Virus record (IMG/VR): IMGVR_UViG_3300009419_001390
Length of the DNA: 64,000 nt
Strand: one strand, 5' to 3'
From: a virus
Taxonomy: Duplodnaviria; Heunggongvirae; Uroviricota; Caudoviricetes
Part shown: in pieces, positions 1 through 64,000 of the stretch
Position numbering within the stretch: the stretch's first letter is position 1
Layout: each line of letters begins with the position of its first letter
Made by a program: the position numbers and the translations under genes
The notes under the pieces: model-generated
Databases searched by the model: none
The model's input: only the letters and a program-made list of their open reading frames with translations
Told to the model about the DNA's origin: nothing

Positions 1-85
1 AATAAATATATACTGTAAGTTATTGCTGTATGAAGCGGATAGAAAAGTGTTCTGGACGCGGGTTCGACTCCCGCCTGGTCCACCA
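1..85 (+). ncRNA. ssrA: tmRNA acceptor piece of a circularly permuted (two-piece) ssrA: T-arm, 3-prime acceptor strand, discriminator A and CCA; 5-prime end may lie upstream of window
   Basis: GGACGCGGGTTCGACTCCCGCC + CTGGTCC-A-CCA (54..85) is near-identical to the E. coli tmRNA 3-prime end; no complementary 5-prime acceptor strand within 80 nt upstream, but one lies 90 nt downstream. Confidence 0.6.
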
Positions 86-98
86 TAAGGAGATTGGT

Positions 99-173
99 AT
101 GAATGACAACCTGGGTAGTTTGGCGATAGGGGTAGTTGTTGTACTGGTAGTGTTTGCACTAGTCCTTTTATGA
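99..173 (+). CDS. hypothetical 24-aa hydrophobic peptide (MNDNLGSLAIGVVVVLVVFALVLL) inside the tmRNA intervening segment
   Basis: AAGGAG 6 nt upstream of ATG; single TM-like peptide; may be coincidental because permuted-tmRNA intervening segments are normally excised. Confidence 0.2.
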   Translation: MNDNLGSLAIGVVVVLVVFALVLL

Positions 174-174
174 T

Positions 175-428
175 GGGCCAGTCATGGTTTCGACAGGGCA
201 AAGAGTAAGCAAGTGGACAGCACGGTAAGGCAGAAACCGTAGGGTTGGGGGAACTCGGCCGTAGACGCAAAAAAAGTAAATGCAAAAGCAAATACACAAT
301 CTGGTGTTAAAGTAACAGTAGGCAAAGGTTTCCGTTTCGGCGGTTCCAAGTCTGCTCGCACTGAGGCAGCTTTCGCCTAAACAGCGAAACCAGCGGGGTA
401 GGACTTACCCTGTCAAATAAACAACCAT
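175..428 (+). ncRNA. ssrA: tmRNA coding piece: 5-prime acceptor strand GGGCCAG, D-loop analogue GGUUUCGACAGGG, tag reading frame ending ...TEAAFA-UAA (stop 378..380)
   Basis: GGGCCAG (175..181) pairs with CUGGUCC (75..81) including a G3·U70 wobble (alanine identity); downstream GGUUUCGACAGGG matches E. coli GGAUUCGACGGG; UAGAC-GCA resembles the E. coli resume context UAGUC-GCA; 3-prime boundary approximate. Confidence 0.5.
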
Positions 429-452
429 GGGCCTCCGGGCCCATTCTTTTCT
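429..452 (+). terminator. rho-independent terminator (GGGCCTCCGGGCCC + T-tract)
   Basis: GC-rich perfect hairpin followed by ATTCTTTTCT. Confidence 0.6.
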
Positions 453-499
453 AATACTTCTGTGAATTACATAATAACATTTTTTTCTATATTTTTTCT

Positions 500-528
500 T
501 GACGTTGTGTACACCTACTATCTAAGAT
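500..528 (+). promoter_or_regulatory. sigma70-like promoter TTGACG-18-TAAGAT
   Basis: -35/-10 hexamers with 18-nt spacer upstream of ORF 549..710. Confidence 0.35.
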
Positions 529-548
529 GTGTTGCAAAAGATAATGTG

Positions 549-710
549 ATGGGCGCCAGTTTCTGGAGCGTGGCCTGTTACCTACTTGGTAGTGTTGCAG
601 TTATCAGTTATACCACAAATCATTGGCTGCTTATTCCTGCCATGATAGGAGCATTCTGTGGAACCTTTGTAGGAATGAAGATCAAAAAACGACAATCCAA
701 GGACGAGTAA
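549..710 (+). CDS. small membrane protein (2 predicted TM helices); longer GTG-462 start possible
   Basis: ORF track 462..710; first ATG downstream of the predicted promoter is 549; hydrophobic segments. Confidence 0.35.
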   Translation: MGASFWSVACYLLGSVAVISYTTNHWLLIPAMIGAFCGTFVGMKIKKRQSKDE

Positions 711-718
711 ATACTGTT

Positions 719-1363
719 ATGAAACCCACCATCGCAATGTTTTTGTACCAGCCCAGGGCGTCTGTGCAATGCGGAAATGCAATGATGGAGGCCCTTTCCG
801 AGTATTATAAATTCAAAATCTTCACCAAGCAGAACATGGAAAAAGATTTCTTTGATGGCGTGGACATTGTGGCTTTTCCCGGAGGCGACGGGGATAGTGA
901 AAGCTATCATTTTCTAATGAAGCACCACGAACATCGAATCAAAAACTTTGTAAACAATGGCGGCCGATACCTGGGCATTTGCATGGGAGCCTACTGGGCA
1001 GGGTCCCATTACTTTGATATCCTAGACGGAGTGGATGCTGTGCAGTACATCACACAACCCAACACAGACACACGCCGCCCACATGCCAAGGCCTGCCCTG
1101 TAAACTGGCAAGGTGAAGATATGAAAATGTACTTCTATGACGGCTGTGCTCTGGCAGGCGATGAAAGCAAATTTGACACTGTTGCCCGTTACGCAAACGG
1201 TGACCCGATGGCCATATATCAGGATCGTATTGGAATAATGGGATGCCATCCTGAAAGCGAACAGTGGTGGTATGACATGCACAACTATCTCAAACCACAC
1301 TATCATAACGGCTATCATCATCAACTACTGTTAGACTTTACAAACGATCTAATGAAAAGATAA
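719..1363 (+). CDS. class I glutamine amidotransferase-like / peptidase C26-like protein
   Basis: GICMGAY nucleophile-elbow motif (G-x-C-x-G) and downstream GCHPE (His-Pro-Glu of the GATase triad). Confidence 0.5.
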
Positions 1364-1386
1364 ATACTTGCCAGGAGGACTCAACC

Positions 1387-1545
1387 ATGAAACAGAAAAA
1401 ACTTTTAGTTGAACTGTACAGGGCTTGCGTCGACCACGATGCCAAAAAGATTGCGGAGCTTCGTCAAGAAGAATTCCGCAAGATTGCGAAACACAAGGCC
1501 GAAGGCAAACCTTTTACACATAAATGGACTTTGGTAAGGATTTAA
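1387..1545 (+). CDS. hypothetical 52-aa basic protein
   Basis: AGGAGG SD 10 nt upstream of ATG; not in ORF track (<60 aa). Confidence 0.4.
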
Positions 1546-1597
1546 GTTCGTAACACAACTGTAATCTTTGTAACACAATGCTACGATAAATACTGCT

Positions 1598-2482
1598 ATG
1601 CAGAAAACTTATCGTAGCATTTTTATTTCTGACGTACACCTTGGCACCAGAGATTGCAAGGCAGAGCAACTCAACAACTTTCTCAAACACAACACATGCG
1701 ACACACTCTACATGGTAGGGGATATCATTGACGCATGGCGAATACAACAAAACAAATGGCGATGGAAACAAAGCCATACCAATGTGGTACGCAGAGTCAT
1801 GGGTCACGCCAAGCGCGGTACCCGTGTGGTGTATGTGGCAGGCAATCACGATGAGTTTTTAAGACCACTCATACCCCTGGGCATTGGCTTTGGCCTTATT
1901 GAAGTGTGCAATCAAACAGAACACATAGGTGTGGACGGCAAACACTATCTTGTGGTACACGGAGACTTGTTTGACGGCATTACTAGACTGGCCCCGTGGA
2001 TAGCATTTTTAGGAGACAAAGCATATGACATTGTTCTTAACCTCAACAATAAATTTAATTGGATTCGTCGCCGTATGGGTTTTGGGTACTTTAGCCTTAG
2101 CAAGTTTCTTAAGCACAAGGTCAAAAAAGCAGTAGACTTTGTGTTCAAGTTTGAAGAGAACTTGGCCAACTACTGTAAGAAGCGTGGCTTTGATGGTGTG
2201 ATCTGCGGACACATACATCACGCAGAGATAAAAGAAATCAATGGTGTCACATACATGAATGACGGCGACTGGGTTGAGTCATGCACAGCACTGGTAGAAC
2301 ATCATGACGGTCGCTGGGAAATTGTGACCTGGACCAAGGAGCATGACAATGTGGCTGATGATATTAATAGCGGTACACATCAACGACCCGCAAGATCAAC
2401 CCGGAAAAATAGAGCTGGTGTTTCCGGATCAACAGACCTGCCAGCAGGTGTTGAACACAATCACGTGGCAACTAAAGTTTAA
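1598..2482 (+). CDS. LpxH-like calcineurin-type metallophosphoesterase (UDP-2,3-diacylglucosamine hydrolase family architecture)
   Basis: FISDVHLG, GDIIDAW, GNHDE, GHIHH motifs co-linear with E. coli LpxH (IADLHL, GDLFEAW, GNRD, GHTHRP). Confidence 0.6.
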   Translation: MQKTYRSIFISDVHLGTRDCKAEQLNNFLKHNTCDTLYMVGDIIDAWRIQQNKWRWKQSHTNVVRRVMGHAKRGTRVVYVAGNHDEFLRPLIPLGIGFGLIEVCNQTEHIGVDGKHYLVVHGDLFDGITRLAPWIAFLGDKAYDIVLNLNNKFNWIRRRMGFGYFSLSKFLKHKVKKAVDFVFKFEENLANYCKKRGFDGVICGHIHHAEIKEINGVTYMNDGDWVESCTALVEHHDGRWEIVTWTKEHDNVADDINSGTHQRPARSTRKNRAGVSGSTDLPAGVEHNHVATKV

Positions 2483-2503
2483 GAATTTCAAGGTGGTAGC
2501 AGA

Positions 2504-3223
2504 ATGCAAGAAACAATCCTAAGTGAAAAAATTACAATCGTGATCCCTTGCAAGAACGAGGAGAATTACATTGGATACTTGTTATTACATCTACGCAATC
2601 AACTGATTGGTAGTACTAGAATTATTATTGCAGACTGTTCTACAGATAACACTCGAGAAGTGATTCAAAAGTTAAAGGGTAAATTGAATGTTGAAATCAT
2701 TGATGGTGGTCCAGTCAGCCAGGCCAAGAACCGCGGAGCTGCCTTGGTTACCACACCCTACATCTTGTTCATTGATGCTGATGTTCGCTTCTTCAATGTC
2801 AACACGATTCGTGATGCAGTAGCCAAATTGGAATCTAAGAACCTAGATCTACTAGGGCTGAACATCAAATGCTATGACAACGACAAACGTGCCAGCATTG
2901 GCTTTGCTGTGTTCAACGGTATCAATCGCGTTCTAAAACATTTCAGTCCATTTGCTGTGGGCGCATTCATGCTCACACGCAGAGACCGGTTTGAAGAGTA
3001 CGGCGGCTTTCCTGAGCAGATGTCAACTTCTGAAGACTACTTCCTATCTAGATGCTACAGCCCAAAAAAGTTTAGCATACTCAATCACTATTTTGGACAA
3101 GACAGCCGTAGGTTTAAGAAGATGGGCTATTTTGGTATGGCCAAGTACTTGGTCCAGAACTTTGTTAACCGCAACAACAAGAAGTACTGGGACAGTTTGG
3201 ACAACAGCAAATACTGGTCATGA
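2504..3223 (+). CDS. family 2 glycosyltransferase
   Basis: N-terminal ITIVIPCKNEE, DxD-like FIDADV, GT-A fold pattern. Confidence 0.6.
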   Translation: MQETILSEKITIVIPCKNEENYIGYLLLHLRNQLIGSTRIIIADCSTDNTREVIQKLKGKLNVEIIDGGPVSQAKNRGAALVTTPYILFIDADVRFFNVNTIRDAVAKLESKNLDLLGLNIKCYDNDKRASIGFAVFNGINRVLKHFSPFAVGAFMLTRRDRFEEYGGFPEQMSTSEDYFLSRCYSPKKFSILNHYFGQDSRRFKKMGYFGMAKYLVQNFVNRNNKKYWDSLDNSKYWS

Positions 3224-3246
3224 CAGTCGCTTTGGTGCCTTTTTAT

Positions 3247-3276
3247 TTGACATCAGTAGTAACCAGCATATATAAT
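3247..3276 (+). promoter_or_regulatory. sigma70 consensus promoter TTGACA-18-TATAAT
   Basis: perfect hexamers upstream of OMP gene pair. Confidence 0.6.
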
Positions 3277-3322
3277 CCATGTGTTGCGTAACAGCGCACA
3301 TTTTCAAAAAGGAAATTTTCAA

Positions 3323-3880
3323 ATGAAGAAGTTTATCGCATTGGCCGCACTATTGGCCGCAAGCACTGCCTTTGCAGGCGGTTTTGGCTCTGTTGAATAC
3401 AGTGGTCGTGACGGCGTTGATGGTACAGCAGATGCTCGTGCCACCAAGGTAACCATGGGCACAGATATCAATCAACTGTTGAAGGCCGATTTCAGTCTAC
3501 GTCAAAAGACCAACACTGACAACGATCTCAGCGACACACGCCTGGAAGGTGGCCTAACAGCCACGCAACCAATTGGCGGCACTGGGTTCAGCGTGTATGG
3601 TCGTGGTGCAGTGGGTGAGAAGTTCAAGACTTCGGCCAACTATACCTACTACTCAGTGGAGCCAGGCATCAAGTATGCGGTGACTCCGGCACTGAGTGTC
3701 AAAGCAGGCTATCGCTATCGTGCCGCACTAGACAGTGCAAACGCAGACACCACTCGTACATACCGTTTGGGTGCTGAGTATGCACTGACCAAGAACTACT
3801 TTGTTGGCCTAGGCTACGATCAAGTTCGCGGTGACAGCACATACAATGCTACCAACGTCGCTGTTGGTTTCAAGTTCTAA
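3323..3880 (+). CDS. small outer-membrane beta-barrel protein (signal peptide, C-terminal Phe), paralog 1
   Basis: MKKFIALAALLAASTAFA signal peptide; alternating amphipathic strands; terminal VGFKF typical of OMP beta-signal. Confidence 0.55.
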   Translation: MKKFIALAALLAASTAFAGGFGSVEYSGRDGVDGTADARATKVTMGTDINQLLKADFSLRQKTNTDNDLSDTRLEGGLTATQPIGGTGFSVYGRGAVGEKFKTSANYTYYSVEPGIKYAVTPALSVKAGYRYRAALDSANADTTRTYRLGAEYALTKNYFVGLGYDQVRGDSTYNATNVAVGFKF

Positions 3881-3902
3881 TCTAGAACTATTCAACCACA
3901 AC

Positions 3903-3926
3903 AGGGGCCTTGGCCCCTGTTCTTAT
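3903..3926 (+). terminator. rho-independent terminator (AGGGGCC-TTG-GCCCCT + T-rich)
   Basis: hairpin immediately after OMP-1 stop. Confidence 0.5.
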
Positions 3927-3936
3927 AGGAAAACTT

Positions 3937-4494
3937 ATGTTTAATCAATTAAAAAATGTTTTGCTACTACTAGCAATCACCACCGGAGTTGCACAAGCCC
4001 AGACCTTTGCTGGCATCAACAGCATGTTTGGAAAAAGTCCAACTGGCGCAACAGACACAGGATATCAGTTTGTTGTGGGTCATCGCATGGACAACGTTAT
4101 TGTTGATGCCATTGCTGAAACTGTGATTCCAGATGCTACCAAAGTTGCAATCAATCGACTGGAAGGTGGTGCGAGTTTGTTATTGCCCACTGGCACTGTA
4201 ATCACACCCTATGTGCGTACTGCTCTAGGAATCAAAACTGTGGGTGGCAATCAGTTTGCCTACTACAGTGCCGAACCAGGTGTGCGAATGGCCGTTGGAC
4301 CTGGCACTGCTAGATTAGGCTGGAGATATCGCAATGCAGTTGATGCTGACCAATACAATGACAACACACGTGGATGGCGTGCCGTTTATGTGTTGCACAT
4401 GTCCAAGACCTTGGATATCAACTTTGCCTATGAATCTGTTCGTGGTGATGCTAATTACGACGGAGTCATGACAGGCTTCACAGTACGATTTTAA
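3937..4494 (+). CDS. small outer-membrane beta-barrel protein, paralog 2
   Basis: signal peptide LLLLAITTGVAQA; same conserved blocks as 3323..3880 (EPG..A.GP, GWRYR, Y-x-x-VRGD); terminal TVRF. Confidence 0.55.
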   Translation: MFNQLKNVLLLLAITTGVAQAQTFAGINSMFGKSPTGATDTGYQFVVGHRMDNVIVDAIAETVIPDATKVAINRLEGGASLLLPTGTVITPYVRTALGIKTVGGNQFAYYSAEPGVRMAVGPGTARLGWRYRNAVDADQYNDNTRGWRAVYVLHMSKTLDINFAYESVRGDANYDGVMTGFTVRF

Positions 4495-4509
4495 TTGTGC
4501 CAAAAAGTC

Positions 4510-4537
4510 TTGACGAGCTTTTTTGTTCGTGTATAAT
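4510..4537 (+). promoter_or_regulatory. sigma70-like promoter TTGACG-16-TATAAT
   Basis: upstream of ahpC. Confidence 0.5.
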
Positions 4538-4572
4538 ATACACATTAATTCATTGTTATAGAGGAAATCAAA

Positions 4573-5112
4573 ATGAAAACAGTTGGACACAAGTTAGAAA
4601 AATTCGCAGTCACGGGTGTCAAGCCTGGACAGCCAGAAGATGCGTTCTTCGAAATTACAGATGAGAGCTTTCCCGGCAAGTGGAAGGTAATTGTTTACTA
4701 TCCAAAAGACTTCACATTCGTTTGCCCTACAGAAATTGTAGCCTACGACAAACTAACAGGTGACTTTGCCGACCGTGATGCAGTCCTGCTTACAGGTTCA
4801 ACAGACAATGAGTTCTGTAAAGTCAGCTGGCAAACAGCTCATGCTGATTTGAAGAAAATCACACACAACCAGTTCGCTGACACACAACGTGGCGAGTTGA
4901 GTCTTATCGATCAATTAGGAGTTTTCTATGCTCCAGCAGGTGCCGCACTTCGCGCAACATTCATCGTTGATCCAGACAACGTTATCCAACACGTTACAGT
5001 CAACAACTTGAACGTAGGCCGTAGCCCAGAAGAAACACTTCGTGTTCTTGATGCGTTACAAACTGGCGAGCTGTGTGCATGTAACCGTACAGTTGGCGGT
5101 GAAACACTTTAA
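4573..5112 (+). CDS. ahpC: peroxiredoxin (AhpC/TSA family, 2-Cys type)
   Basis: FTFVCPTEI peroxidatic-Cys motif; resolving Cys near C-terminus (ELCAC); length 179 aa. Confidence 0.8.
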   Translation: MKTVGHKLEKFAVTGVKPGQPEDAFFEITDESFPGKWKVIVYYPKDFTFVCPTEIVAYDKLTGDFADRDAVLLTGSTDNEFCKVSWQTAHADLKKITHNQFADTQRGELSLIDQLGVFYAPAGAALRATFIVDPDNVIQHVTVNNLNVGRSPEETLRVLDALQTGELCACNRTVGGETL

Positions 5113-5291
5113 TGTTAGAAATATTTCAACGAGGTGTTGAAACATTGCGACAGCCCGATCGTAATCCTAGATGTTATGAAATGACAGAACAGGAACGATT
5201 GGATCGTATTCGCGAGTGGAACAATCGTAATGTTTGGAACACCCCAGAACTTGCTGAAGAAGATGAACTGAACTTCTATCAAGGAGCATAG
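5112..5291 (+). CDS. hypothetical 59-aa protein, translationally coupled (TAATG)
   Basis: start overlaps ahpC stop; stop abuts next ATG; not in ORF track (<60 aa). Confidence 0.4.
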   Translation: MLEIFQRGVETLRQPDRNPRCYEMTEQERLDRIREWNNRNVWNTPELAEEDELNFYQGA

Positions 5292-5504
5292 ATGAAACAA
5301 CAATTACTTAGTGCATTGGAAGCAAACTTTTCAGCACAACTGACCAAGCACAAAATGAATGTGGAGATCATGTTGAACAACCCTATGGCCATTCATGATC
5401 ACACTGACTGGATGGCGGCTGTGGAAACTGAAATTGCGCACATTGCGGAATATGAAGATAAACTAGAAGTGTTGCAAAAATACTTTGTTTCTGGAAAATA
5501 TTAA
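5292..5504 (+). CDS. hypothetical 70-aa protein
   Basis: ORF track; packed between ahpC and ahpD. Confidence 0.45.
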   Translation: MKQQLLSALEANFSAQLTKHKMNVEIMLNNPMAIHDHTDWMAAVETEIAHIAEYEDKLEVLQKYFVSGKY

Positions 5505-5505
5505 A

Positions 5506-6015
5506 ATGAATTTTATTGAATCAGTAAAAGGTGCGTTACCAGACTACGCCAAAGATACAAAATTAAATCTAGATGCGGTGTTACTGCGTAGCACACTAGA
5601 CGCAGATGTGGCCATGGGATGTGCCGTAGCCGCACTGGCCGCAACAGGCAATGGCAAAATTCTGTCAGTAATTTTAGCAGATGCTCCTGTACATGCAGAG
5701 TCAGCAATGACAGCCGCCAGCATCATGGCACAGAACAACGTATGGTATCCCTATGTTGAAATGGCAGATGATGCCGCACTCAAAGGTTTGCCAGCACAGT
5801 TACGCATGAATGCTATTGCAAGTCATGGTGGAACTACCAAAGCAAACTTTGAAGCATTCTCGTTGGCCGCAAGTATTGTGGGCAAGTGTCACTTCTGTGT
5901 TAAGGCACACTATGACACATTGAAGAACTCAGAAGGCTACACAGTGGAACAACTTCGTGACATTGGGCGCATTGCATCAGTTATGAATTCAGTTGCTAAA
6001 GTTCTTAACAGTTAA
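5506..6015 (+). CDS. ahpD: alkylhydroperoxidase AhpD-like (carboxymuconolactone decarboxylase family)
   Basis: GKCHFCVKAH matches the AhpD catalytic signature C-H-[YF]-C-x-x-x-H; about 170 aa. Confidence 0.6.
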   Translation: MNFIESVKGALPDYAKDTKLNLDAVLLRSTLDADVAMGCAVAALAATGNGKILSVILADAPVHAESAMTAASIMAQNNVWYPYVEMADDAALKGLPAQLRMNAIASHGGTTKANFEAFSLAASIVGKCHFCVKAHYDTLKNSEGYTVEQLRDIGRIASVMNSVAKVLNS

Positions 6016-6026
6016 TTGGAGACAAA

Positions 6027-6446
6027 ATGTTAGAATGTTTGATACTCGGAGATTCAATAGCAGTGGGCACATCACAGGCTAGACCTGAGTGTGTTAGTTA
6101 CAGCAAAGGCGGATGGAATAGTTGGCAATGGAACAAGGACTATCTTTCCAAAGCATCCAACCAACCCTCCAAAACAATTATCATCAGTCTAGGTGCTAAT
6201 GATCATAAAGGTGTCAAGACAGAAGCAGAACTACGTAAAATGCGCGAAGCGATCAAAGGAGATCGTGTGTACTGGATTGATCCAGGACAGGATCGTAAAC
6301 CTATTCCACACGATGCAATCGTTCGGATTGCTAAAGAGTACGGGGATACAATCATTGCTCGACCTAAAAATCACATGAGTGCTGACGGTGTACATCCTAC
6401 TGGTACAGGATACAAAATAATTGCTGAGCAAACAAAAGGCAAGTGA
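6027..6446 (+). CDS. SGNH/GDSL-family hydrolase
   Basis: N-terminal LILGDSIAVG (GDS block I) and C-terminal SADGVHPT (DxxH block V). Confidence 0.55.
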   Translation: MLECLILGDSIAVGTSQARPECVSYSKGGWNSWQWNKDYLSKASNQPSKTIIISLGANDHKGVKTEAELRKMREAIKGDRVYWIDPGQDRKPIPHDAIVRIAKEYGDTIIARPKNHMSADGVHPTGTGYKIIAEQTKGK

Positions 6447-6640
6447 TGCAAGTGAGAGTAAAAGACAATCCAGAAGACATTGGCCGATGTGGTTGTGGTC
6501 GTAGTCCAACCGGCAAGTGTTGTGGCTGGCATGGTCTCACCGAAGATGAATACAAGAATGAACTTGAGCTGTACGAATACAAAAAGCAAGCACAGGGTCT
6601 TTGGAATGACAGTTGCACCAGTGGCAGATCTGAACAGTAG
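6446..6640 (+). CDS. small Cys-rich protein (CGCG...CCGWHG)
   Basis: TGATG coupling to upstream gene; six Cys in 64 aa. Confidence 0.4.
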   Translation: MQVRVKDNPEDIGRCGCGRSPTGKCCGWHGLTEDEYKNELELYEYKKQAQGLWNDSCTSGRSEQ

Positions 6641-6758
6641 GCCTCGTGAATTTCACTAGCCAAGATTAATGATTTCCTGGATATGATTTGACCATTTTTT
6701 GTCGTATAATCTTCATACATACTAAGACATCAACAGTATGTCATTCAAGGAGAAAATT

Positions 6759-6833
6759 ATGAAATGGTCTACACCAACTGCACAAGACATGCGTTTCGGC
6801 TTCGAAATTACCATGTACATTGCAAATCGTTAA
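6759..6833 (+). CDS. pqqA: PqqA-like peptide (coenzyme PQQ precursor), MKWSTPTAQDMRFGFEITMYIANR
   Basis: 24 aa; AAGGAG SD; conserved E-x-x-x-Y core and about 60 percent identity to Pseudomonas/Acinetobacter PqqA ([23 protein letters not shown]) from memory; own terminator. Confidence 0.6.
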   Translation: MKWSTPTAQDMRFGFEITMYIANR

Positions 6834-6853
6834 TTTGTTAACAAAAGTACTAG

Positions 6854-6884
6854 AAAAAACCCTTGTTGATCAAGGGTTTTTTTG
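6854..6884 (+). terminator. rho-independent terminator (AACCCTT-loop-AAGGGTT + T7)
   Basis: follows pqqA-like gene. Confidence 0.6.
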
Positions 6885-6897
6885 TGGCCAAAAACGG

Positions 6898-6926
6898 TTG
6901 ACCTAAATGGCTCATTTTGTTATACT
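6898..6926 (+). promoter_or_regulatory. conserved early promoter box cggTTGACC-17-TATACT (copy 1 of 3)
   Basis: 33/36 nt identical to copy at 51005..51033, related copy at 20594..20622. Confidence 0.6.
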
Positions 6927-6953
6927 GTATGCTAGACACTAAGGAAACGGCGC

Positions 6954-7322
6954 ATGAAAGCATTTTTAGAAATTACAGAATGGGCAGATACCCAGTTCAA
7001 CTGCAATCATGTGTACTGGATGGATGATGCCCGAAACAAGATGCATGCCTATGCTCGTTTTGGTAATCCCAAAGACACTCAGACATTCCGAGCACCAATT
7101 CAAATTGACACCCGCGGACGCAAGTTTGTGGAAGTGCGCAATGACATCTACAACTGGACTGATACAAAAGTTGAGGTCAGTGCCAACCCAACCTGGACCA
7201 TTGAGGGTAGCAAAGGCGCCAAATATGTTGTAGAAAAAGATGGTTCAGTGTATAATTGCACTTGTGCTGGTTTCAAATTCCGCGGTGCTTGCCGCCACAT
7301 CGAAGAGGTTCAAAATGCTTAA
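6954..7322 (+). CDS. SWIM zinc-finger domain protein
   Basis: C-terminal NCTCAGFKFRGACRH fits CxCx(n)CxH; AAGGAAA SD. Confidence 0.45.
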   Translation: MKAFLEITEWADTQFNCNHVYWMDDARNKMHAYARFGNPKDTQTFRAPIQIDTRGRKFVEVRNDIYNWTDTKVEVSANPTWTIEGSKGAKYVVEKDGSVYNCTCAGFKFRGACRHIEEVQNA

Positions 7323-8622
7323 ACCATGGGAAGTAATTGCAGAGCTGGAAGGCGACAACAGCCGCTTGATCAAAGAAGCAGTGGTTCGTCGTGAAAGCGA
7401 AAACGGCAACGATGAACTGTTCCGTGGCTTCCGTGCCGCATATGATGCCATGATCACCTTTGGTGTTAAAAAGGTAGAGCCCAAGACAGGCGACGGCAAG
7501 GGATTAAAAGCAGAACGTTTCTGGCGTGTGGCACAGGAATTGAGTGAGCGCCGACTCACTGGCAATGCCGCACAAACTGAAATCAATGTCATGCGCCAGG
7601 ACGCCACAGAAGCAGAATGGAACATGTGGTATCGACGCATCCTAATCAAGGACATGCGCTGTGGTACCAGCGACAGCACAATCAACAAACATGCCCACGA
7701 ACGTTATCATGTGCCTGTGTTCTCTTGCCAACTGGCACATGACGGTGCCAATCATGAAAGCAAGGTCACAGGTGAAAAGCTGATTGAAGTCAAGCTGGAC
7801 GGTGTGCGTGTGATTACTATTGTGTACCCAAATGGACAAGTAGATCAGTACAGCCGCAATGGCAAAGAACTGGTCAACTTTCCGCATGTGAAACAACAAC
7901 TGGCCAAACATGCCTCACTGTTTGCAGAACCCATGGTCTTGGACGGTGAGATTATGAGTGCAAGTTTTCAAGACTTGATGAAGCAAGTGCATCGCAAGAG
8001 TGATGTCAAAGCCAATGACGCCATGTTGAACTTGTTTGACATGTTGACCCTGCGTGAGTTCCAAGCAGGCGTAGGTGAGCAACGTCAAATTGATCGTAGC
8101 ACTACACTACGAGCCTGGTACGACAGCATTGAAGCACACATGCCAGATGTCACTGTGGTAGGACAAGAGCTAGTGGACTTGGATACTGCAAAAGGTTTGG
8201 CTCGCTTCAAAATGATCAATACGCAAGCAGTGGCAGGCGGCTTCGAAGGTATCATGATCAAAGATCCAGAAGCACGTTACGAAACCAAACGCACAGTGGC
8301 CTGGCTCAAGCAAAAGCCTTTTATTGAAGTGAGCTTGACCGTGGTTGGCTTTGAAGAAGGCACAGGCAAGAACGCAGGCAAACTGGGTGCCTTGATTGTG
8401 GAAGGTGTGGATGACGGTAAGACTATCCGTACCAATGTGGGCTCGGGTCTTACTGATGCCTTGCGTGAAACAATCTGGGGTAGCCAAGCTCAAGTGTTGG
8501 GTAGCATAGTTGAAGTTCGTGCAGATGCCGCAACACAGAATCAAGACAGCGACGGTGCGTGGAGCCTGCGCTTTCCGCGATTCAAAGGCTTCCGTGGTTT
8601 TGCAGTGGGTGAAAAGTTATGA
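7315..8622 (+). CDS. ATP-dependent DNA ligase
   Basis: KLDGVR adenylation motif (KxDG); about 435 aa; alternative upstream start 7240. Confidence 0.75.
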   Translation: MLKPWEVIAELEGDNSRLIKEAVVRRESENGNDELFRGFRAAYDAMITFGVKKVEPKTGDGKGLKAERFWRVAQELSERRLTGNAAQTEINVMRQDATEAEWNMWYRRILIKDMRCGTSDSTINKHAHERYHVPVFSCQLAHDGANHESKVTGEKLIEVKLDGVRVITIVYPNGQVDQYSRNGKELVNFPHVKQQLAKHASLFAEPMVLDGEIMSASFQDLMKQVHRKSDVKANDAMLNLFDMLTLREFQAGVGEQRQIDRSTTLRAWYDSIEAHMPDVTVVGQELVDLDTAKGLARFKMINTQAVAGGFEGIMIKDPEARYETKRTVAWLKQKPFIEVSLTVVGFEEGTGKNAGKLGALIVEGVDDGKTIRTNVGSGLTDALRETIWGSQAQVLGSIVEVRADAATQNQDSDGAWSLRFPRFKGFRGFAVGEKL

Positions 8623-8816
8623 CAGTATCTAGAGTTGTTGCACAAAATAACGAAATTTATAGACAGACAGAAATTAAAAAGTCAGACCAGCGGCATTCAG
8701 AAGGTGTTCAAGACGAGCGTAGAGTCAAACACAATCGAGAAATCGACGAGCAAAAAAGAATTGAAATGAATCAACAAATGAATCGTTCAGGACAAAATGT
8801 AGACAGGATGGCATAA
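8619..8816 (+). CDS. hypothetical highly charged 65-aa protein
   Basis: ATGA overlap with ligase stop. Confidence 0.35.
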   Translation: MTVSRVVAQNNEIYRQTEIKKSDQRHSEGVQDERRVKHNREIDEQKRIEMNQQMNRSGQNVDRMA

Positions 8817-9097
8817 TGGACAAAACAACAAATGAAGTAATGGATATTCTGCAAGAAGAATGTGCAGAAGTAATCCAAGCAGTGAGCAAGATCCGCAGGT
8901 TTGGCATTGACAATCACAAGCCCGGCAAGCCCAAGACCAACAGAGAGCACCTGGAAGAAGAACTGGGTGATTTGTATGCCATGATTGATATCCTACAGGA
9001 ACTGGATATTGTGAGCTGGTCAGGAATTGAAAAGGCCGCAGAAGCCAAACGTGAGAAATTGAAAACTTGGTCAAACATTTTTGAGGTCAAAGCATGA
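8816..9097 (+). CDS. mazG: MazG-like nucleotide pyrophosphohydrolase (small, paralog 1)
   Basis: EECAEVIQAV...EELGDLYAMIDIL EExxE/ExxD helix motifs. Confidence 0.55.
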   Translation: MDKTTNEVMDILQEECAEVIQAVSKIRRFGIDNHKPGKPKTNREHLEEELGDLYAMIDILQELDIVSWSGIEKAAEAKREKLKTWSNIFEVKA

Positions 9098-9246
9098 ACG
9101 AACAACTGGCACAAGCAGTAATCAATCTGCATGACATTGCACGACTTGTTGAACAACAACTTGGCAAAGGTGCATTGAGCGGGGATCTGCGCAAGTGTGC
9201 AGATCGCTTGCATTTGTTGAACAGTCCAATGAAAGCAACATTATGA
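9094..9246 (+). CDS. hypothetical 50-aa protein
   Basis: ATGA-coupled between flanking genes. Confidence 0.35.
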   Translation: MNEQLAQAVINLHDIARLVEQQLGKGALSGDLRKCADRLHLLNSPMKATL

Positions 9247-9545
9247 GCAGTATGGAAATTGTATATAACCAAGCACCAGATGACCTGGATGTGGACAGCC
9301 GCAATCGAGAGATTCGTAGCATGTTACATCACGGCGTGTGTGAAGTTACCTTTACCAAAGTAAACGGTGAAACACGAACCATGCCCTGTACTTTGGATAG
9401 CACCTTGCTACCACCACAGCCACTCCGAGAGTTTCACGAGACTCGTGTGTACAAGCCTGAGACGCTGAGTGTATGGTGCTTGGACAAAATGGAATGGCGT
9501 AGTTTCCGTGTTGCTAATGTAACACGGATTGTGAGGACGCAATGA
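9243..9545 (+). CDS. hypothetical protein
   Basis: ORF track 9195..9545 with coupled internal start. Confidence 0.4.
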   Translation: MSSMEIVYNQAPDDLDVDSRNREIRSMLHHGVCEVTFTKVNGETRTMPCTLDSTLLPPQPLREFHETRVYKPETLSVWCLDKMEWRSFRVANVTRIVRTQ

Positions 9546-9742
9546 CCTTAGAAGATCTACAACATATCTTTGATCGCCAGATAGAAGAAGGCACCGAGAA
9601 ACTGTACTTCATGCTGGTTGATGGTGCGGCTATGCCTGAGATTTTACGCCACCCTGCAGAGGATCTGGAGAAATTGTTGCCCATGCTATCAAGTTTTCAG
9701 TACGTTGGTTCACCTGCTGGCATACCGAGGTTTACTAAATGA
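9542..9742 (+). CDS. hypothetical protein
   Basis: ORF track, ATGA coupling. Confidence 0.4.
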   Translation: MTLEDLQHIFDRQIEEGTEKLYFMLVDGAAMPEILRHPAEDLEKLLPMLSSFQYVGSPAGIPRFTK

Positions 9743-10110
9743 CCAATGAAATTACAACAGAGATGCTGGACCGCAAGATTGCGTGGTGTGAGCAAAACGC
9801 ATTTTGGGGTCGAGGTTCTGACGTACAGCGTATGCAGGATTTCTACTTTGAAAAGACCCGAACCAGTGTAACCGAGGACTGGCCCGAAGCATTCACATTG
9901 CAGGAACTGGCTGATACTTTGGGTATAGAGCAAGTGCGGTATAGGATCTACTACAGCCAAGACAATCTCACTTGCCGACTGTTTGTGTTCCGCCCTCGTT
10001 GTACCTATTCCGAAGAGCAAAAGATGTTGGCCATGGGATTTGTACCGGCCAAAGATGGCGACACAGAAAACATCCCTGACCATCCAGTAGAGGAAGTAAA
10101 CAATGAATGA
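9739..10110 (+). CDS. hypothetical protein
   Basis: ORF track, ATGA coupling. Confidence 0.45.
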   Translation: MTNEITTEMLDRKIAWCEQNAFWGRGSDVQRMQDFYFEKTRTSVTEDWPEAFTLQELADTLGIEQVRYRIYYSQDNLTCRLFVFRPRCTYSEEQKMLAMGFVPAKDGDTENIPDHPVEEVNNE

Positions 10111-10285
10111 ACGATTGAAAAAACTAGCAACTGAAGCAATGATCCATATGGTCAGTGAACCGCGACTGGAGCAGTTTGACAAACTGATCATCCAGGACTG
10201 TATCCGTACCTTGATCAACAACGGCTACGATGATGCGGCCCGATGTCTGCAGGACACGCACTTTGGAATTGAGTATCCGGTATGA
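10103..10285 (+). CDS. hypothetical protein, N-terminus MNERLKKLATEA (paralog of next gene)
   Basis: ORF track; shared N-terminal motif with 10282..10455. Confidence 0.4.
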   Translation: MNERLKKLATEAMIHMVSEPRLEQFDKLIIQDCIRTLINNGYDDAARCLQDTHFGIEYPV

Positions 10286-10455
10286 ACAAAGAATTGAAAA
10301 AATTAGCACAACAAGCCGGTGCACCTGAAGAGGTGCTTGACGAGCTTTGGTTTGGTCTATTCTGTATGAAATTTGCAGATGTGATTCTTACCAACGCAGA
10401 ACAAGAAATGATCAAGATCAAAGCCAGGATACATGACTATGAACAAAAATCTTAA
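10282..10455 (+). CDS. hypothetical protein, N-terminus MNKELKKLAQQA
   Basis: ATGA overlap; 57 aa, not in ORF track. Confidence 0.35.
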   Translation: MNKELKKLAQQAGAPEEVLDELWFGLFCMKFADVILTNAEQEMIKIKARIHDYEQKS

Positions 10456-10645
10456 GATCAATTTGGTTGGAGTAGACAAGCTGGATGAACAGGTATTGGG
10501 CACACTAATTGACAGTCTTGTGGATCTTTACACTGTCAAGTTTGGATTGAAGATTGATCTTGATGAGCCCGAAGCACCTGTGTATGATGCAGAGGATGTG
10601 GACTTTGCAAAGAACTACTTGAAGAAATACAGGTTACCATCATGA
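10433..10645 (+). CDS. hypothetical acidic protein
   Basis: ORF track. Confidence 0.4.
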   Translation: MTMNKNLKINLVGVDKLDEQVLGTLIDSLVDLYTVKFGLKIDLDEPEAPVYDAEDVDFAKNYLKKYRLPS

Positions 10646-10905
10646 TTAAAAAACGAGCGTTAAGCGCCAGCCGAGATCCCAGTTTTCCTGGCACGGTGTT
10701 GGCCTTGCGTGGCAATGAACCCGAAGCTGGCAACATTGTGTTTCATGCTGGTACTGATATCGAAAGCAGTGAAATGCTCAAGATTACCAAGACGGGCTTT
10801 TATGTTCGTGGGAAACTGGTTGAACAGGATGACAAGGAAGCAGAAATAGTATATAATGCGTTTAAGGCGTTCTTGACCTACCATGCAATTACAAGGAGTT
10901 ATTGA
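10642..10905 (+). CDS. hypothetical protein
   Basis: ORF track; TGATG coupling at both ends. Confidence 0.4.
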   Translation: MIKKRALSASRDPSFPGTVLALRGNEPEAGNIVFHAGTDIESSEMLKITKTGFYVRGKLVEQDDKEAEIVYNAFKAFLTYHAITRSY

Positions 10906-11081
10906 TGATTAGACTATGGTTGGTATTTGCTATTCTTGCTGTTTTGATTCACCTGGGCATCACTGCCTGGAGAAACATGAATGGCATGGAACACTGGACT
11001 TTGACCAAGTCCGTGACGTACAGTGTGGGTGTTGCATTGCTGGCTGTTCTAGCAATGACTGTGATTGTAATTTTATTTTAA
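10905..11081 (+). CDS. small membrane protein (2 TM), 58 aa
   Basis: AAGGAG SD 7 nt upstream; preferred over alternative-frame track ORF 10916..11155. Confidence 0.45.
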   Translation: MIRLWLVFAILAVLIHLGITAWRNMNGMEHWTLTKSVTYSVGVALLAVLAMTVIVILF

Positions 11082-11090
11082 GGAAACATA

Positions 11091-11882
11091 ATGCGTATTT
11101 TGACTCTTTCCGTTCTTGCCGCGGCTGTGTTGGCAACAGGTTGTACTCGTATTGAAACGGGTGAAGTTGGTGTGCGAGTTGGTTTTGACCGCCAGGTTCA
11201 GCCAGGCGAACTCATGCCTGGCTCATTCAATCAAGTGTTGATCGGTGATGTGCTCACATTTCCTATCAAGGACGTGAATGTCACATTAGAGAACATGACT
11301 CCTGTGGCCAAAGACAACTCAACCATGAAAGACTTTGATGCAGTGGTTGTTTACAACATCAATCCACAGCAGGTCAGTGAATTGTACGCAACCAAGAACA
11401 AAGCATTCCACGCTGAGTTCAAAGGTGATACCTATGTGATGTACAACTACATTGTACAAAATGCTCGTAACGCTATCTACAAAGCCGCTCGTAAGTATGA
11501 GGCCTTGGACATGGCCGACAATCGCGGTGAAATGGAAAAGTTCATCCAAGACGAGATTGTTCGCAACTTGGCTGAAGAAAAGTTAGACGGTACTATTATG
11601 ATCAGCCAAGTGTTGATTCGTAATGTTGTGCCAGCTGACTCTGTGGTTGAAAGTGCTAACGCATTGGTTCGTTCAAAGAACGAATTGAAGCAGAAGGAAG
11701 TTGAAGTCAAAACTGCTGAAGCCGAATCGCGTCGTATGGCAGCACTGGCCAACAACTCAGGTGCAAGTATTGCATTCATGCAAGCACAGGCCATGTTGAA
11801 CATCTCAGAAGGTATCAAGAACGGTCAAGTGCAGACCATTGTGGTGCCCTCAAACTTCAACGCATTGATGATGCCTAAATAA
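11091..11882 (+). CDS. SPFH/band-7 (prohibitin/stomatin-like) lipoprotein
   Basis: lipobox LATGC; TGEVGVRVGF... SPFH-like core followed by coiled-coil; AAGGAAA SD. Confidence 0.5.
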   Translation: MRILTLSVLAAAVLATGCTRIETGEVGVRVGFDRQVQPGELMPGSFNQVLIGDVLTFPIKDVNVTLENMTPVAKDNSTMKDFDAVVVYNINPQQVSELYATKNKAFHAEFKGDTYVMYNYIVQNARNAIYKAARKYEALDMADNRGEMEKFIQDEIVRNLAEEKLDGTIMISQVLIRNVVPADSVVESANALVRSKNELKQKEVEVKTAEAESRRMAALANNSGASIAFMQAQAMLNISEGIKNGQVQTIVVPSNFNALMMPK

Positions 11883-11896
11883 CCAACAGGAAATAA

Positions 11897-12097
11897 ATGA
11901 CAGATGAAGCAATCAAAGCATTCCTGGCCAATGGTGGAGTAATCCAGCAAGTTGCGGTAGGAGTAAGTGGCATTCCAGAAGGGTCAACTTTTAACCCATG
12001 GGGTGCGCCGCGCAAAGCCGGCAGGCCGCCGGCGGCAGATAAGCCTGCGGTGGTAGAGCTTGATGAGTCCGATGACGAAACTCCAGGATCTGCTTAA
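11897..12097 (+). CDS. hypothetical protein
   Basis: ORF track. Confidence 0.35.
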   Translation: MTDEAIKAFLANGGVIQQVAVGVSGIPEGSTFNPWGAPRKAGRPPAADKPAVVELDESDDETPGSA

Positions 12098-12296
12098 CGA
12101 AGAAGCTCTGCTCTCTAACACAGGGCAGGGCGATTCTCGAGAACGTGCGGAACTGCATACCATTATTCGTTTGATGCGAGATGAAACTCGCCGGCCTCAT
12201 TGCTTTGGTGAGGATGATTGTAGTACAATAAGGCTCAGCCAATGTCCATGGAGAATGGATTGCGGTGCAGAAGCATACCACAATTGGGGAGGGTAG
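12060..12296 (+). CDS. hypothetical Cys-containing protein (start uncertain, possibly ATG 12072)
   Basis: ORF track. Confidence 0.3.
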   Translation: MMSPMTKLQDLLNEEALLSNTGQGDSRERAELHTIIRLMRDETRRPHCFGEDDCSTIRLSQCPWRMDCGAEAYHNWGG

Positions 12297-12434
12297 ATGG
12301 TACTTGAAATTATGATGTGGGGATTTTTTTCTGCTTGGGGATGGTTTGGTGCCAGCTATGTAAAGGATCAGGTTTGGCCACCCGATACGCCGCCAATCGA
12401 AAAGAAAATAGAACCAAAGGAACAAGCAAAATGA
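12297..12434 (+). CDS. small Trp-rich membrane peptide (45 aa)
   Basis: TAG-ATG abutting and ATGA coupling. Confidence 0.3.
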   Translation: MVLEIMMWGFFSAWGWFGASYVKDQVWPPDTPPIEKKIEPKEQAK

Positions 12435-12643
12435 CTACCAAGCAAACATCCTGGACTCTAGAAGTGCAAGAGGATCCAGAAACCGGAGACTGTGTACTTG
12501 AGTTTCCGCCCGAAATGTTGGAACAAGCAGGCTGGAAAGAAGGCGATACATTGATTTGGTCTGATCGCGGTGATGGTAGTTTTGAACTAAGCAAGAAAAC
12601 GGATGCATTTCGTCCAGATGATGTCAACGCAATCAAGCCCTAG
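12431..12643 (+). CDS. AbrB/MazE-like (swapped-hairpin) small protein
   Basis: AAGGAA SD; EFPPEMLEQAGWKEGDTLIWS resembles the looped-hinge AbrB/MazE core. Confidence 0.35.
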   Translation: MTTKQTSWTLEVQEDPETGDCVLEFPPEMLEQAGWKEGDTLIWSDRGDGSFELSKKTDAFRPDDVNAIKP

Positions 12644-12696
12644 TGCGTTATTAGTATATGCAGACACAACTGCATCTAACCCAAAAGGAAACTAAA

Positions 12697-12918
12697 ATGA
12701 AATCACTAGCCGTAGTAATCGCATCGTTGTTTGCAGTAAGCGCATTTGCCGCAGATGCACCCAAGGCTCCTGTAGCAACACCAGCAGTGACCAAAGCTGA
12801 CGCACCTGTTCCTGCCGCACTCAAGAAGGACGAAAAGAAGCCTGTCAAAAGTGATACAAAGTCGGGCGACAAAAAGGCTGCTACACCAGCTACACCAGCA
12901 CCAGCCGCTGGCAAGTGA
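12697..12918 (+). CDS. secreted Lys/Ala/Pro-rich small protein
   Basis: signal peptide MKSLAVVIASLFAVSAFA; low-complexity mature part. Confidence 0.5.
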   Translation: MKSLAVVIASLFAVSAFAADAPKAPVATPAVTKADAPVPAALKKDEKKPVKSDTKSGDKKAATPATPAPAAGK

Positions 12919-13016
12919 TATAGAGCACAGTGATGACGATGGTTACGATGAAATAACTTTCTACGTAGCATATCGTCGTCCTGAACTTGTACACAACAAA
13001 ACAAAACTAGACAACA

Positions 13017-13256
13017 GTGATCTCAGTGAACACGTTAAATTTAGGCTGTGGCTTGCGAGACAACTTGCACTTGCAAAGTACCAAGAAAAATGGGGCTGAT
13101 GTGGCTCCATTTTTTCTGAACAGACAACGAGATCAGCATAGCGAAATCCGTCAATGTTTGGAACGTAAATTAACCGCAGATCAGATAGCGCAACGGTTGC
13201 GGCTAGATCCTGATATTGTGCATAAATACCTAAGCACTTTAAGGAGCCCGCTATGA
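13017..13256 (+). CDS. putative small HTH protein (LTADQIAQRLRLDPDIVHKYL)
   Basis: ATGA coupling to downstream gene; start uncertain. Confidence 0.3.
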   Translation: MISVNTLNLGCGLRDNLHLQSTKKNGADVAPFFLNRQRDQHSEIRQCLERKLTADQIAQRLRLDPDIVHKYLSTLRSPL

Positions 13257-13462
13257 AGTATCTATTAACAGCAATCGCCATGATGTTTGCCCTGAGCACA
13301 TCAACTGTGTATGCAGAAGCTACTGTGAAGAAGGTTTGTAAAACAGACGAGAAAACCAAAAAAGAAGTTTGTAAAAACATCAAGGTCCACAAAAAAGCAG
13401 AAAAAGTAACTGAGGGCAGTCCAACTGATCCAGTGAAAAAAGAAGACAAGAAAAAGAAATAA
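13253..13462 (+). CDS. secreted Lys-rich small protein
   Basis: signal peptide MKYLLTAIAMMFALSTSTVYA; KKEDKKKK tail; terminator follows. Confidence 0.5.
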   Translation: MKYLLTAIAMMFALSTSTVYAEATVKKVCKTDEKTKKEVCKNIKVHKKAEKVTEGSPTDPVKKEDKKKK

Positions 13463-13468
13463 AAATTT

Positions 13469-13492
13469 AGCCCCGCAAGGGGCTTTCTTATA
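13469..13492 (+). terminator. rho-independent terminator (AGCCCC-GCAA-GGGGCT + TTCTT)
   Basis: perfect GC hairpin. Confidence 0.6.
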
Positions 13493-13555
13493 AGTATTAT
13501 TGTGACAACAGTCACAGCTCGTGTTAGACACACATCACACACAAAGGAGAAAAAT

Positions 13556-13783
13556 ATGAGCAAAACACCTTACGAGATCCGTCTCGAACTCTTGACCTTG
13601 GCCAAGGAAATCCTTGAAACACCTATTCACCAAAAACGAGTAGCACTCAACGATGAATATCATTCCAAACTGAATGATGCCAACCGAGGCACCCTTCCGT
13701 ACCCAACCATGCCTGATTTTCCGTCAACTACGGATATCATCAGCAAGGCCGAGGAACTGAAGAAGTTTGTTGACCAAGCATAA
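13556..13783 (+). CDS. hypothetical 75-aa protein
   Basis: AAAGGAG SD; terminator-like hairpin downstream (13795..13830). Confidence 0.45.
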   Translation: MSKTPYEIRLELLTLAKEILETPIHQKRVALNDEYHSKLNDANRGTLPYPTMPDFPSTTDIISKAEELKKFVDQA

Positions 13784-13892
13784 CGGTTAACAAACTGCAA
13801 GCAAGATTGTCAAAAGTCTTGCTTGTTTCATAGGTTTCAGCTATACTAGACAAATGCTGTTGTTACAGCTACTTTATAAAGGAAACTTAAAA

Positions 13893-14189
13893 ATGACACA
13901 TCAAACTAAAGCAATTCGCAATTTTGACCTAACTACCAAGCAAGGTAAACTATTCCAAGCCCTGGTACTAAAAGGCGAAACAATGAGCGAAGCCGAAATC
14001 AGCAAGCGTTTTGGCATCAAGAACCCAACTGCTACCATCAGCGTTATTCGTAACCGTGGTTATGCAGTTTACGCAAAAAGCCGCAAAGCCGGTAATGGCG
14101 TTCAGGTAACTGAGTATCGTCATGGCGAAGCCAGCCGCAAGATGGTTGCACTTGCATACAAAGCACAGTCTTTGGGCATCACAGTCTAA
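13893..14189 (+). CDS. hypothetical basic protein, possible DNA-binding
   Basis: AAAGGA SD; Arg/Lys-rich. Confidence 0.4.
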   Translation: MTHQTKAIRNFDLTTKQGKLFQALVLKGETMSEAEISKRFGIKNPTATISVIRNRGYAVYAKSRKAGNGVQVTEYRHGEASRKMVALAYKAQSLGITV

Positions 14190-14206
14190 TTAATTTTGGA
14201 CTAATC

Positions 14207-14233
14207 AAAGGTGCTTTAGGGCACCTTTTTTCT
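14207..14233 (+). terminator. rho-independent terminator (AAAGGTGC-TTTA-GGGCACCTTT + T6)
   Basis: hairpin + U-tract. Confidence 0.6.
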
Positions 14234-14261
14234 TGACCAGAATACCATTATCAACTATAAT
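14233..14261 (+). promoter_or_regulatory. sigma70 consensus promoter TTGACC-17-TATAAT; ATG 7 nt after -10 (leaderless candidate)
   Basis: perfect -10, near-perfect -35. Confidence 0.6.
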
Positions 14262-14267
14262 AGTCAC

Positions 14268-15089
14268 ATGCGAATAAATGTAATTTCTGATCTTCATCTT
14301 GAGTTTGGCGACCTAGAGTTGCCAGGCGGAGATGTGCTGATCTTGTCAGGTGATGTGTGCGAAAGCCGCACCTTGCTCAAGAACAAGTATGACCCAATGA
14401 ACATCATGACTGAAGTAGGAGATCCCAAGCGCCAAGATCGTGCTCAACGTTTCTTCATTGAAGAATGTGCCAAGTACCGCGAAGTTATCTATGTCATGGG
14501 CAACCATGAACACTATCACGGTCGCTATGACAAAACTGTGCATGAGCTCAAGGCCACTGTGCCTGACAATGTGTCAGTGCTGGAAAATGAATCAATTGAA
14601 ATTGATGGTGTGTTGTTCTTGGGTGCCACACTGTGGACTGACTGCAATCGCGGCAATCCCATGTGCATACAGGTGCTCAAGCATGGTATGAATGACTATC
14701 GTGCTATCACCAACAAAGCAGGCGCCATCTACCGCAAGCTGACTCCGCAGGATACCATGGAAACTCACATGCGTACCAAGGAGTATTTCAAGACCATGCT
14801 GGAACTGAATCGTGACAAGAAGGTGGTGGTTTGTACACATCATGCACCCAGCTACCTGAGTGTGCATGAGCACTACAAGCATGATACTGACATGAATGGT
14901 GGCTATGCATCGGACCTGAGCGAGTTCATACTGGATCATGAAAACATCCTGTTCTGGACACATGGACACATGCATGACCCCAGCGACTACATGATCGGAC
15001 AATGTCGTGTGATCTGTAACCCACGTGGCTACAGAGGATACGAACAGCAAGCAAATACATTTGACCCCACTGTGGGATTTGATATATAA
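14268..15089 (+). CDS. calcineurin-like metallophosphoesterase
   Basis: ISDLHLE, LSGDV, GNHEHY, CTHHAP, GHMHD phosphoesterase motifs. Confidence 0.6.
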   Translation: MRINVISDLHLEFGDLELPGGDVLILSGDVCESRTLLKNKYDPMNIMTEVGDPKRQDRAQRFFIEECAKYREVIYVMGNHEHYHGRYDKTVHELKATVPDNVSVLENESIEIDGVLFLGATLWTDCNRGNPMCIQVLKHGMNDYRAITNKAGAIYRKLTPQDTMETHMRTKEYFKTMLELNRDKKVVVCTHHAPSYLSVHEHYKHDTDMNGGYASDLSEFILDHENILFWTHGHMHDPSDYMIGQCRVICNPRGYRGYEQQANTFDPTVGFDI

Positions 15090-15104
15090 ATTTAGGAGAA
15101 CATT

Positions 15105-15680
15105 ATGGCAATCAAAATTACCCTTCGTAAAGCAAACGCTATTCAGCAAAACATCAACGACCTGTTGAAAAGTGTACAGGTCAAGCCTGTGGTTGAACTC
15201 AGCGAGTTTGTTGATACAGTGCAGACTCTGCAGGCCGCCAATGATGCGGTCATGGCCGCCGACGCTCGTCGCAGTGATCTATTGATGGCCCTGTACAGCA
15301 TTCGTGCAACTGTGGGCGTGGCCAACTTTCAAAGTGGCATTGGCAATCGTTTGAGCCACATTGCCTATGTTGACAAACGACTGCAACAACTGGATCAACT
15401 GACCAACGAAACTTCTAAAATGAAGGATCTGGCAATCATCACTGGTCAGTTGGAAAAGATTCGCAATCGTCGTGAAGAACATCGCATGTACGGCTATGAG
15501 AATACCGTGAGCACAGGTGTGCTACAACAAGCACAGATTGACAGCATCAGCGGCATCATGCGTGAGCTGAAAAAGCAAAAGCAAAAGTTAAACGACGAAG
15601 TTCTGGAGCTCAATGTTCGTACAGAAATTGAACTCACAGATGAAGTAGAAGCCGTTCTTGTAAAAGAAGGTATTCTGTAA
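15105..15680 (+). CDS. hypothetical coiled-coil-rich protein
   Basis: ORF track. Confidence 0.45.
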   Translation: MAIKITLRKANAIQQNINDLLKSVQVKPVVELSEFVDTVQTLQAANDAVMAADARRSDLLMALYSIRATVGVANFQSGIGNRLSHIAYVDKRLQQLDQLTNETSKMKDLAIITGQLEKIRNRREEHRMYGYENTVSTGVLQQAQIDSISGIMRELKKQKQKLNDEVLELNVRTEIELTDEVEAVLVKEGIL

Positions 15681-16042
15681 AGAGTAGTGAAGGCTGAAGA
15701 AGCAAGTAAAATTCTTGGAGCAATCCAGGCCAATGAAAGTAGAGGCAGCTGAATCTATAGGGTGCTAGGATTGCCTAGTGTCCTTGACGGGCGTGTGGAG
15801 GATGAGAGTGGCGACTGTGGACTGTGCCTCTTCCAAAAGAAGATTGTGCAATCTGCAAAAACTTAATGGATGACCCGCAAGGGTTGACCAAATCGTACCC
15901 TGGTGCAGTCGAGCCAAGTCATAGGGAATTTGTCCTTTGTTTCTCGGCAAATAACAGGGTCTCTGTTGATCGTCTTTCGTCTGCGTTGTTCTAGAAATTT
16001 TTCTAGTGTCAATTGTCCAGCCATGACTTGGCCACACACCGC

Positions 16043-16363
16043 CTAAACTTCTTGTTGGCTATAACTAAAAGTTGTATTGTGAGGATGGTATAATTCAAAT
16101 TGATCCATTGCAAACTTATGTTCTACTTCTAGCATGGATACAGCAAGTATAAATTTTGACATAGCAACATCATTTTCACATTGTTTGGTCATTACAATTT
16201 CAGTATCAGAAATTTCCACAGTGTCACATATTTTTTGTACTTCAACAAGTAGTTCTTGATTGGCCCGCTGAGCTGCCGCCCATTCTTCTGACACTGGATG
16301 GTCTAAAAACAAAAAAGGTTTGCTGTCCAATTTGGTGCATTTATACTGTAAAATTTTAGCCAT
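16043..16363 (-). CDS. hypothetical protein (one of only two clear minus-strand genes)
   Basis: AGGAG SD on minus strand 9 nt upstream of ATG. Confidence 0.5.
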   Translation of the reverse strand: MAKILQYKCTKLDSKPFLFLDHPVSEEWAAAQRANQELLVEVQKICDTVEISDTEIVMTKQCENDVAMSKFILAVSMLEVEHKFAMDQFELYHPHNTTFSYSQQEV

Positions 16364-16406
16364 AGTAATTGACTCCTATATTGTATTTATGCTAAAGTGT
16401 TGCACT

Positions 16407-16799
16407 ATGGCATATCAAATCTATTCAAATTCTGCACCAACCCTAAGCAATGTAACCCTTAACACAACCTACTCAGGCGCTGGACTATATCAAGTGACCG
16501 GAACTGGTGGGTCTGGTGGGTACACACTAGCAACTGGCAGTACGAACGGCACCTGGGCCAGCATTAACACCGGCACTACCACACCATCAATTCAAGTAAA
16601 AGGCGATGCAGAATTCGAAGGCAAGGTAATGATAAATGGCCAGGACCTAGCAGAAACCTTACAAACCATTAGTACCAGACTGGCCATCTTGGTTCCTGAT
16701 TCCAAACTACTAGACAAATACGAAGCCTTAAAACAAGCATACGAACACTACAAAACTCTAGAGGCACTGTGTGTTGAGCAAAATAACCCTGACAAATAG
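16407..16799 (+). CDS. small Thr/Gly/Ser-rich fibre-like protein
   Basis: GTGGSGGYTLATGSTNGT low-complexity then coiled-coil; start chosen at first ATG after putative promoter. Confidence 0.4.
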   Translation: MAYQIYSNSAPTLSNVTLNTTYSGAGLYQVTGTGGSGGYTLATGSTNGTWASINTGTTTPSIQVKGDAEFEGKVMINGQDLAETLQTISTRLAILVPDSKLLDKYEALKQAYEHYKTLEALCVEQNNPDK

Positions 16800-16983
16800 C
16801 AGTGGCTCATGGTACCTAAACGCTGGTAGAGTCACTAGAGAAGAACGGGCAGAATTGATTGCCTGGTGCTTTGAAATGTGGGGGCCAGGGTGGGGAGAAG
16901 TGGACACCAGTTTGGATACCACTGTGTTTATATTCCCGCGATTGGCGCATGCCAATTGGTTCATGCTTAAATGGGTAGATTGA
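16771..16983 (+). CDS. LKW-family small protein 1 (ends FMLKWVD), GTG start
   Basis: shares W...W...F-x-F...D...F-x-LKW pattern with the following eight ORFs. Confidence 0.4.
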   Translation: MLSKITLTNSSGSWYLNAGRVTREERAELIAWCFEMWGPGWGEVDTSLDTTVFIFPRLAHANWFMLKWVD

Positions 16984-17009
16984 CAAAATAAGTAATAGTA
17001 TGCTATAAT
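16980..17009 (+). promoter_or_regulatory. sigma70 consensus promoter TTGACA-18-TATAAT; ATG 7 nt after -10
   Basis: perfect hexamers. Confidence 0.6.
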
Positions 17010-17015
17010 TGTACT

Positions 17016-17195
17016 ATGACAACCATAATCTTAACAGACGCAGATAAAGCCACCCAAGCCGGCGCATGGGCAGTGAAAAATATTGGATACAAACACTGGC
17101 AACTTAGTTTGGAAAGTCTATTCCATAACACACAGTATCATTTCAAATTCACGCACAAAAAAGATGCCATGTTATTTTCTCTCAAGTGGTCGTAA
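17016..17195 (+). CDS. LKW-family small protein 2 (ends FSLKWS), 59 aa
   Basis: not in ORF track (<60 aa); family motif. Confidence 0.45.
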   Translation: MTTIILTDADKATQAGAWAVKNIGYKHWQLSLESLFHNTQYHFKFTHKKDAMLFSLKWS

Positions 17196-17449
17196 TGAAC
17201 TCAGCACAAACACGCAGACATCGCAGGGCATTCCGTCAATTAGAACATAGTGTACTAATCGACGCTAAGAAACACAGAGACGCCGGTGCATGGTGCCAGC
17301 AACAGTTTGGCAAGCGTTGGGAAGCTATAGGTAAAAACACCGACGGTGCGTGGTGTATGTTTTGGGCAGGTCGAGACAATCACGACAAATATATATTTCA
17401 TTTTGTCGAAGAACGAGATAAACTGATATTTACACTGAAATGGCTATGA
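17195..17449 (+). CDS. LKW-family small protein 3 (ends FTLKWL)
   Basis: TAATG coupling; family motif. Confidence 0.5.
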   Translation: MNSAQTRRHRRAFRQLEHSVLIDAKKHRDAGAWCQQQFGKRWEAIGKNTDGAWCMFWAGRDNHDKYIFHFVEERDKLIFTLKWL

Positions 17450-17898
17450 TTATACCTAACAAACTCAAACTCACACATCGTGTGTTAAAAAATGTTGCCA
17501 AGCCTGTCACCTTTGAGGATGCACGGCCACTCATGCGCTTGGCCACCATGATGCACCAGTTTATGACTGACAGTGATGCAATTGGCTTGGCTGCACCACA
17601 GGTAGGCATCAGCCGCAGAGTGTTTGTGATGAGTGTTAACGGATTGACCAGGACCTGTTTCAATCCTGAATTTTCTGATGCCACAACAGATCAACTGTTT
17701 GAATGCCAGGAAGGTTGTTTAAGTTTTCCCGATGAATATGTACTTACACATCGTCCAAGAAAGATCTGGGCCAGATATCAAGACATACACGGTGACTGGC
17801 ATGAAGAAGAACTAGAAGAACTTGCCGCTGTGTGCTATCAGCATGAGCTGGATCACTTGAATGGAGTAACCATGCATGATCGTCATGATCAAGGATGA
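17440..17898 (+). CDS. def: peptide deformylase
   Basis: GLAAPQVG, EGCLSFP and QHELDHLNG motifs (PDF motifs I-III). Confidence 0.8.
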   Translation: MAMIIPNKLKLTHRVLKNVAKPVTFEDARPLMRLATMMHQFMTDSDAIGLAAPQVGISRRVFVMSVNGLTRTCFNPEFSDATTDQLFECQEGCLSFPDEYVLTHRPRKIWARYQDIHGDWHEEELEELAAVCYQHELDHLNGVTMHDRHDQG

Positions 17899-18118
17899 CA
17901 GCTTGCCGTTTCCTGCACACTGGACACAGGTGTTTATGCCTTGGGAACGCATGCTGAAACAACGCCCTAACTGTCATGACTTGACCAATTGGGTGAATGA
18001 GTATGCAGGATTTGGTAGATATCAGTTGCGTGGACCAGAGTGGAATCCTACCGCAGGTTTTTTGTTTTACTTTGAAGATGCAAGAGACGCAGAGGTTTTT
18101 ATACTGAAATGGCTATAA
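17876..18118 (+). CDS. LKW-family small protein 4 (ends FILKWL)
   Basis: family motif; start may be an internal ATG (17885/17894). Confidence 0.45.
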   Translation: MIVMIKDDSLPFPAHWTQVFMPWERMLKQRPNCHDLTNWVNEYAGFGRYQLRGPEWNPTAGFLFYFEDARDAEVFILKWL

Positions 18119-18315
18119 AGTTTGTTCGAGAAAAAATGACACTACGTGTGGTTGAGGGATTGGCCAACTACAGTAGTCCCGGGTACACACAAAATGTACT
18201 GGATAAAATTGGGGAATGGTGTTATGAACATAGATGTGGCCGGCGAACCAGTTACGATACATTCAAGTTTCGCCACGAAAAAGATATGACAGCATTTTTG
18301 CTAAAATGGGGGTAG
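18109..18315 (+). CDS. LKW-family small protein 5 (ends FLLKWG)
   Basis: family motif. Confidence 0.45.
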   Translation: MAIKFVREKMTLRVVEGLANYSSPGYTQNVLDKIGEWCYEHRCGRRTSYDTFKFRHEKDMTAFLLKWG

Positions 18316-18316
18316 C

Positions 18317-18526
18317 ATGCAGATAGTTACACTTCCGTTCCGGGAAGGCAGCGCAGAACAAGAATCTCACCGTGGCGTGACTATTTCTCGCTGGCTCAAA
18401 GAACAAGGCATTGTCATGGGTCGAGACTACACCTGGCGTGTGGATCAAAACAATCGCGAACTGCAATTCATGTTCAATGGCGATGCAGAAGCCTGGGCAA
18501 CCATGCTGACCATAAAAGAACTATGA
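18317..18526 (+). CDS. LKW-family small protein 6 (divergent, ends LTIKEL)
   Basis: same size and position in array; degenerate motif. Confidence 0.4.
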   Translation: MQIVTLPFREGSAEQESHRGVTISRWLKEQGIVMGRDYTWRVDQNNRELQFMFNGDAEAWATMLTIKEL

Positions 18527-18741
18527 TCACTATTGCTGTTGAACCATTCTACGACAAACTACAAGAGTATCACCGTGACCACAAGATCGATGTGGAGTTC
18601 TGGGAGTGGATCAAACGTGACTACGGTGCGTATCAGGTGTGGATCAAAAGCAATCCCACATCGGTGGGCGAAAAAGAAGCGGCAGGGTTGTTGTTTGGTG
18701 AAGACGAAGAAGCCACGCTGTTTACACTAAAATGGAGCTAG
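18523..18741 (+). CDS. LKW-family small protein 7 (ends FTLKWS)
   Basis: family motif; ATGA coupling. Confidence 0.45.
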   Translation: MITIAVEPFYDKLQEYHRDHKIDVEFWEWIKRDYGAYQVWIKSNPTSVGEKEAAGLLFGEDEEATLFTLKWS

Positions 18742-19043
18742 ATTTAGAACAGGAACTCATGCAGAATCTTGCCAAAGAGATGGCTGAGCAAATAGATCGT
18801 GAGATTATCAACAACTTGCTTTGGGAGGCAACCTTGGAAGAATGCGCAGACTGGACTCCAGTAGAATTAAAATGGGAAAAAGGCAAAGACACAAGTTACT
18901 TTTGGAATGAAGCATGTGCCTGGGCTGTGGAAAACTTTGGACTTCCGGGCGAAAATTATGTAACACATCCCACCGAAGACAACATGTTGTTCTTGTTCAA
19001 AAACAAAGAACATGCTATACTAATGACACTCAAATGGATCTAG
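18732..19043 (+). CDS. LKW-family small protein 8 (ends MTLKWI)
   Basis: family motif. Confidence 0.45.
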   Translation: MELDLEQELMQNLAKEMAEQIDREIINNLLWEATLEECADWTPVELKWEKGKDTSYFWNEACAWAVENFGLPGENYVTHPTEDNMLFLFKNKEHAILMTLKWI

Positions 19044-19044
19044 C

Positions 19045-19284
19045 ATGAAACACCATGAACTCACACATGCAGAATGGAACCGAATCCGTGAACAACTTCG
19101 CGCAGAATTTGGGCAAAGCATGATCATGCTACGAGGTCGCATGCGTGACGAACTGGGATTCATGCCTCGTGAACACCGTCCATGGGTTCCAAAAATGGAT
19201 GGCGGGCACTGGGGTGAAACAGAGATACACATTGACTTTTACACGGAGCAGGCCAGGACTTGGTTCCTACTGAAATTTGTATGA
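19045..19284 (+). CDS. LKW-family small protein 9 (ends FLLKFV)
   Basis: family motif variant. Confidence 0.45.
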   Translation: MKHHELTHAEWNRIREQLRAEFGQSMIMLRGRMRDELGFMPREHRPWVPKMDGGHWGETEIHIDFYTEQARTWFLLKFV

Positions 19285-19739
19285 AGATTACCGAAGAACA
19301 AATTCGTGAACTTGCTGGCATATTTGATGATATCATTACCAGCGACAGCGATGCAGTAAAAAGCGCCTTTCACAGACTGGCATTTTTAAGTTCGCTGGCA
19401 CAACAGAAAAAAGAAGAACCCGGGCCATTCTCTGACATGGTAACAAGACTGGACTGGATGGAACGTGAAATGACAGAAATGAAACGTGACATACAGATAC
19501 TGCAAAACAACGGGCAGAGTGATTTGTTTACCAGTTCTGACAATACCACTGATATGACATTAAATCTCAGTGGAATCATGGCAGGACCTCTCAGTGTTAT
19601 TGGCAGTGGCAGCGGCAGCACAATGCTCGGTGGACATAACTATGTTAACATTGCTCCGCTGACATCAAATGATATTGTGAGTCTTGGTAGCATGGATCTC
19701 AGCACTATCACTTTAACGGACACAGGAAACAACAAATAA
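19281..19739 (+). CDS. hypothetical protein with acidic/coiled-coil N-half and Ser/Gly-rich C-half
   Basis: ATGA coupling. Confidence 0.45.
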   Translation: MKITEEQIRELAGIFDDIITSDSDAVKSAFHRLAFLSSLAQQKKEEPGPFSDMVTRLDWMEREMTEMKRDIQILQNNGQSDLFTSSDNTTDMTLNLSGIMAGPLSVIGSGSGSTMLGGHNYVNIAPLTSNDIVSLGSMDLSTITLTDTGNNK

Positions 19740-20584
19740 TGGCACAACATTCTCAATACTGGAGCAACACCAAATTCGCAGAGTGGATCCGCGGTGTGGT
19801 AAAACCACATGCACTGACCAGCGAAGGTTGGGATGAGTGGAATGACGAAGCACAACGAGCACATCCTGTTCGCTACTGGATTGCTGAAGAAGCACTGGAC
19901 TGGCTACAAGACTTTGTGACTTGGCCTGTAAGGAAACTCTATGATATCAAGTACTATATTAACAATCGTTGGATCACTCGCACTCATGCTCTTACTGCAC
20001 ACCCTCGAAACATCAAAAGGGGCGAGTGGTGTGATGTTGGCAATCGTTTCCTTCCTTGTCTTTTCAATGAGCTTGTGGATTTTGTTGAAGTAGAATTGGC
20101 ATGGTGGCACCTGGTATGGGAAGGCAAAGAACTCAGAGCCAAATACAACATGCCTTGGTGGGCGGCAGGCTGGTGGCGTGTGCGTGTGTGGCGCTGTCCT
20201 CAGGCAGGACTAGACAACCTAGAATGGCAAAGCAAACTGGTCATGGATCAGCAGTACGGAGTGTCACCCACCGATCCAAATTTTGGCAAGCCTACACCAC
20301 AAGCCGAAAAAGCTATAGAAATCTTGACCTTGTATCGCTGGTGGACCGAAACTTATTGCAATCGACCAGACGCACATGATGCCAGTGGGTGGAGTGCAGT
20401 AAGCGAACAGATTCGCAAAGAAAATGGTGGCAAATGGAGCCTAAGTCAACCCAAGAGCAAGGCTCTGCGAAATGCTCAAAATCGTGCAATCAAACGTGCT
20501 AACCAAATTGAAAAATTCTATGAAAAAGAAGATGAGCAAATGATGATCCGTTTGATCCGCATACGCAACGGACTTTGGACTTAA
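19739..20584 (+). CDS. hypothetical Trp-rich protein (281 aa)
   Basis: TAATG coupling; long ORF. Confidence 0.5.
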   Translation: MAQHSQYWSNTKFAEWIRGVVKPHALTSEGWDEWNDEAQRAHPVRYWIAEEALDWLQDFVTWPVRKLYDIKYYINNRWITRTHALTAHPRNIKRGEWCDVGNRFLPCLFNELVDFVEVELAWWHLVWEGKELRAKYNMPWWAAGWWRVRVWRCPQAGLDNLEWQSKLVMDQQYGVSPTDPNFGKPTPQAEKAIEILTLYRWWTETYCNRPDAHDASGWSAVSEQIRKENGGKWSLSQPKSKALRNAQNRAIKRANQIEKFYEKEDEQMMIRLIRIRNGLWT

Positions 20585-20593
20585 AAATGCCGG

Positions 20594-20622
20594 TTGACCA
20601 TATTTCTTTTTTGTGTTATACT
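20594..20622 (+). promoter_or_regulatory. early promoter box cggTTGACC-17-TATACT (copy 2)
   Basis: same hexamers and upstream CGG as 6898 and 51005. Confidence 0.55.
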
Positions 20623-20639
20623 AATTATACTTGTAAACT

Positions 20640-20993
20640 ATGGATACGATAATGGAAATTTTTACAATTTTGGGAGTAGCATGGGCATTGTTACTTGCAC
20701 TGAGATTTATTGTTGAACGTGCAGAATTCAAAAATAAAATTGAATTGGTCAAAACAGAAGCAGACAAACGCATTCGCATTGTGCAACTGGAAAAGATCGC
20801 AACACAAGGCAATTTGATCTTGGCCTATGATGGCGAAAACAACGACTTTCTCGGACAAGGTGCCACAGTGCAAGAAGTTAAAGAATCTATCATGTCTCGT
20901 TATCCTGAAAAATTCTTTATACTTGAGGACAAAGTGTTTTCTAAAATACAAGATCAACTGGAGGTCCAAATTGGAAATTCAAACTCCCGCTGA
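20640..20993 (+). CDS. membrane-anchored hypothetical protein
   Basis: N-terminal TM helix. Confidence 0.45.
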   Translation: MDTIMEIFTILGVAWALLLALRFIVERAEFKNKIELVKTEADKRIRIVQLEKIATQGNLILAYDGENNDFLGQGATVQEVKESIMSRYPEKFFILEDKVFSKIQDQLEVQIGNSNSR

Positions 20994-21327
20994 AGGGATC
21001 TTACTGCACAAGGACTTTGGTGATGCTCGATTCTATACAGTTCCGTGTGACTGCTGTTCAACTGATTGCGCCCACGACGTCTGCATTGAAGCAGATGAAA
21101 CAGGAGTCACGGTCACAACATACACCACACAAAAAACCAACTGGTGGAGCCGAAACCGTTGGCAAATCATTTGGGAACTGCTTACAAGAGGCTATGTCAA
21201 ATATGAAGCCTCCATCATTATGACACCTCAGGCGGCCTACAACTATTCTGCTGTGCTACAAAGTGCTAGCAAGGATGTGGAAATATTCCGTCGTCAACGT
21301 CAAGCCAAAGTAAATTCTAAAAAATGA
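20971..21327 (+). CDS. hypothetical Cys-containing protein (TTG start after GGAGG)
   Basis: track ORF 20827..21327 overlaps upstream gene; GGAGG-6nt-TTG gives a non-overlapping start. Confidence 0.35.
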   Translation: MEIQTPAEGILLHKDFGDARFYTVPCDCCSTDCAHDVCIEADETGVTVTTYTTQKTNWWSRNRWQIIWELLTRGYVKYEASIIMTPQAAYNYSAVLQSASKDVEIFRRQRQAKVNSKK

Positions 21328-21596
21328 TCTACATCAATGTTGGTTTAAGTAACCCCTGGGGCCGACCCTTTGCCAATCTATGGAATCGGTCAGGCCTGAT
21401 CACCGACCACCTGGCCTGGGAAGCAGAGCTGTTGCAAACACGCACACTGATTGGATTTGAATTCAGTTATACTCGGCGACAAAGCCATGCTGGGCTTACC
21501 CTAGAACTAGCTGTGTTTGGTCACAGCATATCTTTCCAAATCTACGACACACGCCATTGGAATCACGTAACTGGCGCATGGGAAGTGCATCTATGA
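21324..21596 (+). CDS. hypothetical protein
   Basis: ATGA coupling. Confidence 0.4.
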   Translation: MIYINVGLSNPWGRPFANLWNRSGLITDHLAWEAELLQTRTLIGFEFSYTRRQSHAGLTLELAVFGHSISFQIYDTRHWNHVTGAWEVHL

Positions 21597-21733
21597 TTGA
21601 GTTTTTGCATGCTGTTGAATGGTTCATCTACGGCGCCATTGTGGGTTATTTTGCACACCCTGTTTGGCATCTGTTGACAAAAATTGTACAAGAAGCTAAA
21701 ATAGCTAAAGATGAGTGGAGAAACCCAAAATGA
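21593..21733 (+). CDS. small membrane peptide (46 aa)
   Basis: ATGA coupled at both ends. Confidence 0.3.
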   Translation: MIEFLHAVEWFIYGAIVGYFAHPVWHLLTKIVQEAKIAKDEWRNPK

Positions 21734-22107
21734 CAATGCACCTTGCACATCCTAGTTTGAGTCTTACTGGCAAAAAGCGCGGTAAGAAAAAGTTTGCATC
21801 AGCGGCTCATGCAGCCAAGGCACGTGAGCTGGATGACAGTTGGTCTGCTCTTATGGCCAAGTGGGGTCCTGCCAAAGTAGCGCCTGCACCCAAGAAACAA
21901 AAATTAGACTACAAACTAACTGTGCCCGCCGAGCGTAGCACACGACACATTCCTAGTAGAGATACTGGTGGTAATGCTACTCTAGCACCTGCCAAGGTCT
22001 ATACTGGCACTATGGTAAAAGGCATTGCTACAATGCACAAGTCAAACGCAGTGCCGGTCTTTTCAGATCAAGAAGCGATTGACATAAGTAAAATGCGCCG
22101 TGGATAA
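21730..22107 (+). CDS. hypothetical basic protein
   Basis: ATG after coupled stop. Confidence 0.4.
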   Translation: MTMHLAHPSLSLTGKKRGKKKFASAAHAAKARELDDSWSALMAKWGPAKVAPAPKKQKLDYKLTVPAERSTRHIPSRDTGGNATLAPAKVYTGTMVKGIATMHKSNAVPVFSDQEAIDISKMRRG

Positions 22108-22135
22108 CGGCTAACATATAGGAGAAGGTGCCCCT

Positions 22136-22357
22136 GTGGCTAAAGAAGGATTTGTTAATGTAACTGGTGTGGTAGAAGAAGTACTGCCCAATGCTACATT
22201 CCGAGTGGCACTCGAAAATAGCCAACATAAAATAATTGCGTATCTTGGCGGCAAATTACGCCAAAATAATATCAAAGTGCTCATGGGCGACACAGTTGAA
22301 CTAGAAATGAGCCCGTATGATTTGTCCCGCGGTAGGATCATATATCGTACTAAATAG
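22136..22357 (+). CDS. infA: translation initiation factor IF-1
   Basis: near full-length similarity to bacterial IF-1 (GVVEEVLPNATFRVALENS...MSPYDLSRGRIIYR); GTG start; AGGAGAAGG SD. Confidence 0.8.
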   Translation: MAKEGFVNVTGVVEEVLPNATFRVALENSQHKIIAYLGGKLRQNNIKVLMGDTVELEMSPYDLSRGRIIYRTK

Positions 22358-22361
22358 TCGT

Positions 22362-22925
22362 ATGAGTACCATACGACAACTAATTTCACTTGTGGAAAGC
22401 AAGGAAAAGAAAGATCTTGTGCAGGCAACATTGCCTTACAAACGCACAGATCTTGATCCTGTGAAATCCAAAGATACCCTGGACTATCACTACGGCACGT
22501 TGTATCGAGGTTATGTTGATCGATACAATGCCGGCGAAGGCGATGCAGACTTCAACGAAGCAGGTGCGTTTCTACACAACATATATTTTACACAACTACA
22601 ATCACCTGTGTCTGGCAACAAACCTGAAGGCGCCAGTGCAGAACTGATCAATCGTAAATTTGGTACATATCTTGATTTCCAAAAACAACTGGAAAAACAA
22701 GCCATGAGCATACAAGGGTCAGGCTGGGTGTATCTCAGCAGATCTGGCGAAATCAAAACAATCAAAAATCATCAGATCAAAAAAGACATTGCACTGCTAA
22801 TAGATTGGTGGGAACATGCCTGGGCACTGGATTATCAAGCAGACAAGGCCAAATACTTAAAAAATATATGGCGTATTATAAACTGGGAAACTGTGAATCG
22901 AAGAATATATGGAGGCATCAAATGA
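22362..22925 (+). CDS. Fe/Mn superoxide dismutase homolog
   Basis: LPY...YHYG...YV N-domain and [13 protein letters not shown]-domain; all four metal ligands (His, His, Asp, His) alignable to E. coli SodA. Confidence 0.6.
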
Positions 22926-23251
22926 ATATACTAGAACTCAATCCTAGTGCAGTGGAAAAAATTCGGGACATCCTGGCCGAGGAAAACAATCCCAAGATTA
23001 AACTGCGCATATTTGTGCAGGGCGGAGGGTGTTCGGGTATGCAGTATGGCTTTACCCTAGACGAAGAAACCAACGAAGATGACTTTACTATGGATTTCGA
23101 CGGTGTTCCGTTGTTGGTAGATAGTATGAGCAGTCAGTACTTACAAGGGGCTACAGTGGATTATAAGGAAGATCTCATGGGGGCAGAATTCAAGATAATC
23201 AACCCTAATGCGCAAACTTCATGTGGTTGCGGTAGCAGTTTCAGCGTCTAA
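22922..23251 (+). CDS. iron-sulfur cluster insertion protein (IscA/ErpA/HesB family)
   Basis: [11 protein letters not shown] and C-terminal SCGCGSSF motifs. Confidence 0.7.
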
Positions 23252-23280
23252 AAGCCAAATTCCTTTATCCCAACACCTTC

Positions 23281-23288
23281 ATAAATAT
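23281..23288 (+). promoter_or_regulatory. T4-type late promoter-like motif ATAAATAT, 19 nt upstream of fibre gene ATG
   Basis: matches TATAAATA core; same spacing at 30585. Confidence 0.35.
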
Positions 23289-23306
23289 CAAATATGAGGG
23301 TGAATA

Positions 23307-26300
23307 ATGTCTCAGCAGATAATAGATATTGGTAGTGGCGCTGGTGCGGGGGATGGCGATGATCTTCGCACGGCGTTTGACAAAGTCAACCAAAACTTCG
23401 CTAACATCTACAGCGGAAATGTAGCAGTTCAAGCCAACACGTTGGTGTATTCCGTTGCTGGAAAACAAGGTAATGTACAGCTAGCATGGTTTGACGTAAC
23501 TGGTGTAGCAAGCAATGTTGACGTAAGCCAACTGCGTTCAAGTATGGCAGCAAATTCTGCCGCTGATCGAGCCTACACTGACGCCGCAATAAGCAGTCTG
23601 GGCCCATTGCCCAATATAACTGTAACCGGCGGCACCATTGCCAATGCTACCATTAGCAATGCCGAAATCACTGCTGGTAACATCACAGTAACCAACACAG
23701 CCACTGTGAATGGCGCATTGGTTGTAGACGGTCCCGCTTCGGTCACCGAAAACCTTGTGGTTGGACAAACCCTCACAGTCAACACCCTGAGATTCTCTGA
23801 CAACAGTAGTATGAACACTGTTGTTAACCTAACACCAATCAGCAATGCTGTGTTGGGTGCTAATGCACGTGTGGCCGCAGCCAATGTTGAAATTGGCAAC
23901 CTACGTGCCAATATTGAAGCGGCAAATTCCAGCATTGTATCTGTGCAAAGTAGCATCACTACTTTAACATCAAATGCTACCACTCAAGCTCTGGCAATTG
24001 GAGCAGTGACCAGCAATGTCAGCGTACTACTATCCAACGTCAGTAGTGTCTGGAGCAATGCTGTTTCTCAAGCTGTCCAGATCAATGCTCTTAGAGCAAA
24101 CATTAACGCAGCCAATGCCATAATCACCAGTGGTGTTGTGACCACTGCACAAATGTCAGCGGCCAACGTTGAAATTGACAATCTACGTGCCAACGTCACA
24201 GCAGCCAATGCGGCCATAGTTTCTTTGAGAGCACAAACAGATGCCAACGCAGGTGCTCAACACAATAGTATTGCAGGCATACGTGCCAACGTCACAGCAG
24301 CCAATGCGGCCATTGTAACAGCAAATTCTGCGCTCAAGGCTTATACTGATTCAGCAATCAGCAGTTTGACTACTAGCACCAGTGGCAACGCTGGTGTGCA
24401 AGCATTGGCAATCAATTCTCTACGTGCCAACATTGCCGCGGCCAATTCAGCTATTGCCGCCGCAAACATAACAGTTGCCAACATACAGATATCTGAACTA
24501 CGTGCCAACATTGATGCGGCCAATGCAGCCATTGCGGCTGTTACTGTAGCATGGACTGCCAATGCCGCAACACAAGCAACACAAATTAACACGCTCACAG
24601 CCAATGCTGGGGCCCAGACTACCAGTCTAAATATTCTCACAAGCAATGCGTCAGCACAAGGCAGTGCTATCAGTTCTTTGCAGGCCAACATTGCCGCGGC
24701 CAATGCAGCCATTGCCGCAATCGCAGTACCCAATTTATCAGGCAACGTTTTGGTTGGCAACATCCAAGGTTACCATGGCAACTTTAGCGTGGTGTCTGGC
24801 ACTGTGCAAACTGCCGCACAGCCAAACATTACCACAGTTGGTACTCTTGGCAACCTGGTGGTCTCCGGCAATATCACTGCTGGCAGAGTAACTGCATCTG
24901 TTGTTGATGGCACATTGACCAATGGTGTACAAGCAGGTATCACCGGCGTTGGTACGCTTGGATCGTTGACCGTGACAGGTAATGTCACAACTGGAAATGT
25001 AAGTGGTACTACAGGTACATTTACCAACATTGTTGGAAACTTGCTCACAACTGCACAACCAAATATTACCACAGTTGGTACTCTTGGTTCGCTTGCTGTG
25101 ACAGGCAATATTGATTCTGGCAACATCAACACCCTTAATGCCAACATTGCCACAAACCGATTGACAGCTAATACTGTGGCTGGCACTTTGATTACTCCGG
25201 TACAAACCAACATCACTCGAGTTGGTACATTGGTCAACTTGGCTGTTACTGGCAATACCACCAGCGGGAATGTAACTGCTTCTGGTACGGTACAAGCTGC
25301 TGGACTTTCGGGTACTGTATTAACAGCCGAACAACCTAACATTACCACAGTTGGTAATCTCACAAGCCTAATAGTAGTTGGCAACCTAGGTGTTATTGGA
25401 AACATAATCAATTCTGTCAACAGTGCCATAGTAATTGGCACTGTGGTTAGTGATTTTACTCTAGCAAACACATTAGTTTCTAGCAACATTAGTGGCACAC
25501 TATTCACTGCTCAGCAACCCAATATAACCAGCGTTGGCACACTGACATCAATTACCACCAGTGGCAATCTTGTGGCATCCAATGTTGTTGCCAACACACA
25601 AATATCAGCCCCTACACTGGTTGGTAACTTGACTGGTCCTACTGCCACAATATCCGGCAATATTCTTTCAGGCAATGTTTGGGTCCTGGGCAGAATATAT
25701 GCAGATGGCAACATTGACGGCAATATTGTTAACGCCACGGTGGGCATCAAGACTGAGGAGGTATTTGCCAACATTGGTTATTTTACTGATCTTAACGGAA
25801 CAGTTAAAACCAATGCACAACCATTCATTACCGCTATTGGTACCTTGTCAGCATTGTCAGTTGATGGCCCAGTTAGTATTACTGGTAGTCAATTTGTAGC
25901 ACAAGATTTTTATGTTACCGGAAACTTGTTTGTAAACGGCAACACCACCACGGTCAGCGCAGGCAATGTAACCACCAGCGACAAAGACCTAACACTGGCC
26001 AATGGTGCTGTCAACTCAACCGCCGCACGTGGTTCTGGTATACTTATTGGTCAAGGCGGAGCATACGGTAATCTAACCATTTATGATGGTGTATGGACCA
26101 CACCAAACGCATTTGCCATTGCAGGCAATGTGAGTACAGGCAATGTAAGTGGCTCTAAAGGATCGTTCAGCATTGTTGGCGGAACACTAGAAACAGCCGC
26201 ACAGCCAAATATCACAAGCGTTGGTACACTGACTTCTGTTACAACAACCGGTGCAGTGACAGCAGCCAACATTACAGTAGCTGGCGCTACAATACAAGAC

Positions 26301-29300
26301 ATAAACGCAACCAACGGTAACATCCAAATATTACGACCAGAACATGTGTTTGCGTCTGGGAACGTAATAGCCACAGTTGGTGAATTTACTGGCCTGTCAG
26401 GTTCGTTGCGTACAGCACTACAACCAAACATTACTCAAGTTGGTACACTAGGCACATTGTCTGTAACAGGCAATGTTGGCACAGGCAATGTAAGTGGCAC
26501 TACTGGATCATTTACCAATATTGTTGGAACTGTTCTCACTGCATCACAACCCAACATCACCACTGTTGGTAATCTTGGCAATTTGAATGTAACTGGCACA
26601 GCAACCGTTGGCGGATTGGTAATCCAAGGCGGTGGTGCAGGATCTGCATTTGCTGTAGAGAATATTACCGCTACAGCAAATCTAACAACTTCTAATCTAA
26701 CAGTGACTGGTATTGCCAATTTGGTTAGCTTTACTGGTACTGTTCTAAACAACGCACAACCTTTCATTACCAGTGTAGGCACTTTGACTACCTTGGATGT
26801 GACTGGCAATGTTGATGCAGGCAATGTCAATGCCACAACTGGTCATTTTGCAAATGTCACTGCTACAACTTTAGTACGTGGTGAAAATGTATCTGCCAAT
26901 GCCAATGTCACTGCAACAAATGGTGTGTTTACCGATGTGTATGGTACACTACAAACTGCTAGTCAAACAAATATCACGTCAGTTGGCACATTAATTTCAC
27001 TTGGCGTGACAGGCAATGTCACAACTGGCAACGTTAGTGGCGCAACTGGTACATTTACCAACATACGCGGTGCCGTGCTTGATGCCAGCCAAACCAACAT
27101 CACTACTATTGGTACACTGTCTGGATTGGCAGTAACTGGCACAACTGCACTTGCAAATGTAACTGCCAATGGTGCAACATTCAAAGACATCAATGCAACT
27201 TACGCCAATATTGGCTCAGAGGCAAACATTGCTGGTAACGTAACTGCTGGTAACATCAGCGCAAGCAAAGGCACGTTTACACAAGTACAAGGCACACTAC
27301 AAACCAATTCGCAACCTTTTATTACTGAAGTTGGACTGTTAGGGAATCTAGATGTTGCTGGCACTGTACTAGCCCCTGCAGTTGGTAATGTTAGTACTCT
27401 ACTGCGTGGTTACATAGTCAACAACTTCCAACCAAATATCACTGAACTTGGTGCATTGACATCGTTGTCAGTTATTAATGTGGTCAACACTGCAAACATC
27501 ACTGCTGCCGGTGCAGTGTTGCGTGACTTGAATGTTACCACAGCAAATATTACGCTTGAAGCAAACATTGGTGGAAATGTAACATCAGCCAATATCAGCG
27601 CATTCAAAGGCACCTTTACACACATAGACGGAACACTGCTAACAAATGCACAACCGTTTATAACCAGCATTGGCACTTTGCCAAATTTGAGCGTAACTAG
27701 TAATATTGGTGTAGGCAATGTCAATGCTGTGTCCACAAACACAACTGGTAACTCTGTATCAGCCAACACACAGGTAACTGGCACAGCACAAATTGCCAAC
27801 TTGACAGTGTCTGGAAACACTGCGCTGGTCAACAATGTAAATGCACTGAGCAGTTTGAATGTGACTAATCAGTTGATTGTGTTGGGTTCCAATGTAAATG
27901 CATTCAGCGCCAACTTCCAGGCAAGTTCTGCGTCAATCACAAACACACTGTCAGTTGACACATTGTTTGTTAGATCAACAGCGGAATCAATTGAGGCAGC
28001 AACTGGAGCATTGCAAGTTGCTGGTGGCCTTGGTGTAGTTGGAAACGTAAGCGTTGATGGACTCATTACTTCACAAGGTAATTTACGTTCAGCCAAAAGT
28101 CTTGAAGTACTAGACAGTGCATTTATTGGTAATTCTATCTATCTAAATGACATTGGTGGCGGTGGCGGAACAGGAATTTATTCTAACGTAGCAAACGTTT
28201 CACTATTCCCAAGTTCTGTTACTAATCTTGATATTGGTGGCGAAGCAACATTGATCAATGTTGGTGCTATTAGCGGATTGGGTATCACTAGAGTTCGCAA
28301 CAACCTGTTGGTTGATGGATCTTTCTTTATTGCTACAGTTGGTAATATAGGCTCTGGCAACGTCACGGTCAACAACGATCTGCGTGTGCTCAACAATGCA
28401 AACGTAATCAACTCATTTACTACCAACACGTTGACTGCAACAAACAGTACATCCGGCAGCGTCACAGCCAACGTTGTTACTGTGGCTGATGTTGTTACTG
28501 TGGGTAATCTTTCAGCGGCAGCAAATGCAACTAGTTTGAGCACCGGGGCATTACGAGTGCGCGGTGGTATAAGTGCTACTGGCAATATCATTGTTGGTTT
28601 TGGTAACGTAGGTTACAATGCTGGTAAAGAAATTGTTTACATCAACAGCAACGTTGCACAGATAACAGCAGCCAATATCCAACAGCTAAGTGGTGCCTTG
28701 CAGGTACGAGGCGGCGCATCAATTGGTGGTAACCTGTATGTTGCTGGTGAAGCGACCATTATTGGTAACGTGAACTTCACAGCGTTCTTGGCAGCATCTA
28801 TCAACAACACACCAATTGGCAATGCAACACCCAGCTCAGGTGCATTTACCACGCTGGCGATTGGCGCAGGAAACGTTCGCCCACCATCACGTCCAGCAAT
28901 CAGTTTTGATTTTGCAAACAGTCGCAAACTAGATACAATATTGAATTTTTCTAGAACTGGGACAGCCACATATTATGATGCAAGAGGATTCCTGGTCACT
29001 GCTCCTAGTCAGACACCTAGATTTACCTATGATCCTAGCACATTGCGTTCACGTGGTATTCTTATTGAAGAGAGCCGCACAAACTTGTATAGAGAAAGCA
29101 ACAGCTTTGGCAATGCCAATGTATACACCACTTTGCAGGCATCAATCACAACAGTAGCACATGCTACCTCAAGTCCGGATGGAAACTATAATGCTTTCAA
29201 ATTGGTAGAAGATAGTAGTACCGGTCTTCATGCTGTTTATCAACAGGCGCCTTATGTTCCAACAATATCAGCTGGTACCACATACACAGCCAGTGCGTTT

Positions 29301-30140
29301 GTCAAACGCGGAGAACGAGATCAAGTGTCATTGGTTTTCTTTGCTGAGTCAAACCCAGCAATATTTGACTTGACCAATGGAACAATTGATTTCCAAGGAC
29401 CTGACTATCGCAGTAGCATGCAAACATTGGCCAATGGCTGGTACCGTATCCAAAGTACCATAAACAAAACCAATACCAGCGGCAACGTGGCAATTGCATC
29501 AGCAACAGGTGGATCAGTTTACTATACTGGCAATGGCACCAATGGCGTGTACATTTATGGATTCCAAGTGGAAGAAGGCGGATTTGCGACCAGTTATATT
29601 CCAACCACAACCATTGCCAACACACGCAGTTCAGAAAGCCTAACAGTTTCTAGCATTGAATTTTTACGCCGTTACAACCAAGTTGAAAACAGTGTGTTGG
29701 TTGATGCCACGCTAGACTACAATCCTAGCACATTGGTAGACAACAATAGACGTAGCACTATTGTCAGTTTCAATGATGGTACTGCAAGCAATCGCATTGC
29801 AATCCTGGCAGAAACTAAATCAGCCACTGCTGAACGCACAGCTAATTTAATTATTGTCAAAGCTGGCACAGTGGAATCCAATGCCAATATTACGTTAGGC
29901 AACTTGACCACTGTGGTCAACAACAACCGACTGGCTTCATATTTCCAGTCTGGCACATTGGCCACTGCGGCCAATGGAACTGGCACAACAACTGCTGTGG
30001 CCGGCAACGTAAGCTCATCTATCAATACAATGAATATTGGCAGTGGCCCAGGAACTAACTTTATCAACGGTACTATTGCAAAAATACAGGTATGGCCAGC
30101 ACTGGTCACTGGATCGCAATTATCTACACTAACACAATAA
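23307..30140 (+). CDS. giant tail-fibre protein (2277 aa) with conserved N-terminal anchor motif, LRAN-x-AAN repeats, about 40-aa TAAQPNITTVGTLGSL repeats, and GALxVxGGxGIxGNxYV motifs
   Basis: GAGGGTG SD; N-terminal IGSGAGAGDGDDLRTAFDKVNQNF shared with two other fibre genes; extreme Thr/Asn/Gly/Val/Ala bias. Confidence 0.7.
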   Translation: MSQQIIDIGSGAGAGDGDDLRTAFDKVNQNFANIYSGNVAVQANTLVYSVAGKQGNVQLAWFDVTGVASNVDVSQLRSSMAANSAADRAYTDAAISSLGPLPNITVTGGTIANATISNAEITAGNITVTNTATVNGALVVDGPASVTENLVVGQTLTVNTLRFSDNSSMNTVVNLTPISNAVLGANARVAAANVEIGNLRANIEAANSSIVSVQSSITTLTSNATTQALAIGAVTSNVSVLLSNVSSVWSNAVSQAVQINALRANINAANAIITSGVVTTAQMSAANVEIDNLRANVTAANAAIVSLRAQTDANAGAQHNSIAGIRANVTAANAAIVTANSALKAYTDSAISSLTTSTSGNAGVQALAINSLRANIAAANSAIAAANITVANIQISELRANIDAANAAIAAVTVAWTANAATQATQINTLTANAGAQTTSLNILTSNASAQGSAISSLQANIAAANAAIAAIAVPNLSGNVLVGNIQGYHGNFSVVSGTVQTAAQPNITTVGTLGNLVVSGNITAGRVTASVVDGTLTNGVQAGITGVGTLGSLTVTGNVTTGNVSGTTGTFTNIVGNLLTTAQPNITTVGTLGSLAVTGNIDSGNINTLNANIATNRLTANTVAGTLITPVQTNITRVGTLVNLAVTGNTTSGNVTASGTVQAAGLSGTVLTAEQPNITTVGNLTSLIVVGNLGVIGNIINSVNSAIVIGTVVSDFTLANTLVSSNISGTLFTAQQPNITSVGTLTSITTSGNLVASNVVANTQISAPTLVGNLTGPTATISGNILSGNVWVLGRIYADGNIDGNIVNATVGIKTEEVFANIGYFTDLNGTVKTNAQPFITAIGTLSALSVDGPVSITGSQFVAQDFYVTGNLFVNGNTTTVSAGNVTTSDKDLTLANGAVNSTAARGSGILIGQGGAYGNLTIYDGVWTTPNAFAIAGNVSTGNVSGSKGSFSIVGGTLETAAQPNITSVGTLTSVTTTGAVTAANITVAGATIQDINATNGNIQILRPEHVFASGNVIATVGEFTGLSGSLRTALQPNITQVGTLGTLSVTGNVGTGNVSGTTGSFTNIVGTVLTASQPNITTVGNLGNLNVTGTATVGGLVIQGGGAGSAFAVENITATANLTTSNLTVTGIANLVSFTGTVLNNAQPFITSVGTLTTLDVTGNVDAGNVNATTGHFANVTATTLVRGENVSANANVTATNGVFTDVYGTLQTASQTNITSVGTLISLGVTGNVTTGNVSGATGTFTNIRGAVLDASQTNITTIGTLSGLAVTGTTALANVTANGATFKDINATYANIGSEANIAGNVTAGNISASKGTFTQVQGTLQTNSQPFITEVGLLGNLDVAGTVLAPAVGNVSTLLRGYIVNNFQPNITELGALTSLSVINVVNTANITAAGAVLRDLNVTTANITLEANIGGNVTSANISAFKGTFTHIDGTLLTNAQPFITSIGTLPNLSVTSNIGVGNVNAVSTNTTGNSVSANTQVTGTAQIANLTVSGNTALVNNVNALSSLNVTNQLIVLGSNVNAFSANFQASSASITNTLSVDTLFVRSTAESIEAATGALQVAGGLGVVGNVSVDGLITSQGNLRSAKSLEVLDSAFIGNSIYLNDIGGGGGTGIYSNVANVSLFPSSVTNLDIGGEATLINVGAISGLGITRVRNNLLVDGSFFIATVGNIGSGNVTVNNDLRVLNNANVINSFTTNTLTATNSTSGSVTANVVTVADVVTVGNLSAAANATSLSTGALRVRGGISATGNIIVGFGNVGYNAGKEIVYINSNVAQITAANIQQLSGALQVRGGASIGGNLYVAGEATIIGNVNFTAFLAASINNTPIGNATPSSGAFTTLAIGAGNVRPPSRPAISFDFANSRKLDTILNFSRTGTATYYDARGFLVTAPSQTPRFTYDPSTLRSRGILIEESRTNLYRESNSFGNANVYTTLQASITTVAHATSSPDGNYNAFKLVEDSSTGLHAVYQQAPYVPTISAGTTYTASAFVKRGERDQVSLVFFAESNPAIFDLTNGTIDFQGPDYRSSMQTLANGWYRIQSTINKTNTSGNVAIASATGGSVYYTGNGTNGVYIYGFQVEEGGFATSYIPTTTIANTRSSESLTVSSIEFLRRYNQVENSVLVDATLDYNPSTLVDNNRRSTIVSFNDGTASNRIAILAETKSATAERTANLIIVKAGTVESNANITLGNLTTVVNNNRLASYFQSGTLATAANGTGTTTAVAGNVSSSINTMNIGSGPGTNFINGTIAKIQVWPALVTGSQLSTLTQ
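24186..24313 (+). repeat. exact 32-nt direct repeat (cgtgccaacgtcacagcagccaatgcggccat) at 24186..24217 and 24282..24313, in frame, within fibre gene
   Basis: read directly from sequence. Confidence 0.7.
24780..27700 (+). repeat. degenerate tandem repeat of about 117-123 nt (about 40 aa) inside the fibre gene
   Basis: recurring ...CAACCAAATATTACCACAGTTGGTACTCTTGG... blocks. Confidence 0.5.
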
Positions 30141-30152
30141 TGGAATCAACGC

Positions 30153-30569
30153 ATGCCTGATCAAAATTTAATCATTGGACCACTACCAAATCAAGTACCC
30201 ACCAACGGCGACCTCGGTGGGCTGGCTTACATGGATCCAGATCCTTATGTAAACACCCGGTCAATAAATGTGGTGGCGCCAACGGCTACAACCACTGTGC
30301 TGGACAATTTTGCTATATCACAAAGCCGTACAGCCAAGTATGTTGTTCAAGCAACTTATAGCACTGTGGTTTATGCCAGTGAAATTCTGCTGACACACGA
30401 CGGTACCTATGTTTACACCACAGAGTTTGCTCGTTTAACCAACCAGCCAACCAGCCTGCTGGCAACATTTGATGCTGTTATTGCCGGCGATGTAATAAAT
30501 TTCCGTTTTACCAATAATGTTGGGCAAGATGTTACAGTGACCGCAACTCGCATTGCCATTAACTCTTGA
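30153..30569 (+). CDS. small fibre-associated protein (138 aa), beta-rich
   Basis: position between fibre genes. Confidence 0.4.
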   Translation: MPDQNLIIGPLPNQVPTNGDLGGLAYMDPDPYVNTRSINVVAPTATTTVLDNFAISQSRTAKYVVQATYSTVVYASEILLTHDGTYVYTTEFARLTNQPTSLLATFDAVIAGDVINFRFTNNVGQDVTVTATRIAINS

Positions 30570-30584
30570 GGTCAGGATTGAGCA

Positions 30585-30592
30585 ATAAATAT
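30585..30592 (+). promoter_or_regulatory. late promoter-like motif ATAAATAT, 18 nt upstream of ATG
   Basis: same motif and spacing as 23281. Confidence 0.35.
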
Positions 30593-30609
30593 GCAGATAG
30601 GACACAGAA

Positions 30610-31533
30610 ATGGCAATAAGTGAAATTAATGTAGGGTCTACACCAAACGACGGAACTGGTGATAGTATCCGTGATGCTTTTTCCAAGGTAAACGACAATT
30701 TTGTTTTCCTTGACGATGCACGACAAAATTTAACCACAGGTAATCTCACTGCCACAGGCAATATTGCTTTAAGAGCCAGCGTTCCAAGTTATTGGACTGG
30801 TACATACTTTCTTAATGGGGTACAAATAGCCACAGTAGGCACATTGTTCTCGGGTGGTACAGTTAGTGATCCAACTCAGTTTCAAGCATCCACACCCAGC
30901 ACCAGTAACACATCAGGTGCAGTGGTAATTTCTGGAGGTTTGGGTGTAGGTGGATCATCGTACCTGAGTTCACTGTTTGCTAGACAAGCCACAATTGAAT
31001 TAAGTTTAAGTGCCGCTACACTAACTGTTCAGGGTGTGACTGACCTAATAGGTTCGGTAAGTACTGGTGCATTAGAAACTGATGGAACCTATGACGTGAC
31101 TGGTAACGTCACAATTGGTAACATTTCTGCACTTGCATCAAACACAAACAAAAGAAGTGTCACAGCATCCTTTGGAACATTTTCTGAAGTAACTGGGACA
31201 TCACAAACTGCCGCACAACCAAATATTACTTCGCTAGGAACTCTCACAAGTCTAGCAGTGACTGGTAATATTTCTGCGGCAAATATAACTTTAACCTGGG
31301 GACAGGTCACAGCTAGACAAGCAGTCATTACCGGCAATGTAAGTGTCGGAGCTAATCTTGTGGTGCAAGGAACTGCATCGCTTGCTGGTAATATCACTGC
31401 TGGTAACATTAGTGCAAATATTGGTAGCTATAGCAGCCTAACAGTAAATACTATCCCAACAGTTAAAAGTGTAACAACAAGAGAATACGTAACAGCTACC
31501 GTGGTGGGCTTCGCCATTGGGCTGGGATCATAA
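30610..31533 (+). CDS. tail-fibre protein (307 aa) with the shared N-terminal anchor motif
   Basis: VGSTPNDGTGDSIRDAFSKVNDNF N-terminus; TAAQPNITS repeat; GAVVISGGLGVGGSSY motif. Confidence 0.6.
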   Translation: MAISEINVGSTPNDGTGDSIRDAFSKVNDNFVFLDDARQNLTTGNLTATGNIALRASVPSYWTGTYFLNGVQIATVGTLFSGGTVSDPTQFQASTPSTSNTSGAVVISGGLGVGGSSYLSSLFARQATIELSLSAATLTVQGVTDLIGSVSTGALETDGTYDVTGNVTIGNISALASNTNKRSVTASFGTFSEVTGTSQTAAQPNITSLGTLTSLAVTGNISAANITLTWGQVTARQAVITGNVSVGANLVVQGTASLAGNITAGNISANIGSYSSLTVNTIPTVKSVTTREYVTATVVGFAIGLGS

Positions 31534-31548
31534 ATTGGAGTAGATTAA

Positions 31549-34500
31549 ATGGCAAAAAAGCAACTTAGGAAGTATAGTTTCACCCCCGGAGCAGCCGGTG
31601 TTGGTTATGTAGTGGTCGAAGGAAAACAAGACCAATACAAGCTACTGCTGATAACCAACGTGACTCGAGGAGTTATTCTTTACAACTTTGCCGACACACA
31701 GAACACAGCGGTTACTGTAACATACAAACCCGGTGGTATTAAAACTACAACGGCAGATTCATCTGTTGTAACCTACGACGATGTTCCAATTGGCAGCGGT
31801 GTAGTAGGCACTGCGGTTATACAAAATACACCAGGCCAAGGTGAAACCACAATTAGATTTGACGGAATAAGCACCACAGGACACAGCGCCAATGATGAAC
31901 TGAGTATCTTCGTTGAAGAAGCATATCAAATGGTTCGTGCATGGAATGACTTTGGCACTGACGCAATTGAACGTCAGCGTGTGGCCAACCCCCAATCACA
32001 GATTGACGCTGACTTTGAATACGGACTACAAGCCACCAAATGGCAAGGCTTTGAGCTTGTTCAGCAGTATCCTAGTGTGTACGAAATTCCTGGTTCAGAA
32101 TTAAACATCAGTGACATCACATCAGACAACGCTATTCCAAGTTTGATCACTGTTACCACCAGCAGCGGTCATGGCATGAACATTAACGATCCAATTACTG
32201 TACAAGGCATTGACGTCAATACTACTGGATTTACTCGAGCACAAGGAACAACTATTCTTGCTAGTAATACTGGTGTTACTTCGTTTACTTACTATGCCAA
32301 AGGACAAGTCACTCCACTGGCAGGCGCAGGAACCAGTATCATAAGTCCTCGTATAATCATAAGAAAAGGTGGTTTTTTCTCTGGTGCCAATCTGTCAGTC
32401 TCTCAGTTTACTAGCAACAACGGAACTCCAAGTTCAGTAACAATTACCTTTGGCTCCTCGCATGGTTTTGTGCCAGGCATGCCATTGCTGATTGGTGGTG
32501 ATCCAGCATTCAACTCAAATCAATTTACAAATTTGATTGGGTCATATTATGCCAACTCAATTCCTACTCCAAGCACTGTGGAATTTACTGCTCGCGGACT
32601 GGTAAACATTCCTAGCACAGTGGCCCCAAACGGCAGCAACTTGTTAACAGTCTACACACGCAACGACGGATTCTTTACACATCGTCCTGGAGATGGTGGT
32701 GTGCTCATGGGCACAGCAAGTGCCATACATGGTGCAAGTACAACTCGTCAAAGCAAAAAATACTTTCGGTATCAGTCTGGTAAGGGCTTGTTGTACACCA
32801 CTGGTGTACTGTTTGCGCCAAACTATGACATTACCAGTATTGTAATTACCAACCCACCTGCACAAGGTGCAGGTTCTGCAATCCTGCGTATCACCACAGC
32901 TATTCCACACGGTTGCCAAATTGGTGCAGTTGTGCGAGTTACTGGTTGCGTGGATTCTGCAACTTCGTCTGGATTTAATGCACAATACACTGTTCTAAGT
33001 GTAGAAAGCGATGTACAACTTAATGTGCTTGCCTCTCAGTTGATCACTGGATCAGCTGCCGATATCGCAGGCGTGCCTAAACTGTATATGTATCAGTGGA
33101 ATGGTGCATGTATTCGTACAGGCCCACATGATGACGCCAATGGTATGTTCTTTGAATATGACGGACAAAACTTCAACGTTGTCAAGCGTACTAGTACGCT
33201 TCAATTGGCAGGTACTGTGACATTTACACCAGATTCAAATGCACTAACTGGTATTGGATCATTGTGGACCAATCAATTGAAAATTGGTGATCGTGTGGTC
33301 ATCAAAGGCATGGTTCACAAGGTAAACTTTATTACTTCTGCAACTAGTATTTCTGTTACTCCAGACTATCGTGGTGCAACAACAACCAGTGGTAACTACA
33401 TGTTCAAAGTGCAAGAAGTACGTGTGAAGCAAGCAGACTTTAACTACGATCCTGCAGACGGCACAGGACCGTCAGGTTATAAGATGGATCCTAACCACAT
33501 GCAGATGATTGGTATTCAGTTTACCTGGTACGGTGCTGGTTTTATGGATTTTATGGTACGTGGCAGCGATGGTAATTTTATTATCCTGCACCGCATGAAA
33601 CAAAACAACGTGAACGTAACTGCTTCTATGCGTTCAGCCAACTTACCAGTTCGCTATGAAGTTAACAATGAAGCATCCAATGGTGTGGTACAGTTGAAAA
33701 CCATTGGTGGACTTGATCCTGCTTCCAGTAGTTGTGCAGTAAGTGATGCTAGTTTCTTGCCAGACACTGGTTTTATCTACATGAACTATGAGTTAATTAG
33801 ATATGCCAGCATCAATCGCAACGATTTACCATTTCCAATTCTCAACAGCTTGACTCGTTGTGCGGCGGCCAACGTGTTTATTGGAGGCTCTTATAGAACC
33901 ATCCACGGTCGACCAGTTCCGCAATCCCATGCTTCAGGATCGGGTATAGAACTAGTAAGTTTAACAGCCAGTCCAAACATGAGTCACTGGGGTAGTTCAT
34001 ATATCATGGACGGCGGTTTTGATCTAGATCGTGGTTATGCGTTCTCGTATACTAGAGCGTCAACACCAATTACTTCTACACAAAGCTCAGCATTTGGTAT
34101 TAGGCTTGCCCCTAGTGCGTCCAACGGATTGGTTGGAGACTTGGGTGTGCGTGAATTGCTTAACCGTGCTCAATTGTTGCTACAAAACATTGACGTCACA
34201 GTGGGCAATGCCTCAGTGACTGATGGTGTGCGTAGTGCAGTTCAAGCTAATTGTGTAATTGAAGCTAACTCTGCTATTCTTGTACAGGGAATTTTGAATC
34301 CCAGCAATTATTCAAACAACGAAACCTGGACTGTGTTAAACAAAACAGCCACTGGTAACCAGCCTAGTTTTACACAAATTGCAGAAGTTCCTAGTTTCAG
34401 TTCTGGCACATCTGCAGCACCGGGCGAAAAAATCTTTGAATTTATTGCAAGTCCAGGACAATTGAATCAATTGGATTTGACAGGAATCAAGGAATTGACG

Positions 34501-34647
34501 CAGAGTGCTGTGGGCGGACGTGGTACGTTTCCAAATGGATCTGACAGCTTGTACATCACTCTAGCACTTTATCCAACTGGTACGCAACCACCTAGAATCA
34601 TGGGAAATGTGAGTTTGACGCTACGATGGAACGAAGCGCAGGCCTAA
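31549..34647 (+). CDS. large structural protein (1032 aa), baseplate or fibre component
   Basis: position in fibre module; upstream ATAAATT + TGGAG. Confidence 0.5.
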   Translation: MAKKQLRKYSFTPGAAGVGYVVVEGKQDQYKLLLITNVTRGVILYNFADTQNTAVTVTYKPGGIKTTTADSSVVTYDDVPIGSGVVGTAVIQNTPGQGETTIRFDGISTTGHSANDELSIFVEEAYQMVRAWNDFGTDAIERQRVANPQSQIDADFEYGLQATKWQGFELVQQYPSVYEIPGSELNISDITSDNAIPSLITVTTSSGHGMNINDPITVQGIDVNTTGFTRAQGTTILASNTGVTSFTYYAKGQVTPLAGAGTSIISPRIIIRKGGFFSGANLSVSQFTSNNGTPSSVTITFGSSHGFVPGMPLLIGGDPAFNSNQFTNLIGSYYANSIPTPSTVEFTARGLVNIPSTVAPNGSNLLTVYTRNDGFFTHRPGDGGVLMGTASAIHGASTTRQSKKYFRYQSGKGLLYTTGVLFAPNYDITSIVITNPPAQGAGSAILRITTAIPHGCQIGAVVRVTGCVDSATSSGFNAQYTVLSVESDVQLNVLASQLITGSAADIAGVPKLYMYQWNGACIRTGPHDDANGMFFEYDGQNFNVVKRTSTLQLAGTVTFTPDSNALTGIGSLWTNQLKIGDRVVIKGMVHKVNFITSATSISVTPDYRGATTTSGNYMFKVQEVRVKQADFNYDPADGTGPSGYKMDPNHMQMIGIQFTWYGAGFMDFMVRGSDGNFIILHRMKQNNVNVTASMRSANLPVRYEVNNEASNGVVQLKTIGGLDPASSSCAVSDASFLPDTGFIYMNYELIRYASINRNDLPFPILNSLTRCAAANVFIGGSYRTIHGRPVPQSHASGSGIELVSLTASPNMSHWGSSYIMDGGFDLDRGYAFSYTRASTPITSTQSSAFGIRLAPSASNGLVGDLGVRELLNRAQLLLQNIDVTVGNASVTDGVRSAVQANCVIEANSAILVQGILNPSNYSNNETWTVLNKTATGNQPSFTQIAEVPSFSSGTSAAPGEKIFEFIASPGQLNQLDLTGIKELTQSAVGGRGTFPNGSDSLYITLALYPTGTQPPRIMGNVSLTLRWNEAQA

Positions 34648-34663
34648 TACGTTTTTCAGTTCC

Positions 34664-34670
34664 ATAAATA
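34664..34670 (+). promoter_or_regulatory. late promoter-like motif ATAAATA
   Basis: 18 nt upstream of ATG 34688. Confidence 0.3.
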
Positions 34671-34687
34671 CATAAAATGGAACACAC

Positions 34688-37600
34688 ATGGCAAAAATAA
34701 CATGGGTCACTCCGCAAGGAGATCTTGGCACATATCCAGAAAATGTAGAATTCAGCTTCCTGTTGGAAGCTGATGATCCACTGGCTCCGGATTCTGATCT
34801 AGGGTTTGATCCTAGAAACAGCCTGACTGGCAACGGTATTCCCAATCAAGTAACTGTTGAAATTGAAACCAACAAAACTCGTTGGCAAGTACAGTCGTTG
34901 AATTTACCAGGTTTTGCCAGTGTCGGAGCATTTCCTAATGATCAAAATCCCAATCGCATCACTGCTCAGCCAATTGATGCACAGTATCCCTATCGCGGTG
35001 GCCGCAACAAAGTAGCAGAAACATTTACTCCATTACCATTGGGTCCAATTGGCATCAGTGCAGTTGGCGTGGTATTATTTGGACCGGCTGCGGATATACG
35101 TGTCCCAGGACTAAACAACACAGTATGGAACGTGAATGCCAATGTTGCAGATATATTTGGTGAAGACCAATTTGGCGGATACCCACAGCCAAACGGTATG
35201 TATCATTATCATGACACAAAATTTATCAACAGCAATGCCTGGGGTAACATAGATCAATGGAAAGACGGATATCGTCATGCCAATGGACACAGCAAGATAA
35301 TAGGCTGGGCCGCTGACGGTTATCCTATATATGGTCCATATGGATATATCAATCCAATGTCTGCAAGTGCTATTGTTAGAATGCAGTCAGGTTATACTGC
35401 TGTGGCCAGTGACAATCGTCCACGACCTGCCGCTGTAAAAATACCCTCAGGACGCTATGAATTTGCAAAAGTTCCTGTGACTGAAACCACAGGACTATTT
35501 CCTGGACAACGCATACGCGGTCCATGGCCTGAAGACAAGATAAGAATTATTGCAGTATACAACAACGAAATATTGCTCAACCAAGTCTTGCCAACAGAAA
35601 TTCGACCAGGAGTTAGATTATCAGCATATTGGCCAATTGGTGTGTTTGTTGAAGACTATCAGTATACCGCTCCGCAAGGAACCAGCTTGGATCCTAGCAA
35701 TGGCAGATATTGTGTGACTCCTGAGTTTCCTGCAGGAACTTACGCATACTTTTCAACAGAAGATGTGAATAGTGAACCAGTGTATCCTTACATGGTAGGC
35801 CCAAATTACTACGGTGACATCACGCCAGATGACATACCTGGTGTGGCAAATATTGAACCAGCTCCGTCAACCTTGACCTATACCATACTCAGCGGTAGTT
35901 TGCCAATTGGCATTCAACTGCGCAGAGATGGACTAATTTATGGTTTCCCCTCAGTCACTACCATAGGCGTTAGTGACGTAAGAGAATATTCTTTTACTGT
36001 TCGTGCAACAAATACCATTGGTCAAATTGCAGATAGAACTTTTGTTATTTCTATCAACAACATTGTTCCTCCACAGATTCTCACAACTGGTATTAGAGGC
36101 GAAGGTGTTGGACAAACAATTGGCAATATTGATCTTGCGTTTACAAACATTGGATTAGGATACTTTTCTACCAATGTGAGTATAGCAATTAGCGATCCAG
36201 ACATCATAGGCGGAGAACCTGCTGTTGCTGGCAAAGTGTATCTTCACGCCAACGGAGCTATTAAAGCTGTTGGTTTGGTAAGTTCCGGCACTGGCTATAC
36301 TTCATTGCCTACCATTGGCATCACTGGCGGTAACACAGTTGCGGCAAGTTGTACAATTACATCACTAACTAAATCAGGTAGAGAAAATCTTGGTTATTAC
36401 TTTGATGGTGATTATGTTGACATAAAAATTAACGCACTTGAAATCAGTCCTACTGGAATACTGCAATGGCAAGTATCGCAAGGTTCGTTGCCGCCAGGAT
36501 TGGTAATTGATCAAACTGGCCGTATTAGTGGATTTGCACAAGCGCCGGCCAGACCTGGCGATGTTGGTACAGCGGCATATGATGTTGGGCGGTATGATCA
36601 ATTTGTTTATGATTTTGAAGGTGCGGCAGACAGTCGTGTGTATCTTTTCAATCTTCGTATTTTTGATGGCATTAACTATGTTGATCAACGATATCGTCTG
36701 GGCATATACGACAAAACTTATTTCCTTGTTGACAATGAATTAATTACCGCTGACTCTACTCGTTACACTGCGGACCGAGACGGCTACCAATATCCAAGCA
36801 TTGTTACTGCCAGTACCACGTTGCCACCAGTGCGACAAGGACAACAATATGCATATCAATTTCAGTCGTATATTTCTAATCCCAACTTAGAAGTCAAATG
36901 GAGTGTAAATGCAGGAGGCCCTGCAAGGTTTGATCAAGGAGCCAGTCCCAATCCCGACGATAATAATCGATTCTTTACCGTGGTGCCATACGACGATCGT
37001 AGCTTTGACCAAACTGATTTAAGTTTACCAGGAGGAATTTTCCTAGATGGCGACACCGGTTGGCTACTTGGAAGAATTGGCACAGTAACACAAGCAGAAA
37101 GCACTTACGAATTTACTGTAACGGCCTATGTTGAAGTTCCAATTTCTCAATCAACAACCAGTATTCGTCGCAGTCAACCAGTTAAATTCAGCATTACTGT
37201 ACTGAGTGACATTAAAGAAACTGTTACTTGGCTATCACCCAGTGATCTTGGCACCATTGACAATGGTCAGATCAGCAGTGTTGCTATCGAAGCATCAACC
37301 AATAAAAATAGTACACTGACCTACAAAGTAAAAAGTGGACAGTATCTGCGTGTTCCGCAAGGGCTTAATTTACAGAGCAACGGATTACTCAGTGGACGAA
37401 CTACCTTTGACTACTTTAGCATGGATCGTAGAAACAGCGAAATTACTTTTGATAGTGAAAGTAATACCTATGACAGCAAATATGTGTTTACTGTGATAGC
37501 TCAGGACGCCACTGGGTCAGTCTACGACGAAAAAGAATTTACTCTTACAGTTACAAATGTAAACAAGAAGCCCTACGAAAATCTTTATCTAAAGGCTCTG

Positions 37601-40414
37601 TTGCCGGCAGCACTGCGCCAAGTATTTCGTTCAATCGTAACTGACGAAAGACTCAGCAGTGAGGATATTATCTATAGGCTTGGAGATCCGTATTATGGAA
37701 TACATCTAGACTTGACCATGCTGGTCCAAGCAGGTATTCGTGCAGAAACTGCATCAGCATTTGTAGATGCAATGTCCAATTATCACTACGATAAAAAGAT
37801 TAATTTTGGCACAATTAAAAAAGCAGTGGCCAGATACACCAATGGTGATGTCAAGTATGAAGTTTTATACGTTGAAGTGTTTGACTACAACAACAAAAAT
37901 CTTCCAGGAACCACAGTTGCATTACCTAGTGGGCAACCAAGAGTGCTTGGATCTGTAGATGATCCAGTTTTGACGTCAGATGATTTTCAGTACGTGGCAG
38001 ACAGCGTGACACGAAACGAAGACTTTGGATTGGTGACTGATCCACAAATCATTGGAGACACACAGGTTTATTCTAACTCATTTGCAAATATGCAAAATGA
38101 AATTGAACAAGGCATTGGCTACGAGTTTCAAGGTGCTTTGCCCGAATGGATGCAGAGTATTCAACCCAGTACCGGAGTTCCGCTGGGATTTGTTCGTGGA
38201 CTAGTACTAGCATATGCCAAACCCGGACAAGGTGATAAATTACTCTATCGTTACACAGCCGCACTAACACAAAGCGGATATGGTGTGGTAGACATTATGA
38301 ACACCTTTAAGTTTGTTGCAGATAGATATCAGTGGGATAGAACTCTCAGCGTCAACTACGATCCCGAAAGTGGAAGTTTTGTTCCAAGTCAAACAACAAC
38401 ATTTGACAGGATCCCTAGTGCAGGTATTGTCGAAAAAGGCGCATGGATCAACCGCGATAGTGGTATTAGTACAGACCTGCTGAGTATTGTTTATGGATCC
38501 GGATCTTATGTTGCTGTGGGTCGAGACAGCAGAGTGCTAGTTAGTACCAGCGGTACAAACTGGAATATTGAATCACAAAGGATTAGTTTAAGTTACGCAT
38601 CAGCATTGATATCAAATCTTGCAATTGGTGGCACAACAATAGTATTGCCATACACATCAAAGATCAGTATTGATGACGAAGTATTACAATCATCAGTATT
38701 TGAAACAGATACTCGTTGTTATATAAATTCAGTTGACAATGCTGTGAGATTAAGTGCTAATCTTGCAAATGCTTTGCCCAGTGGCACAGGGCTAGAATTC
38801 ATTGACTACAGAGGTGGCGGAAGATATTATGCTACCACAAGCAACATAACATCAGCTGGTACCAGTGTTTTATTTGTTGACAATGTTACTAATCTAAGTG
38901 CCGGCTACGGAGTTATTGTTAGAGGCATTGATATTGCAAATGCCGCTGTGGTTACTGCTAATATTGGATTGACAGTGACACTCAGCAATGTCACAACCTA
39001 TCAAATTCCAAGTGGAACAAAAGTAACTTTTGACAACTTGCAAGGTCAAATTGAAATACTAACCACCACTGGAACAACCCCAGCTGGTAATTCTCAAATT
39101 ACATTCACCAGCCTGGGCAATGTCACAACAGGATTTTATCCAAGGCTCACCGCAATTCCCACAGCAACAACCACGCAGTCGTTGTTTACCTATGCAGAAC
39201 TAAGTGAAGCATCAAACAGTTTGGTGTTGCGTAATACCGAGATTGAATTCACGCACAGACTCACTGCGCCTGCAACTGTTGGGGCAACCACACTGTATTT
39301 TAGTAACACTGACCAACTGTCGTTGGGAACTGAAATTTTTGCTGTGAGCACAGAAAGCAACACCACAAACAACGCACATTGGGCCGCTTTGAATCCAGCC
39401 GGAAACACCTTGTATATCACTGTTCCCTACAGTGCAATCAATGGTGATATATTTCGAGGCATGCGTGTGGTAGGACCAGGGCTACCAGCAAGTGCTATAC
39501 TATCAGAGATTGCCGGAAATGCCACAGTGGCCAATTTAACGTTGAATTTTACAAGTTCTACTGTGGCAGCACAGGCCAATGTTGCAATTTCATTCTTGAC
39601 ACCAACTGTTGTGTCGGCCGGAACAACTATAATTGGAAAAAATTCAACCAGTATTTCTTTAAGCAGTCCAATTACTGCTAACATAGGACTTGGTGCAGAT
39701 TCAACAATTGAATTTGGTCTCACTGGAGTCGCACTTACCAATGTTATATTTGATGGTCAACGATTTGTTGCAGTAGGAGACCGAGGATTGATCATTGACA
39801 GAGAAATTGGATCAAGAACCTGGAATCAGCGACTTGGATTAGTGTACGGGGATCTCAAAGCCATTGGTCATAGAAGCTACTATTCTGGAAACAATCTACA
39901 ATACACATATGTGGCTGTTGGCAACGAAGGTGCTGTGATTCGTAGCACCGATCTCAACACATGGAGTTTGCCTATTGCTACCCTAGCAAACCGTACTTTG
40001 AACTCTGTTGCCCACAATTATGGGCAATGGGTTGCTGTTGGCGAAGGTGGACAAATTATTACCAGTACTGACGATGGACTATCGTGGACCTTGGACAATA
40101 CCACAACAGAACTTAATCTGTACGATGTTGCATACTTTGGACAATGGATTGCGGTTGGAGACAAAGGATATGTTTATCTGCGTAGTCAAAACAGCAATAC
40201 CTGGACCAGATACAACGTTGGTGCCAGCGATAGCCTACGCAGTATTGCATTTATCAATAATGTAATTTACCTGGTTGGCGCTAGAGGAACCATTGTGTCT
40301 AGCCTGGAAGGAACAAGTGGACCGTGGCAGATAGATTCACAAACAACAGACTCAATGGCATCAGCCGTGGAGCAAGTACACCAGTTGCAATTGGTGCATC
40401 GGGTGTTATTTTAA
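34688..40414 (+). CDS. very large fibre/structural protein (1908 aa) with YHYH domain and C-terminal BNR/Asp-box beta-propeller; reading frame probably continues into 40324..41019 after a -1 shift
   Basis: MYHYHD...GHSKIIGWAADGYPIYGPYGY (YHYH-domain signature); ITSTDDGLSWT Asp-box at 40064..40087. Confidence 0.55.
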   Translation: MAKITWVTPQGDLGTYPENVEFSFLLEADDPLAPDSDLGFDPRNSLTGNGIPNQVTVEIETNKTRWQVQSLNLPGFASVGAFPNDQNPNRITAQPIDAQYPYRGGRNKVAETFTPLPLGPIGISAVGVVLFGPAADIRVPGLNNTVWNVNANVADIFGEDQFGGYPQPNGMYHYHDTKFINSNAWGNIDQWKDGYRHANGHSKIIGWAADGYPIYGPYGYINPMSASAIVRMQSGYTAVASDNRPRPAAVKIPSGRYEFAKVPVTETTGLFPGQRIRGPWPEDKIRIIAVYNNEILLNQVLPTEIRPGVRLSAYWPIGVFVEDYQYTAPQGTSLDPSNGRYCVTPEFPAGTYAYFSTEDVNSEPVYPYMVGPNYYGDITPDDIPGVANIEPAPSTLTYTILSGSLPIGIQLRRDGLIYGFPSVTTIGVSDVREYSFTVRATNTIGQIADRTFVISINNIVPPQILTTGIRGEGVGQTIGNIDLAFTNIGLGYFSTNVSIAISDPDIIGGEPAVAGKVYLHANGAIKAVGLVSSGTGYTSLPTIGITGGNTVAASCTITSLTKSGRENLGYYFDGDYVDIKINALEISPTGILQWQVSQGSLPPGLVIDQTGRISGFAQAPARPGDVGTAAYDVGRYDQFVYDFEGAADSRVYLFNLRIFDGINYVDQRYRLGIYDKTYFLVDNELITADSTRYTADRDGYQYPSIVTASTTLPPVRQGQQYAYQFQSYISNPNLEVKWSVNAGGPARFDQGASPNPDDNNRFFTVVPYDDRSFDQTDLSLPGGIFLDGDTGWLLGRIGTVTQAESTYEFTVTAYVEVPISQSTTSIRRSQPVKFSITVLSDIKETVTWLSPSDLGTIDNGQISSVAIEASTNKNSTLTYKVKSGQYLRVPQGLNLQSNGLLSGRTTFDYFSMDRRNSEITFDSESNTYDSKYVFTVIAQDATGSVYDEKEFTLTVTNVNKKPYENLYLKALLPAALRQVFRSIVTDERLSSEDIIYRLGDPYYGIHLDLTMLVQAGIRAETASAFVDAMSNYHYDKKINFGTIKKAVARYTNGDVKYEVLYVEVFDYNNKNLPGTTVALPSGQPRVLGSVDDPVLTSDDFQYVADSVTRNEDFGLVTDPQIIGDTQVYSNSFANMQNEIEQGIGYEFQGALPEWMQSIQPSTGVPLGFVRGLVLAYAKPGQGDKLLYRYTAALTQSGYGVVDIMNTFKFVADRYQWDRTLSVNYDPESGSFVPSQTTTFDRIPSAGIVEKGAWINRDSGISTDLLSIVYGSGSYVAVGRDSRVLVSTSGTNWNIESQRISLSYASALISNLAIGGTTIVLPYTSKISIDDEVLQSSVFETDTRCYINSVDNAVRLSANLANALPSGTGLEFIDYRGGGRYYATTSNITSAGTSVLFVDNVTNLSAGYGVIVRGIDIANAAVVTANIGLTVTLSNVTTYQIPSGTKVTFDNLQGQIEILTTTGTTPAGNSQITFTSLGNVTTGFYPRLTAIPTATTTQSLFTYAELSEASNSLVLRNTEIEFTHRLTAPATVGATTLYFSNTDQLSLGTEIFAVSTESNTTNNAHWAALNPAGNTLYITVPYSAINGDIFRGMRVVGPGLPASAILSEIAGNATVANLTLNFTSSTVAAQANVAISFLTPTVVSAGTTIIGKNSTSISLSSPITANIGLGADSTIEFGLTGVALTNVIFDGQRFVAVGDRGLIIDREIGSRTWNQRLGLVYGDLKAIGHRSYYSGNNLQYTYVAVGNEGAVIRSTDLNTWSLPIATLANRTLNSVAHNYGQWVAVGEGGQIITSTDDGLSWTLDNTTTELNLYDVAYFGQWIAVGDKGYVYLRSQNSNTWTRYNVGASDSLRSIAFINNVIYLVGARGTIVSSLEGTSGPWQIDSQTTDSMASAVEQVHQLQLVHRVLF

Positions 40415-41019
40415 GTGAAAGTCCTAGCTTTACTGTCAACTGGGCAGTGCGTAACATTGCATTTGACAAGTTTAATTTTGTTGCTGTGGGTAATCTTGAA
40501 GAACAGGGTTATAGAGTACAGGATGGAGATACATTGATATTTGTACAACAAGAAGGATTTGGTGGCTTGAATGATGGGTGGAATCTGTACAGTGAAACAT
40601 TTGGTGATGAACCAGGTTCCGCGCTTGGATTTGATACCAGCACCTTTGATCAGTACACTGTGATTCCAGGCTATACTGAAAGCACAAGCGATAGCAGTCT
40701 AAGCAATCAACGTGCTGGAATTTGGAAAGTGATAATCAATGCAAATAATATTGTAACTTTACAATTCCAACGACAAGTCCTGCCTGGGCAAGTAGTTAAT
40801 GTAACTAGCGAAACTAGCAAACTGTTCTATGACCCGCAAATCAAGGCAGGAAAAACTGTACCAGAATACAGTTTGATCAGCACTTTGTTGCCCGACAGCA
40901 CACAAAACACTAGTTTTGACACTGAAGGAACTCGCTTTAGCAGTAACAGAGACAACTTTACCGAACCCGGAACTCTGGATAAATACCTTAAGTTCCCCAA
41001 AACCGGAGTATTTAGATAA
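40324..41019 (+). CDS. C-terminal continuation of the 34688 gene in the -1 frame (or separate 231-aa propeller-like protein)
   Basis: sequence continues the blade pattern (NGISRGASTPVAIGASGVILSE vs preceding SLRSIAFINNVIYLVGARGTIVSS); overlaps upstream ORF by 91 nt. Confidence 0.4.
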   Translation: MADRFTNNRLNGISRGASTPVAIGASGVILSESPSFTVNWAVRNIAFDKFNFVAVGNLEEQGYRVQDGDTLIFVQQEGFGGLNDGWNLYSETFGDEPGSALGFDTSTFDQYTVIPGYTESTSDSSLSNQRAGIWKVIINANNIVTLQFQRQVLPGQVVNVTSETSKLFYDPQIKAGKTVPEYSLISTLLPDSTQNTSFDTEGTRFSSNRDNFTEPGTLDKYLKFPKTGVFR

Positions 41020-44000
41020 TGGCCAGCTTAGTAAACCCGTTTAATATTAATGGTAATTACCCTATCGCAGGGCAAGACAATGACAGTCAAGGCTTTCGCG
41101 ATAACTTTACCAACATCAAAAACAACTTCATCTTCATTAAACAAGAAGTTGAAGACATGCAATCCAAAGTAATTTTGAAGAGTGCGCTGTCAGGCAGTTC
41201 GCTAGACAACAACTTTTTGGGTTCGCAGGTAAAAAACATTCAAACTAAAAACCAGAGTGAAACTGTGTATGACTGGGGCGAAGTTGGCGGTGCCACTGCA
41301 ACAGAAATCCAGCTTGATCTTGCCCTAGGTAACATTCATAAAATCAATGCTACAGGTGCTATCAAGATCAACTCAGTTATTAAAAACTTTCCAGCAGCAT
41401 TGCAGTATGCAAGAATTTTATTATACATCAACATTTCCAGTGTTACCAATACCCTGGAATTGCCAAGTACACTGACTACCGACACTGCCAGTTTGCCTGG
41501 CTTGCGTGTTATTGCCAGTAGCAAACTGGTTACATTTACAGATCCAGGAGACTATATTTTTGAATTTAGTTCTGTTGACTCTGGGACTACTGTGTTTGTT
41601 CGTGAACTAACAAAAGGTAATCCAGTATTCCGTGATCCTAATTTTTACATGGCGGGCATTGGAGAATATGCCACACCAACACTGAGACTCGGCTGGGGCA
41701 ACCTATTCCCAATTAGTGCTAGAATTGACACAGTAACCAAGAGCGGTACAGACACATTCAGTGTGCGTGGCGGTATAACGTCATTTATGAACTTTGCTGA
41801 TAGTGGTAACAGTCCACTAGATATGAAAACAGCTGGTTTCTCAGTTGCAAAGAGTCGTACCACTGATACAGGTGCTGGCTGGGATGGCAGTAACGAAACT
41901 GTTATTAACAGTGGAGATTACATTGGCTATTTTAATTCTCTAGCTTACACAAACAGAACTGACGGCTCAGGCAACAAGAATTACCAACAAATGGCCTTGA
42001 TTGGTATGTATGCGTCAGGGTCGAACACCAGTTATGGCCTTGGCGGTAATATTGTTATATCTACCAAACGTGATGGCGGAAACATTGCACCTGCAATGAC
42101 CATTGACCAAAATCAAAACGTTGTGTTCCTTGGCAACGTTCAGGTTGACGGTGTACAAACAATTATCAATTCAACAATACTTTCTGTTGACGACAAAAAT
42201 ATTGTAGTAGCACAAGGCGCAGATCCGTCGGCTCCAAGTCAAAGCAATTCAGCTGGTATTATTGTAGATGGTGTATTTGCAAATATTCTTTATTTTGCAG
42301 ATGATGCTACACTATCTGCAAACATTCGCGATCGTTGGCACACCAACAAAGCATTTAGCATTGATGCAACTACCACATCTACATCAAGTGAAACCGGAGC
42401 ATTGGTTGTTGCTGGTGGTGTTGGTATTGCAGAAAATCTATCTGTGGGTGGATCATTTGCGTTAACATCAGCAACTGAAGCAACTAATACGACTACTGCG
42501 GCGTTTGCATTGTCAGGCGGTTTGGCCACAGCTAAAAATATTATTGCTGGTGGAAACTTGCTTGCTAATGCCACAACTGTTGCCAGCAACTTAGTATCAG
42601 GTACATTCCAAGTCAGTGGTGGAGCTGCCATCCGTGGTAACTTGTACATTGGTGGGCAACAAGCACCAGGCACCGGTGGTGTTACACAAACTGGATTATA
42701 TGTTCTATCATCATCATTGAGTGGCAATACCGCAAGCGGAGCATTGGTAGTTAAAGGCGGTGCTGGTATTGCTGGTAACGTGTATCTAGCTGATGCAAGT
42801 TCTGCCAATGGTGTTGTGGTTTCTAGTACACTAAATGTACCTGGAACAATGATGTACTATAGCTCATCAGCTTCAGACGGTAATGTACTGGCCCGCACAA
42901 ACACTGCGGCTTTTAGAGTAGCAGGTGGATCAATTCTTGAAGGCAACGTGATCATTGGTGCTGGTAGTACCATAGGTTCACGTGGTCGGTTGTTTATTGA
43001 CAATGCACAAAACGTTGATGTAGGTGATATTAGAACCGGCGGCGTGGTACTGGGCAATACGGCAGCTATTGTGGGCATGAGTGTAAGTGGTGATATGAAC
43101 GTTGGTACTGATAACTCAGGAACCATTTATATTATCAACAAAGAAGCTGCACTTGGTACTCCAACAACTGGTATTTTAACTCCATATGTACCAACCAAGA
43201 TATCCAGTGATCCAGTGTATGGATCACTTACATCTAGAGGTGGCATAAACATATTTGGCGATACTTTCATTGGTCAACCACACGGCGAGACCGATATCAA
43301 TATATCCGGTACCTGGAGTGGAGCACCAAACGGTGATACCAAAGGTCAAGTTGGTACTCCTGCTATTTTGGCTGCTAACCCATATTATGGTACACCGTTT
43401 GGTGCAGCCAGTGGTAACTTGGTTATCCAAAGTGGTACAAGATCATTTAACTTTACTAGCGGTGCATTGCAGATCAAACAGGTTACCTGGGCAGATGGTA
43501 GTACTAGCGATGGCGGTGCTGGTATTGCTGGTAATTTATATGTTAACTCGGCAGCATTCTTGGGCGGGTTTGGCGTAAGCAGTAACTTTGCAAACCTTGT
43601 TGCCGCAAGTTCTACAGAATCCACAGATGCATTCACAAATCCAAACGGATCATTTGTTGCACTGGGTGGTGCTGGTATCAAACGACGTCTAAACGTAGGT
43701 GGTAACGTTGTTATTCAAAGCGGATCGTTAGCAACATTTGCCACTGGTGCTCCGTCTACCGGTGCATTGATATTGACTGGTACAGGTGGTATTGCCGCAG
43801 GTGGTACTATCATTGCTGGTTCTGGTATGAGCACTGGTAACTTGTTGATTGCCGCAGGCGGTACATCCACAACACCGTTGCAATTGACCACTGGTACACT
43901 AAACACTTCAGCAGTGGCAGGAGCTCTCGAATTCCAAAGCGGTATCTGGTACGCTACTCCTTCTGCAAGCAGTCGCGGTATCCTAAATACTTCTCACTTG

Positions 44001-44579
44001 TTTATATTGAGTGCCAACTCAAGTTTGAACTCTGGATCAACTATCAGTGCTACCAATACTGGTTATGGTATTTTTGGTGGATCGACTGGTACCGGCACAG
44101 CAGGACAGTTCAATGCTGTGGCAGGAACCACGTACCAATTTGAACTCAAAGTTCTACTTGGCACCAGTGGCACACCTGCATCATCAACCATGCAGTTTTC
44201 GTTTGGTGGAACAGGCACTGCGGCCACCTACAACTGGTTCCAGTATCAAACAACCTGTGCCAACCTTAACTATGTGTCTGGCTCTGGCACTGTGCAGTTC
44301 AGCGGATTGGCCAGCAACATTGCTATACAAACCTTTGCAGGTACCACAACAGTGCCTACTGCTACCAGTGGCGTGGTTATATCAGCACAGCAAACAGCAA
44401 ACAAGGTGCTAGAAGTAAATGGTATCATTAGCGTGAACACAGCTGGTACCATTTTACCACAAGTGTCTTTTGGCAGTGCGCTTGGTGTTATTGTACAAGC
44501 ATTGCCAGGCAGTTATTGGAAACTTACTCCAATTGGCGGCTCAAGTACATTTGGTGTTGGTAACTTTGTAACATCATAA
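41019..44579 (+). CDS. tail-fibre protein (1186 aa) with the shared N-terminal motif and GALVVAGGVGIAENL repeats
   Basis: GQDNDSQGFRDNFTNIKNNF N-terminus; multiple GAL-x-V-x-GG-x-GI-x-GN motifs; TAATG coupling. Confidence 0.6.
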   Translation: MASLVNPFNINGNYPIAGQDNDSQGFRDNFTNIKNNFIFIKQEVEDMQSKVILKSALSGSSLDNNFLGSQVKNIQTKNQSETVYDWGEVGGATATEIQLDLALGNIHKINATGAIKINSVIKNFPAALQYARILLYINISSVTNTLELPSTLTTDTASLPGLRVIASSKLVTFTDPGDYIFEFSSVDSGTTVFVRELTKGNPVFRDPNFYMAGIGEYATPTLRLGWGNLFPISARIDTVTKSGTDTFSVRGGITSFMNFADSGNSPLDMKTAGFSVAKSRTTDTGAGWDGSNETVINSGDYIGYFNSLAYTNRTDGSGNKNYQQMALIGMYASGSNTSYGLGGNIVISTKRDGGNIAPAMTIDQNQNVVFLGNVQVDGVQTIINSTILSVDDKNIVVAQGADPSAPSQSNSAGIIVDGVFANILYFADDATLSANIRDRWHTNKAFSIDATTTSTSSETGALVVAGGVGIAENLSVGGSFALTSATEATNTTTAAFALSGGLATAKNIIAGGNLLANATTVASNLVSGTFQVSGGAAIRGNLYIGGQQAPGTGGVTQTGLYVLSSSLSGNTASGALVVKGGAGIAGNVYLADASSANGVVVSSTLNVPGTMMYYSSSASDGNVLARTNTAAFRVAGGSILEGNVIIGAGSTIGSRGRLFIDNAQNVDVGDIRTGGVVLGNTAAIVGMSVSGDMNVGTDNSGTIYIINKEAALGTPTTGILTPYVPTKISSDPVYGSLTSRGGINIFGDTFIGQPHGETDINISGTWSGAPNGDTKGQVGTPAILAANPYYGTPFGAASGNLVIQSGTRSFNFTSGALQIKQVTWADGSTSDGGAGIAGNLYVNSAAFLGGFGVSSNFANLVAASSTESTDAFTNPNGSFVALGGAGIKRRLNVGGNVVIQSGSLATFATGAPSTGALILTGTGGIAAGGTIIAGSGMSTGNLLIAAGGTSTTPLQLTTGTLNTSAVAGALEFQSGIWYATPSASSRGILNTSHLFILSANSSLNSGSTISATNTGYGIFGGSTGTGTAGQFNAVAGTTYQFELKVLLGTSGTPASSTMQFSFGGTGTAATYNWFQYQTTCANLNYVSGSGTVQFSGLASNIAIQTFAGTTTVPTATSGVVISAQQTANKVLEVNGIISVNTAGTILPQVSFGSALGVIVQALPGSYWKLTPIGGSSTFGVGNFVTS

Positions 44580-44582
44580 TCA

Positions 44583-44612
44583 TTGACTTCTAGGTTGGGT
44601 TAGTGTTATACT
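44583..44612 (+). promoter_or_regulatory. sigma70-like promoter TTGACT-18-TATACT
   Basis: upstream of mazG paralog 2, AGGAG SD follows. Confidence 0.55.
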
Positions 44613-44631
44613 AGCCCAACTAGGAGTTAAA

Positions 44632-45078
44632 ATGACAATCGACTTAAACAAATATTCTGAGTTCGTTGGTGCTGTGACCAGCGAACCTTCTCGTGATCTA
44701 ACCACATTCATAGATCGGCTAGATCAGCTGGACGGTAACTATGAACTGTTTGAAGGCGAGACTGAATTGCGACATGGTCCAGATATCAATGTACCACTGT
44801 TGCTCACAGCATGTTTAGGACTTGCCGCAGAATCGGGTGAGTTCATTGAAATTCCAAAGAAAGTGTTCTTCCAAGGCAAACCGCTAACAGAAGAAAATGT
44901 ATTCCATATGAAACGAGAACTGGGTGATGTCATGTGGTACTGGGTCAATGCTTGTAGAGCTTTGAACCTAGATCCAAACGAGGTCATTGCAGAGAACGTA
45001 AATAAACTGAAGGCTCGTTACCCAGGTGGTGAGTTTGACGTAAACCATAGCGAAAATCGACAACAAGGAGATATCTAA
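44632..45078 (+). CDS. mazG: MazG-like nucleoside triphosphate pyrophosphohydrolase (paralog 2)
   Basis: LGLAAESGEFIE and KRELGDVMWYWVNACRAL motifs. Confidence 0.6.
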   Translation: MTIDLNKYSEFVGAVTSEPSRDLTTFIDRLDQLDGNYELFEGETELRHGPDINVPLLLTACLGLAAESGEFIEIPKKVFFQGKPLTEENVFHMKRELGDVMWYWVNACRALNLDPNEVIAENVNKLKARYPGGEFDVNHSENRQQGDI

Positions 45079-45266
45079 TGTCAAGTGTACAAGTAATCAA
45101 AGATGCCGTGGATGCATGGATCAAAGAAGATGATAAATTTACCGCAGGCAACAATGCCGCAGGTACTCGTGCTCGCAAAGCACTAGGTGAATTGGGCAAA
45201 GCAGTCAAAGCACGCCGCAATGAAATCACTGCTGAGAAAAACGCACGTAAAGAAGCCAAGGCCTAA
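45078..45266 (+). CDS. Lys/Ala-rich histone H1-like DNA-binding protein
   Basis: AGTRARKALGELGKAVKARRNEITAEKNARKEAKA low-complexity basic tail. Confidence 0.4.
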   Translation: MSSVQVIKDAVDAWIKEDDKFTAGNNAAGTRARKALGELGKAVKARRNEITAEKNARKEAKA

Positions 45267-45268
45267 TT

Positions 45269-45508
45269 GTGTTTCACCCCCTGGCACCTAATATTTCTGA
45301 ACTCAAAGATGATGAGCTTTATGCTAAAATCACTGAGCTTGGAAACAAAATGAACTCTGCATATCGATCAGGGTCAGGGGATGTGCTACGACAAATGCAG
45401 ATGTTGTTGTCACACTACCAAGAAGAACTGGCTGTGCGCAATCGCAAAAAGCTAGAAGAACTTGAAAAAAATAACAACAACTTCAAAAATATTATCAACA
45501 TAAAATGA
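45269..45508 (+). CDS. hypothetical coiled-coil protein
   Basis: ORF track. Confidence 0.4.
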   Translation: MFHPLAPNISELKDDELYAKITELGNKMNSAYRSGSGDVLRQMQMLLSHYQEELAVRNRKKLEELEKNNNNFKNIINIK

Positions 45509-46017
45509 AACGTGATCAATTTGGATTGAGCCATGCAAGCGAAAGCGAGCTTTGCGAGCTATTGTATGCTCAGCCCAGTCTAGACCTTACACAATTTTTG
45601 GTTGATGATCCCACTGTGTTTAACCATGCAGTCCGGTCATTGTTCGTTGACATCCCAGCTCTAAAAACCTACAAGCCCTACGATGTAACAGTTGAAGAGT
45701 TTGATCAATATCAGCAAGCACAATGGCACATGCCCGAGCAATATGTGAATTTTGATATTGCTCAATGGACACTGGATCAATGCACCACAGATGAAGAACT
45801 GCAACGTGTGGGACAAGAATTGCTCATGTACCAAGAGCGTGACGCTTTCATGCTCTTGCGCTACATGAAGTATCTGGTAGATGTCATGCGAGAAAATGGT
45901 ATTGTTTGGGGAGTAGGGCGTGGATCTAGTGTGAGCAGTTTTGTACTGTACAAGTTGGGCGTTCATCGTATCAACAGCTTGTACTATGATTTAGACCCCG
46001 CCGAGTTCCTCAAATAA
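45505..46017 (+). CDS. orphan fragment homologous to the DNA polymerase III alpha (DnaE) GPGRGS region
   Basis: FMLLRYMKYLVDVMRENGIVWGVGRGSSVSSFVLYKLGV...DLDPAEF aligns with DnaE [45 protein letters not shown]; ORF ends right after. Confidence 0.4.
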   Translation: MKRDQFGLSHASESELCELLYAQPSLDLTQFLVDDPTVFNHAVRSLFVDIPALKTYKPYDVTVEEFDQYQQAQWHMPEQYVNFDIAQWTLDQCTTDEELQRVGQELLMYQERDAFMLLRYMKYLVDVMRENGIVWGVGRGSSVSSFVLYKLGVHRINSLYYDLDPAEFLK

Positions 46018-46021
46018 ATAG
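46015..46021 (+). promoter_or_regulatory. late promoter-like motif ATAAATA
   Basis: 21 nt upstream of ATG 46042, CAGGAGAG SD. Confidence 0.3.
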
Positions 46022-46041
46022 CATACACAGGAGAGTTAATT

Positions 46042-46467
46042 ATGTCAAAAGTATATAGAACAGCACAGGGCAAAGCCATCAATATGGATGCATTGCGTGT
46101 GCAAAACGAAAAAGTAATTGCTGTAGGCAACATGAAAATCAATGCCGCTGGCGATGAGCTTGGCCCAGGTGGCGTAGTTACACGTACTCGAGACCAAGTC
46201 ATGAAAGAGTACTACGACAGCAATGCTGTGTATACCAAAGAAAAAGTTGATGAGCGTCGCGATGAGCCACAACAACCACGCAGTCAAAAAGCTGAAGCAG
46301 AGCACGTGGACTTCCCAGCAGACATCATGGAACAAGATGCGGCCATGGATGAAGTTGATGTTCCAAAACTACGCGGTAATCTTGCAGATGCTGTGGCCAA
46401 AACTGCCAAGGTTGAGCAAAAACTTCTTACACCAAAAAAACCAAGTTCAGGACCAACGAGGATCTAA
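46042..46467 (+). CDS. hypothetical late protein
   Basis: ORF track; late motif + SD. Confidence 0.45.
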   Translation: MSKVYRTAQGKAINMDALRVQNEKVIAVGNMKINAAGDELGPGGVVTRTRDQVMKEYYDSNAVYTKEKVDERRDEPQQPRSQKAEAEHVDFPADIMEQDAAMDEVDVPKLRGNLADAVAKTAKVEQKLLTPKKPSSGPTRI

Positions 46468-46890
46468 ATGAGTGAAATGCTACCACTAGGCGAAGGATTG
46501 TTTCCAGCAATGGGATCAATGCGAATAAGGCACAAAATCAGTAAGCTGGCTCCGTTAAAGGACAAAGTACTTGTTCGCGACATGAACTTCAGCGGACGCA
46601 AATTATCAAGTGGTATTGTGTTACTTGGCGATGATAAAACAACAGCTGGTATTCGTCCTCGTTGGGCGCAGGTATATGCTGTGGGACCAGAGCAAACAGA
46701 AGTCACATCTGGACAATGGATCATGGTTGAACATGGTCGTTGGAGCCGCGGTATTGACATTGAAATCAACGATGAACAATTCACTCTACGTCTTGTTGAT
46801 CCCAAAGCTATCATGTTTGTTAGTGACAACGAGCCCGACATTGATGATACTCTGAGCAGTGCTGTTCAGGCAGAAAGCAAGACTAGATAA
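46468..46890 (+). CDS. groES: co-chaperonin GroES-like (Cpn10); start may be an internal ATG (46510/46519)
   Basis: KLAPLKDKVLVR...SGIVLLGD...AQVYAVGP co-linear with GroES IRPLHDRVIVK...GGIVLTGS...GEVLAVGN. Confidence 0.55.
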   Translation: MSEMLPLGEGLFPAMGSMRIRHKISKLAPLKDKVLVRDMNFSGRKLSSGIVLLGDDKTTAGIRPRWAQVYAVGPEQTEVTSGQWIMVEHGRWSRGIDIEINDEQFTLRLVDPKAIMFVSDNEPDIDDTLSSAVQAESKTR

Positions 46891-47036
46891 TGCCAATGTA
46901 CGAAGCTGTGGTGCGTACACCCGAAGGCGAAAAGAAGCAACGGGTGTGGGCACCGGATATGAAAACTGCTCGTCACCTGTTGGAACAAGAGTACGGCATT
47001 AAAAATGTTCCATATCAACCAAAAATAGTTCCTAAC
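46890..47036 (+). CDS. hypothetical 48-aa protein
   Basis: TAATG coupling; not in ORF track. Confidence 0.3.
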
Positions 47037-47047
47037 TAATAATTCCT

Positions 47048-47290
47048 ATGGGATTCCGCAAACCTAACTTAGAAGATGCTTACTCGGTGATACGTAATTC
47101 ATTGGTTGAAATAAATTCGCCATATAATGACGGTTTCACCGGATTCGCTTGCAAACAAGAACTATATCAGTTAAAATGTTGGTTAGAGGATGCTTACGAC
47201 AACTTACCAAATTTTGATGGAGAAGACGCATGGGAACAGGAACGGATAGTACAGATATTAAAGAGGAAGCCAAAAAACGTTCACACGTGA
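47048..47290 (+). CDS. hypothetical protein
   Basis: ORF track. Confidence 0.4.
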   Translation: MGFRKPNLEDAYSVIRNSLVEINSPYNDGFTGFACKQELYQLKCWLEDAYDNLPNFDGEDAWEQERIVQILKRKPKNVHT

Positions 47291-47697
47291 TGGCTAAACT
47301 ATATCGAGGTTCTCTTGATATACTGCGCACCAAACACGAAATTCTAAGCAACAGTCTTATTGGACATGTTCGTAGTTTTGATCGAGACGCAGAAGAAAAA
47401 GATTATGCCTACGTTGAAAGCATGGGCTTTTGGCGCATGCTGGTAGAATTAATATTCCAAGTGTATGTACAGGTCAGTTTGTGCGTGGGCATACTGTTGG
47501 TGGTACTGCTGGTAATCTTTGCTTGGCCAATTCGATTCATGGTCGAAGCATTTTCTGGTAGTCTTTTTGCAAGTCACAAAACTATCTACGCATACGAACC
47601 ACATATACAACCAACCATGGACCCTGCGCCCGAACCAGCTGATACAAAAGTAGTTCGTCGCATGGTGTACGAAGAAACAAAGGTACCTAAAAAATGA
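47290..47697 (+). CDS. membrane protein (central TM segment)
   Basis: TGATG coupling; hydrophobic core LLVVLLVIFAWPI. Confidence 0.4.
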   Translation: MAKLYRGSLDILRTKHEILSNSLIGHVRSFDRDAEEKDYAYVESMGFWRMLVELIFQVYVQVSLCVGILLVVLLVIFAWPIRFMVEAFSGSLFASHKTIYAYEPHIQPTMDPAPEPADTKVVRRMVYEETKVPKK

Positions 47698-47915
47698 GAT
47701 TCAAACTAGACATTCCTGCTAACCCTGTTCAAGGGGATACCACAGCATGGAAACCAGTATTCTTACTGTTCCCAAAACAAATTGAAAATCAAATTGTTTG
47801 GCTTGAGACCGTGAAGTATCGTAAAATATACATGATCAAACAACGTCCTACCAAAGCCGGCCCTGTGCTTGGCGGTGCGTGGGAACATGAATGGAAGTTA
47901 CCGGAGAACGTATGA
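47694..47915 (+). CDS. hypothetical protein
   Basis: ATGA coupling both ends. Confidence 0.4.
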   Translation: MRFKLDIPANPVQGDTTAWKPVFLLFPKQIENQIVWLETVKYRKIYMIKQRPTKAGPVLGGAWEHEWKLPENV

Positions 47916-48829
47916 AAGAATTGTGGGTAGAAAAATACCGTCCCAAGACCATGGGCGAATATGTGTTCATTGATGACACACAGCGTGATCAAGTTGCGGC
48001 TTGGGTCAAAGATGGACACATCCCACATTTGTTGCTGAGTGGAGGTCCTGGCACTGGCAAGACCACACTAGCACGTATGCTGATCAATGAGCTCAAGATT
48101 GACGAATACGATGTGATGCAGATCAATGCCAGTAACGAAACCAAGGTTGAGATCATGCGTGACAAGGTACTTGGCTTTGCAAGTACCATGCCGTTTGGTG
48201 AGTTCAAAGTTATCCTGTTAGACGAGGCAGACTATCTAAGTCCCAACTCACAGGCATTGTTGCGTAATGCAATGGAAACATATCACGCCAGTGTGCGTTT
48301 TATATTCACTTGCAATGCGCCACACAAGATTATTCCTGCACTGCATTCACGGTGCCAGGGTTTTCATATTGCCAAACAGGATCATACAGAGTTTACAGCT
48401 AGAGTGGCCACTGTGTTGGTAACAGAAGGCATTGATTTTGATATTGACACACTGGACAGTTATGTCAAAGCAACATATCCTGATCTGCGTAAATGTTTGA
48501 ATCTGGTGCAATTGAACGGACAAGATGGCGCTCTCAAGAAACCACGTGAAGGTGACAAGTCTGTAAGTGACTGGAAACTTGACACTGTGGAACTGTTCAA
48601 ATCTGGCAAAATTCGCGAAGCACGTCAATTGCTATGCACACAAGCGGCTCCAGAAGAAATGGAAGATGTATTCCGTTGGATGTATGACAACGTCGACATC
48701 TGGGGCAAAACACCAGAACAACAAGACTCTGCTATCTTAATCATTCGCAAAGGTTTGGTCAACCATACCATGTGTGCTGATTCTGAAATCAATTTGAGTG
48801 CTACAATAATTGAGCTTACACAACTTTAA
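47912..48829 (+). CDS. sliding-clamp loader AAA+ subunit (T4 gp44 / RFC small subunit-like)
   Basis: Walker A GGPGTGKTT, Walker B ILLDEAD, SRC motif (HSRCQGF). Confidence 0.75.
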   Translation: MKELWVEKYRPKTMGEYVFIDDTQRDQVAAWVKDGHIPHLLLSGGPGTGKTTLARMLINELKIDEYDVMQINASNETKVEIMRDKVLGFASTMPFGEFKVILLDEADYLSPNSQALLRNAMETYHASVRFIFTCNAPHKIIPALHSRCQGFHIAKQDHTEFTARVATVLVTEGIDFDIDTLDSYVKATYPDLRKCLNLVQLNGQDGALKKPREGDKSVSDWKLDTVELFKSGKIREARQLLCTQAAPEEMEDVFRWMYDNVDIWGKTPEQQDSAILIIRKGLVNHTMCADSEINLSATIIELTQL

Positions 48830-49938
48830 TGCAAGACTTTGAAATACTTGAACCTTTCCCTGGTCCTGAAAGCAAGATGTCTTTTTTGCTGGATTGGGAG
48901 CTCACTCTCAAGTGTAACCTAGATTGTTCCTACTGCGGCGATGGTCATGACAACAGCACCAAACATCCACCTGTTGCGGAATGTCTAGAAACCATTGACT
49001 TTATGTACAAGTACGTGGATCTCTATATGCAACATAGAATTCGTGGCTTGCAAAGAGTGGTTCTAAATGTGTATGGCGGAGAAAGTCTGCATCATCCAGA
49101 TATTGTCCAGGTGCTAGAACAGGTACGTGCTCGATACCAACCTTATCGAGACCGTTGGAATCTGTGTATAACCACCACAACCAATGCCATTGTTAGTTCA
49201 GCCAAGCTGGAAAAAATCATTCCATTGATTGATGAATTTACAGTAAGCTATCATACAGAATCCACAGACAAGCAAAAAGATCTGTTTAGAAAAAATATAC
49301 TTCAAATCAAAGCCGCTGGCAAAGATATAAAATGTGTGGTGCTGATGCATCCACAAGGCGAATTATTTGATGATGCTCAGCACATGGTCAGCTGGCTGGA
49401 AAAAAATCAAGTTAGACTATTGCCGCGTCAATTGGACCATCAAGAACCTGAAAAATACACTTACAAAGAGCACCAAGTGGTATGGTTTGATAAATTATAC
49501 AACAAAAGCAGTTACGGAGTTGATGTTCAATTGCCTGCAGGAGATACGGATCTAACGCAGACTGGACGAAGCTGTTGTGGTGGCAAACAGCTTTGTGGGG
49601 ATAATAATTTTACCCAACGTCACAGTTTTGTAAACAATGTTTTCACTGGCTGGAGTTGTTCAGTCAACTGGTTCTTTTTATTTGTCAAACAGGTAACAGG
49701 ACATATATACACCAATAGAGATTGTCAGATGAATCTTGAAGGAACTGTGGGTCCAATTGGGCATTTAGATCGCACCCAACAACTGCTGGAAACTCTGGAA
49801 CAACAATTGACTACTGGCACTGTTCCAGTTATTACTTGTGCTAAAAAAATCTGCTATTGTGGATTGTGTGCGCCCAAAGCACAAACCAAAGATCAGTTTG
49901 TAGAAATGTTCAAAAAATATCAAGGAGTAAAAACGTGA
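48829..49938 (+). CDS. radical SAM enzyme with Cys-rich C-terminal (SPASM/twitch-like) region
   Basis: CNLDCSYC (CxxxCxxC) and GGE(S) motif; C-terminal SCCGGKQLC...CAKKICYCGLC. Confidence 0.6.
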   Translation: MQDFEILEPFPGPESKMSFLLDWELTLKCNLDCSYCGDGHDNSTKHPPVAECLETIDFMYKYVDLYMQHRIRGLQRVVLNVYGGESLHHPDIVQVLEQVRARYQPYRDRWNLCITTTTNAIVSSAKLEKIIPLIDEFTVSYHTESTDKQKDLFRKNILQIKAAGKDIKCVVLMHPQGELFDDAQHMVSWLEKNQVRLLPRQLDHQEPEKYTYKEHQVVWFDKLYNKSSYGVDVQLPAGDTDLTQTGRSCCGGKQLCGDNNFTQRHSFVNNVFTGWSCSVNWFFLFVKQVTGHIYTNRDCQMNLEGTVGPIGHLDRTQQLLETLEQQLTTGTVPVITCAKKICYCGLCAPKAQTKDQFVEMFKKYQGVKT

Positions 49939-50378
49939 GTAAAGAAAAAGGCATTTATTTGGTAGCAAAATATTTCATGAAGCCGCAGGCGCATGTGAAC
50001 ACTAGCAAAGCAGGATGGATGGACAACCCAGAAAACATTCGCTGGGACGAACAAATGCTGGTCACTCGCGGGCTCAAATCCAAAGACAACAGTGCTCAAG
50101 TTATTTTGAATTTAAGCGAAAAGTCTGTTGTGCGCAACACCTTCACGCAAGGTAAAACATTCGACGAAGTTTTTATCTACTTTCTAAACGGTTACAGTCA
50201 ATACTTGGTTCCTGTTATGGGACAGCTGGATCGTGAATATCTTGAAGCAATTGCCGCAGAACTGCAAACACAATTGCCTCCAGAAACAATGACAGATGAA
50301 GAAATGAAAGCCGCACAGGCTGCACAATCTTCCAACCAAATCGTTGACGCAGAGTATGAAGAAGTTAAAGCTGAGTGA
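49935..50378 (+). CDS. hypothetical protein (GTG start, AAGGAG SD)
   Basis: GTGA overlap with the radical SAM stop. Confidence 0.4.
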   Translation: MSKEKGIYLVAKYFMKPQAHVNTSKAGWMDNPENIRWDEQMLVTRGLKSKDNSAQVILNLSEKSVVRNTFTQGKTFDEVFIYFLNGYSQYLVPVMGQLDREYLEAIAAELQTQLPPETMTDEEMKAAQAAQSSNQIVDAEYEEVKAE

Positions 50379-50676
50379 AAGCGGACAGCGAGGGTGGTTT
50401 GTGGGTGACTTTCCTGAAGCTGTGCATCGCACCAAGGACTTTGAAGTAAACTGGCAGACCAACGCTCGCCAGCACAGTCCCACACACTATCACAAAATTG
50501 TTACAGAAATACAGTTGGTAACTCGTGGACGCATGATGGTGAATGGTATTATTTTTGAAGCCGGTGACATTTGTGTGCTTGAGCCTGGGGATATGAGTCA
50601 AATACACATCCTGGAAGAAACTGACACAGTAGCCATTAAATTTCCATCTGTGCCCGACGATAAATATTTGTTATGA
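50356..50676 (+). CDS. cupin-fold protein
   Basis: GWFVGDF...HYH...GDICVLEPGD...AIKFPS cupin-like motif pattern. Confidence 0.45.
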   Translation: MKKLKLSESGQRGWFVGDFPEAVHRTKDFEVNWQTNARQHSPTHYHKIVTEIQLVTRGRMMVNGIIFEAGDICVLEPGDMSQIHILEETDTVAIKFPSVPDDKYLL

Positions 50677-50918
50677 TGCACCCAAAATTTCTAAAGGCAA
50701 TGAAGGCACCCAAGAAGCGGGCAGTGGATCCTCTTGCTCCACCACGCCCAAACTTGCTTTCACATGACAAAGAAATTCGTGGAATGAAAACCACTGGCGA
50801 ACTTGCTATGCAACAAATCATGAACTTGCAAGATCAGGTACACAAGCTAGAACGCAAACTAGCCCGCCAAACCAGCTACTTAGACGCCCTACACCGCCAG
50901 TCCGTGCTTAAAAAATAA
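50673..50918 (+). CDS. hypothetical basic/coiled-coil protein
   Basis: ATGA coupling. Confidence 0.4.
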   Translation: MMHPKFLKAMKAPKKRAVDPLAPPRPNLLSHDKEIRGMKTTGELAMQQIMNLQDQVHKLERKLARQTSYLDALHRQSVLKK

Positions 50919-51004
50919 GCAGAAGTAGCACTTTTGCAACATTTTTGGGCAAAAAACCCTTATAAATCAATGACTTACAGCACCTGAAAAGTGCTGTAAA
51001 ACGG

Positions 51005-51033
51005 TTGACCCAAATGGCTCGTTTTGCTATACT
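51005..51033 (+). promoter_or_regulatory. early promoter box cggTTGACC-17-TATACT (copy 3)
   Basis: aaaacggttgacc.aaatggctc.ttttg.tatact shared with 6891..6926. Confidence 0.6.
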
Positions 51034-51063
51034 ATATTCATAGTAAACAAATAAGGAGCTGAA

Positions 51064-51297
51064 ATGACTGAATTCGAAAAAAACTGCTACGGTATAACAG
51101 AAGCTGATATCCGTGAAGAATACATGGAATCAATTACTGCTAGATTCAGCGGACTGGAAATGGTTGCAATGGGTGTGCTGAGTGATGCACAAGAACTGTT
51201 GGCAATGGGCCGTTCAGATGCCGCTCGCAAGCAGATGAACATTGCAAAATTTATCCTGTCAGAAATGATGGAAGCTCGTCGTTCAGTGGAGGCTTAA
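51064..51297 (+). CDS. hypothetical protein
   Basis: AAGGAG SD. Confidence 0.45.
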   Translation: MTEFEKNCYGITEADIREEYMESITARFSGLEMVAMGVLSDAQELLAMGRSDAARKQMNIAKFILSEMMEARRSVEA

Positions 51298-51298
51298 T

Positions 51299-51580
51299 AT
51301 GAAACAGAATCATACCATGTACATCTACAAAACGGACCGTCGTACAAAAACTGGCGAGCGTCTGTTCAGTACTACAGTTTGGCAAAACCGTGATGCGGCT
51401 GAAATGCGCCGTGAAGTGCGTGAACTGCAATATCAACTGTACCCTACCAGCCAGTTCCGCATTGAGTTCCATCCTACCACTGTGACTGTGAAGAACTTGA
51501 TGACTGGCAAAGATATCCAAATTGATCGTGACACTCCTTGGTGTTGCAACCCGGCGTCTGAAACTTATTGGAGCATGTGA
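51299..51580 (+). CDS. hypothetical protein
   Basis: ORF track. Confidence 0.4.
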   Translation: MKQNHTMYIYKTDRRTKTGERLFSTTVWQNRDAAEMRREVRELQYQLYPTSQFRIEFHPTTVTVKNLMTGKDIQIDRDTPWCCNPASETYWSM

Positions 51581-51582
51581 AC

Positions 51583-52269
51583 ATGGCCAAGACCTACAAG
51601 ATTGAATCCCGTAAACTGGTTGCCCTGGCTTTTGCGGCTCAGCGTGTGAATGGTGCCATGTACAAAGACAATCTTTTCTTTGACACCAGCAAGGATGCGG
51701 TTGTTGAAGTGGTTCCAAACAAGACCTTGATGTTCAACAGTTTTGCAATCGAACCCGGTAGCAATCCAGAGCTGGTACCCACAGACGAAGACTTTGCACA
51801 AGCAGATGCGGCTATCAGTGCTATTCAGGGTGACGTACTGATCAAGAAACTTGCAGATCGCCGTGTTAATGATTTCCAATTCAAACTCAGTGAAACAATC
51901 AGTCAGCCCACTTGCACCCAACGTGACTGCGGCTTGGTTGCGTTTGTGCCCAAGACCTATGTTGGCATGCTAGAGCGCCAGGAAAAAACTGAAGCCAAAA
52001 TTGTGTTGGCCAGTACCAGTGAGTATCTGGGCCGTGTGGGTGAAAAACTACAACTGGATTTTGTTCTAATTGACAGCCGTTACCTTCAGCAGTATAATTG
52101 CTACTCTGTTACAGGGCATGATGATAATGGCAACATGGTTAGTTTTTTGACTGCGCACCAGTCACTGGCCCAAAGCGGACGCATTGCTGGCAAGGTCAAA
52201 CGTATTGAACAAAGCCCGTATCACAATGGCGCCAAGGTAACCCAACTGAATTTTGTAAAGGCAATATAA
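51583..52269 (+). CDS. hypothetical protein (about 228 aa)
   Basis: ORF track 51568 with ATG at 51583. Confidence 0.45.
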   Translation: MAKTYKIESRKLVALAFAAQRVNGAMYKDNLFFDTSKDAVVEVVPNKTLMFNSFAIEPGSNPELVPTDEDFAQADAAISAIQGDVLIKKLADRRVNDFQFKLSETISQPTCTQRDCGLVAFVPKTYVGMLERQEKTEAKIVLASTSEYLGRVGEKLQLDFVLIDSRYLQQYNCYSVTGHDDNGNMVSFLTAHQSLAQSGRIAGKVKRIEQSPYHNGAKVTQLNFVKAI

Positions 52270-52658
52270 TGGAATTTGAAAAAAAAGTAAATTGGCAGAC
52301 TCACACCGGCGGTAATGGCCTGTGGAGCAAAGAGCAAAAAGCCGTTACCATCCTTGAGGTATCTTTACGCAATGTCAATGACGAGGGTGACTTCGGCGAA
52401 CTGTGTGCAAGATTCGACACCAAGACTTGGAACTGTGATGCCGACGGACTGATCTATACAGACAATATCTGGCTTGATGAGTTTCGTGCTCTCATGCGTA
52501 GCCTGGGTTTTACTCGTGCCGCTGTGAACGACATCAGCTTTAGCGAACAAGGCATGCAAGGTTGTAACTTTGTGAGCATGGATGTGGGCGAGAATTTCAT
52601 GCGTGAAGTAGAACCCATGTATCGTTTTACCATTAACAAAGAGGCTATCAATGCTTGA
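52269..52658 (+). CDS. hypothetical protein
   Basis: TAATG coupling. Confidence 0.4.
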   Translation: MEFEKKVNWQTHTGGNGLWSKEQKAVTILEVSLRNVNDEGDFGELCARFDTKTWNCDADGLIYTDNIWLDEFRALMRSLGFTRAAVNDISFSEQGMQGCNFVSMDVGENFMREVEPMYRFTINKEAINA

Positions 52659-52938
52659 TTTTAGTGATTACCATATTCCCGATCATACGCAGACTGCGCT
52701 GACAGACTATATTGAGCGTGGTATTCCTGTGGGCGGATTCTTGCATGCTGTACTCAGCAACGATCTTTTTGGTGCTGTGGGCCGTGCTGACGCACAAAAT
52801 TTGCCCGCACTCAAGGACATCACCGGCTGGATTTTTATGCAGGCTCCGCAGGGCAGTTGGGGTAGTGAAGCCCTGGTACTTCGTTGGATACAAGAACATC
52901 CTTCAAAGAAGTCAAGAGGTCCAAAAGATATTGCATAA
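52651..52938 (+). CDS. hypothetical protein
   Basis: overlapping start. Confidence 0.4.
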   Translation: MLDFSDYHIPDHTQTALTDYIERGIPVGGFLHAVLSNDLFGAVGRADAQNLPALKDITGWIFMQAPQGSWGSEALVLRWIQEHPSKKSRGPKDIA

Positions 52939-52962
52939 TCTGCGATTGTCTGTTACACTTGG

Positions 52963-52970
52963 TATAAATA
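52963..52970 (+). promoter_or_regulatory. perfect T4-type late promoter motif TATAAATA upstream of dnaK
   Basis: exact 8-mer. Confidence 0.4.
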
Positions 52971-52973
52971 TTT

Positions 52974-53002
52974 GTACGTGGATGCCACTGCGGTCCACGT
53001 AC
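52974..53002 (+). promoter_or_regulatory. perfect 9-bp inverted repeat (GTACGTGGA-N11-TCCACGTAC) in the dnaK leader
   Basis: read from sequence; sits between promoter motif and AAGGAG SD. Confidence 0.5.
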
Positions 53003-53029
53003 AAAACCATTTGTTTAAGGAGATAAAAA

Positions 53030-54964
53030 ATGGGCAAAATCATCGGTATCGATCTGGGTACCACAAACTCGTGTGTTGCCGTAATGGAAGGCAACGTTCC
53101 AAAAGTAATCGAAAACAGCGAAGGCGCACGTACTACCCCTAGTATTGTAGCATACGCCAATGACGAAGTCTTGGTTGGTGCAAGTGCAAAACGTCAGGCT
53201 GTGACCAATTCAAAGAACACCATCTACGCCGCCAAGCGTCTGATTGGTCGTAAGTTCAAAGAAGACGCTGTGCAGAAAGACATCGATATGATGCCTTTCA
53301 AAATTGTTGAAGCTAAAAATGGTGATGCTTGGATCAGCGCCAACAACAGCGAACTAGCACCACCGCAAATCTCAGCTGAGGTATTGCGTAAAATGAAACA
53401 AACTGCTGAGGCATACCTTGGCACAGAAGTAACCCAAGCAGTTATCACAGTTCCTGCTTACTTCAATGACTCACAACGTCAAGCAACCAAAGACGCAGGT
53501 AAAATTGCAGGCCTAGAAGTGTTGCGTATCATCAATGAACCAACAGCGGCGGCTCTTGCTTATGGCATGGACAAAGCCACCAAGAAGGATGCCAAGATTA
53601 TTGTTTATGATCTAGGTGGCGGCACATTTGACGTATCGGTCATTGAAATTGCCAACGTGGATGGTGACAAACAGTTTGAAGTTCTTGCTACCAATGGTGA
53701 CACATTCTTGGGCGGTGAAGACTTTGACCAACGCATCATGGACTACTTGGTTGAAGAGTTCCAAAAAGAATCAGGTGTTGATCTAAGCAAGGACACACTG
53801 GCACTGCAACGTCTAAAGGACAGCGCAGAAAAGGCCAAGATTGAACTGTCTAGCAACACACAAACAGAAATCAACTTGCCTTATATCACAGCTGATGCAA
53901 GCGGTCCCAAGCACATGGCAATCAAACTAAGTCGTAGCAAGCTGGAAGGCTTGGTAACAGACTTGGTAGAACGTTCAATTGAACCATGCCGCATTGCTCT
54001 CAAGGATGCAGGCCTAACTACTGCCGACATTGACGACATTATCCTTGTTGGTGGACAAACACGCATGCCCATGGTACAAGGCTACGTGGAAAGTTTCTTT
54101 GGCAAGGCACCACGCAAAGACGTGAACCCAGGCGAAGCAGTGGCCGCGGGTGCGGCTATCCAGGGTGCTGTGTTGGCTGGAGACAAAACGGATGTTCTAC
54201 TCCTAGATGTCACACCACTCTCACTGGGTATCGAAACGCAAGGTGGAATTATGGCCAAGGTTATTACCAAGAACACAACCATTCCTACCAAGCAAACACA
54301 AGTGTTCTCCACAGCCGAGGACAATCAACCTGCGGTAACTATCAAGGTACATCAAGGTGAACGTGAAATGGCTCAGCACAACAAACTGTTGGGCGAGTTC
54401 AACTTAGAAGGTATTCCACCTGCCGCACGTGGCACACCGCAGATTGAAGTTACATTTGATGTGGACGTAAACGGTATCCTCAAGGTAAGTGCCAAAGACA
54501 AAGTCACAGGCAAGAGCAACAACATTACTATCAAGGCCAATTCAGGTCTGACAGAAGCCGAAATTGCACAGATGGTTGCGGATGCAGAAGCTAATGCCGA
54601 AGCTGACAAGAAGCAACGTGAACTGGTTGAGACTCGAAATGCGGCTGAACATCAAGTGTGGGGAGTTGAGAAAAATCTCAAGGAGCACGGTGACAAACTA
54701 TCTGAAGAAGAGCGCGAAGCAATTAAAACTGCCTTGCACGATTTCAAGAAAGTGCTGTCAGATGAAACAGATCCAGACAAGATCAATGAAGCTCTGCAGG
54801 CATTTGTACCAAAAGCCATGCCATTGTTTAACCTAGCCGGTCAAGCCGAAGAGGAAAAACAAAAGGCTGATGCTGAAGAAGTTAAATCCAAGAAGGAAGG
54901 CAAAGACGATAATGTAGTTGATGCTGAATTTACGGAAGTCAAAAAAGACGAAGAGTCTAAATAA
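53030..54964 (+). CDS. dnaK: molecular chaperone DnaK (Hsp70)
   Basis: [36 protein letters not shown] and full-length Hsp70 architecture ending in Glu/Lys-rich tail. Confidence 0.9.
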
Positions 54965-55008
54965 ACAACAAGGGGACTTAGGTCCCCTTACTTATTTCAA
55001 GGTATTAT

Positions 55009-55596
55009 ATGAATAATCGAACGATACTAACAGACTGCGATGGCGTGTTGTTGGATTGGGAATGGGCGTTTGGTATCTGGATGCAAGAGCGTGGTTATGT
55101 GCAACGACCCAATGCAAAAGACTATTACACAATACATGACCAATTTGACAATCTAACTTGGACAGAAGCCAAAAAGTTTACCCGGCTGTTTAACGAGTCG
55201 GCTGCTATAGGATTCCTGCCGCCACTAAGAGATAGCGTGTACTGGGTACGGCGATTAAACGAGGAACTTGGCTACAGGTTTATTTGCATTACCAGCCTCT
55301 CAACTGACGTAAATGCACAAAAACTACGCCGCATGAACCTAGAGAAATACTACGGTGATGTGTTTGATGATGTGGTTTGTTTGGAGACAGGCAGTGACAA
55401 ACATGAAGCACTTGACAAGTTTGCAGGCACCGGCCACTGGTGGATAGAAGATAAGCCAGAGAATGCCGATGTGGGCTTCGAGCGCGGGCTTAGAAGCATC
55501 TTAATTGAACACGGGCATAATATGAAGCATACATGCCCGTATCCAATTGTTAAGAATTGGAAGGAGATTTTTGAAATAGTCTCCGCCAAAGATTAA
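55009..55596 (+). CDS. HAD-superfamily 5-prime(3-prime)-deoxyribonucleotidase-like (NT5C family)
   Basis: DCDGVLLDW motif I, ICITS motif II, late K...D(D) motifs. Confidence 0.5.
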   Translation: MNNRTILTDCDGVLLDWEWAFGIWMQERGYVQRPNAKDYYTIHDQFDNLTWTEAKKFTRLFNESAAIGFLPPLRDSVYWVRRLNEELGYRFICITSLSTDVNAQKLRRMNLEKYYGDVFDDVVCLETGSDKHEALDKFAGTGHWWIEDKPENADVGFERGLRSILIEHGHNMKHTCPYPIVKNWKEIFEIVSAKD

Positions 55597-56363
55597 ACTT
55601 CTTTATAAATCTTTAGCACCTCCAGCACAGCAGGGTGACGATGTACGTCTCGCCCTGTTAATTCGCATCCAGCAACGTACTGGCTTTTTTGGTACTGTTC
55701 AACCAAGTGTCTAAAATCCAGTAGTCCGTTGTCTGGATCTGCACGGTCGGCCTGACGAGTGTCGCCTGTTACCACCATCTTGGAACCTTCACCTAAACGA
55801 GTCAACAGCATTTTCATTTGCCCGGGTGTGGCATTTTGCATTTCATCTGCGATGATAAATGCGTTCTTAAATGTCCGTCCTCGCATGTATGCCAGTGGAG
55901 AAATCTCAATCTGTTGGTCTTCTAGCATACGGGTGATTTCCTGAGGTCTATAGTACTCCTTCATGATATCAAAAATTGGTCTCGTCCATGGTTCCATCTT
56001 TTGATTGATGTCCCCTGGTAAAAACCCATGTTGTTCATCATCCACACCCACTGCTGGGCGAGTGACCACAATTTTGCTGATACTGCCATTACGCATAGCA
56101 CGTACTGCGGCAATAACAGCCAGCATGGTTTTACCCGTGCCCGCAGGTCCTGTGGCAAAAACAATCATCTTGCTTTCGTCTTTTAATAGGTCTATGTAAA
56201 TTTCCTGGTTACGGCTCTTAGGAATTAGAACCGGTTCTCTGCGCTGATGTGAATACTCTTTGAAGCTGATAGTGTTGTCTTGAGTTGGTTGTACTGCAAG
56301 ACGTTGTTTCCGTTTAGACAAATCTGACTCCCCTGTCGTTGATGTAATGTAGATGTTTTTCAT
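55593..56363 (-). CDS. phoH: PhoH-like ATPase
   Basis: Walker A GPAGTGKT and the conserved PhoH core (AVIAAV...IVVTRPAV...GFLPGD); ATG 56363 preferred over TTG 56387. Confidence 0.8.
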   Translation of the reverse strand: MKNIYITSTTGESDLSKRKQRLAVQPTQDNTISFKEYSHQRREPVLIPKSRNQEIYIDLLKDESKMIVFATGPAGTGKTMLAVIAAVRAMRNGSISKIVVTRPAVGVDDEQHGFLPGDINQKMEPWTRPIFDIMKEYYRPQEITRMLEDQQIEISPLAYMRGRTFKNAFIIADEMQNATPGQMKMLLTRLGEGSKMVVTGDTRQADRADPDNGLLDFRHLVEQYQKSQYVAGCELTGRDVHRHPAVLEVLKIYKEV

Positions 56364-56515
56364 GTTTGCCTTGGCTAGACTTGGCAAACAAGTCTACATG
56401 AATATTTACGGATACCTGTCTATGGTGTAATGTGTAACGTTTAGATTCTGCAAATAACAATAAGTATTAGGCTATCCAGGATTTTTTCAACAATGCCCAG
56501 CTATTAGGCACCAGC

Positions 56516-56522
56516 ATAAATA
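56516..56522 (+). promoter_or_regulatory. late promoter-like motif ATAAATA
   Basis: 15 nt upstream of ATG 56537. Confidence 0.3.
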
Positions 56523-56536
56523 GCTATAAAGGGTAG

Positions 56537-57334
56537 ATGATGAGTCAATACACCAACAAGTTTACAATAGTAATAAGTGCGCCACAAGGTGCGCTAGCTG
56601 AGCATCTGGCCGCATTACTAGAATACACTGTTAATCACAGCGACACCAGTGTAAACCTTCAAGTTCAAAACCCATTTGCCCGGTCAAGTCAAACATTCTT
56701 TCATGACCTAGAATACTTGTACAAACAACAAGATGTACAAACATCCTTTATTGAGTTTGTAAACAACTGGACTGGGGAATTGCCAATTGAGCCAGAAAAT
56801 CGTGTGGTAGTAACATCTTTGCCAGTTCAAGACATTGTTGGATTATTTCCAAACTGTAAAATTATAAAAATAGCCACCACTGCGGAAGACGCCAATCAAT
56901 TGGGTTTTAATTATTTTGTACGTGAAACAAATTTGGCCAAACAAGCAGGCAGAGACCAGCATCTAATAGAAGTTTACAAAATGAAAGCCAAAAGATTTTT
57001 TGGACTGATCAATGTAGAGCCAGACTGGGATGCTATTTTAACTGATCCCATGATACTGGACCAGTTTCCTGTGCAGTGTGTGATACGACATTTTGCACGT
57101 GATCACAGGGTGGCGTTAGCGGCCAGCACAGAAACCAATTTAGATTCTGCACTGATTGTAAATTTCTCAGAGCTGGGTGACGTGACTCTAAGAAATCATG
57201 CGACCGCTAATGCTCGTGCTATTGCTGAAATCTATGAATTCATAGGAGTACATGCAACCCAAGAACTAGAAGTTGTACAAAACACCTGGGTTGATTTCAT
57301 GAACAGTTTCACTCCGTATCACGCTATAGAGTAA
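56537..57334 (+). CDS. hypothetical protein (265 aa)
   Basis: ORF track. Confidence 0.5.
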   Translation: MMSQYTNKFTIVISAPQGALAEHLAALLEYTVNHSDTSVNLQVQNPFARSSQTFFHDLEYLYKQQDVQTSFIEFVNNWTGELPIEPENRVVVTSLPVQDIVGLFPNCKIIKIATTAEDANQLGFNYFVRETNLAKQAGRDQHLIEVYKMKAKRFFGLINVEPDWDAILTDPMILDQFPVQCVIRHFARDHRVALAASTETNLDSALIVNFSELGDVTLRNHATANARAIAEIYEFIGVHATQELEVVQNTWVDFMNSFTPYHAIE

Positions 57335-57360
57335 CTAAATAAGGGTAATGGACAAATAAT

Positions 57361-57906
57361 ATGGCGGCATCACTTAAAGACATTATTGAAAATACCAAGG
57401 ACATCTACATGACAGATAGTGCCTTGAATACCCTGCTGGATTTTGAGAGAGTACTAGACGAGCTTGATCTCTATGCTTTTGAAAACTGGAAAAAGGGCGA
57501 GTTAGTCGAAGGCCCCACTATTGAAAAGTATTTTGTAACTTGCATTTTCATGTGGCCCTACAAGCTCATGCCTGACCCACGTGGCGCAGAGCGACTGGCA
57601 GAATACGACTGTGAGATTCGCTACAAGCGAGATCACTTGGAAAACCCCAGACAAGTTAAAGGGCCTGATGACTACGAAGAAGGCACACATTATCCCAAGA
57701 TGGATCAAAAGCCAATTTGGTTAGTGGAAATTGTAATGCCCAAGAAACTAATTTCAGATATCAATCAAGGTAGCCTGGAACTAGAAAATGACACAGTGGA
57801 TCTAGAAGACGTAGACCAAGCGTATGAAACAGGTGCAGATGATGACGTTAATCGTACTCCTGACGCACAAGGCGGTCCCAGTGGTGTAACAGGAGCCGCA
57901 GTATGA
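57361..57906 (+). CDS. hypothetical acidic protein
   Basis: ORF track. Confidence 0.45.
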   Translation: MAASLKDIIENTKDIYMTDSALNTLLDFERVLDELDLYAFENWKKGELVEGPTIEKYFVTCIFMWPYKLMPDPRGAERLAEYDCEIRYKRDHLENPRQVKGPDDYEEGTHYPKMDQKPIWLVEIVMPKKLISDINQGSLELENDTVDLEDVDQAYETGADDDVNRTPDAQGGPSGVTGAAV

Positions 57907-58433
57907 GTATCGAACGCGGAGACCTAAAGCGACTGGTTCATAACGAAATACACATTGACGAGTTTGAAAGCAAACTTGGAAAAAATCGTGATGTTGTGGT
58001 ATTGAGTTTCAAAGTTGCTGGCAAAGCACCAGGCCAGGACATATGTGCCTTTGTAGAAAGAGGCTATGACTGGATATTAGACGCAGACGTTAGCTCTGGC
58101 GAAATGAACGACGGCGATTACATTGTGTTTGTTGAACTGCCTCGAGACCAAGACTGTGTTTCTCATATTATGGAGATGATGGCAGACCTTATGAATCTCA
58201 CTGAACAAGAACTAACTGACTATCGTGTGCGCTATCGTCATGACCAAACTGACAACAGCCTAGACGAGGAAACACTAAGACGAATGATTCCAGCATCGGC
58301 CACTGAGTACGATGCTAGATATGGCAAGAAAGAAATTGACAGCCTAAAAACTGCATCTGGTATGAAAGTTGATACCAAAGCACCAAAGAATGAATACACC
58401 GAAAGCCTGCGAGTTGCAGCCGGCATACTTTAA
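57903..58433 (+). CDS. hypothetical protein
   Basis: ATGA coupling. Confidence 0.45.
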   Translation: MSIERGDLKRLVHNEIHIDEFESKLGKNRDVVVLSFKVAGKAPGQDICAFVERGYDWILDADVSSGEMNDGDYIVFVELPRDQDCVSHIMEMMADLMNLTEQELTDYRVRYRHDQTDNSLDEETLRRMIPASATEYDARYGKKEIDSLKTASGMKVDTKAPKNEYTESLRVAAGIL

Positions 58434-58446
58434 TTAAGGAGCGGAA

Positions 58447-59076
58447 ATGAGTTTCAAATTTGATTTTACTGAAGCAAAGCTAAGACAGATTCTAGTAGGA
58501 GCACCACACGTGGATCAGTGGTTCCTGGCATTACAAGAAATTTTACCTGACTATGAGATTGACACCGCAGAGCGTGTGGCATGCTTCCTGGGGCAGACTG
58601 CACATGAGTCAGGTGGCTATCGTGCGCTACGTGAGAACCTAAACTATTCTGACAAAGGCCTAATGGGCATTTTCAAGAAGTATTTTCCTACACAGGAAAG
58701 CACAGTGGGTTATGTTCGTCAGCCAGAAAAAATTGCCAACAAGATCTACGCCAACCGTATGGGCAACGGTGACGAACGTTCCGGCGATGGCTGGAAGCAT
58801 CGTGGTCGTGGCTTGATTCAATTGACTGGCAAGTCAAACTATCAGGCATTTGCTGAATCAATTGAATGTTCACTTGAAGAAACAATTGAATTCTTAGAAA
58901 CCTACGAAGGCGCTGTGCAATCAGCTTGCTGGTTCTGGGAAAGCAACAATCTCAATGTTCAAGCAGATAAAATGGATATTAAATTACTGACCAAGAAGAT
59001 CAACGGTGGCTACATTGGGCTGGAAGATCGTATCAAGCATATTAATCATGCTTGTCATGTGCTGATTGGACACTGA
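58447..59076 (+). CDS. endolysin, glycoside hydrolase family 19 (chitinase-like lysozyme)
   Basis: FLGQTAHESGG and GRGLIQLTGKSNY GH19 catalytic motifs; AAGGAG SD. Confidence 0.65.
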   Translation: MSFKFDFTEAKLRQILVGAPHVDQWFLALQEILPDYEIDTAERVACFLGQTAHESGGYRALRENLNYSDKGLMGIFKKYFPTQESTVGYVRQPEKIANKIYANRMGNGDERSGDGWKHRGRGLIQLTGKSNYQAFAESIECSLEETIEFLETYEGAVQSACWFWESNNLNVQADKMDIKLLTKKINGGYIGLEDRIKHINHACHVLIGH

Positions 59077-59078
59077 TC

Positions 59079-59609
59079 ATGTTTGGCACACTAAGCTGGT
59101 TCATGGCTTTGTTGCCTGACAGCCTGCTGATGTGGATATTCTATGCCTGCTTTTTTGCAGGCATTGCCTTGATCCTAGCCAGCTGGTTCGTGAGTTTTAT
59201 TCCGCTGATCAATCGCTACCGTTTTCCTACGCAGATTGTTGGAATCTTGGCATATGGCCTGGGTGCGTTCTTGCTAGGCGGACATGGTATTGAAATGACC
59301 TGGCGCGAGCGTGTGGCTGAACTTGAAAAGAAAGTTGCTGCCGCAGAAGCCAAGAGTCAACAGGTCAACACTGTGATTGAAACCAAGATAGTAGAAAAAG
59401 TAAAAATTATCAAAGAAAAAGGACAGAAGCAGATTGAGTATATTGATCGTGTGGTCAAAGGTGACACAACAGAAATCACCAGAGACATGAGCGAACAAGA
59501 GCGCCAGGTATTTTTGGCCAAGCAAAAACAGCTAGAAGATTCAATTAAAAATTGTCCTGTTCCTGAGATAATTGTTGAAGAACTCAATAAGGCAGCTGAA
59601 CCAAAATGA
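59079..59609 (+). CDS. inner-membrane spanin-like protein or holin-like membrane protein (N-terminal TM helices + periplasmic coiled-coil)
   Basis: two N-terminal hydrophobic helices then charged coiled-coil; TGA-ATG coupled to endolysin. Confidence 0.4.
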   Translation: MFGTLSWFMALLPDSLLMWIFYACFFAGIALILASWFVSFIPLINRYRFPTQIVGILAYGLGAFLLGGHGIEMTWRERVAELEKKVAAAEAKSQQVNTVIETKIVEKVKIIKEKGQKQIEYIDRVVKGDTTEITRDMSEQERQVFLAKQKQLEDSIKNCPVPEIIVEELNKAAEPK

Positions 59610-59872
59610 AACTATATTCAATTTTACTTGTAACTTTGTTAACAGGATGTTCAACCACAGTTCCAGTGGTTATGAAATTCCCAGACATACCTCCTTCTCT
59701 AAATGAAAAGTGCCCAGCACTGAAAAAGATCGAAGGCAAAACTGTTAGCATTGTAGATTTGCATAAGACTGTGGTAGAGAACTACACTCAGCATCATGAA
59801 TGCGCGGCCAAGGTTGAAGCCTGGGTTGAGTGGCACAGGACACAAAAACAGATATATGAGAGCGTAAAATGA
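59606..59872 (+). CDS. outer-membrane spanin-like lipoprotein
   Basis: lipobox LLTGCS; small Pro-containing periplasmic domain; ATGA coupling. Confidence 0.5.
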   Translation: MKLYSILLVTLLTGCSTTVPVVMKFPDIPPSLNEKCPALKKIEGKTVSIVDLHKTVVENYTQHHECAAKVEAWVEWHRTQKQIYESVK

Positions 59873-60270
59873 AACGTCTATTGTTGATATTGTTGCCATT
59901 GTTGTTGTCAGGTTGTGCTGTGTGGGATGCATACTTCATGGCCAAATTTGATGTCAATGAATATCAGTACATATCTCGTATACGCACACATGCTGAAATT
60001 GGTAAAGATCTATGCGGTACCGATGCTGTGAAAAACGAGGTGCGTTATATCTATGTTGTTGCTAGTGAGTACAAAAACTATGCTGAACATATTCCACGCA
60101 ACAAAGACAGCTTTGAACTGGCTGACACGTTGACCAAGATAACCGACGAGTTCCACAAAAAATACCAAAGCGACAAGCCGCCCAGCGTGGCTTATTGTAA
60201 AGCCAAGTTTTCAGCAATTGAGCGCAGTTCAGAAAATATACAAAAGGTAATAGGAGCCAAGCCGCGATGA
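59869..60270 (+). CDS. lipoprotein (lipobox LLSGCA)
   Basis: signal peptide + Cys; ATGA coupling. Confidence 0.5.
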   Translation: MKRLLLILLPLLLSGCAVWDAYFMAKFDVNEYQYISRIRTHAEIGKDLCGTDAVKNEVRYIYVVASEYKNYAEHIPRNKDSFELADTLTKITDEFHKKYQSDKPPSVAYCKAKFSAIERSSENIQKVIGAKPR

Positions 60271-60530
60271 AAGCACAAGACATATTAGACAGTATTCACA
60301 GTACAGAAACACAAGATCCTGTTGCCGCGCAACTGGCTGCACAACTGGCAGAATACACTCAACAGTTCCAAACAGGTGAACTGAGCAATGAAGAATATCA
60401 AGAACTGGTAGCAGATTTACAAGTTGAACATCTAATAAACAGCAAATGCTCAGACCTTGCTGCCAAAGAAAGGTTAAATACAATATGTACTGCTGTGCTC
60501 AATGCAGCCAGCATGTTATCTAGCATATAA
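60267..60530 (+). CDS. hypothetical acidic protein
   Basis: ATGA coupling. Confidence 0.4.
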   Translation: MKAQDILDSIHSTETQDPVAAQLAAQLAEYTQQFQTGELSNEEYQELVADLQVEHLINSKCSDLAAKERLNTICTAVLNAASMLSSI

Positions 60531-60542
60531 GGTAAAAATAAA

Positions 60543-60803
60543 ATGATACAAGAACTTAACAAAAACAACCTAGACGCATTTGTCAGCCAAGGCGGATGGG
60601 TCGGCGACATAGCAAGCAAGACTAAAAATCTTGTGCGCTTGTACGAAAGCAAAGAAATGCCAACAGAAGCATTGATTCACATGCTTACTGAAATGATGAA
60701 AATGACTTCTGCAACTGCAACACCAGAAGAAATTCTTCGCAAGGACGACCTCAATGGGGTGACCACGGCAATTCTTGAAGACGCAAAAGCCGCATGGGCG
60801 TAA
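60543..60803 (+). CDS. hypothetical protein
   Basis: ORF track. Confidence 0.4.
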   Translation: MIQELNKNNLDAFVSQGGWVGDIASKTKNLVRLYESKEMPTEALIHMLTEMMKMTSATATPEEILRKDDLNGVTTAILEDAKAAWA

Positions 60804-60813
60804 GGAGTAAGCA

Positions 60814-61377
60814 ATGGCATTAATTGATTCAGTATTAAATTTAGTAAACAAACAACCAAAAGATCCGGACGCACCAAAGCCTCCAGTGGGTTCACGTTCA
60901 GAACGTGAAGCAAAATTAAAAGACAAAGCAGGTATGGTTATTTCTATCTTTGCTTTGTTACTAGCAGTCAACGCATGGTACGGTGGCAAACTATCCAGCA
61001 CAGTATTAAACAATACTCTAGGTGCCAACAACACCTGGGCACAATATCAAGCCAAAGCAGGTCGTGGTGTTAGCTACGAGATTGCGGCCAAGACAACAGC
61101 TGATCCAAAAATCAAAGCAGAATTCATGGCCGAGAAAGAACGCATGGATGCTGACAAGAAAGAAATTGCTGTCAAAGCAAGAGAGATGGAAGCCGCTAGA
61201 GAAGAAGCCAAAAAGTCCAGTCCATGGATTGGTTATGCAAGTACCGCGTACCAGCTGGCTATTGTTGTGTTATCAGCAAGTATCCTTGCAGTTAGCATGG
61301 CCATGTTCTGGGGTAGTTTTGCTGTAGCAGGTTTTGGAATACTGTTGAGTCTCAACGGTTTATTCCTCTGGTTCTAA
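60814..61377 (+). CDS. membrane protein (TM helices at about residues 40-60 and C-terminus)
   Basis: hydrophobic segments; charged coiled-coil loop. Confidence 0.45.
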   Translation: MALIDSVLNLVNKQPKDPDAPKPPVGSRSEREAKLKDKAGMVISIFALLLAVNAWYGGKLSSTVLNNTLGANNTWAQYQAKAGRGVSYEIAAKTTADPKIKAEFMAEKERMDADKKEIAVKAREMEAAREEAKKSSPWIGYASTAYQLAIVVLSASILAVSMAMFWGSFAVAGFGILLSLNGLFLWF

Positions 61378-61398
61378 TCAAATTAAAGGAGCATTCAA

Positions 61399-61890
61399 AT
61401 GCCAATCGGAAAACAAATTGCAGACCTAGGTGACACAGGCGATGCAGATCAAAAACTTTTAGGTGGACTACCACCTACTACATCACCAAGTGGATTTGGT
61501 GCAGTAACACCCAGCTTTGGGGCCGTGGCAGCAACATCAGCACCGCAACCTCAAGCCGCGCCACAAGGATACGCACCAGACCGCACAGCCAGTGCAGCCG
61601 CGGCAGTGGCTGGTGGTGCTGAAAGCACTGTGGCCAATACCAACACAGACTGGATCAACAACAAGTGGCGTCCAGCAATGGGTTGGTTGTACATGACAAC
61701 TTGTTTCATGGACTTTGTAGTTTTTCCAATTCTTTGGAGCATTTTACAAACTGTTCAAGGTGGCCAAGTCACAAGTCAGTGGCAACCACTGACACTGCAA
61801 GGCGCAGGCCTGTATCATATTGCCATGGGTGCTGTGCTTGGTATTGCCGCATATGGTCGTACCAAAGAAAAACTCGGCGACAAGCAGTAG
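61399..61890 (+). CDS. membrane protein (Ala/Pro-rich N-terminus, 2-3 C-terminal TM helices), holin-like candidate
   Basis: AAAGGAG SD; hydrophobic C-half. Confidence 0.45.
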   Translation: MPIGKQIADLGDTGDADQKLLGGLPPTTSPSGFGAVTPSFGAVAATSAPQPQAAPQGYAPDRTASAAAAVAGGAESTVANTNTDWINNKWRPAMGWLYMTTCFMDFVVFPILWSILQTVQGGQVTSQWQPLTLQGAGLYHIAMGAVLGIAAYGRTKEKLGDKQ

Positions 61891-61918
61891 CCAAATAAGT
61901 AATTGCATAAACAAGTCA

Positions 61919-61947
61919 GCGGAAATTGCCTAACAAGGGATTTCCGC
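61919..61947 (+). terminator. hairpin GCGGAAAT-N13-ATTTCCGC (weak U-tract)
   Basis: 8-bp perfect stem immediately before a promoter. Confidence 0.35.
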
Positions 61948-61976
61948 TTGACACATGGTTAATTAACGTGTAAACT
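61948..61976 (+). promoter_or_regulatory. sigma70 promoter TTGACA-17-TAAACT; ATG 61983 lies 7 nt after -10 (leaderless candidate)
   Basis: perfect -35, good -10. Confidence 0.55.
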
Positions 61977-61982
61977 ATGCGC

Positions 61983-62801
61983 ATGGACTACTATTCAACA
62001 CTAGGTGTTCCCAAAGGAGCATCTGAAGACGAAATTAAAAAAGCATACCGAAAACTGGCTATGCAACATCACCCTGATCGCGGTGGTGATCAAAACAAAT
62101 TCCAAAAGATTCAAGAAGCCTACGACACACTGGGCAATGCACACAAACGGCAACAGTATGACAACCCACAGCCGCAAGGCTTTGGTGGTGATGGCTTTCA
62201 CTTTCAATTCAATGGTGGAAGTGGGTTTGAGGATATTTTTGCCCAATTTGGATTTGGTGGGCCATTCCAACAGCAACGCAAGAATAAAGATTTACGAATA
62301 CAGATTGAATTGGACCTGGTTAGCACTTTGCATGATCAAAACAAAACGGTCAGTGTACAAACCACTACTGGCACTAGAGAAACTGTACAAGTAAACATTC
62401 CACGTGGAATTAGATCTGGACAACAAATGCGTTTCCCAGGACTGGGTGACAACATGTTCAATACCATTCCACGTGGTGATCTTTTTGTACATTTTGCAGT
62501 AAGGCCAGATCCACAATTTGATGTTGAAGGAGACGATGTTGTGTATCATTCAGTGATTGATGCATTAGATGCAATCACTGGCACAACAATTGATGTTCCA
62601 AATCTTGAAAGTAAAGTATATCGCATGACAGTGCCTGCAGGAACAACACATGGCACTAGAATGCGTTTGCCCAACCAAGGATTGTATAACCTTAACCAAC
62701 CTACTCGCGGGCACTTGATTGTAGAAATACAGTTGAGTGTCACTGCCAGAACCAGTGATGAAGCTGTTAGATTAGCTCAGCAACTTAAATCATTAAACTA
62801 A
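61983..62801 (+). CDS. J-domain co-chaperone, CbpA/DnaJ-like (J domain + DnaJ C-terminal domains, no Cys-rich zinc finger)
   Basis: DYYSTLGV...HPDR (HPD motif), Gly/Phe-rich linker, DnaJ_C-like repeats; alternative ATG 61977. Confidence 0.75.
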   Translation: MDYYSTLGVPKGASEDEIKKAYRKLAMQHHPDRGGDQNKFQKIQEAYDTLGNAHKRQQYDNPQPQGFGGDGFHFQFNGGSGFEDIFAQFGFGGPFQQQRKNKDLRIQIELDLVSTLHDQNKTVSVQTTTGTRETVQVNIPRGIRSGQQMRFPGLGDNMFNTIPRGDLFVHFAVRPDPQFDVEGDDVVYHSVIDALDAITGTTIDVPNLESKVYRMTVPAGTTHGTRMRLPNQGLYNLNQPTRGHLIVEIQLSVTARTSDEAVRLAQQLKSLN

Positions 62802-62822
62802 ATATTTTGGTAAAGGAACCAA

Positions 62823-64000
62823 ATGATACAAGCAAATCCAGAGATTGAGTTAATCATTAATGCTGCCGGCGAAAACGCCAAACGACACAAACACGAGTAT
62901 GTGACGCTAGAGCACCTTTTATTTGCAATCATCAATTATAAACCCTTTGGTGATCTGCTACGAAGCTATGGCACTGAAATAGACGTCATGCTTGATGAGT
63001 TGGAAATCTATAACAATCGTCTTGACACAGGTAACCTGTATTACGAAGAAGACTATCAGCCTAAGAAAACCCATGCACTTGAACGTGTGTTTAACCGTAG
63101 CCTGACACAGGTATTGTTTAGCGGTCGTAATCACATGCAGGTCATGGATTTGTTTTTGAGTCTAACTGGTGAACAAAACAGCCATGCCGCATACTTTATT
63201 ATCAAGTACGGAATTGATCGTGCCAAGTTTATTGAGTACTATAATGATCACTACAAAGAAGGCAGTAGTCGCAAGAATGCGGGAAAGCAAAGAGCATTGG
63301 AAATCTTAAAAGAATACTGCGATGACTTGAATGAACTTGCTAAACAAGGAAAAATTGATCCAGTGATTGGGCGTGAACACGAGCTAGAAGAGATTGCTCA
63401 TGTGTTGGCCAAGCGAAACAAATCAAACGTGCTCATGGTTGGTGATGCTGGTGTTGGCAAGACTGCGATTGCAGAAGGACTTGCACGTAAAATTATCAAA
63501 GGCGAAGTTCCTGACTATCTGCGTGACTACACAGTGTTTAATCTAGACATTGGCAATCTACTGGCAGGCTCAAAGTATCGCGGAGAGTTTGAAGAAAAAC
63601 TACGTGATGTTATCAAAGCATTGAACACTCGTGGCAAAAGTATTTTGTTTATTGATGAAGCGCATCAAATGCGTGGTGCAGGATCTGGATCTGGTAGCAA
63701 TGTAGACTTTGCTAACATGATCAAGCCAGCATTGACCAAAGGTCGCATTAAGGTTATTGCATCAACCACATGGGAAGAATATACACAGAGTTTTGAAAAG
63801 GATCGTGCGCTCATGCGCCGCTTCTATAGACTCACAGTGGATGAACCAACTCCTGCTGTGGCCAAAGATATCCTGCGCGGTCTGCGTTCACACTTTGAAG
63901 AATTCCATGGCGGAGTAATTGATGACTTTGCAATTGATGCCGCAGTTGAACTAAGTGTTCGTTATCAAACTGACAAGAAATTACCGGACAAGGCAATTGA
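62823..64000 (+). CDS. clpA: ClpA-like Clp/Hsp100 AAA+ chaperone, partial (runs off window end)
   Basis: Clp_N repeat (TLEHLLFAII), GREHELEE, Walker A GDAGVGKTAIAEGLA, STTWEEYTQSFEKDRALMRRF; closer to ClpA than ClpB over the visible part. Confidence 0.7.
   Translation, partial: MIQANPEIELIINAAGENAKRHKHEYVTLEHLLFAIINYKPFGDLLRSYGTEIDVMLDELEIYNNRLDTGNLYYEEDYQPKKTHALERVFNRSLTQVLFSGRNHMQVMDLFLSLTGEQNSHAAYFIIKYGIDRAKFIEYYNDHYKEGSSRKNAGKQRALEILKEYCDDLNELAKQGKIDPVIGREHELEEIAHVLAKRNKSNVLMVGDAGVGKTAIAEGLARKIIKGEVPDYLRDYTVFNLDIGNLLAGSKYRGEFEEKLRDVIKALNTRGKSILFIDEAHQMRGAGSGSGSNVDFANMIKPALTKGRIKVIASTTWEEYTQSFEKDRALMRRFYRLTVDEPTPAVAKDILRGLRSHFEEFHGGVIDDFAIDAAVELSVRYQTDKKLPDKAI

Follow-up and report, generated by a model that had tools for sequence, protein, structure and literature searches.

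The window, by which we mean the whole 64,000-nt stretch of phage DNA analysed here, begins with a circularly permuted (two-piece) tmRNA gene that belongs to the phage (positions 1..452, Table 1). The preliminary description had proposed such a gene, and the checks with covariance models and ARAGORN confirmed it. RF04321 (tmRNA_permuted) matched over the full model (1-213) with 97.3 bits (gathering score 47, E 1e-17), and relatives of the gene scored between 67 and 138 bits. ARAGORN, run on bases 1-1200, also called a permuted tmRNA, with a span ([-8,471]) that extends past the window start. The landmarks read earlier from the sequence were all found at their positions: the T-arm, the 7-nt 3' acceptor strand, the discriminator A and the CCA, then downstream the 5' acceptor strand, with which seven of seven pairs form, G3.U70 included, and close after it the D-loop analogue (UCAU and GGUUUCGAC at 182-194).

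Table 1. Features of the permuted tmRNA gene (window coordinates).
Feature	Position	Strand	Basis or detail
Promoter, 3' part: end of 17-nt spacer and -10 box TATACT (9..14)	1..14	+	Relatives, Rfam beta_tmRNA
Acceptor piece	19..85	+	Rfam alignment, ARAGORN 3' tRNA domain, covariation; 5' end estimated at 19-22
P2, 5' strands	24-28 and 48-54	+	In acceptor piece
T-arm	58-74	+	Stem 58-62/70-74, loop 63-69
3' acceptor strand CUGGUCC	75-81	+	Pairs with 175-181
Discriminator A; CCA	82; 83-85	+	3' end of acceptor piece
Intervening segment (spacer)	86..174	+	89 nt, between encoded CCA and 5' acceptor strand
Mini-gene (putative)	87..173	+	Shine-Dalgarno AAGGAG 87-92, ATG 99-101, 24-aa hydrophobic peptide MNDNLGSLAIGVVVVLVVFALVLL, stop UGA 171-173
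Coding piece	175..452	+	Rfam alignments, ARAGORN, covariation
5' acceptor strand GGGCCAG	175-181	+	Start of coding piece
D-loop analogue GGUUUCGAC	186-194	+	Rfam alignment
P2, 3' strands	194-200 and 218-222	+	In coding piece; 48-54/194-200 and 24-28/218-222
PK1 hairpin	223-239	+	Rfam alignment
Tag frame	282..380	+	ARAGORN; resume GCA 282-284, 32 aa AKANTQSGVKVTVGKGFRFGGSKSARTEAAFA, stop UAA 378-380
Helix-5-like hairpin UUUCGC/GCGAAA	371..389	+	Stop UAA in loop 377-383
Hairpin 3' of tag, stem GGGGUA/UACCC core	393..413	+	Predicted fold; position conserved in relatives' alignments
Intrinsic terminator, stem AUGGGCC/GGCCCAU 427-444 and U-tract 445-452	427..452	+	Terminator scan

Among the subtype models, the best score for the window was obtained with RF01850 (beta_tmRNA; 62.9 bits, E 8e-19, model positions 37-331). 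This score is below the gathering score of 84 bits and leaves the window copy outside formal beta_tmRNA membership, partly because model positions 1-36 fall outside the window and the terminal hairpin is out of place owing to the long tag. Four relatives (L060, L068, L081 and L083) lie above the gathering score, with 94.6-137.2 bits. As far as sequence can tell, the window copy is related to the beta_tmRNA subtype and works alike, without formally qualifying for it.

The window seems to begin within the gene's own sigma-70-type promoter, with the putative -35 box just outside. Relatives have TTGACA, 17 nt, and TATAAT or TATACT about 7 nt 5' of the acceptor piece; one such sequence, TTGACAACAGGTGCAAATAAATATATACTGTAGG from locus L240, aligns to the window from position 1, and the UAUAAU of the Rfam beta_tmRNA model itself aligns to 9..14. 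The 5' end of the acceptor piece is an estimate, since it was deduced from the position of this promoter. At the other end of the gene, the terminator scan recovered the GC hairpin terminator previously placed at 429..452, and its stem carries a compensatory C/G swap in two relatives (L160 and L001).

Fold and compensatory changes

The fold of the tmRNA is backed by compensatory changes in an alignment of 81 unique relatives, all from uncultured jumbo-phage contigs. The window has all the alanine identity elements, i.e., G177.U79 (equivalent to G3.U70), A82 (equivalent to A73) and CCA, as well as a T-loop of the GGUUCGAnUCC type. The G3.U70 pair is unvarying (81/81 relatives), and G1-C72 and G2-C71 are likewise invariant. 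Many double compensatory changes were found at acceptor pairs 4-6, at all five T-arm pairs and in both P2 helices. The covarying helices have 97-100% canonical pairs, vs 3-76% when the partners are slid; the values are 97% for acceptor pairs 4-6 and 97.5-100% for the two P2 helices.

Co-folding of the acceptor and coding pieces, suggested in the preliminary description, was a partial success. The minimum free energy structure contained the acceptor stem and the T-arm but not P2, and the assignment of P2 therefore rests on covariation. The window lacks the middle 4-bp segment that P2 has in the Rfam model. The PK1 hairpin is present but aligns poorly across relatives (58% canonical pairs, no second stem established). 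Stems of at least 5 bp surround the tag stop codon in 30 of 62 unique family contexts, vs 11.6 ± 3.0 in shuffles, and their arm sequences vary within the family (AGCAG/CUGCU, GGCUGC/GCAGCC, AGCCG/CGGCU).

The tag frame and the spacer mini-gene

The open frame ending ...TEAAFA-UAA was found as initially described, and its coding-type evolution supports the reading as a tag. The site of resumption had to be moved. The first proposal was a UAGAC-GCA near 262-269; ARAGORN, the two Rfam alignments and the homologous relatives all point instead to the GCA at 282-284, which follows GUAAAU. The upstream GCA (around 267) is in frame in the window, but by our reading of the alignment it falls in a different frame in L017 and other relatives. 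Since both GCAs share one frame in the window, the reading of the C-terminal part of the tag is unchanged.

The tag is identical in three other loci (L160, L242 and L243), differs by one residue in L240, and differs from those of L001 and L241 by an in-frame 3-nt indel and synonymous changes. The frame is open over 32-33 codons throughout this long-tag clade, and the GUAAAU-GCA context and the hairpin with the stop in its loop are conserved in relatives. The window tag ends in AAFA; ALAA is the ending in 86 of 96 relatives. Recognition by ClpXP-type proteases is uncertain because of this departure, and proteins that receive this tag may fare differently or be handled by another protease. In this lineage the tag has grown longer and the end by which proteases would recognise it has changed from ALAA to AAFA, which suggests that phages may retune the fate of tagged proteins. 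The atypical long tag looks new.

The spacer ranges from 24 to 232 nt across relatives. In the window it is filled by an ORF (99..173) whose stop codon lies 1 nt from the 5' acceptor strand, such that the excised spacer would encode a predicted 24-aa membrane peptide. This mini-gene has 23 unique DNA versions at 41 phage loci, with a Shine-Dalgarno sequence in all of them. Its pN/pS is 0.47 in frame, vs 0.76 and 2.46 in the shifted frames, its indels are single codons only, and variable sites were distributed 5/2/12 over the three codon positions in the first set of five sequences. Judging from these patterns of change, both frames, tag and mini-gene, evolve like coding sequence. A longer open frame that starts at ATG 31 and runs through the acceptor piece into the mini-ORF was taken as chance, as it is open in only 3 of the 23 versions. 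In the predicted fold of the precursor the ends of the spacer pair, extending the acceptor stem, and AAGGAG lies in the closing stem.

Many relatives carry other small genes in the same place. Among 50 unique spacers with a length of 75 nt or more, 14 are filled by a Shine-Dalgarno-led ORF, vs 0.51 ± 0.71 in shuffles. The cargoes include a bona fide DUF2061 protein and a 56-aa basic protein, among others. The window, L160 and L240 differ in spacer content while their tmRNAs are otherwise near-identical. The spacer of these jumbo phages could be an exchangeable slot for Shine-Dalgarno-led small genes, mostly single-pass hydrophobic, with processing at 85/86 and 174/175 releasing an equimolar minimal mRNA and so tying a membrane peptide to tmRNA maturation; we give this proposal even odds. 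The stop codon of such an mRNA would stand 1 nt from its 3' end. Annotation pipelines overlook the mini-genes or, as in phage BUDD, predict spurious ORFs that run across the tmRNA. We found no literature report of protein-coding cargo in the spacer of a permuted tmRNA, and the mini-gene looks new. If translated, it would represent a new way to pack and co-express a gene within a stable-RNA gene.

Phage context, lineage and proposed mechanism

The window comes from a large (jumbo) phage, a distant relative of Pseudomonas phage PA5oct. It encodes a clamp loader, a ligase, giant structural ORFs, DnaK and DnaJ, with nearly all genes on one strand. A peroxiredoxin and a superoxide dismutase are also encoded. 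The tmRNA may belong to a phage-borne protein-quality-control toolkit together with DnaK, DnaJ and these two enzymes.

We identified more than 600 related loci in IMG/VR, on contigs of up to 367 kb, and 96 relatives that are permuted tmRNAs with recognisable proteobacterial tags, of the ANDxxFALAA type. The phage-type motif of the acceptor piece, GUAUGAAGC...GAAAAG, occurs in at least 120 viral contigs and in the genome of one of 185,579 species. That single genome-collection match, a Haliscomenobacter MAG, was discarded as a clue to the host: it is without an encoded CCA and has no genes in common with the window. A window-specific 31-mer had no match in metagenome contigs, a scan of these contigs with the tag string retrieved loci L240-L243, and none of the fetched loci was near-identical to the window. 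Permuted tmRNAs of the beta type, with scores above the RF01850 gathering score, also occur in cultured phages of Stenotrophomonas and Xanthomonas. The window copy is a member of a large lineage of permuted beta-type tmRNAs found almost exclusively in phages. The permuted layout had been thought to hint at the host lineage. This hint is weak: the lineage, nearly all of it in phages, also reaches cultured phages of Stenotrophomonas and Xanthomonas, which makes tmRNA type an unsafe host marker, and the tmRNA type of phage Melnitz is mismatched to its host (PMC9004378).

We estimate at roughly 85% the probability that the window carries a functional two-piece tmRNA gene of the beta-proteobacterial type, belonging to an uncultured jumbo phage. 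The processing, the charging, the dependence on SmpB and the fate of tagged proteins described below are what we infer for such a gene. Host RNA polymerase would produce one precursor from the sigma-70-type promoter with the -10 box at 9..14, in the order acceptor piece, 89-nt spacer, coding piece and terminator. Host tRNA-processing enzymes would mature it, RNase P cutting 5' of G175 and 3' trimming proceeding to the encoded CCA at 85, and base pairing in the 7-bp acceptor stem and in P2 would hold the two RNAs together. Host AlaRS would charge the RNA with alanine via G3.U70 and A73 and, with host SmpB and EF-Tu, the charged RNA would enter ribosomes stalled on broken mRNAs. Translation would resume at GCA 282, adding the 32-residue tag ending in AAFA. 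The benefit for the phage would most likely be to keep ribosomes free during mRNA degradation in infection. A tblastn search of the window with an SmpB probe, a weak test, found no SmpB-like ORF, and the function would thus depend on the host for SmpB as well as AlaRS.

An alternative is that this is no phage gene but the end of a host ssrA, taken up at a prophage integration site or lying beside one. It lies at the extreme edge of the window, the bases directly upstream are outside the contig, and ssrA genes are common integration sites (PMC11915505). Yet the two pieces, the -10 box and the terminator are all intact, a search of the 64 kb window for 60-85 that allowed up to three mismatches found no second acceptor end, and the scanned window ORFs (200 aa or longer) included no integrase. 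In four relatives (L040, L060, L035 and L240) neither an integrase nor a duplicate of the acceptor end was found upstream. The gene lies inside phage gene blocks in relatives, where RNR, oxygenase, radical-SAM, AAA and AMP-binding genes precede it in the same orientation, and the phage-type motif is spread over viral contigs while nearly absent from species' genomes. Host capture is thus extremely improbable, and the earlier statements that the gene is phage-encoded and that no integrase or att-like repeat is nearby hold for the window and, for integrase and acceptor-end duplicate, upstream of the gene in these relatives.

Two other readings accept a phage gene and differ on its use. The RNA might be a decoy that uses its tRNA-like domain to sequester host SmpB or AlaRS and so stops trans-translation in the host, while the tag goes unused. 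Such a role has been proposed for the TLD-only gene of mycobacteriophage DS6A, a TLD-only phage tmRNA is on record as inhibiting tmRNA upon expression in E. coli (PMC11915505, PMC4131195), and the window tag is atypical. This reading is nevertheless very unlikely given the long-tag clade, where the open frame has been kept through an in-frame indel and synonymous substitutions, the conserved resume context and stop-in-loop hairpin, and the canonical ALAA tags of most relatives. It is also very unlikely that in this lineage the tmRNA is mainly a platform for the expression and processing of spacer cargo, its tRNA-like ends attracting RNase P and 3' trimming so that a small mRNA is released, with trans-translation secondary. 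The excess of spacer-filling ORFs over shuffles, the DUF2061 protein and the variable spacers of near-identical tmRNAs agree with a platform, but many members with spacers that lack an ORF or span 24-33 nt retain a complete covarying tmRNA and its tag. Hence, the tmRNA seems to be retained in its own right.

Comparison with known two-piece tmRNAs

The core finding is an ordinary one, a further example of the phage two-piece tmRNAs known from aquatic and large phages. The preliminary description overstated its novelty: 53 unique two-piece tmRNAs had already been counted in isolate phages (PMC9004378) and tmRNAs had been reported in huge phages (PMC7162821). The betaproteobacterial two-piece tmRNA (Sharkady and Williams 2004, as presented in PMC9004378) has the same order of acceptor piece with CCA, spacer and coding piece, the same tRNA-like domain and P2 pairing, and the tags of the window's relatives are of its ANDxxFALAA type. 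The window gene differs in being carried by a phage, in scoring below the gathering score, in the GUAUGAAGC...GAAAAG motif, in its 32-aa tag ending in AAFA and in a spacer that would encode a peptide.

Among phages, Melnitz (on OM43) and the pelagimyophages (PMC9004378), as well as Stenotrophomonas phage Marzo, whose tmRNA is annotated, and its relatives, are also lytic-type aquatic phages that lack an integrase and have a permuted ssrA gene. The tmRNA of Melnitz is alpha-like and carries a glutamine riboswitch (PMC9004378). Those of Marzo, BUDD and JGB6 are about 80% identical to the window in the acceptor piece and share the same 5' motif. In the cultured phages of Stenotrophomonas and Xanthomonas the tag has 14 aa (VAANDDSYTVRIAA and similar), vs 32 aa in the window, and no convincing spacer ORF was seen in their copies.

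The intervening segment of the two-piece tmRNA of Caulobacter is not known to be coding. This system is the mechanistic precedent, in which tRNA-processing enzymes cut one precursor into two base-paired RNAs for trans-translation (Keiler, Shapiro and Williams 2000, as presented in PMC9004378 and PMC11915505). According to the same accounts, it is unlike the window gene in its alpha-type structure and in being a chromosomal host gene.

The tags of Mycoplasma and Mesoplasma resemble that of the window in being long (about 27 aa) and in having an A-F-A C-terminus in place of L-A-A. Gur and Sauer (in 2008) reportedly showed that these long ssrA tags, ending in ...YAFA or ...FAFA, switch specificity to Lon. 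The organisms are others and the tags have no sequence relationship with the window tag, so that the likeness serves as a lead only.

A protein ORF nested in a segment removed during maturation is also found in intron-form tmRNA genes, some of whose group I introns carry homing-endonuclease ORFs (PMC11915505). There, the intron splices itself out within the T-loop and its cargo is a homing endonuclease, whereas in the window and its relatives end-processing of a permuted precursor would remove the segment, and the cargo would consist of small, mostly membrane, peptides.

The permuted tmRNA gene and its fold

ARAGORN and the covariance model for permuted tmRNA both called the gene at the start of the window, as the preliminary description had proposed from the sequence. 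The Rfam permuted tmRNA model (RF04321, gathering score 47) was covered in full by window 24..310, with 97.3 bits (E 1e-17). On bases 1-1200, ARAGORN returned a permuted tmRNA whose 3' tRNA domain ends at CCA 85 and whose 5' domain begins at 175, with AKANTQSGVKVTVGKGFRFGGSKSARTEAAFA as the tag; the span it gives, [-8,471], extends past the window start. The T-arm, both acceptor strands with their seven pairs, the discriminator A, the CCA, the D-loop analogue, the stop of the open frame and the GC hairpin terminator closing the unit were all found where they had been described. The resume codon had to be moved: it had been placed near 262-269, but ARAGORN, both Rfam alignments and the relatives set it at GCA 282-284, after GUAAAU, and the tag therefore has 32 residues. 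An upstream GCA (267-269) shares this frame in the window and is out of frame in related loci, L017 among them (alignment reading).

Features of the window, by position where available
Feature	Position	Strand	Remarks
T-arm stem, loop UUCGACU	G58-G62/C70-C74	+	sequence reading
3' acceptor strand CUGGUCC	75-81	+	then discriminator A82, CCA 83-85
Spacer, 89 nt	86-174	+	between CCA and 5' acceptor strand
Shine-Dalgarno AAGGAG	87-92	+	directly after CCA
24-codon hydrophobic ORF MNDNLGSLAIGVVVVLVVFALVLL	ATG 99, UGA 171-173	+	fills spacer, ends 1 nt before 5' acceptor strand
5' acceptor strand GGGCCAG	175-181	+	7/7 pairs with 75-81; G177.U79 = G3.U70
UCAU + GGUUUCGAC	182-194	+	directly after 5' acceptor strand; D-loop analogue
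Tag reading frame	GCA 282-284 to UAA 378-380	+	ARAGORN, both Rfam alignments, relatives
Helix-5-like hairpin UUUCGC/GCGAAA	371-376 / 384-389	+	stop codon UAA in loop
Terminator, 7-bp stem then UCUUUUCU	stem 427-444	+	terminator scan
AhpC/TSA peroxiredoxin	4573..5112		
Fe/Mn superoxide dismutase	22317..22925		
Giant ORFs of 2277, 1032, 1908 and 1186 aa	23307..30140, 31549..34647, 34688..40414, 41019..44579		consecutive
Hsp70/DnaK	53030..54964		full length, 842 bits
PhoH	55593..56387	-	
GH19 hydrolase	58447..59076		probably endolysin
DnaJ	61977..62801		J and C-terminal domains
T4-type clamp loader, ATP-dependent DNA ligase, metallophosphoesterases, radical-SAM proteins			window ORFs

A scan of IMG/VR for a motif of the acceptor piece gave at least 120 further loci. 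In all, 135 motif-bearing stretches were extracted (denoted by L-numbers, mostly from uncultured phage contigs), 96 of which ARAGORN recognised as containing permuted tmRNAs. We aligned the acceptor piece and the first 70 nt of the coding piece of 81 unique sequences on an Rfam-derived structure, and covariation in this set supports the tmRNA fold. The pairs G1-C72, G2-C71 and G3.U70 were invariant, acceptor pairs 4, 5 and 6 showed two-sided changes in 31, 20 and 13 sequences, and all five T-arm pairs covaried. In inner P2 (48-54/194-200), pairing was 100% canonical, and four of the six pairs carried 8-21 double changes each; in outer P2 (24-28/218-222), it was 97.5% canonical, and three of the five pairs carried 13-21. 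When the partners were slid by 1-3 columns as a control, pairing was 3-76%. Two compensatory differences, an acceptor-stem A-U to U-A change and a terminator-stem C-G swap, separate the window from its near-twin L160. The PK1 region aligned poorly across these relatives, and the window does not form the 4-bp segment in the middle of the Rfam structure. When the two pieces were co-folded thermodynamically, the acceptor stem and T-arm were recovered but P2 was not.

The stop codon lies in a helix-5-like loop, as in canonical tmRNAs. Stems of at least 5 bp surround the stop in 30 of 62 unique family contexts (11.6 +/- 3.0 when shuffled), with arms that vary by member (AGCAG/CUGCU, GGCUGC/GCAGCC, AGCCG/CGGCU).

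The family-invariant GAAAAG (41..47) complements the terminator U-tract CUUUUCU (446..452), and the two are paired in the co-fold. This could be a real pairing between the coding-piece 3' end and the acceptor piece, or a mere match of A-rich with U-rich sequence.

Phage context and host

Several observations point to a phage-encoded tmRNA, as first proposed. Neither a second copy of the acceptor end (none in 64 kb, allowing up to three mismatches) nor an integrase domain (none among the window ORFs scanned) was found. In the relatives L040, L060 and L035, genes upstream of the tmRNA encode ribonucleotide reductase small chain, 2OG-Fe(II) oxygenases, and radical-SAM, Rieske and rubrerythrin proteins; in L240 they encode an AMP-binding enzyme and an AAA ATPase. 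An integrase was not found upstream in any of these four. The tmRNA of the relatives sits in co-directional phage gene blocks, in a mosaic neighbourhood that nonetheless has downstream genes in common with the window. Relatives carry a canonical promoter sequence (TTGACA, 17 nt, TATAAT/TATACT) about 7 nt ahead of the acceptor piece. L240, which is 92% identical to window 1-98, reads TTGACAACAGGTGCAAATAAATATATACT, and this alignment identifies the first 14 bases of the window as the end of the promoter spacer and the -10 box, with the -35 box just outside. Independently, the Rfam beta_tmRNA model places its own UAUAAU on window 9..14.

The long ORFs of the window are on the + strand in all but two cases. 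Judged by the clamp loader, the nearest cultured relatives are PA5oct-like Pseudomonas jumbo phages (56% amino acid identity); next come jumbo phages of Sinorhizobium, Agrobacterium, Ralstonia and Xanthomonas. For the gene adjacent to the tmRNA there are over 600 IMG/VR relatives, on contigs of up to 367 kb. From this and the ORF content, we conclude that the window is part of an uncultured jumbo phage of a large environmental clade. The four giant ORFs probably encode virion or tail-fibre proteins; only the 1908-aa one had Pfam matches (YHYH, He_PIG Ig-like and a weak BNR). DnaK/DnaJ, peroxiredoxin, superoxide dismutase, PhoH and GH19, together with the tmRNA, suggest a stress/proteostasis gene set. 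DnaK and DnaJ make a chaperone pair. Atypical phage cargo includes a protein with a biotin-protein-ligase N-terminal/glutamine-amidotransferase-like domain (719..1363) and one with an outer-membrane beta-barrel domain (3281..3880).

The permuted layout had been taken as a hint at the host lineage. The best Rfam subtype was beta_tmRNA (62.9 bits, E 8e-19), under its gathering score of 84. The shortfall is due in part to model positions 1-36, which fall off the window, and to the long tag, which displaces the terminal hairpin. Close relatives passed this threshold (L060 with 137.2 bits, L068 with 111.4 bits), and relatives' tags are of the ANDEQFALAA, ANDSQFALAA and ANDERFALAA type. Permuted tmRNAs with the window's GUAUGAAGC motif also occur in Stenotrophomonas phage Marzo and Xanthomonas phages BUDD and JGB6, of which Marzo and JGB6 exceed the beta_tmRNA threshold. 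Their Stenotrophomonas and Xanthomonas hosts have one-piece tmRNAs. The relative L016 scored best with the alpha model. Among the genomes of 185,579 species, the phage-type motif occurred in one, a Haliscomenobacter MAG (183-kb contig), whose copy is without encoded CCA and has no genes in common with the window. This permuted tmRNA (NZ_JBBAKG010000001.1, L204 4926..5161, - strand; RF04321, 67.4 bits) has a tag read as ANDSQYLVAANA, and its contig is possibly a mis-binned phage. A rubrerythrin-like ORF adjoins it (sequence reading). In phage Melnitz, too, the two-piece tmRNA differs in type from that of the host (PMC9004378). The cultured phages, Melnitz, the alpha score of L016 and the near-absence of the motif from bacterial genomes hence make the layout a poor host marker. 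The host is probably a proteobacterium, and the tmRNA narrows it no further.

The long tag and the spacer genes

Family tags (n=96) have 10 residues in 77 cases and end in ALAA in 86. The 32-residue window tag ends in AAFA. It is identical in L160, L242 and L243 and has one substitution in L240, while those of L001 and L241 differ from it by an in-frame 3-nt indel and synonymous changes. A related 27-residue tag ends in SLAV (L203), and tags of 26-31 residues in other members resemble N-terminally extended canonical ANDxxFALAA. This comparison indicates that the tag frame is under coding constraint, with changing length and protease-recognition end. Long Mycoplasma tags ending in AFA are reportedly read by Lon, not ClpXP (work of Gur and Sauer from 2008), a precedent that makes it a reasonable hypothesis that proteins bearing the window tag would have an altered fate.

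The ORF filling the spacer also evolves like a coding sequence. Scanning with its 3' end as the anchor gave 41 instances in 23 unique DNA versions, all 23 with a Shine-Dalgarno directly after the CCA. In the 17 codons outside the search pattern, pN/pS was 0.47 in frame and rose to 0.76 and 2.46 when the frame was shifted; indels were of single codons only. In a first set of five sequences, variable sites fell 5/2/12 at codon positions 1/2/3. That the stop lies 1 nt ahead of the acceptor strand is not independent evidence, because it derives in part from the conserved UGAU before G1; the Shine-Dalgarno also pairs with the last codons in the predicted fold of the precursor, a further constraint on the ORF end.

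Among the 50 unique spacers with a length of 75 nt or more, 14 contained a Shine-Dalgarno-led, spacer-filling ORF of at least 20 codons, versus 0.51 +/- 0.71 (maximum 3) after shuffling. Most of these ORFs encode strongly hydrophobic peptides. The 220-nt spacers of L063 and L142 encode a 69-aa full-length Pfam DUF2061 membrane protein (75.7 bits, cutoff 23.1), those of L240 and L144 (about 185 nt) a 56-aa basic tryptophan-rich protein, and those of L035, L062/L134, L090, L166, L152, L161 and L191 several unrelated hydrophobic peptides. Spacers of three kinds occur within the clade with the window's long tag alone: that of the window encodes the 24-aa peptide, those of L240, L241 and L001 the 56-aa protein, and that of L160 (97 nt) is ORF-less. 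Cargo thus differs between nearly identical tmRNAs, which argues for an exchangeable content. Judging from these comparisons, we put at about 0.5 the probability that the permuted-tmRNA spacer is a slot for exchangeable small genes.

The ORF-less spacers of L016 (about 9455..9552) and L068/L070/L073 contain a T-arm-like GGTTCGAxTCC, possibly flanked by a short acceptor-like stem. It is possible that this element is a tRNA-like mini-helix within the tmRNA spacer; the gathering score of the Rfam tRNA model was not reached anywhere in these spacers.

In the window, an open frame (31..173) starts at an ATG in the GUAUGAAGC motif, crosses the T-arm and CCA and continues into the mini-ORF (MKRIEKCSGRGFDSRLVHHKEIG...). 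Only 3 of the 23 versions keep this frame open, so it is probably due to chance. Gene callers may nevertheless pick it up; in phage BUDD, a "hypothetical protein" CDS overlies the tmRNA.

Proposed function and known systems

The sequence comparisons show the gene, its fold, the coding-type evolution of the tag frame and the spacer ORF, and the phage context. The pathway we propose is inferred from established tmRNA biology, for which PMC9004378 and PMC11915505 cite Keiler et al. 2000. Host RNA polymerase would make a single precursor from the sigma-70-type promoter, RNase P would cut 5' of G175, and the 3' end would be trimmed back to CCA 85. The two RNAs would be held together by the acceptor stem and P2 and charged by AlaRS through G3.U70 and A73. 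With host SmpB and EF-Tu, the tmRNA would then rescue ribosomes stalled on truncated mRNAs, adding the 32-residue tag. A private ribosome-rescue RNA fits with DnaK, DnaJ, peroxiredoxin and superoxide dismutase in a protein-quality-control toolkit, which would sustain translation late in infection.

Other readings are less likely. The gene might be the stump of a host ssrA, but its genomic context speaks against this. A decoy that titrates SmpB would be at odds with the conserved tag frame, and an expression platform for the spacer cargo with the many members that are cargo-free yet have an intact tmRNA.

Phage tmRNAs have long been known from mycobacteriophages and Bacillus phage G (PMC4131195), and occur in huge phages (PMC7162821). 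Two-piece tmRNAs of aquatic phages amounted to 53 unique sequences in 2022 (PMC9004378), and Stenotrophomonas phage records already have the tmRNA annotated. Hence, the window tmRNA itself adds to a known class; the features that distinguish it and deserve follow-up are the rewritten long tag and the nested, apparently exchangeable spacer genes. Our literature searches found no report of a coding sequence in a permuted tmRNA spacer. The nearest precedent is the homing-endonuclease ORFs of intron-form tmRNA genes, where a group I intron holds the ORF (PMC11915505), whereas in the window the predicted ORF is held by the permuted spacer.

What the first reader, a model, noticed from the sequence alone, without database searches (positions are those of the whole stretch)
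1598..4494. Cell-envelope module: LpxH-like phosphoesterase, GT2 glycosyltransferase and two paralogous small OMP beta-barrels
An LpxH-architecture metallophosphoesterase and a GT2 transferase could alter lipid A or LPS. They are followed, behind a perfect sigma70 promoter, by two signal-peptide-bearing proteins of about 165-175 mature residues with a C-terminal Phe and shared strand blocks. These look like 8-stranded OMPs of the OmpW/OmpX/OmpA-beta class. Phage-encoded OMPs and LPS modifiers in lytic phages usually mediate superinfection exclusion or receptor masking.
Basis: partly seen in the sequence, partly recalled or inferred. Interest (0 to 1): 0.6.

Follow-up and report, generated by a model that had tools for sequence, protein, structure and literature searches.

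The report
Phage lipid-remodelling genes plus outer-membrane barrels
A freshwater T4-like phage carries its own copy of the bacterial PlcP phospholipase C, paired with a glycosyltransferase, which probably turns host membrane phospholipids into phosphorus-free glycolipids; beside this pair sit two separately transcribed small outer-membrane barrel proteins of unknown role.

Summary
All four genes, the perfect sigma-70 promoter, both signal peptides, the C-terminal Phe and the OMP paralogy are real. The interpretation needs revising.

The "LpxH-like" enzyme fails the curated LpxH models (47.8 bits against a cut-off of 134). It is 47-58% identical to proteobacterial genes that sit in plcP-agt or plcP-btaA operons, so it is a PlcP-type phospholipase C of the phosphate-starvation lipid-remodelling pathway, not a lipid A enzyme.

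In 75 of 78 informative related phage contigs this gene is directly followed by a glycosyltransferase: either this GT2 (43) or an Agt-like GT4 (32). Distant phage lineages again pair a PlcP-like gene with this GT2 family. In relatives, PstS flanks the pair, and in one a phosphate-selective porin follows PstS.

The best reading is a phage phosphorus-scavenging lipid-remodelling module. This appears undescribed for phages in the literature I could search.

The OMPs are genuine beta-barrels. The OMP1 model (pLDDT 89.5) has 10 strands, not 8. They belong to a phage-borne family, have their own early promoter, and are only loosely linked to PlcP. Their function is unresolved.

The parts
719..1363 (+). 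BPL_N / class I glutamine-amidotransferase-like protein (214 aa from the ATG). It is a frequent neighbour of the PlcP gene in related phages. Its role is unknown.
   Evidence: Pfam BPL_N 1.3e-12. GICMG and GCHPE motifs are visible in the translation. A homologue (60% identity) sits in the same position in the distant relative L008.
1387..1545 (+). Conserved 52-aa gene immediately upstream of the PlcP gene.
   Evidence: 45% identical to the 53-aa gene in the same position in L008 (E 1e-16). Found in many IMG/VR loci. No Pfam family.
1598..2482 (+). PlcP-like metallophosphoesterase (phospholipase C type). The catalytic domain ends at about residue 248 (about nt 2344). The C-terminal tail is poorly conserved.
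   Evidence: Metallophos 1.3e-11. LpxH equivalogs score 47.8 against a cut-off of 134 and 38.6 against 190. 47-58% identical to 80 bacterial genes, 65 of them followed by an Agt-like GT4 and 2 by a BtaA-type DUF3419 gene. All metal-binding motifs are invariant. The tail length varies in relatives, with matches ending between residues 248 and 294.
2343..2522 (+). Conserved 59-aa overlapping gene between PlcP and the GT. It has a hydrophobic N-terminus and two cysteines that are also present in the L008 homologue.
   Evidence: 45% identical to the 60-aa gene of L008 (E 2e-19). This frame is better conserved than the PlcP tail frame: mean 64% identity in 80 loci against 45% in 54 loci.
2504..3223 (+). 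GT2 (GT-A fold) glycosyltransferase, the proposed diacylglycerol glycosyltransferase partner of PlcP.
   Evidence: PF00535 2.6e-18; PF13506 (GT21) 26.2 bits against a cut-off of 21.7. AF2 model pLDDT 95, GT-A fold. DxD residues D91/D93 are invariant. Directly downstream of PlcP in 43 of 78 informative loci, and replaced by an Agt-like GT4 in 32. Distant homologues again lie beside PlcP-like genes.
3247..3276 (+). Consensus sigma-70 (early) promoter for OMP1 and OMP2.
   Evidence: TTGACA-18-TATAAT, 12/12. It belongs to a set of 7 near-consensus sites, all on the + strand.
3323..3880 (+). OMP1: a secreted small outer-membrane beta-barrel with 10 predicted strands.
   Evidence: PF13505 3e-8. AF2 pLDDT 89.5 with 10 strands. 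Foldseek matches to PDB barrels. TM 0.82-0.87 to uncultured-phage proteins. 181 metagenomic clusters and 190 IMG/VR loci.
3900..3921 (+). Terminator-like hairpin between OMP1 and OMP2.
   Evidence: 9-bp GC-rich stem followed by UUCUUAU; -16.3 kcal/mol, z -2.5.
3937..4494 (+). OMP2: a divergent paralogue of OMP1 from a rare subfamily.
   Evidence: 38% identical to OMP1 over 112 aa, E 7e-18. Aligns full-length with the family's invariant residues. Only 10 clusters in 5.8 billion proteins.

Best explanation
The region holds two separate things.

(1) A phage copy of the bacterial PlcP lipid-remodelling pathway, at 1387-3223. The metallophosphoesterase is a PlcP-type phospholipase C. It would cleave host phospholipids into diacylglycerol plus a phosphorylated head group, from which host phosphatases can free phosphate for phage DNA synthesis. 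The GT2 immediately downstream is proposed to glycosylate the diacylglycerol into a phosphorus-free glycolipid, keeping the membrane intact until lysis. It takes the place of the Agt (GT4) enzyme used by bacteria and by sister phages. Two small conserved genes (52 aa and an overlapping 59 aa) and a GATase1-like gene accompany the pair.

(2) Two early-transcribed morons, OMP1 and OMP2. These are small, roughly 10-stranded outer-membrane barrels of a phage-borne family. They are exported by Sec and presumably inserted by the BAM machinery. Their role is unresolved; candidates are a narrow channel or a surface change.

Shown here: the family assignment by homology and synteny, the PlcP-GT coupling, the phosphate-gene context, and the barrel fold. 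Inferred: the substrates, the glycolipid product, the phosphate benefit, and the OMP function.
For: PlcP rather than LpxH:
- LpxH equivalog HMMs are missed by a wide margin. Bacterial plcP-context proteins score the same way, 27-54 bits across the two models.
- The protein is 47-58% identical over its full length to 80 proteobacterial genes. Of these, 65 are followed by a GT4 that is 38-45% identical to the phage GT4, and 2 by a BtaA-type DUF3419 gene. These are the published plcP contexts (PMC4796936, PMC9239053, PMC8528852).
- Characterised PlcPs are themselves only 46-51% identical to one another (PMC8528852, PMC9239053).
- The catalytic motifs are intact.

PlcP-GT coupling:
- 75 of 78 informative IMG/VR loci have a GT directly downstream, GT2 in 43 and GT4 in 32. 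The GT type does not follow PlcP similarity.
- GT2 homologues at 50% and 36% identity in other phage lineages are again adjacent to PlcP-like genes at 43% and 40% identity, in a different gene order.

Phosphate context:
- L263 has PlcP-GT2-PstS-Porin_O_P.
- PstS flanks the pair in 9 more loci and in Pelagibacter phage Mosig.

OMPs.
Against: - No experimentally characterised PlcP sequence could be fetched, so the link is through synteny-defined bacterial orthologues.
- None of the 80 bacterial plcP loci contains a homologue of this GT2, so its acceptor is inferred only from position.
- The closest solved structures to the GT2 model are generic GT-A enzymes: a polyprenyl-phosphate-type mannosyltransferase and the teichoic-acid enzymes TarS and TarP.
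- No Pho box is detectable (9 matches against 9.5 expected, none upstream of the gene).
- This window itself has no PstS or OprP.
- No promoter was identified for the PlcP operon.
- The OMP function is not constrained by any test.
Confidence: 0.65

Rival explanations
1. One reading: an LpxH-type lipid A enzyme and a GT2 modify lipid A or LPS, and together with the two OMPs they form one receptor-masking or superinfection-exclusion module.
For: - LpxH is the nearest solved structure by sequence (E 4e-4) and the top NCBIfam hit.
- The GT2 has a weak PHROG hit to GtrB-like O-antigen conversion (3e-6).
- The OMPs are real and are expressed early.
Against: - LpxH cut-offs are missed by about 90-150 bits.
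- The orthologues sit in plcP-agt or plcP-btaA operons.
- No lipid A, GtrA or GtrC gene is among the neighbours.
- Relatives place PstS and a phosphate porin beside the pair.
- The OMPs are only occasionally near PlcP and have their own promoter.
Confidence: 0.06
2. The enzymes do remodel phospholipids into glycolipids, but the benefit is not phosphorus supply. Instead the altered membrane blocks genome injection by competing phages, resists host or antimicrobial attack, or tunes the timing of lysis.
For: - The enzymology is the same as in the best explanation.
- Lipid remodelling changes phage attachment and antibiotic sensitivity in bacteria (PMC9938194, PMC8528852, PMC9804370).
- This window lacks PstS and no Pho box was found.
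Against: PstS recurs next to the pair in at least 11 phage loci, and a phosphate-selective porin is present in L263. Both point to phosphorus economy.
Confidence: 0.15
3. PlcP is correctly assigned, but the GT2 is not its lipid partner. It glycosylates something else, such as a polyprenyl phosphate, O-antigen, teichoic-acid-like polymer, protein or DNA, and merely shares an operon.
For: - No bacterial plcP locus carries this GT2.
- The best structural matches are PcManGT, TarS and TarP.
- The enzyme has no transmembrane segment.
Against: - It occupies exactly the slot of the Agt-like GT4 among closely related phages.
- It stays adjacent to PlcP-like genes in two distant phage lineages despite gene-order changes.
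- It passes the GT21 model, a family of lipid glycosyltransferases.
- GT-A type diacylglycerol glycosyltransferases next to plcP have precedent in bacteria (Pgt; PMC4796936).
Confidence: 0.14

Closest known systems
Bacterial PlcP-Agt lipid-remodelling pathway (S. meliloti SMc00171, Phaeobacter MED193_17359, P. aeruginosa PA3219/PA3218, SAR11 HTCC7211)
   Same: - A metallophosphoesterase of the LpxH-related PlcP group, with 47-58% identity to genes in plcP-agt operons.
- A glycosyltransferase gene immediately downstream.
- Phosphate-stress gene neighbours in relatives.
- Sister phages carry a true Agt-like GT4.
   Different: - It is encoded by a lytic T4-like phage.
- In this window Agt is replaced by a 239-aa GT2 that is absent from the 80 bacterial plcP loci.
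- Extra conserved small genes of 52 and 59 aa are present.
- No Pho box was detected.
LpxH (UDP-2,3-diacylglucosamine diphosphatase)
   Same: Same superfamily, the same metal-binding motifs, and alignment across the inserted cap region. It is routinely used as the annotation for these genes.
   Different: It scores 47.8 and 38.6 bits against cut-offs of 134 and 190. There is no lipid A gene context. The orthologues are PlcP.
Phage phosphate-stress auxiliary genes (pstS, phoA, phoH of cyanomyoviruses and pelagiphages)
   Same: It lies in the same hypervariable island of T4-like aquatic phages, adjacent to PstS in relatives, and has the same presumed selective pressure (own knowledge of the cyanophage literature).
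   Different: It acts on an internal phosphorus pool (membrane lipids) rather than on uptake.
Phage-encoded outer-membrane beta-barrels (Pfam PF24653 Phage_OMP; lambda Lom; OMPs annotated in Vibrio phage nt-1, Aeromonas phage phiAS5 and S-CBWM1)
   Same: - A signal peptide and a C-terminal aromatic residue.
- A small barrel, expressed as a moron.
- Relatives at 46-47% identity pass PF24653.
   Different: - OMP1 and OMP2 do not hit PF24653 themselves.
- The model has 10 strands with very short loops.
- There is no homologue in any isolated phage record.

Membership tests
LpxH (UDP-2,3-diacylglucosamine diphosphatase) | Reaches the curated equivalog HMM cut-off | tested here: not met
   NF003743 scores 47.8 bits against a cut-off of 134. 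TIGR01854 scores 38.6 against 190.35.
LpxH (UDP-2,3-diacylglucosamine diphosphatase) | Lipid A pathway gene context | tested here: not met
   The neighbours are a GATase1-like gene, small ORFs, GT2, the OMPs, AhpC/AhpD and a GDSL-like gene. The whole 64-kb window was not screened gene by gene.
PlcP phospholipase C | Full-length homology to genes in plcP-agt or plcP-btaA operons, at the level seen among characterised PlcPs (46-51%) | tested here: met
   47-58% identity to 80 bacterial loci. 65 have an Agt-like GT4 downstream and 2 have a DUF3419/BtaA-type gene. The published identities come from PMC8528852 and PMC9239053.
PlcP phospholipase C | Intact metallophosphoesterase metal-binding motifs (DxH, GD, GNH, H, GHxH) | tested here: met
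   D12, H14, D42, N83, H84, H121, H205 and H207 are invariant in the alignment.
PlcP phospholipase C | Groups with experimentally characterised PlcPs and away from LpxH in a phylogeny | not tested
   Reference sequences (SMc00171, MED193_17359, PA3219) could not be fetched. A rough NJ tree places the window's clade inside the bacterial plcP-context radiation.
PlcP phospholipase C | Mn-dependent hydrolysis of phospholipids to diacylglycerol | not testable with these tools
   This requires a biochemical assay.
PlcP phospholipase C | Pho-box or PhoB control (usual in bacteria, but not defining) | tested here: not met
   CTGTCAT-N4-CTGTCAT with up to 3 mismatches gives 9 hits against 9.5 expected, none upstream of the gene.
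Agt (GT4 diacylglycerol glucosyl/glucuronosyl transferase) | GT4 / GT-B fold with homology to agt | tested here: not met
   The window gene is GT2 / GT-A. Sister phages do carry an Agt-like GT4.
GT2 / GT-A glycosyltransferase | PF00535 above cut-off, a DxD motif and a GT-A fold | tested here: met
   67 bits against a cut-off of 23.3. D91-x-D93 is invariant. The model has pLDDT 95 and matches GT-A enzymes.
GT21-type lipid glycosyltransferase (ceramide glucosyltransferase / Pgt) | PF13506 above cut-off over the whole domain | tested here: inconclusive
   26.2 bits against a cut-off of 21.7, but only model positions 29-136 of 174 are covered. The L263 homologue scores 28.3.
Outer-membrane beta-barrel (PF13505 OMP_b-brl) | HMM above cut-off, signal peptide, C-terminal aromatic residue, predicted closed barrel | tested here: met
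   OMP1 scores 34.5 against a cut-off of 28.7, has an AFA|GG cleavage site and a terminal Phe, and gives a barrel model of pLDDT 89.5. OMP2 qualifies only through homology to OMP1.
8-stranded OmpA / OmpX / OmpW class | Eight transmembrane strands | tested here: not met
   The model has 10 strands. The best PDB match is a designed 10-strand barrel, TM 0.71 normalised by the target.
Pfam PF24653 Phage_OMP (cyanophage OMP-like barrel) | HMM above cut-off | tested here: inconclusive
   OMP1 and OMP2 give no hit even at E up to 10. Relatives P0107 and P0103 (46-47% identical to OMP1) pass with 33.9 and 32.4 bits against a cut-off of 27.

The most novel reading that the evidence does not exclude
Abundant freshwater T4-like phages actively convert the host's membrane phospholipids into glycolipids during infection. 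They use their own PlcP and a phage-specific GT2-type diacylglycerol glycosyltransferase that has no counterpart beside bacterial plcP. This forms part of a mobile phosphate-acquisition island that in relatives also carries PstS and an OprP-type porin. The small 10-strand OMPs occupying the same slot would be further envelope or uptake devices. Together this would be a new class of viral auxiliary metabolism, mining the host's own membrane for phosphorus.
Probability: 0.4. Interest if true: 0.75.

Novelty: new variant of a known kind. Interest (0 to 1): 0.6.

Why it matters
Phosphorus often limits production in lakes and oceans, and phage DNA synthesis demands a great deal of it. Known phage phosphorus genes (pstS, phoA, phoH) act on uptake or regulation. 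A phage-borne PlcP-glycosyltransferase pair would instead tap the phospholipid pool of the infected cell, adding a new route by which viruses rewire host phosphorus and lipid budgets.

The genes are very common. They are routinely mis-annotated as LpxH or as LPS enzymes, so existing surveys of viral auxiliary genes probably overlook them.

The GT2/GT4 cassette swap offers a natural experiment for discovering a new lipid glycosyltransferase family. Everything is directly testable by heterologous expression and lipidomics.

Tried and rejected
- Megablast of the region against 50,697 phage records gave no match.
- tblastn of OMP1 and of a more distant OMP relative against isolated phages gave no match. 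The OMP family is therefore known only from uncultured phages.
- A Pho-box search was at chance level.
- The late-promoter-like motif ATAAATAC occurs upstream of the 52-aa and PlcP genes and upstream of two structural genes. It gave only 6 hits against 2.3 expected, so it was not used as evidence.
- PHROGs gave only generic names.
- PDB sequence and fold searches of the GT2 gave only generic GT-A relatives.
- Source names for GT2 relatives are generic: "glycosyltransferase involved in cell wall biosynthesis".
- Literature searches for phage-encoded PlcP found nothing. The library lacks most subscription papers, so this is weak negative evidence.
- PMC6052262 (PlcP biochemistry) is not held.
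- The idea that the OMPs were recently captured from a host was rejected, because every context inspected was phage.
- The idea that the four genes form one operon was rejected on the basis of the promoter and the synteny data.
Full report
OBSERVATION.
- Pfam assigns Metallophos to 1598-2482, Glycos_transf_2 to 2504-3223 and OMP_b-brl to 3323-3880. The fourth ORF, 3937-4494, has no Pfam hit, but it is 38% identical to the third over 112 residues (E 7e-18) and aligns with it end to end.
- The promoter TTGACA-18-TATAAT at 3247-3276 is perfect. It is one of seven sites scoring at least 11/12, all on the coding strand, against about one expected per strand, so it belongs to a real class of early promoters.
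- Both OMPs have a typical signal peptide with an A-x-A cleavage site and end in Phe.
- A 9-bp GC-rich hairpin followed by UUCUUAU separates them.

WHAT THE WINDOW IS. It is a T4-like aquatic myophage.
- Nearly all large ORFs are on one strand.
- It has a virion protein matching phrog_5838 at 5.5e-214, baseplate-wedge-like repeats and a clamp loader.
- It shows 40-44% identity to structural proteins of Synechococcus phages S-CAM1 and S-CAM3.
- Relatives carry gp32, gp59 and T4 baseplate genes.
- There is no nucleotide match to any isolated phage.

THE PHOSPHOESTERASE IS PlcP-LIKE, NOT LpxH.
- LpxH models align across residues 6-228 but score 47.8 and 38.6 bits against curated cut-offs of 134 and 190. 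Solved LpxH structures match only at E about 4e-4 over the N-terminal half.
- A scan of one genome per bacterial species returned 80 loci, the maximum kept, with 47-58% full-length identity. They include Pseudomonas, Caulobacter, Mesorhizobium, Labrenzia, Methylotenera and Thiobacillus among others.
- In 65 of these loci the next gene is a GT4 that is 38-45% identical to the GT4 found in sister phages. In two more it is a DUF3419 (BtaA-type) gene.
- These are the published genomic contexts of plcP. Type 2 is plcP-agt, type 1 is plcP-btaAB, and other types have further glycosyltransferases, including the Pgt type (PMC4796936). The same is reported in PMC9239053 and in PMC8528852 for PA3219/PA3218.
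- Characterised PlcPs are only 46-51% identical to one another (PMC8528852, PMC9239053), and LpxH serves as their outgroup (PMC9239053).
- Bacterial proteins from these plcP contexts score 27-54 bits on the LpxH models, just like the phage protein.
- All metal-binding motifs are invariant, so the enzyme is probably active.
- The same mis-annotation as "LpxH + RfaG" appears for phosphate islands of marine bacteria (PMC10734472).

THE GLYCOSYLTRANSFERASE IS COUPLED TO IT.
- IMG/VR holds at least 600 matching stretches. Of the 80 loci kept, all 77-92% identical, the gene starting about 25 nt after the PlcP stop is a homologue of this GT2 in 43 and a roughly 335-aa GT4 in 32. In 2 loci the contig ends, and 3 have something else, including a third GT-like protein.
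- PlcP from GT4-type loci is as similar to the window's PlcP (82.6%) as PlcP from GT2-type loci (79.9%). The two transferases are therefore interchangeable cassettes in one slot.
- The GT2 family comprises about 65 clusters at E below 1e-30, mostly around 235 aa. Two distant members, at 50% and 36% identity, lie in other phage lineages and are again adjacent to PlcP-like genes at 43% and 40% identity, once in reversed order.
- None of the 80 bacterial plcP loci has this GT2.
- The model is a confident GT-A fold (pLDDT 95) with an invariant DxD motif. Its nearest solved structures are generic: PcManGT, TarS and TarP. It also passes the GT21 model.

PHOSPHATE CONTEXT.
- In relative L263 (PlcP 79% and GT2 79% identical) the order is OMP2-like, PlcP, GT2, PstS-type binding protein (8.6e-36), phosphate-selective porin O/P (3.2e-53), then AhpC and AhpD.
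- PstS flanks the pair in nine more of the 80 loci and in Pelagibacter phage Mosig.
- The window itself has neither PstS nor the porin, and no Pho box was detectable.

ACCESSORY GENES.
- A 59-aa ORF (2343-2522) overlaps the PlcP tail in another frame. It is 45% identical to the corresponding gene of a distant relative (E 2e-19) and is better conserved than the tail frame. The tail's length also varies among relatives. The small ORF is therefore a real gene, and PlcP residues from about 250 to 294 are probably dispensable.
- The 52-aa gene upstream is likewise conserved.
- A BPL_N/GATase1-like gene with Cys and His-Glu motifs is a frequent neighbour.

THE OMPs.
- The OMP1 model is a closed barrel of 10 strands with short loops (pLDDT 89.5). 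Its best solved match is a designed 10-strand barrel. Among predicted viral structures it matches six uncultured-phage proteins at TM 0.82-0.87.
- By strand parity, the family's invariant residues (R73, E75, Y92, R94, Y109, E113, R131, R148) fall on the polar, lumen-facing side. This is my inference from the sequence and the secondary structure.
- The family has 181 protein clusters and 190 IMG/VR loci. Every context inspected is a T4-like phage, often next to a SleB-like hydrolase, dsbA, gp59 and gp32.
- Relatives pass Pfam's Phage_OMP model, but OMP1 and OMP2 do not.
- The OMP2 type is rare, with 10 clusters.
- Only about 7 of the 80 OMP loci have PlcP within 4 kb.
- The OMPs are therefore independent early morons lying in the same variable island.

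MECHANISM.
- Shown: homology, synteny, intact motifs, the predicted folds and the phosphate-gene neighbours.
- Inferred: PlcP cleaves PE, PG or PC to diacylglycerol plus a phospho-head group. Host phosphatases release phosphate for phage nucleotide synthesis. The GT2 converts diacylglycerol to a glycolipid, probably beta-linked because GT2 enzymes invert, so that the membrane survives until lysis. The OMPs are exported by Sec and inserted by BAM early in infection.

LIMITS.
- There was no direct comparison with a characterised PlcP sequence.
- The NJ tree is rough. It nests the window's clade within the bacterial PlcP radiation, nearest Methylotenera.
- The GT2 acceptor is unproven and the OMP function is open.
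- The literature library is incomplete.

Noticed in passing
window 24-310 (+): A permuted (two-piece) tmRNA gene: Rfam tmRNA_permuted 97.3 bits (cut-off 47), E 1.3e-18. It also resembles beta_tmRNA (62.9 bits, below that family's cut-off). ARAGORN missed it. A hairpin terminator follows at 427-444. It is a possible clue to a betaproteobacterial host.
   Followed up: partly
window 4510-6015 (+): An AhpC-like peroxiredoxin (4573-5112) and an AhpD-like alkylhydroperoxidase (5485-6015) sit behind an 11/12 sigma-70 promoter (4510-4537). The pair is conserved in many related phage contigs and is often followed by a GDSL-like gene (6027-6446).
   Followed up: partly
window 6738-6833 (+): A 31-aa ORF, MSFKEKIMKWSTPTAQDMRFGFEITMYIANR, resembles the PqqA precursor peptide. 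The equivalent ORF in relatives L261 and L262 is flagged PF08042 PqqA. The window also has a radical-SAM gene at 48829-49938.
   Followed up: no
L263 8295-10728: A related phage carries a PstS-like phosphate-binding protein and a 468-aa phosphate-selective porin (Porin_O_P, 3.2e-53) directly after PlcP-GT2. This is the slot that holds OMP1 and OMP2 in the window.
   Followed up: partly
window 2343-2522 (+): A conserved 59-aa gene overlaps the 3' end of the PlcP ORF and the start of the GT2. The PlcP tail frame is less conserved than this frame.
   Followed up: yes
window 719-1363 (+): A BPL_N / class I glutamine-amidotransferase-like protein with GICMG and GCHPE motifs recurs near PlcP in many phage contigs but is absent from the bacterial plcP loci. 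Its function is unknown.
   Followed up: partly
window 3247, 4510, 10829, 14233, 16980, 21674, 52070 (+): Seven near-consensus sigma-70 promoters (three of them perfect) lie on the coding strand and none on the other strand. This implies a proteobacterial-type host RNA polymerase for the early genes.
   Followed up: partly
window 53030-54964, 14268-15089 and 11091-11882 (+): The phage also encodes a full-length DnaK (about 65% identical to DnaK sequences found in the phage-record collection), a second unrelated metallophosphoesterase (phrog_1649) and an SPFH/Band 7 protein.
   Followed up: no
L008 3189-4410: A more distant relative that carries the same OMP / BPL_N / PlcP / GT4 block also encodes heme oxygenase and a ferredoxin-dependent bilin reductase, as well as ClpS, HSP20 and ribosomal protein S21.
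   Followed up: no

Follow-up and report, generated by a model that had tools for sequence, protein, structure and literature searches.

A conserved AhpC–AhpD gene pair in a freshwater T4-like phage and its relatives

The locus and its phage setting

The DNA studied here, hereafter the window, is a 64-kb stretch from a T4-like freshwater phage and holds about 99 open reading frames (ORFs). It encodes a T4-type clamp loader, baseplate and virion proteins, a Gp23-like capsid protein, and DNA ligase, and is part of a genome of roughly 340 kb. Other takeover and housekeeping genes of the phage specify DnaK, DnaJ, Cpn10, peptide deformylase, IF-1, and an IscA-like protein. The features considered below all lie on the plus strand:

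4510–4537, plus strand: putative sigma-70-like promoter (TTGACG, 16-nt spacer, TATAAT; 11 of 12 consensus positions)
4573–5112, plus strand: AhpC, 179 aa; three-cysteine typical 2-Cys peroxiredoxin of the predicted AhpD-dependent (Mycobacterium/Burkholderia) type
5112–5291, plus strand: small ORF, 59 aa, no known domain; its ATG overlaps the AhpC stop (TAATG)
5292–5504, plus strand: small ORF, 70 aa, no known domain; begins right after the TAG of the 5112–5291 ORF
5506–6015, plus strand: AhpD, 169 aa; CxxC disulfide reductase predicted from homology to recycle AhpC
6027–6446, plus strand: GDSL/SGNH-type hydrolase-like ORF, 139 aa; mobile cargo of the same gene block
6443–6640, plus strand: small Cys-rich ORF with the motif CGCGRSPTGKCCGWH; recurs beside AhpD in some relatives
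22317–22925, plus strand: Fe/Mn superoxide dismutase (SOD) homologue; second antioxidant gene of the same phage

The AhpC ATG lies 35 nt downstream of the putative promoter, with a GAGG ribosome-binding site in between. Promoter-like sites (at least 10 of 12 positions) occur within 130 nt 5′ of AhpC in 45 of 83 viral-type loci, vs. 5.5% of random segments; over the whole scanned region, consensus matches are no commoner than in shuffles. The element at 4510–4537 may be read as a promoter on its sequence and position, and transcription would probably be by host sigma-70 RNA polymerase.

Two further genes adjoin the pair downstream. The 6027–6446 ORF matches Lipase_GDSL in Pfam (24.6 bits; cut-off 23.6) and, slightly below the cut-off, Lipase_GDSL_2 (E 1.8e-7); in other relatives, a GDSL-type ORF sits between AhpC and AhpD or upstream of AhpC. 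The 6443–6640 ORF has no Pfam match, and its CGCGRSPTGKCCGWH motif recurs directly 3′ of AhpD in loci L002-5, L152-154, and L168 and between AhpC and AhpD in the divergent locus L015. Farther away, the ORF that a preliminary description of this DNA had called a SOD homologue is a true Fe/Mn-SOD homologue: it matches Sod_Fe_C (E 8e-24) and Sod_Fe_N (E 7e-9), and its top PDB match is the Fe-SOD 8AVM (E 2.7e-26), with the DWWEHAW metal-ligand motif aligned. SOD homologues are present on 401 IMG/VR contigs. The same description took this gene, together with the peroxide genes, to suggest that infection may entail strong oxidative stress.

A megablast of positions 3000–9000 against INPHARED returned no match, and hence no close isolate. 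ON170345, the sole INPHARED record with both genes, was not counted as a phage: it carries the UNVERIFIED_ORG flag, has 68% GC around the pair, and matches the window in those two genes alone. This record resembles a Ralstonia chromosome, and the neighbours of its pair are not phage-like in comparison.

Assignment of the peroxidase and its partner

The peroxiredoxin call for the first gene holds. PF00578 matches the protein at E 2e-19 and 70.2 bits (cut-off 26) over profile positions 2–123 of 124. The FTFVCPTEI segment (residues 47–55) supplies the peroxidatic Cys51, accompanied by Thr48 and Arg127; the P-x3-T-x2-C active-site motif and the conserved Arg are both present, and the resolving Cys168 and Cys170 lie in the C-terminal ELCACN. 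The top PDB match is Mycobacterium tuberculosis AhpC (2BMX, E 9.5e-43), in which ELCACN aligns with Cys174/Cys176; the alignment pairs query residues 16–179 with 2BMX chain residues 26–185, the phage protein having 179 aa vs. 195 aa in M. tuberculosis. P44, T48, C51, R127, C168, and C170 are invariant in an alignment of 89 viral-type and 74 Burkholderiales sequences, and the motifs are kept in 89/89 sequences of two further phage clades.

Judged from its sequence, this AhpC is specifically of the AhpD-dependent three-Cys type. Against the NCBIfam model for the AhpF-dependent AhpC equivalog (TIGR03137, cut-off 272), the window protein scores 108.4 bits and Burkholderia cenocepacia AhpC 115.8; neither belongs to the enterobacterial equivalog. 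The enterobacterial AhpC/AhpF system shares the peroxiredoxin fold and peroxidatic chemistry with the phage AhpC, but relies on the flavoprotein AhpF, whereas the phage window has no AhpF-like flavoprotein and its predicted reductant is the unrelated, all-helical AhpD.

The AhpD ORF starts at ATG 5506, one base past the preceding stop, giving a length that agrees with 168–170 aa homologues; the TTG at 5485 is not its start. Its catalytic set comprises Cys128 and Cys131 (CHFC), His135, and Glu116, arranged as E-x11-CxxC-x3-H, with the local string CHFCVKAH. The preliminary description had called CHFCxxxH the exact AhpD signature. The motif is indeed there, but it is not that of M. tuberculosis AhpD, which reads CSHC, with the His one position off (identity ~37%); CHFC is instead the motif of all 76 Burkholderiales AhpD proteins and of nearly all phage AhpD proteins examined. 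Loss of the catalytic Cys pair, which that description named as grounds for rejecting the assignment, did not emerge: E116, C128, C131, and H135 align with M. tuberculosis E118, C130, C133, and H137. E116, C128, F130, C131, and H135 are invariant across 95 viral-type and 76 cellular sequences (H129 at 99% in the viral-type set), and E-x11-CxxC-x3-H is kept in 94/94 AhpD proteins of two further phage clades.

Profile and structure searches agree with this assignment. Both Pfam families suggested for the pair are matched, the general carboxymuconolactone decarboxylase (CMD) family PF02627 at E 2e-8 and 34.6 bits in the C-terminal half of AhpD only. The ahpD model TIGR00777 matches at full length (E 1e-33, profile positions 2–169 of 177), at 116.6 bits below its curated cut-off of 191.95. 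B. cenocepacia AhpD, a homologue of the proven Burkholderia thailandensis enzyme, scores 114.6 bits and is also below it, so this cut-off shuts out the whole proteobacterial branch. Because the genuine B. cenocepacia AhpD and AhpC score like the phage proteins, the NCBIfam shortfalls reflect narrow models rather than decay. Other NCBIfam matches of AhpD are ahpD_dom and peroxidase-related models only, with no decarboxylase model among them. M. tuberculosis AhpD (1GU9/1KNC) matches residues 4–167 at E 1.4e-23. An AlphaFold model of the window protein (pLDDT 72.7, pTM 0.74; residues 82–109 of low confidence) has the all-helical AhpD fold and is closest to 1KNC (TM 0.74, E 4.7e-7), with other CMD-family structures at TM 0.45–0.55.

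Pairing, junction cargo, and origin

The viral-type loci fall into three sequence clades, with GC contents of about 36, 40, and 44%. Among loci with room upstream of AhpD, AhpC lies upstream on the same strand in every case: 83/83, 71/71, and 12/12 by clade, or 166/166 in all. Burkholderiales loci likewise have ahpD downstream of ahpC on the same strand. The stop and start codons of the two genes overlap in 27/83 loci of the window's clade, and no more than 8 nt separate their tblastn alignments in 77/80 loci of the low-GC clade.

The AhpC/AhpD junction is also an insertion hot spot. Unrelated genes part the pair in 56/83 loci of the window's clade, and most relatives carry 0.2–2.4 kb of unrelated cargo there; tight translational coupling is therefore not required. 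Inserts in relatives include class II aldolase-like, GDSL, Bax-inhibitor-1, PsiE, and DUF2061 proteins and unknowns. A search among these inserted genes for a redox partner found none that is redox-related. The window's own two small ORFs, earlier described as coupled, are present and abut as reported, but they are variable cargo that lies outside the peroxide system. Neither has a Pfam or NCBIfam match. By tblastn, the 59-aa ORF is at the junction in just 9/80 IMG/VR loci; its sequence is similar to the C-terminal portion of a 142-aa membrane protein found at the same junction in some relatives, and ORF clustering places its family, represented by the 142-aa ORF of locus L107, in 10 loci. The 70-aa ORF is at the junction in 5 loci, the window included.

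Both genes are under strong purifying selection, with median dN/dS of 0.08 for AhpC and 0.057 for AhpD at dS ~1. Their closest true bacterial counterparts are 62–68% (AhpC) and 50–58% (AhpD) identical; for Burkholderia ahpC–ahpD loci, the values are ~64–66% and ~54%. In simple neighbour-joining trees, with cellular sampling limited to the 80 best matches, each gene forms a single viral clade sister to Burkholderiales sequences, and the two trees are congruent. A Burkholderiales-like bacterium may have been the source from which the two genes were taken up together as an operon, after which several abundant freshwater phage clades would have retained them as a unit. Gene origin would also suggest a Burkholderiales-like host; a tRNA scan for host clues found none. 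High-identity matches in metagenome-assembled genomes (MAGs) were rejected as host evidence, since they are contigs of 3.0–23 kb and 37–44% GC, come from MAGs with unrelated taxon labels (Haliscomenobacter, Hydrogenophaga, Beijerinckiaceae, Acidimicrobiaceae, Fischerella, and Bacteroidota), and fall on the viral branch in both trees. Mis-binning of phage fragments probably explains them.

For the pair, the analysis establishes homology, conserved catalytic residues, synteny, purifying selection, a monophyletic viral clade, and a phage context, and the reading first proposed for it is supported. The two genes form a genuine module that selection has maintained, with a predicted antioxidant role, and one of a common type among phage auxiliary genes: residing in a bona fide phage, conserved in its relatives, and under purifying selection, it has the status of an auxiliary gene for defence against reactive oxygen species (ROS).

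Electron supply, alternative readings, and significance

We consider it likely, from the sequence evidence, that the region encodes a working phage version of the bacterial AhpC/AhpD alkyl-hydroperoxide reductase; that the enzymes are active, which donor supplies their electrons, when the genes are expressed, and what ecological benefit they bring are matters of inference. The nearest characterised system is that of B. thailandensis, whose AhpC (C57, C171, C173) and AhpD (C131, C134) bind each other and were shown biochemically to reduce H2O2, organic peroxides, and peroxynitrite with SucB/Lpd/NADH (PMC6626918). AhpD is the more efficient reductant of that AhpC, though TrxC also works (PMC6626918). 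The B. thailandensis genes (AhpC of BTH_I2092 type; AhpD, BTH_I2091) have the phage order, ahpC then ahpD; C57/C171/C173 correspond to phage C51/C168/C170 and the shared CHFC Cys131/Cys134 to phage C128/C131. Burkholderiales are, moreover, the closest cellular sequences in both trees among genuine bacterial genomes. The phage version differs in being phage-encoded, of predicted function, and only ~65% (AhpC) and ~54% (AhpD) identical. It also has a consensus sigma-70-like promoter upstream where the B. thailandensis ahpC promoter is OxyR-controlled, a junction often broken by unrelated genes, and no SucB or Lpd in the window. The M. tuberculosis AhpC/AhpD/DlaT/Lpd system provides the best solved-structure matches of both phage proteins (2BMX, 1KNC/1GU9) and shares the ELCACN C-terminus of AhpC and the Glu-Cys-Cys-His constellation and fold of AhpD.

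By analogy, Cys51 of AhpC would reduce H2O2, organic hydroperoxides, or peroxynitrite and become a sulfenic acid, which Cys168 or Cys170 would resolve by disulfide formation. Oxidised AhpC would in turn be reduced by AhpD through its CxxC pair, Cys128/Cys131, with His135 and Glu116 as the activating residues. AhpD itself would be re-reduced by host dihydrolipoamide on the E2 subunits of 2-oxoacid dehydrogenases, the electrons being drawn ultimately from Lpd and NADH; re-reduction by lipoamide (E2)/Lpd/NADH is known for the M. tuberculosis and B. thailandensis homologues only (PMC6626918). A secondary route through host thioredoxin is possible. Genes for lipoyl, Lpd/Pyr_redox, thioredoxin, and glutaredoxin proteins were sought among the ~99 ORFs of the window, the part of the genome this search covered, and none was found; because the window encodes no reductant for AhpD, the electron source is assumed to be the host's. 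The earlier proposal that the phage is self-sufficient given a host thiol donor stands as to both partners being carried and gains a more definite donor: most likely protein-bound dihydrolipoamide (E2 SucB/DlaT, with Lpd and NADH), with thioredoxin as the alternative. Together with the phage SOD, the pair would guard against peroxide in oxic, sunlit water, to the benefit of both the metabolism of the infected cell and the phage replicating in it.

Host thioredoxin might instead be the main recycler of AhpC, leaving AhpD a separate part as a weak stand-alone alkylhydroperoxidase or as a reductant of other disulfides or lipoyl proteins. The action of TrxC on the B. thailandensis enzyme (PMC6626918) and the frequent interruption of the gene pair in the window's clade speak for such a division of labour. 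We nevertheless think it improbable, given the unbroken same-order co-occurrence in three clades, the congruent gene trees, and a characterised homologue in which AhpD binds AhpC directly and outperforms TrxC.

Less probable again is a pair that chiefly manipulates host redox or central metabolism, whether by draining electrons from the lipoyl arms of pyruvate and 2-oxoglutarate dehydrogenase, by redox signalling, or by acting as a peroxiredoxin chaperone. The peroxidatic residues of AhpC are all invariant, as peroxide turnover requires, and the SOD gene of the same genome suits detoxification; these points weigh against a metabolic role even though systems of the AhpD type connect to lipoylated E2 subunits (PMC6626918) and the phage is rich in takeover and housekeeping genes.

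Contaminating host DNA, a chimerically assembled contig, or a newly arrived passenger gene with no selected function would each make the pair host sequence rather than an established part of the phage; this reading is very improbable and is refuted. The GC content of the AhpC–AhpD region equals that of the rest of the phage (44–45%), and at least 595 IMG/VR contigs of up to 353 kb carry an AhpD 91–96% identical to the window's in phage-like gene surroundings. Divergence from the nearest true bacterial genes, dN/dS of 0.06–0.08 over dS ~1, and a monophyletic viral clade point the same way, leaving the high-GC, Ralstonia-like ON170345 as the one observation in its favour. The generic CMD-family protein, such as PcaC, that the preliminary description considered for the second ORF has a negligible chance of being correct and is refuted: the general Pfam match to the C-terminal half is outweighed by the full-length AhpD model match, the invariant motif, a fold nearest M. 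tuberculosis AhpD by a wide margin, and the constant company of a three-Cys AhpC.

The functional phage AhpC/AhpD system that we favour extends a known theme. A report on freshwater phages (PMC6802176) names ROS-defence genes for SOD, glutathione peroxidase, thioredoxin, glutaredoxin, and ferritin; the supplementary files examined gave no match to AhpC, AhpD, or "alkyl". Those genes, like prxU of Microcystis phage MaAM05, are host-derived antioxidant genes of lytic aquatic phages with the same cell-protecting rationale. A literature search found no paper describing a phage AhpC–AhpD pair, and the description of the "moraphage" jumbo lineage, with predicted Bacteroidota hosts, does not mention peroxide genes (PMC12619734). 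Phages with single antioxidant genes were already known, and prxU is a single peroxiredoxin gene; here, peroxidase and dedicated reductant travel together as a conserved two-gene module, kept intact over hundreds of divergent freshwater phage contigs. The phage pair reveals no new enzyme and no new principle. Its more than 160 loci do form a well-sampled natural series on cargo insertion into a conserved two-gene operon, and the pair offers a testable hypothesis: that peroxide damage limits phage replication in oxic, sunlit water and that host NADH is drawn through lipoamide to prevent it.

A wider reading, which we offer tentatively and regard as rather unlikely in its entirety, would have AhpC–AhpD acquired long ago and borne by nearly all members of several freshwater phage clades that rank among the most abundant, including T4-like jumbo phages (about 340–350 kb). 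Acting through host lipoylated 2-oxoacid dehydrogenases, it would provide NADH-driven peroxide removal for poorly scavenging hosts; separately, the junction would be a preferred landing site for cargo. If this reading is true, ambient H2O2 would directly determine how productive phages are in lakes.

Identity of the peroxidase and its reductant

The preliminary description read this region as a peroxide-detoxification pair, with a peroxiredoxin followed by two small coupled ORFs and a protein carrying CHFC. The ORF map and the sequence contain all of these elements, together with the superoxide dismutase (SOD) homolog that it placed in the same phage.

4510–4537, + strand: predicted near-consensus sigma-70 promoter, TTGACG-16-TATAAT, 35 nt upstream of the AhpC start
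4573–5112, + strand: AhpC ORF, 179 aa, containing FTFVCPTEI
5112–5291, + strand: small ORF, 59 aa, its ATG overlapping the TAA stop of AhpC
5292–5504, + strand: small ORF, 70 aa, directly after the 59-aa ORF; the AhpD ATG lies one base past its end
5506–6015, + strand: AhpD ORF, 169 aa, containing CHFCVKAH
6027–6446, + strand: GDSL gene, found between AhpC and AhpD in other relatives
22317–22925, + strand: Fe/Mn SOD homolog, second antioxidant gene of the phage

AhpC matches the Pfam AhpC-TSA family (PF00578) above its gathering score (E 2e-19). Its top match among solved structures is Mycobacterium tuberculosis AhpC (2BMX, E 9.5e-43), with thioredoxin-dependent peroxiredoxins far behind, and the mycobacterial Cys174/Cys176 pair aligns to its C-terminal ELCACN. 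On these two grounds, sequence comparison identifies AhpC as the three-cysteine, AhpD-dependent type. At 108 bits, it scores far under the 272-bit cut-off of TIGR03137, the equivalog model for enterobacterial AhpC. Cys82 occurs in 100% of the viral-type AhpC sequences and in 18% of the cellular ones.

Because AhpD homologs are 168–170 aa long, we place the AhpD start at ATG 5506 rather than at the unlikely TTG 5485 listed by the ORF finder. The AhpD model TIGR00777 matches the protein end to end (E 1e-33), whereas the general CMD family in Pfam matches weakly and over the C-terminal half only. M. tuberculosis AhpD aligns to residues 4–167 (E 1.4e-23), pairing Glu116, Cys128, Cys131, and His135 with mycobacterial Glu118, Cys130, Cys133, and His137. 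The AlphaFold model, predicted with moderate confidence (pLDDT 72.7, pTM 0.74), is closest to the M. tuberculosis AhpD structure (TM 0.74), with the next CMD-family structures at TM 0.45–0.55. The full-length model match, the retained cysteine pair, and the AhpD-like predicted fold together rule out a generic CMD protein. The TIGR00777 score of 116.6 bits lies below the curated cut-off of 191.95; this is no sign of decay, since on the respective models Burkholderia cenocepacia AhpD reaches 114.6 bits and B. cenocepacia AhpC 115.8. Viral-type AhpD sequences carry Cys39 in 97% of cases vs. 3% of cellular ones, and His63 in 89% vs. 0%.

Operon layout and the AhpC/AhpD junction

Genes in the block 4573–6640 follow one another without gaps. 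This arrangement and the promoter site ahead of AhpC suggest that the ahpC–ahpD block is likely one operon transcribed by host RNA polymerase; a comparable promoter-like site is found ahead of AhpC in 54% of the related loci vs. in 5.5% of random segments. Farther upstream lie tandem outer-membrane beta-barrel-like ORFs (3247–3880 and 3910–4494), an unusual cargo for a lytic phage. The first has an apparent N-terminal signal peptide (OMP_b-brl E 4e-8), and a perfect sigma-70 consensus, TTGACA-18-TATAAT, lies upstream at 3247–3276. The ORF at 623–1363 has a biotin-protein-ligase N-terminal/class I glutamine amidotransferase-like domain (BPL_N E 2e-12).

Stop and start codons of AhpC and AhpD overlap in 27 of the 83 loci of the window's clade (~44% GC), and at most 8 nt separate the AhpC and AhpD tblastn alignments in 77/80 loci of a low-GC clade. 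A translationally coupled pair thus appears to be the ancestral arrangement. The remaining 56 loci of the window's clade hold 0.2–2.4 kb of unrelated genes between AhpC and AhpD, and the junction behaves as an insertion hot spot. Class II aldolase-like inserts occur in 24 loci and GDSL hydrolases in 18; others encode small membrane proteins, Bax-inhibitor-1-like (locus L105), PsiE-like (L094), and DUF2061 (L104) proteins. The aldolase/adducin-like gene (PF00596, E 6e-28; L107:4313–4999 and 23 other loci) is the commonest insert. The window's 59-aa and 70-aa ORFs recur in few relatives only and are variable cargo, not partners of the enzyme pair.

The Cys-rich small ORF at 6443–6640 lacks a Pfam match and carries the motif CGCGRSPTGKCCGWH. 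Members of this motif family follow AhpD directly in related loci L002–5, L152–154, and L168; in the divergent L015, the motif stands between AhpC and AhpD. The small protein encoded at 6443–6640 could bind zinc or have a redox-related function, with a loose link to the module.

Viral relatives, constraint, and origin

No nucleotide match to positions 3000–9000 was found among isolated phages. Thousands of AhpD relatives are present in the protein database, the best 120 all 87–98% identical, and in IMG/VR at least 595 contigs encode AhpD, the best 80 at 91–96% identity. Five of these contigs span 331–353 kb; the lineage is therefore one of jumbo phages. Gene neighborhoods of AhpD relatives are phage-like. 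INPHARED yields one record with both genes, ON170345.1 "Ralstonia phage YO375_1" (flagged UNVERIFIED_ORG), which we rejected as a phage example: its ahpC–ahpD end is 68% GC and has nothing else that matches the window, and the record is probably Ralstonia chromosomal DNA.

Two further viral clades carry the pair, one large (~36% GC, AhpD 60–69% identical to the window's) and one small (~40% GC, ~50%). Among viral-type loci with room upstream of AhpD, AhpC precedes it on the same strand in 83/83, 71/71, and 12/12 loci of the three clades. Across the viral-type loci of all three clades and 74–76 Burkholderiales sequences, every catalytic residue of AhpC and AhpD is either invariant or conserved at 99%. 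Median dN/dS among viral copies is 0.08 for AhpC and 0.057 for AhpD, values that are approximate since dS (~1) is close to saturation; these sequence comparisons clearly indicate strong constraint.

The nearest genuine bacterial genes are Burkholderiales ahpC–ahpD operons (AhpD 48–58%, AhpC 62–68% identical), including those of Piscinibacterium, Caldimonas, Burkholderia, Paraburkholderia, Undibacterium, and Cupriavidus. For both genes, simple neighbor-joining trees rooted on M. tuberculosis, with cellular sampling limited to best hits, recover a single viral clade as the sister group of the Burkholderiales, a topology that fits one capture event for the two-gene operon. Higher-scoring GTDB MAG matches (L011–L015, L024) are short contigs of 37–44% GC with viral-type ahpC–ahpD, fall on the viral branch, and come from taxonomically unrelated bins (Haliscomenobacter, Hydrogenophaga, Beijerinckiaceae, Acidimicrobiaceae, Fischerella, and Bacteroidota); they are probably phage fragments mis-binned into public genomes.

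Phage context and proposed catalytic cycle

That the window is phage is evident from its T4-type clamp loader, proteins of the baseplate wedge and virion, Gp23-like capsid protein, ATP-dependent DNA ligase, and lysis genes. All genes lie on one strand, and GC is uniform (42–47%). One large virion protein shares 44% identity with its counterpart in T4-like cyanophage S-CAM1. Host-like housekeeping genes encode DnaK (full-length, 53030–54964, Hsp70 E 2.5e-253), DnaJ, Cpn10, peptide deformylase, IF-1, and an IscA-like Fe-S carrier. The window further encodes one protein of the Band_7 family and one of the Hc1 histone-like type, along with a SutA RNAP-binding domain and a fragment of Pol III alpha. 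The SOD N-terminal domain match is weak and shortened (Sod_Fe_N profile positions 6–41 of 82), and SOD is far more divergent among viral contigs (57–84% identity, best 80) than AhpD.

In Burkholderia thailandensis, AhpC uses Cys57 as the peroxidatic and Cys171 and Cys173 as interchangeable resolving cysteines, is bound by AhpD, and is reduced via the AhpD CxxC; NADH supplies the electrons by way of Lpd and lipoylated SucB, TrxC can stand in as reductant at lower efficiency, and H2O2, organic hydroperoxides, and peroxynitrite are among the substrates (PMC6626918). Because every one of these residues of the closest characterized system is retained in the phage proteins, we propose the same cycle: Phage AhpC would be reduced by phage AhpD, fed by host lipoylated E2 subunits and Lpd. 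By analogy, host lipoamide, with Lpd and NADH, is the probable donor. Among the ~99 window ORFs, no lipoyl domain was found, nor any domain of a thioredoxin, glutaredoxin, or flavoprotein disulfide reductase. Phage SOD would make H2O2 from superoxide, and the pair would then remove peroxide in the infected cell. The AhpC–AhpD reading is thus supported, with refinements on donor, intervening ORFs, and oxidative stress; strong oxidative stress during infection is something we infer.

The enzymes are textbook, JGI automatic annotation names these proteins correctly, and the ecological rationale is published: Freshwater phages are known carriers of ROS-defense genes, and "phage-mediated ROS defense" was put forward, with SOD, glutathione peroxidase, thioredoxin, glutaredoxin, and ferritin listed (PMC6802176). 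AhpC and AhpD were not found in the available part of that paper's supplementary material, and a full-text literature search found no description of a phage AhpC–AhpD pair. What this case contributes is a complete peroxidase-plus-reductant module, conserved and strongly selected in several very abundant freshwater phage clades, along with its insertion-prone ahpC/ahpD junction.
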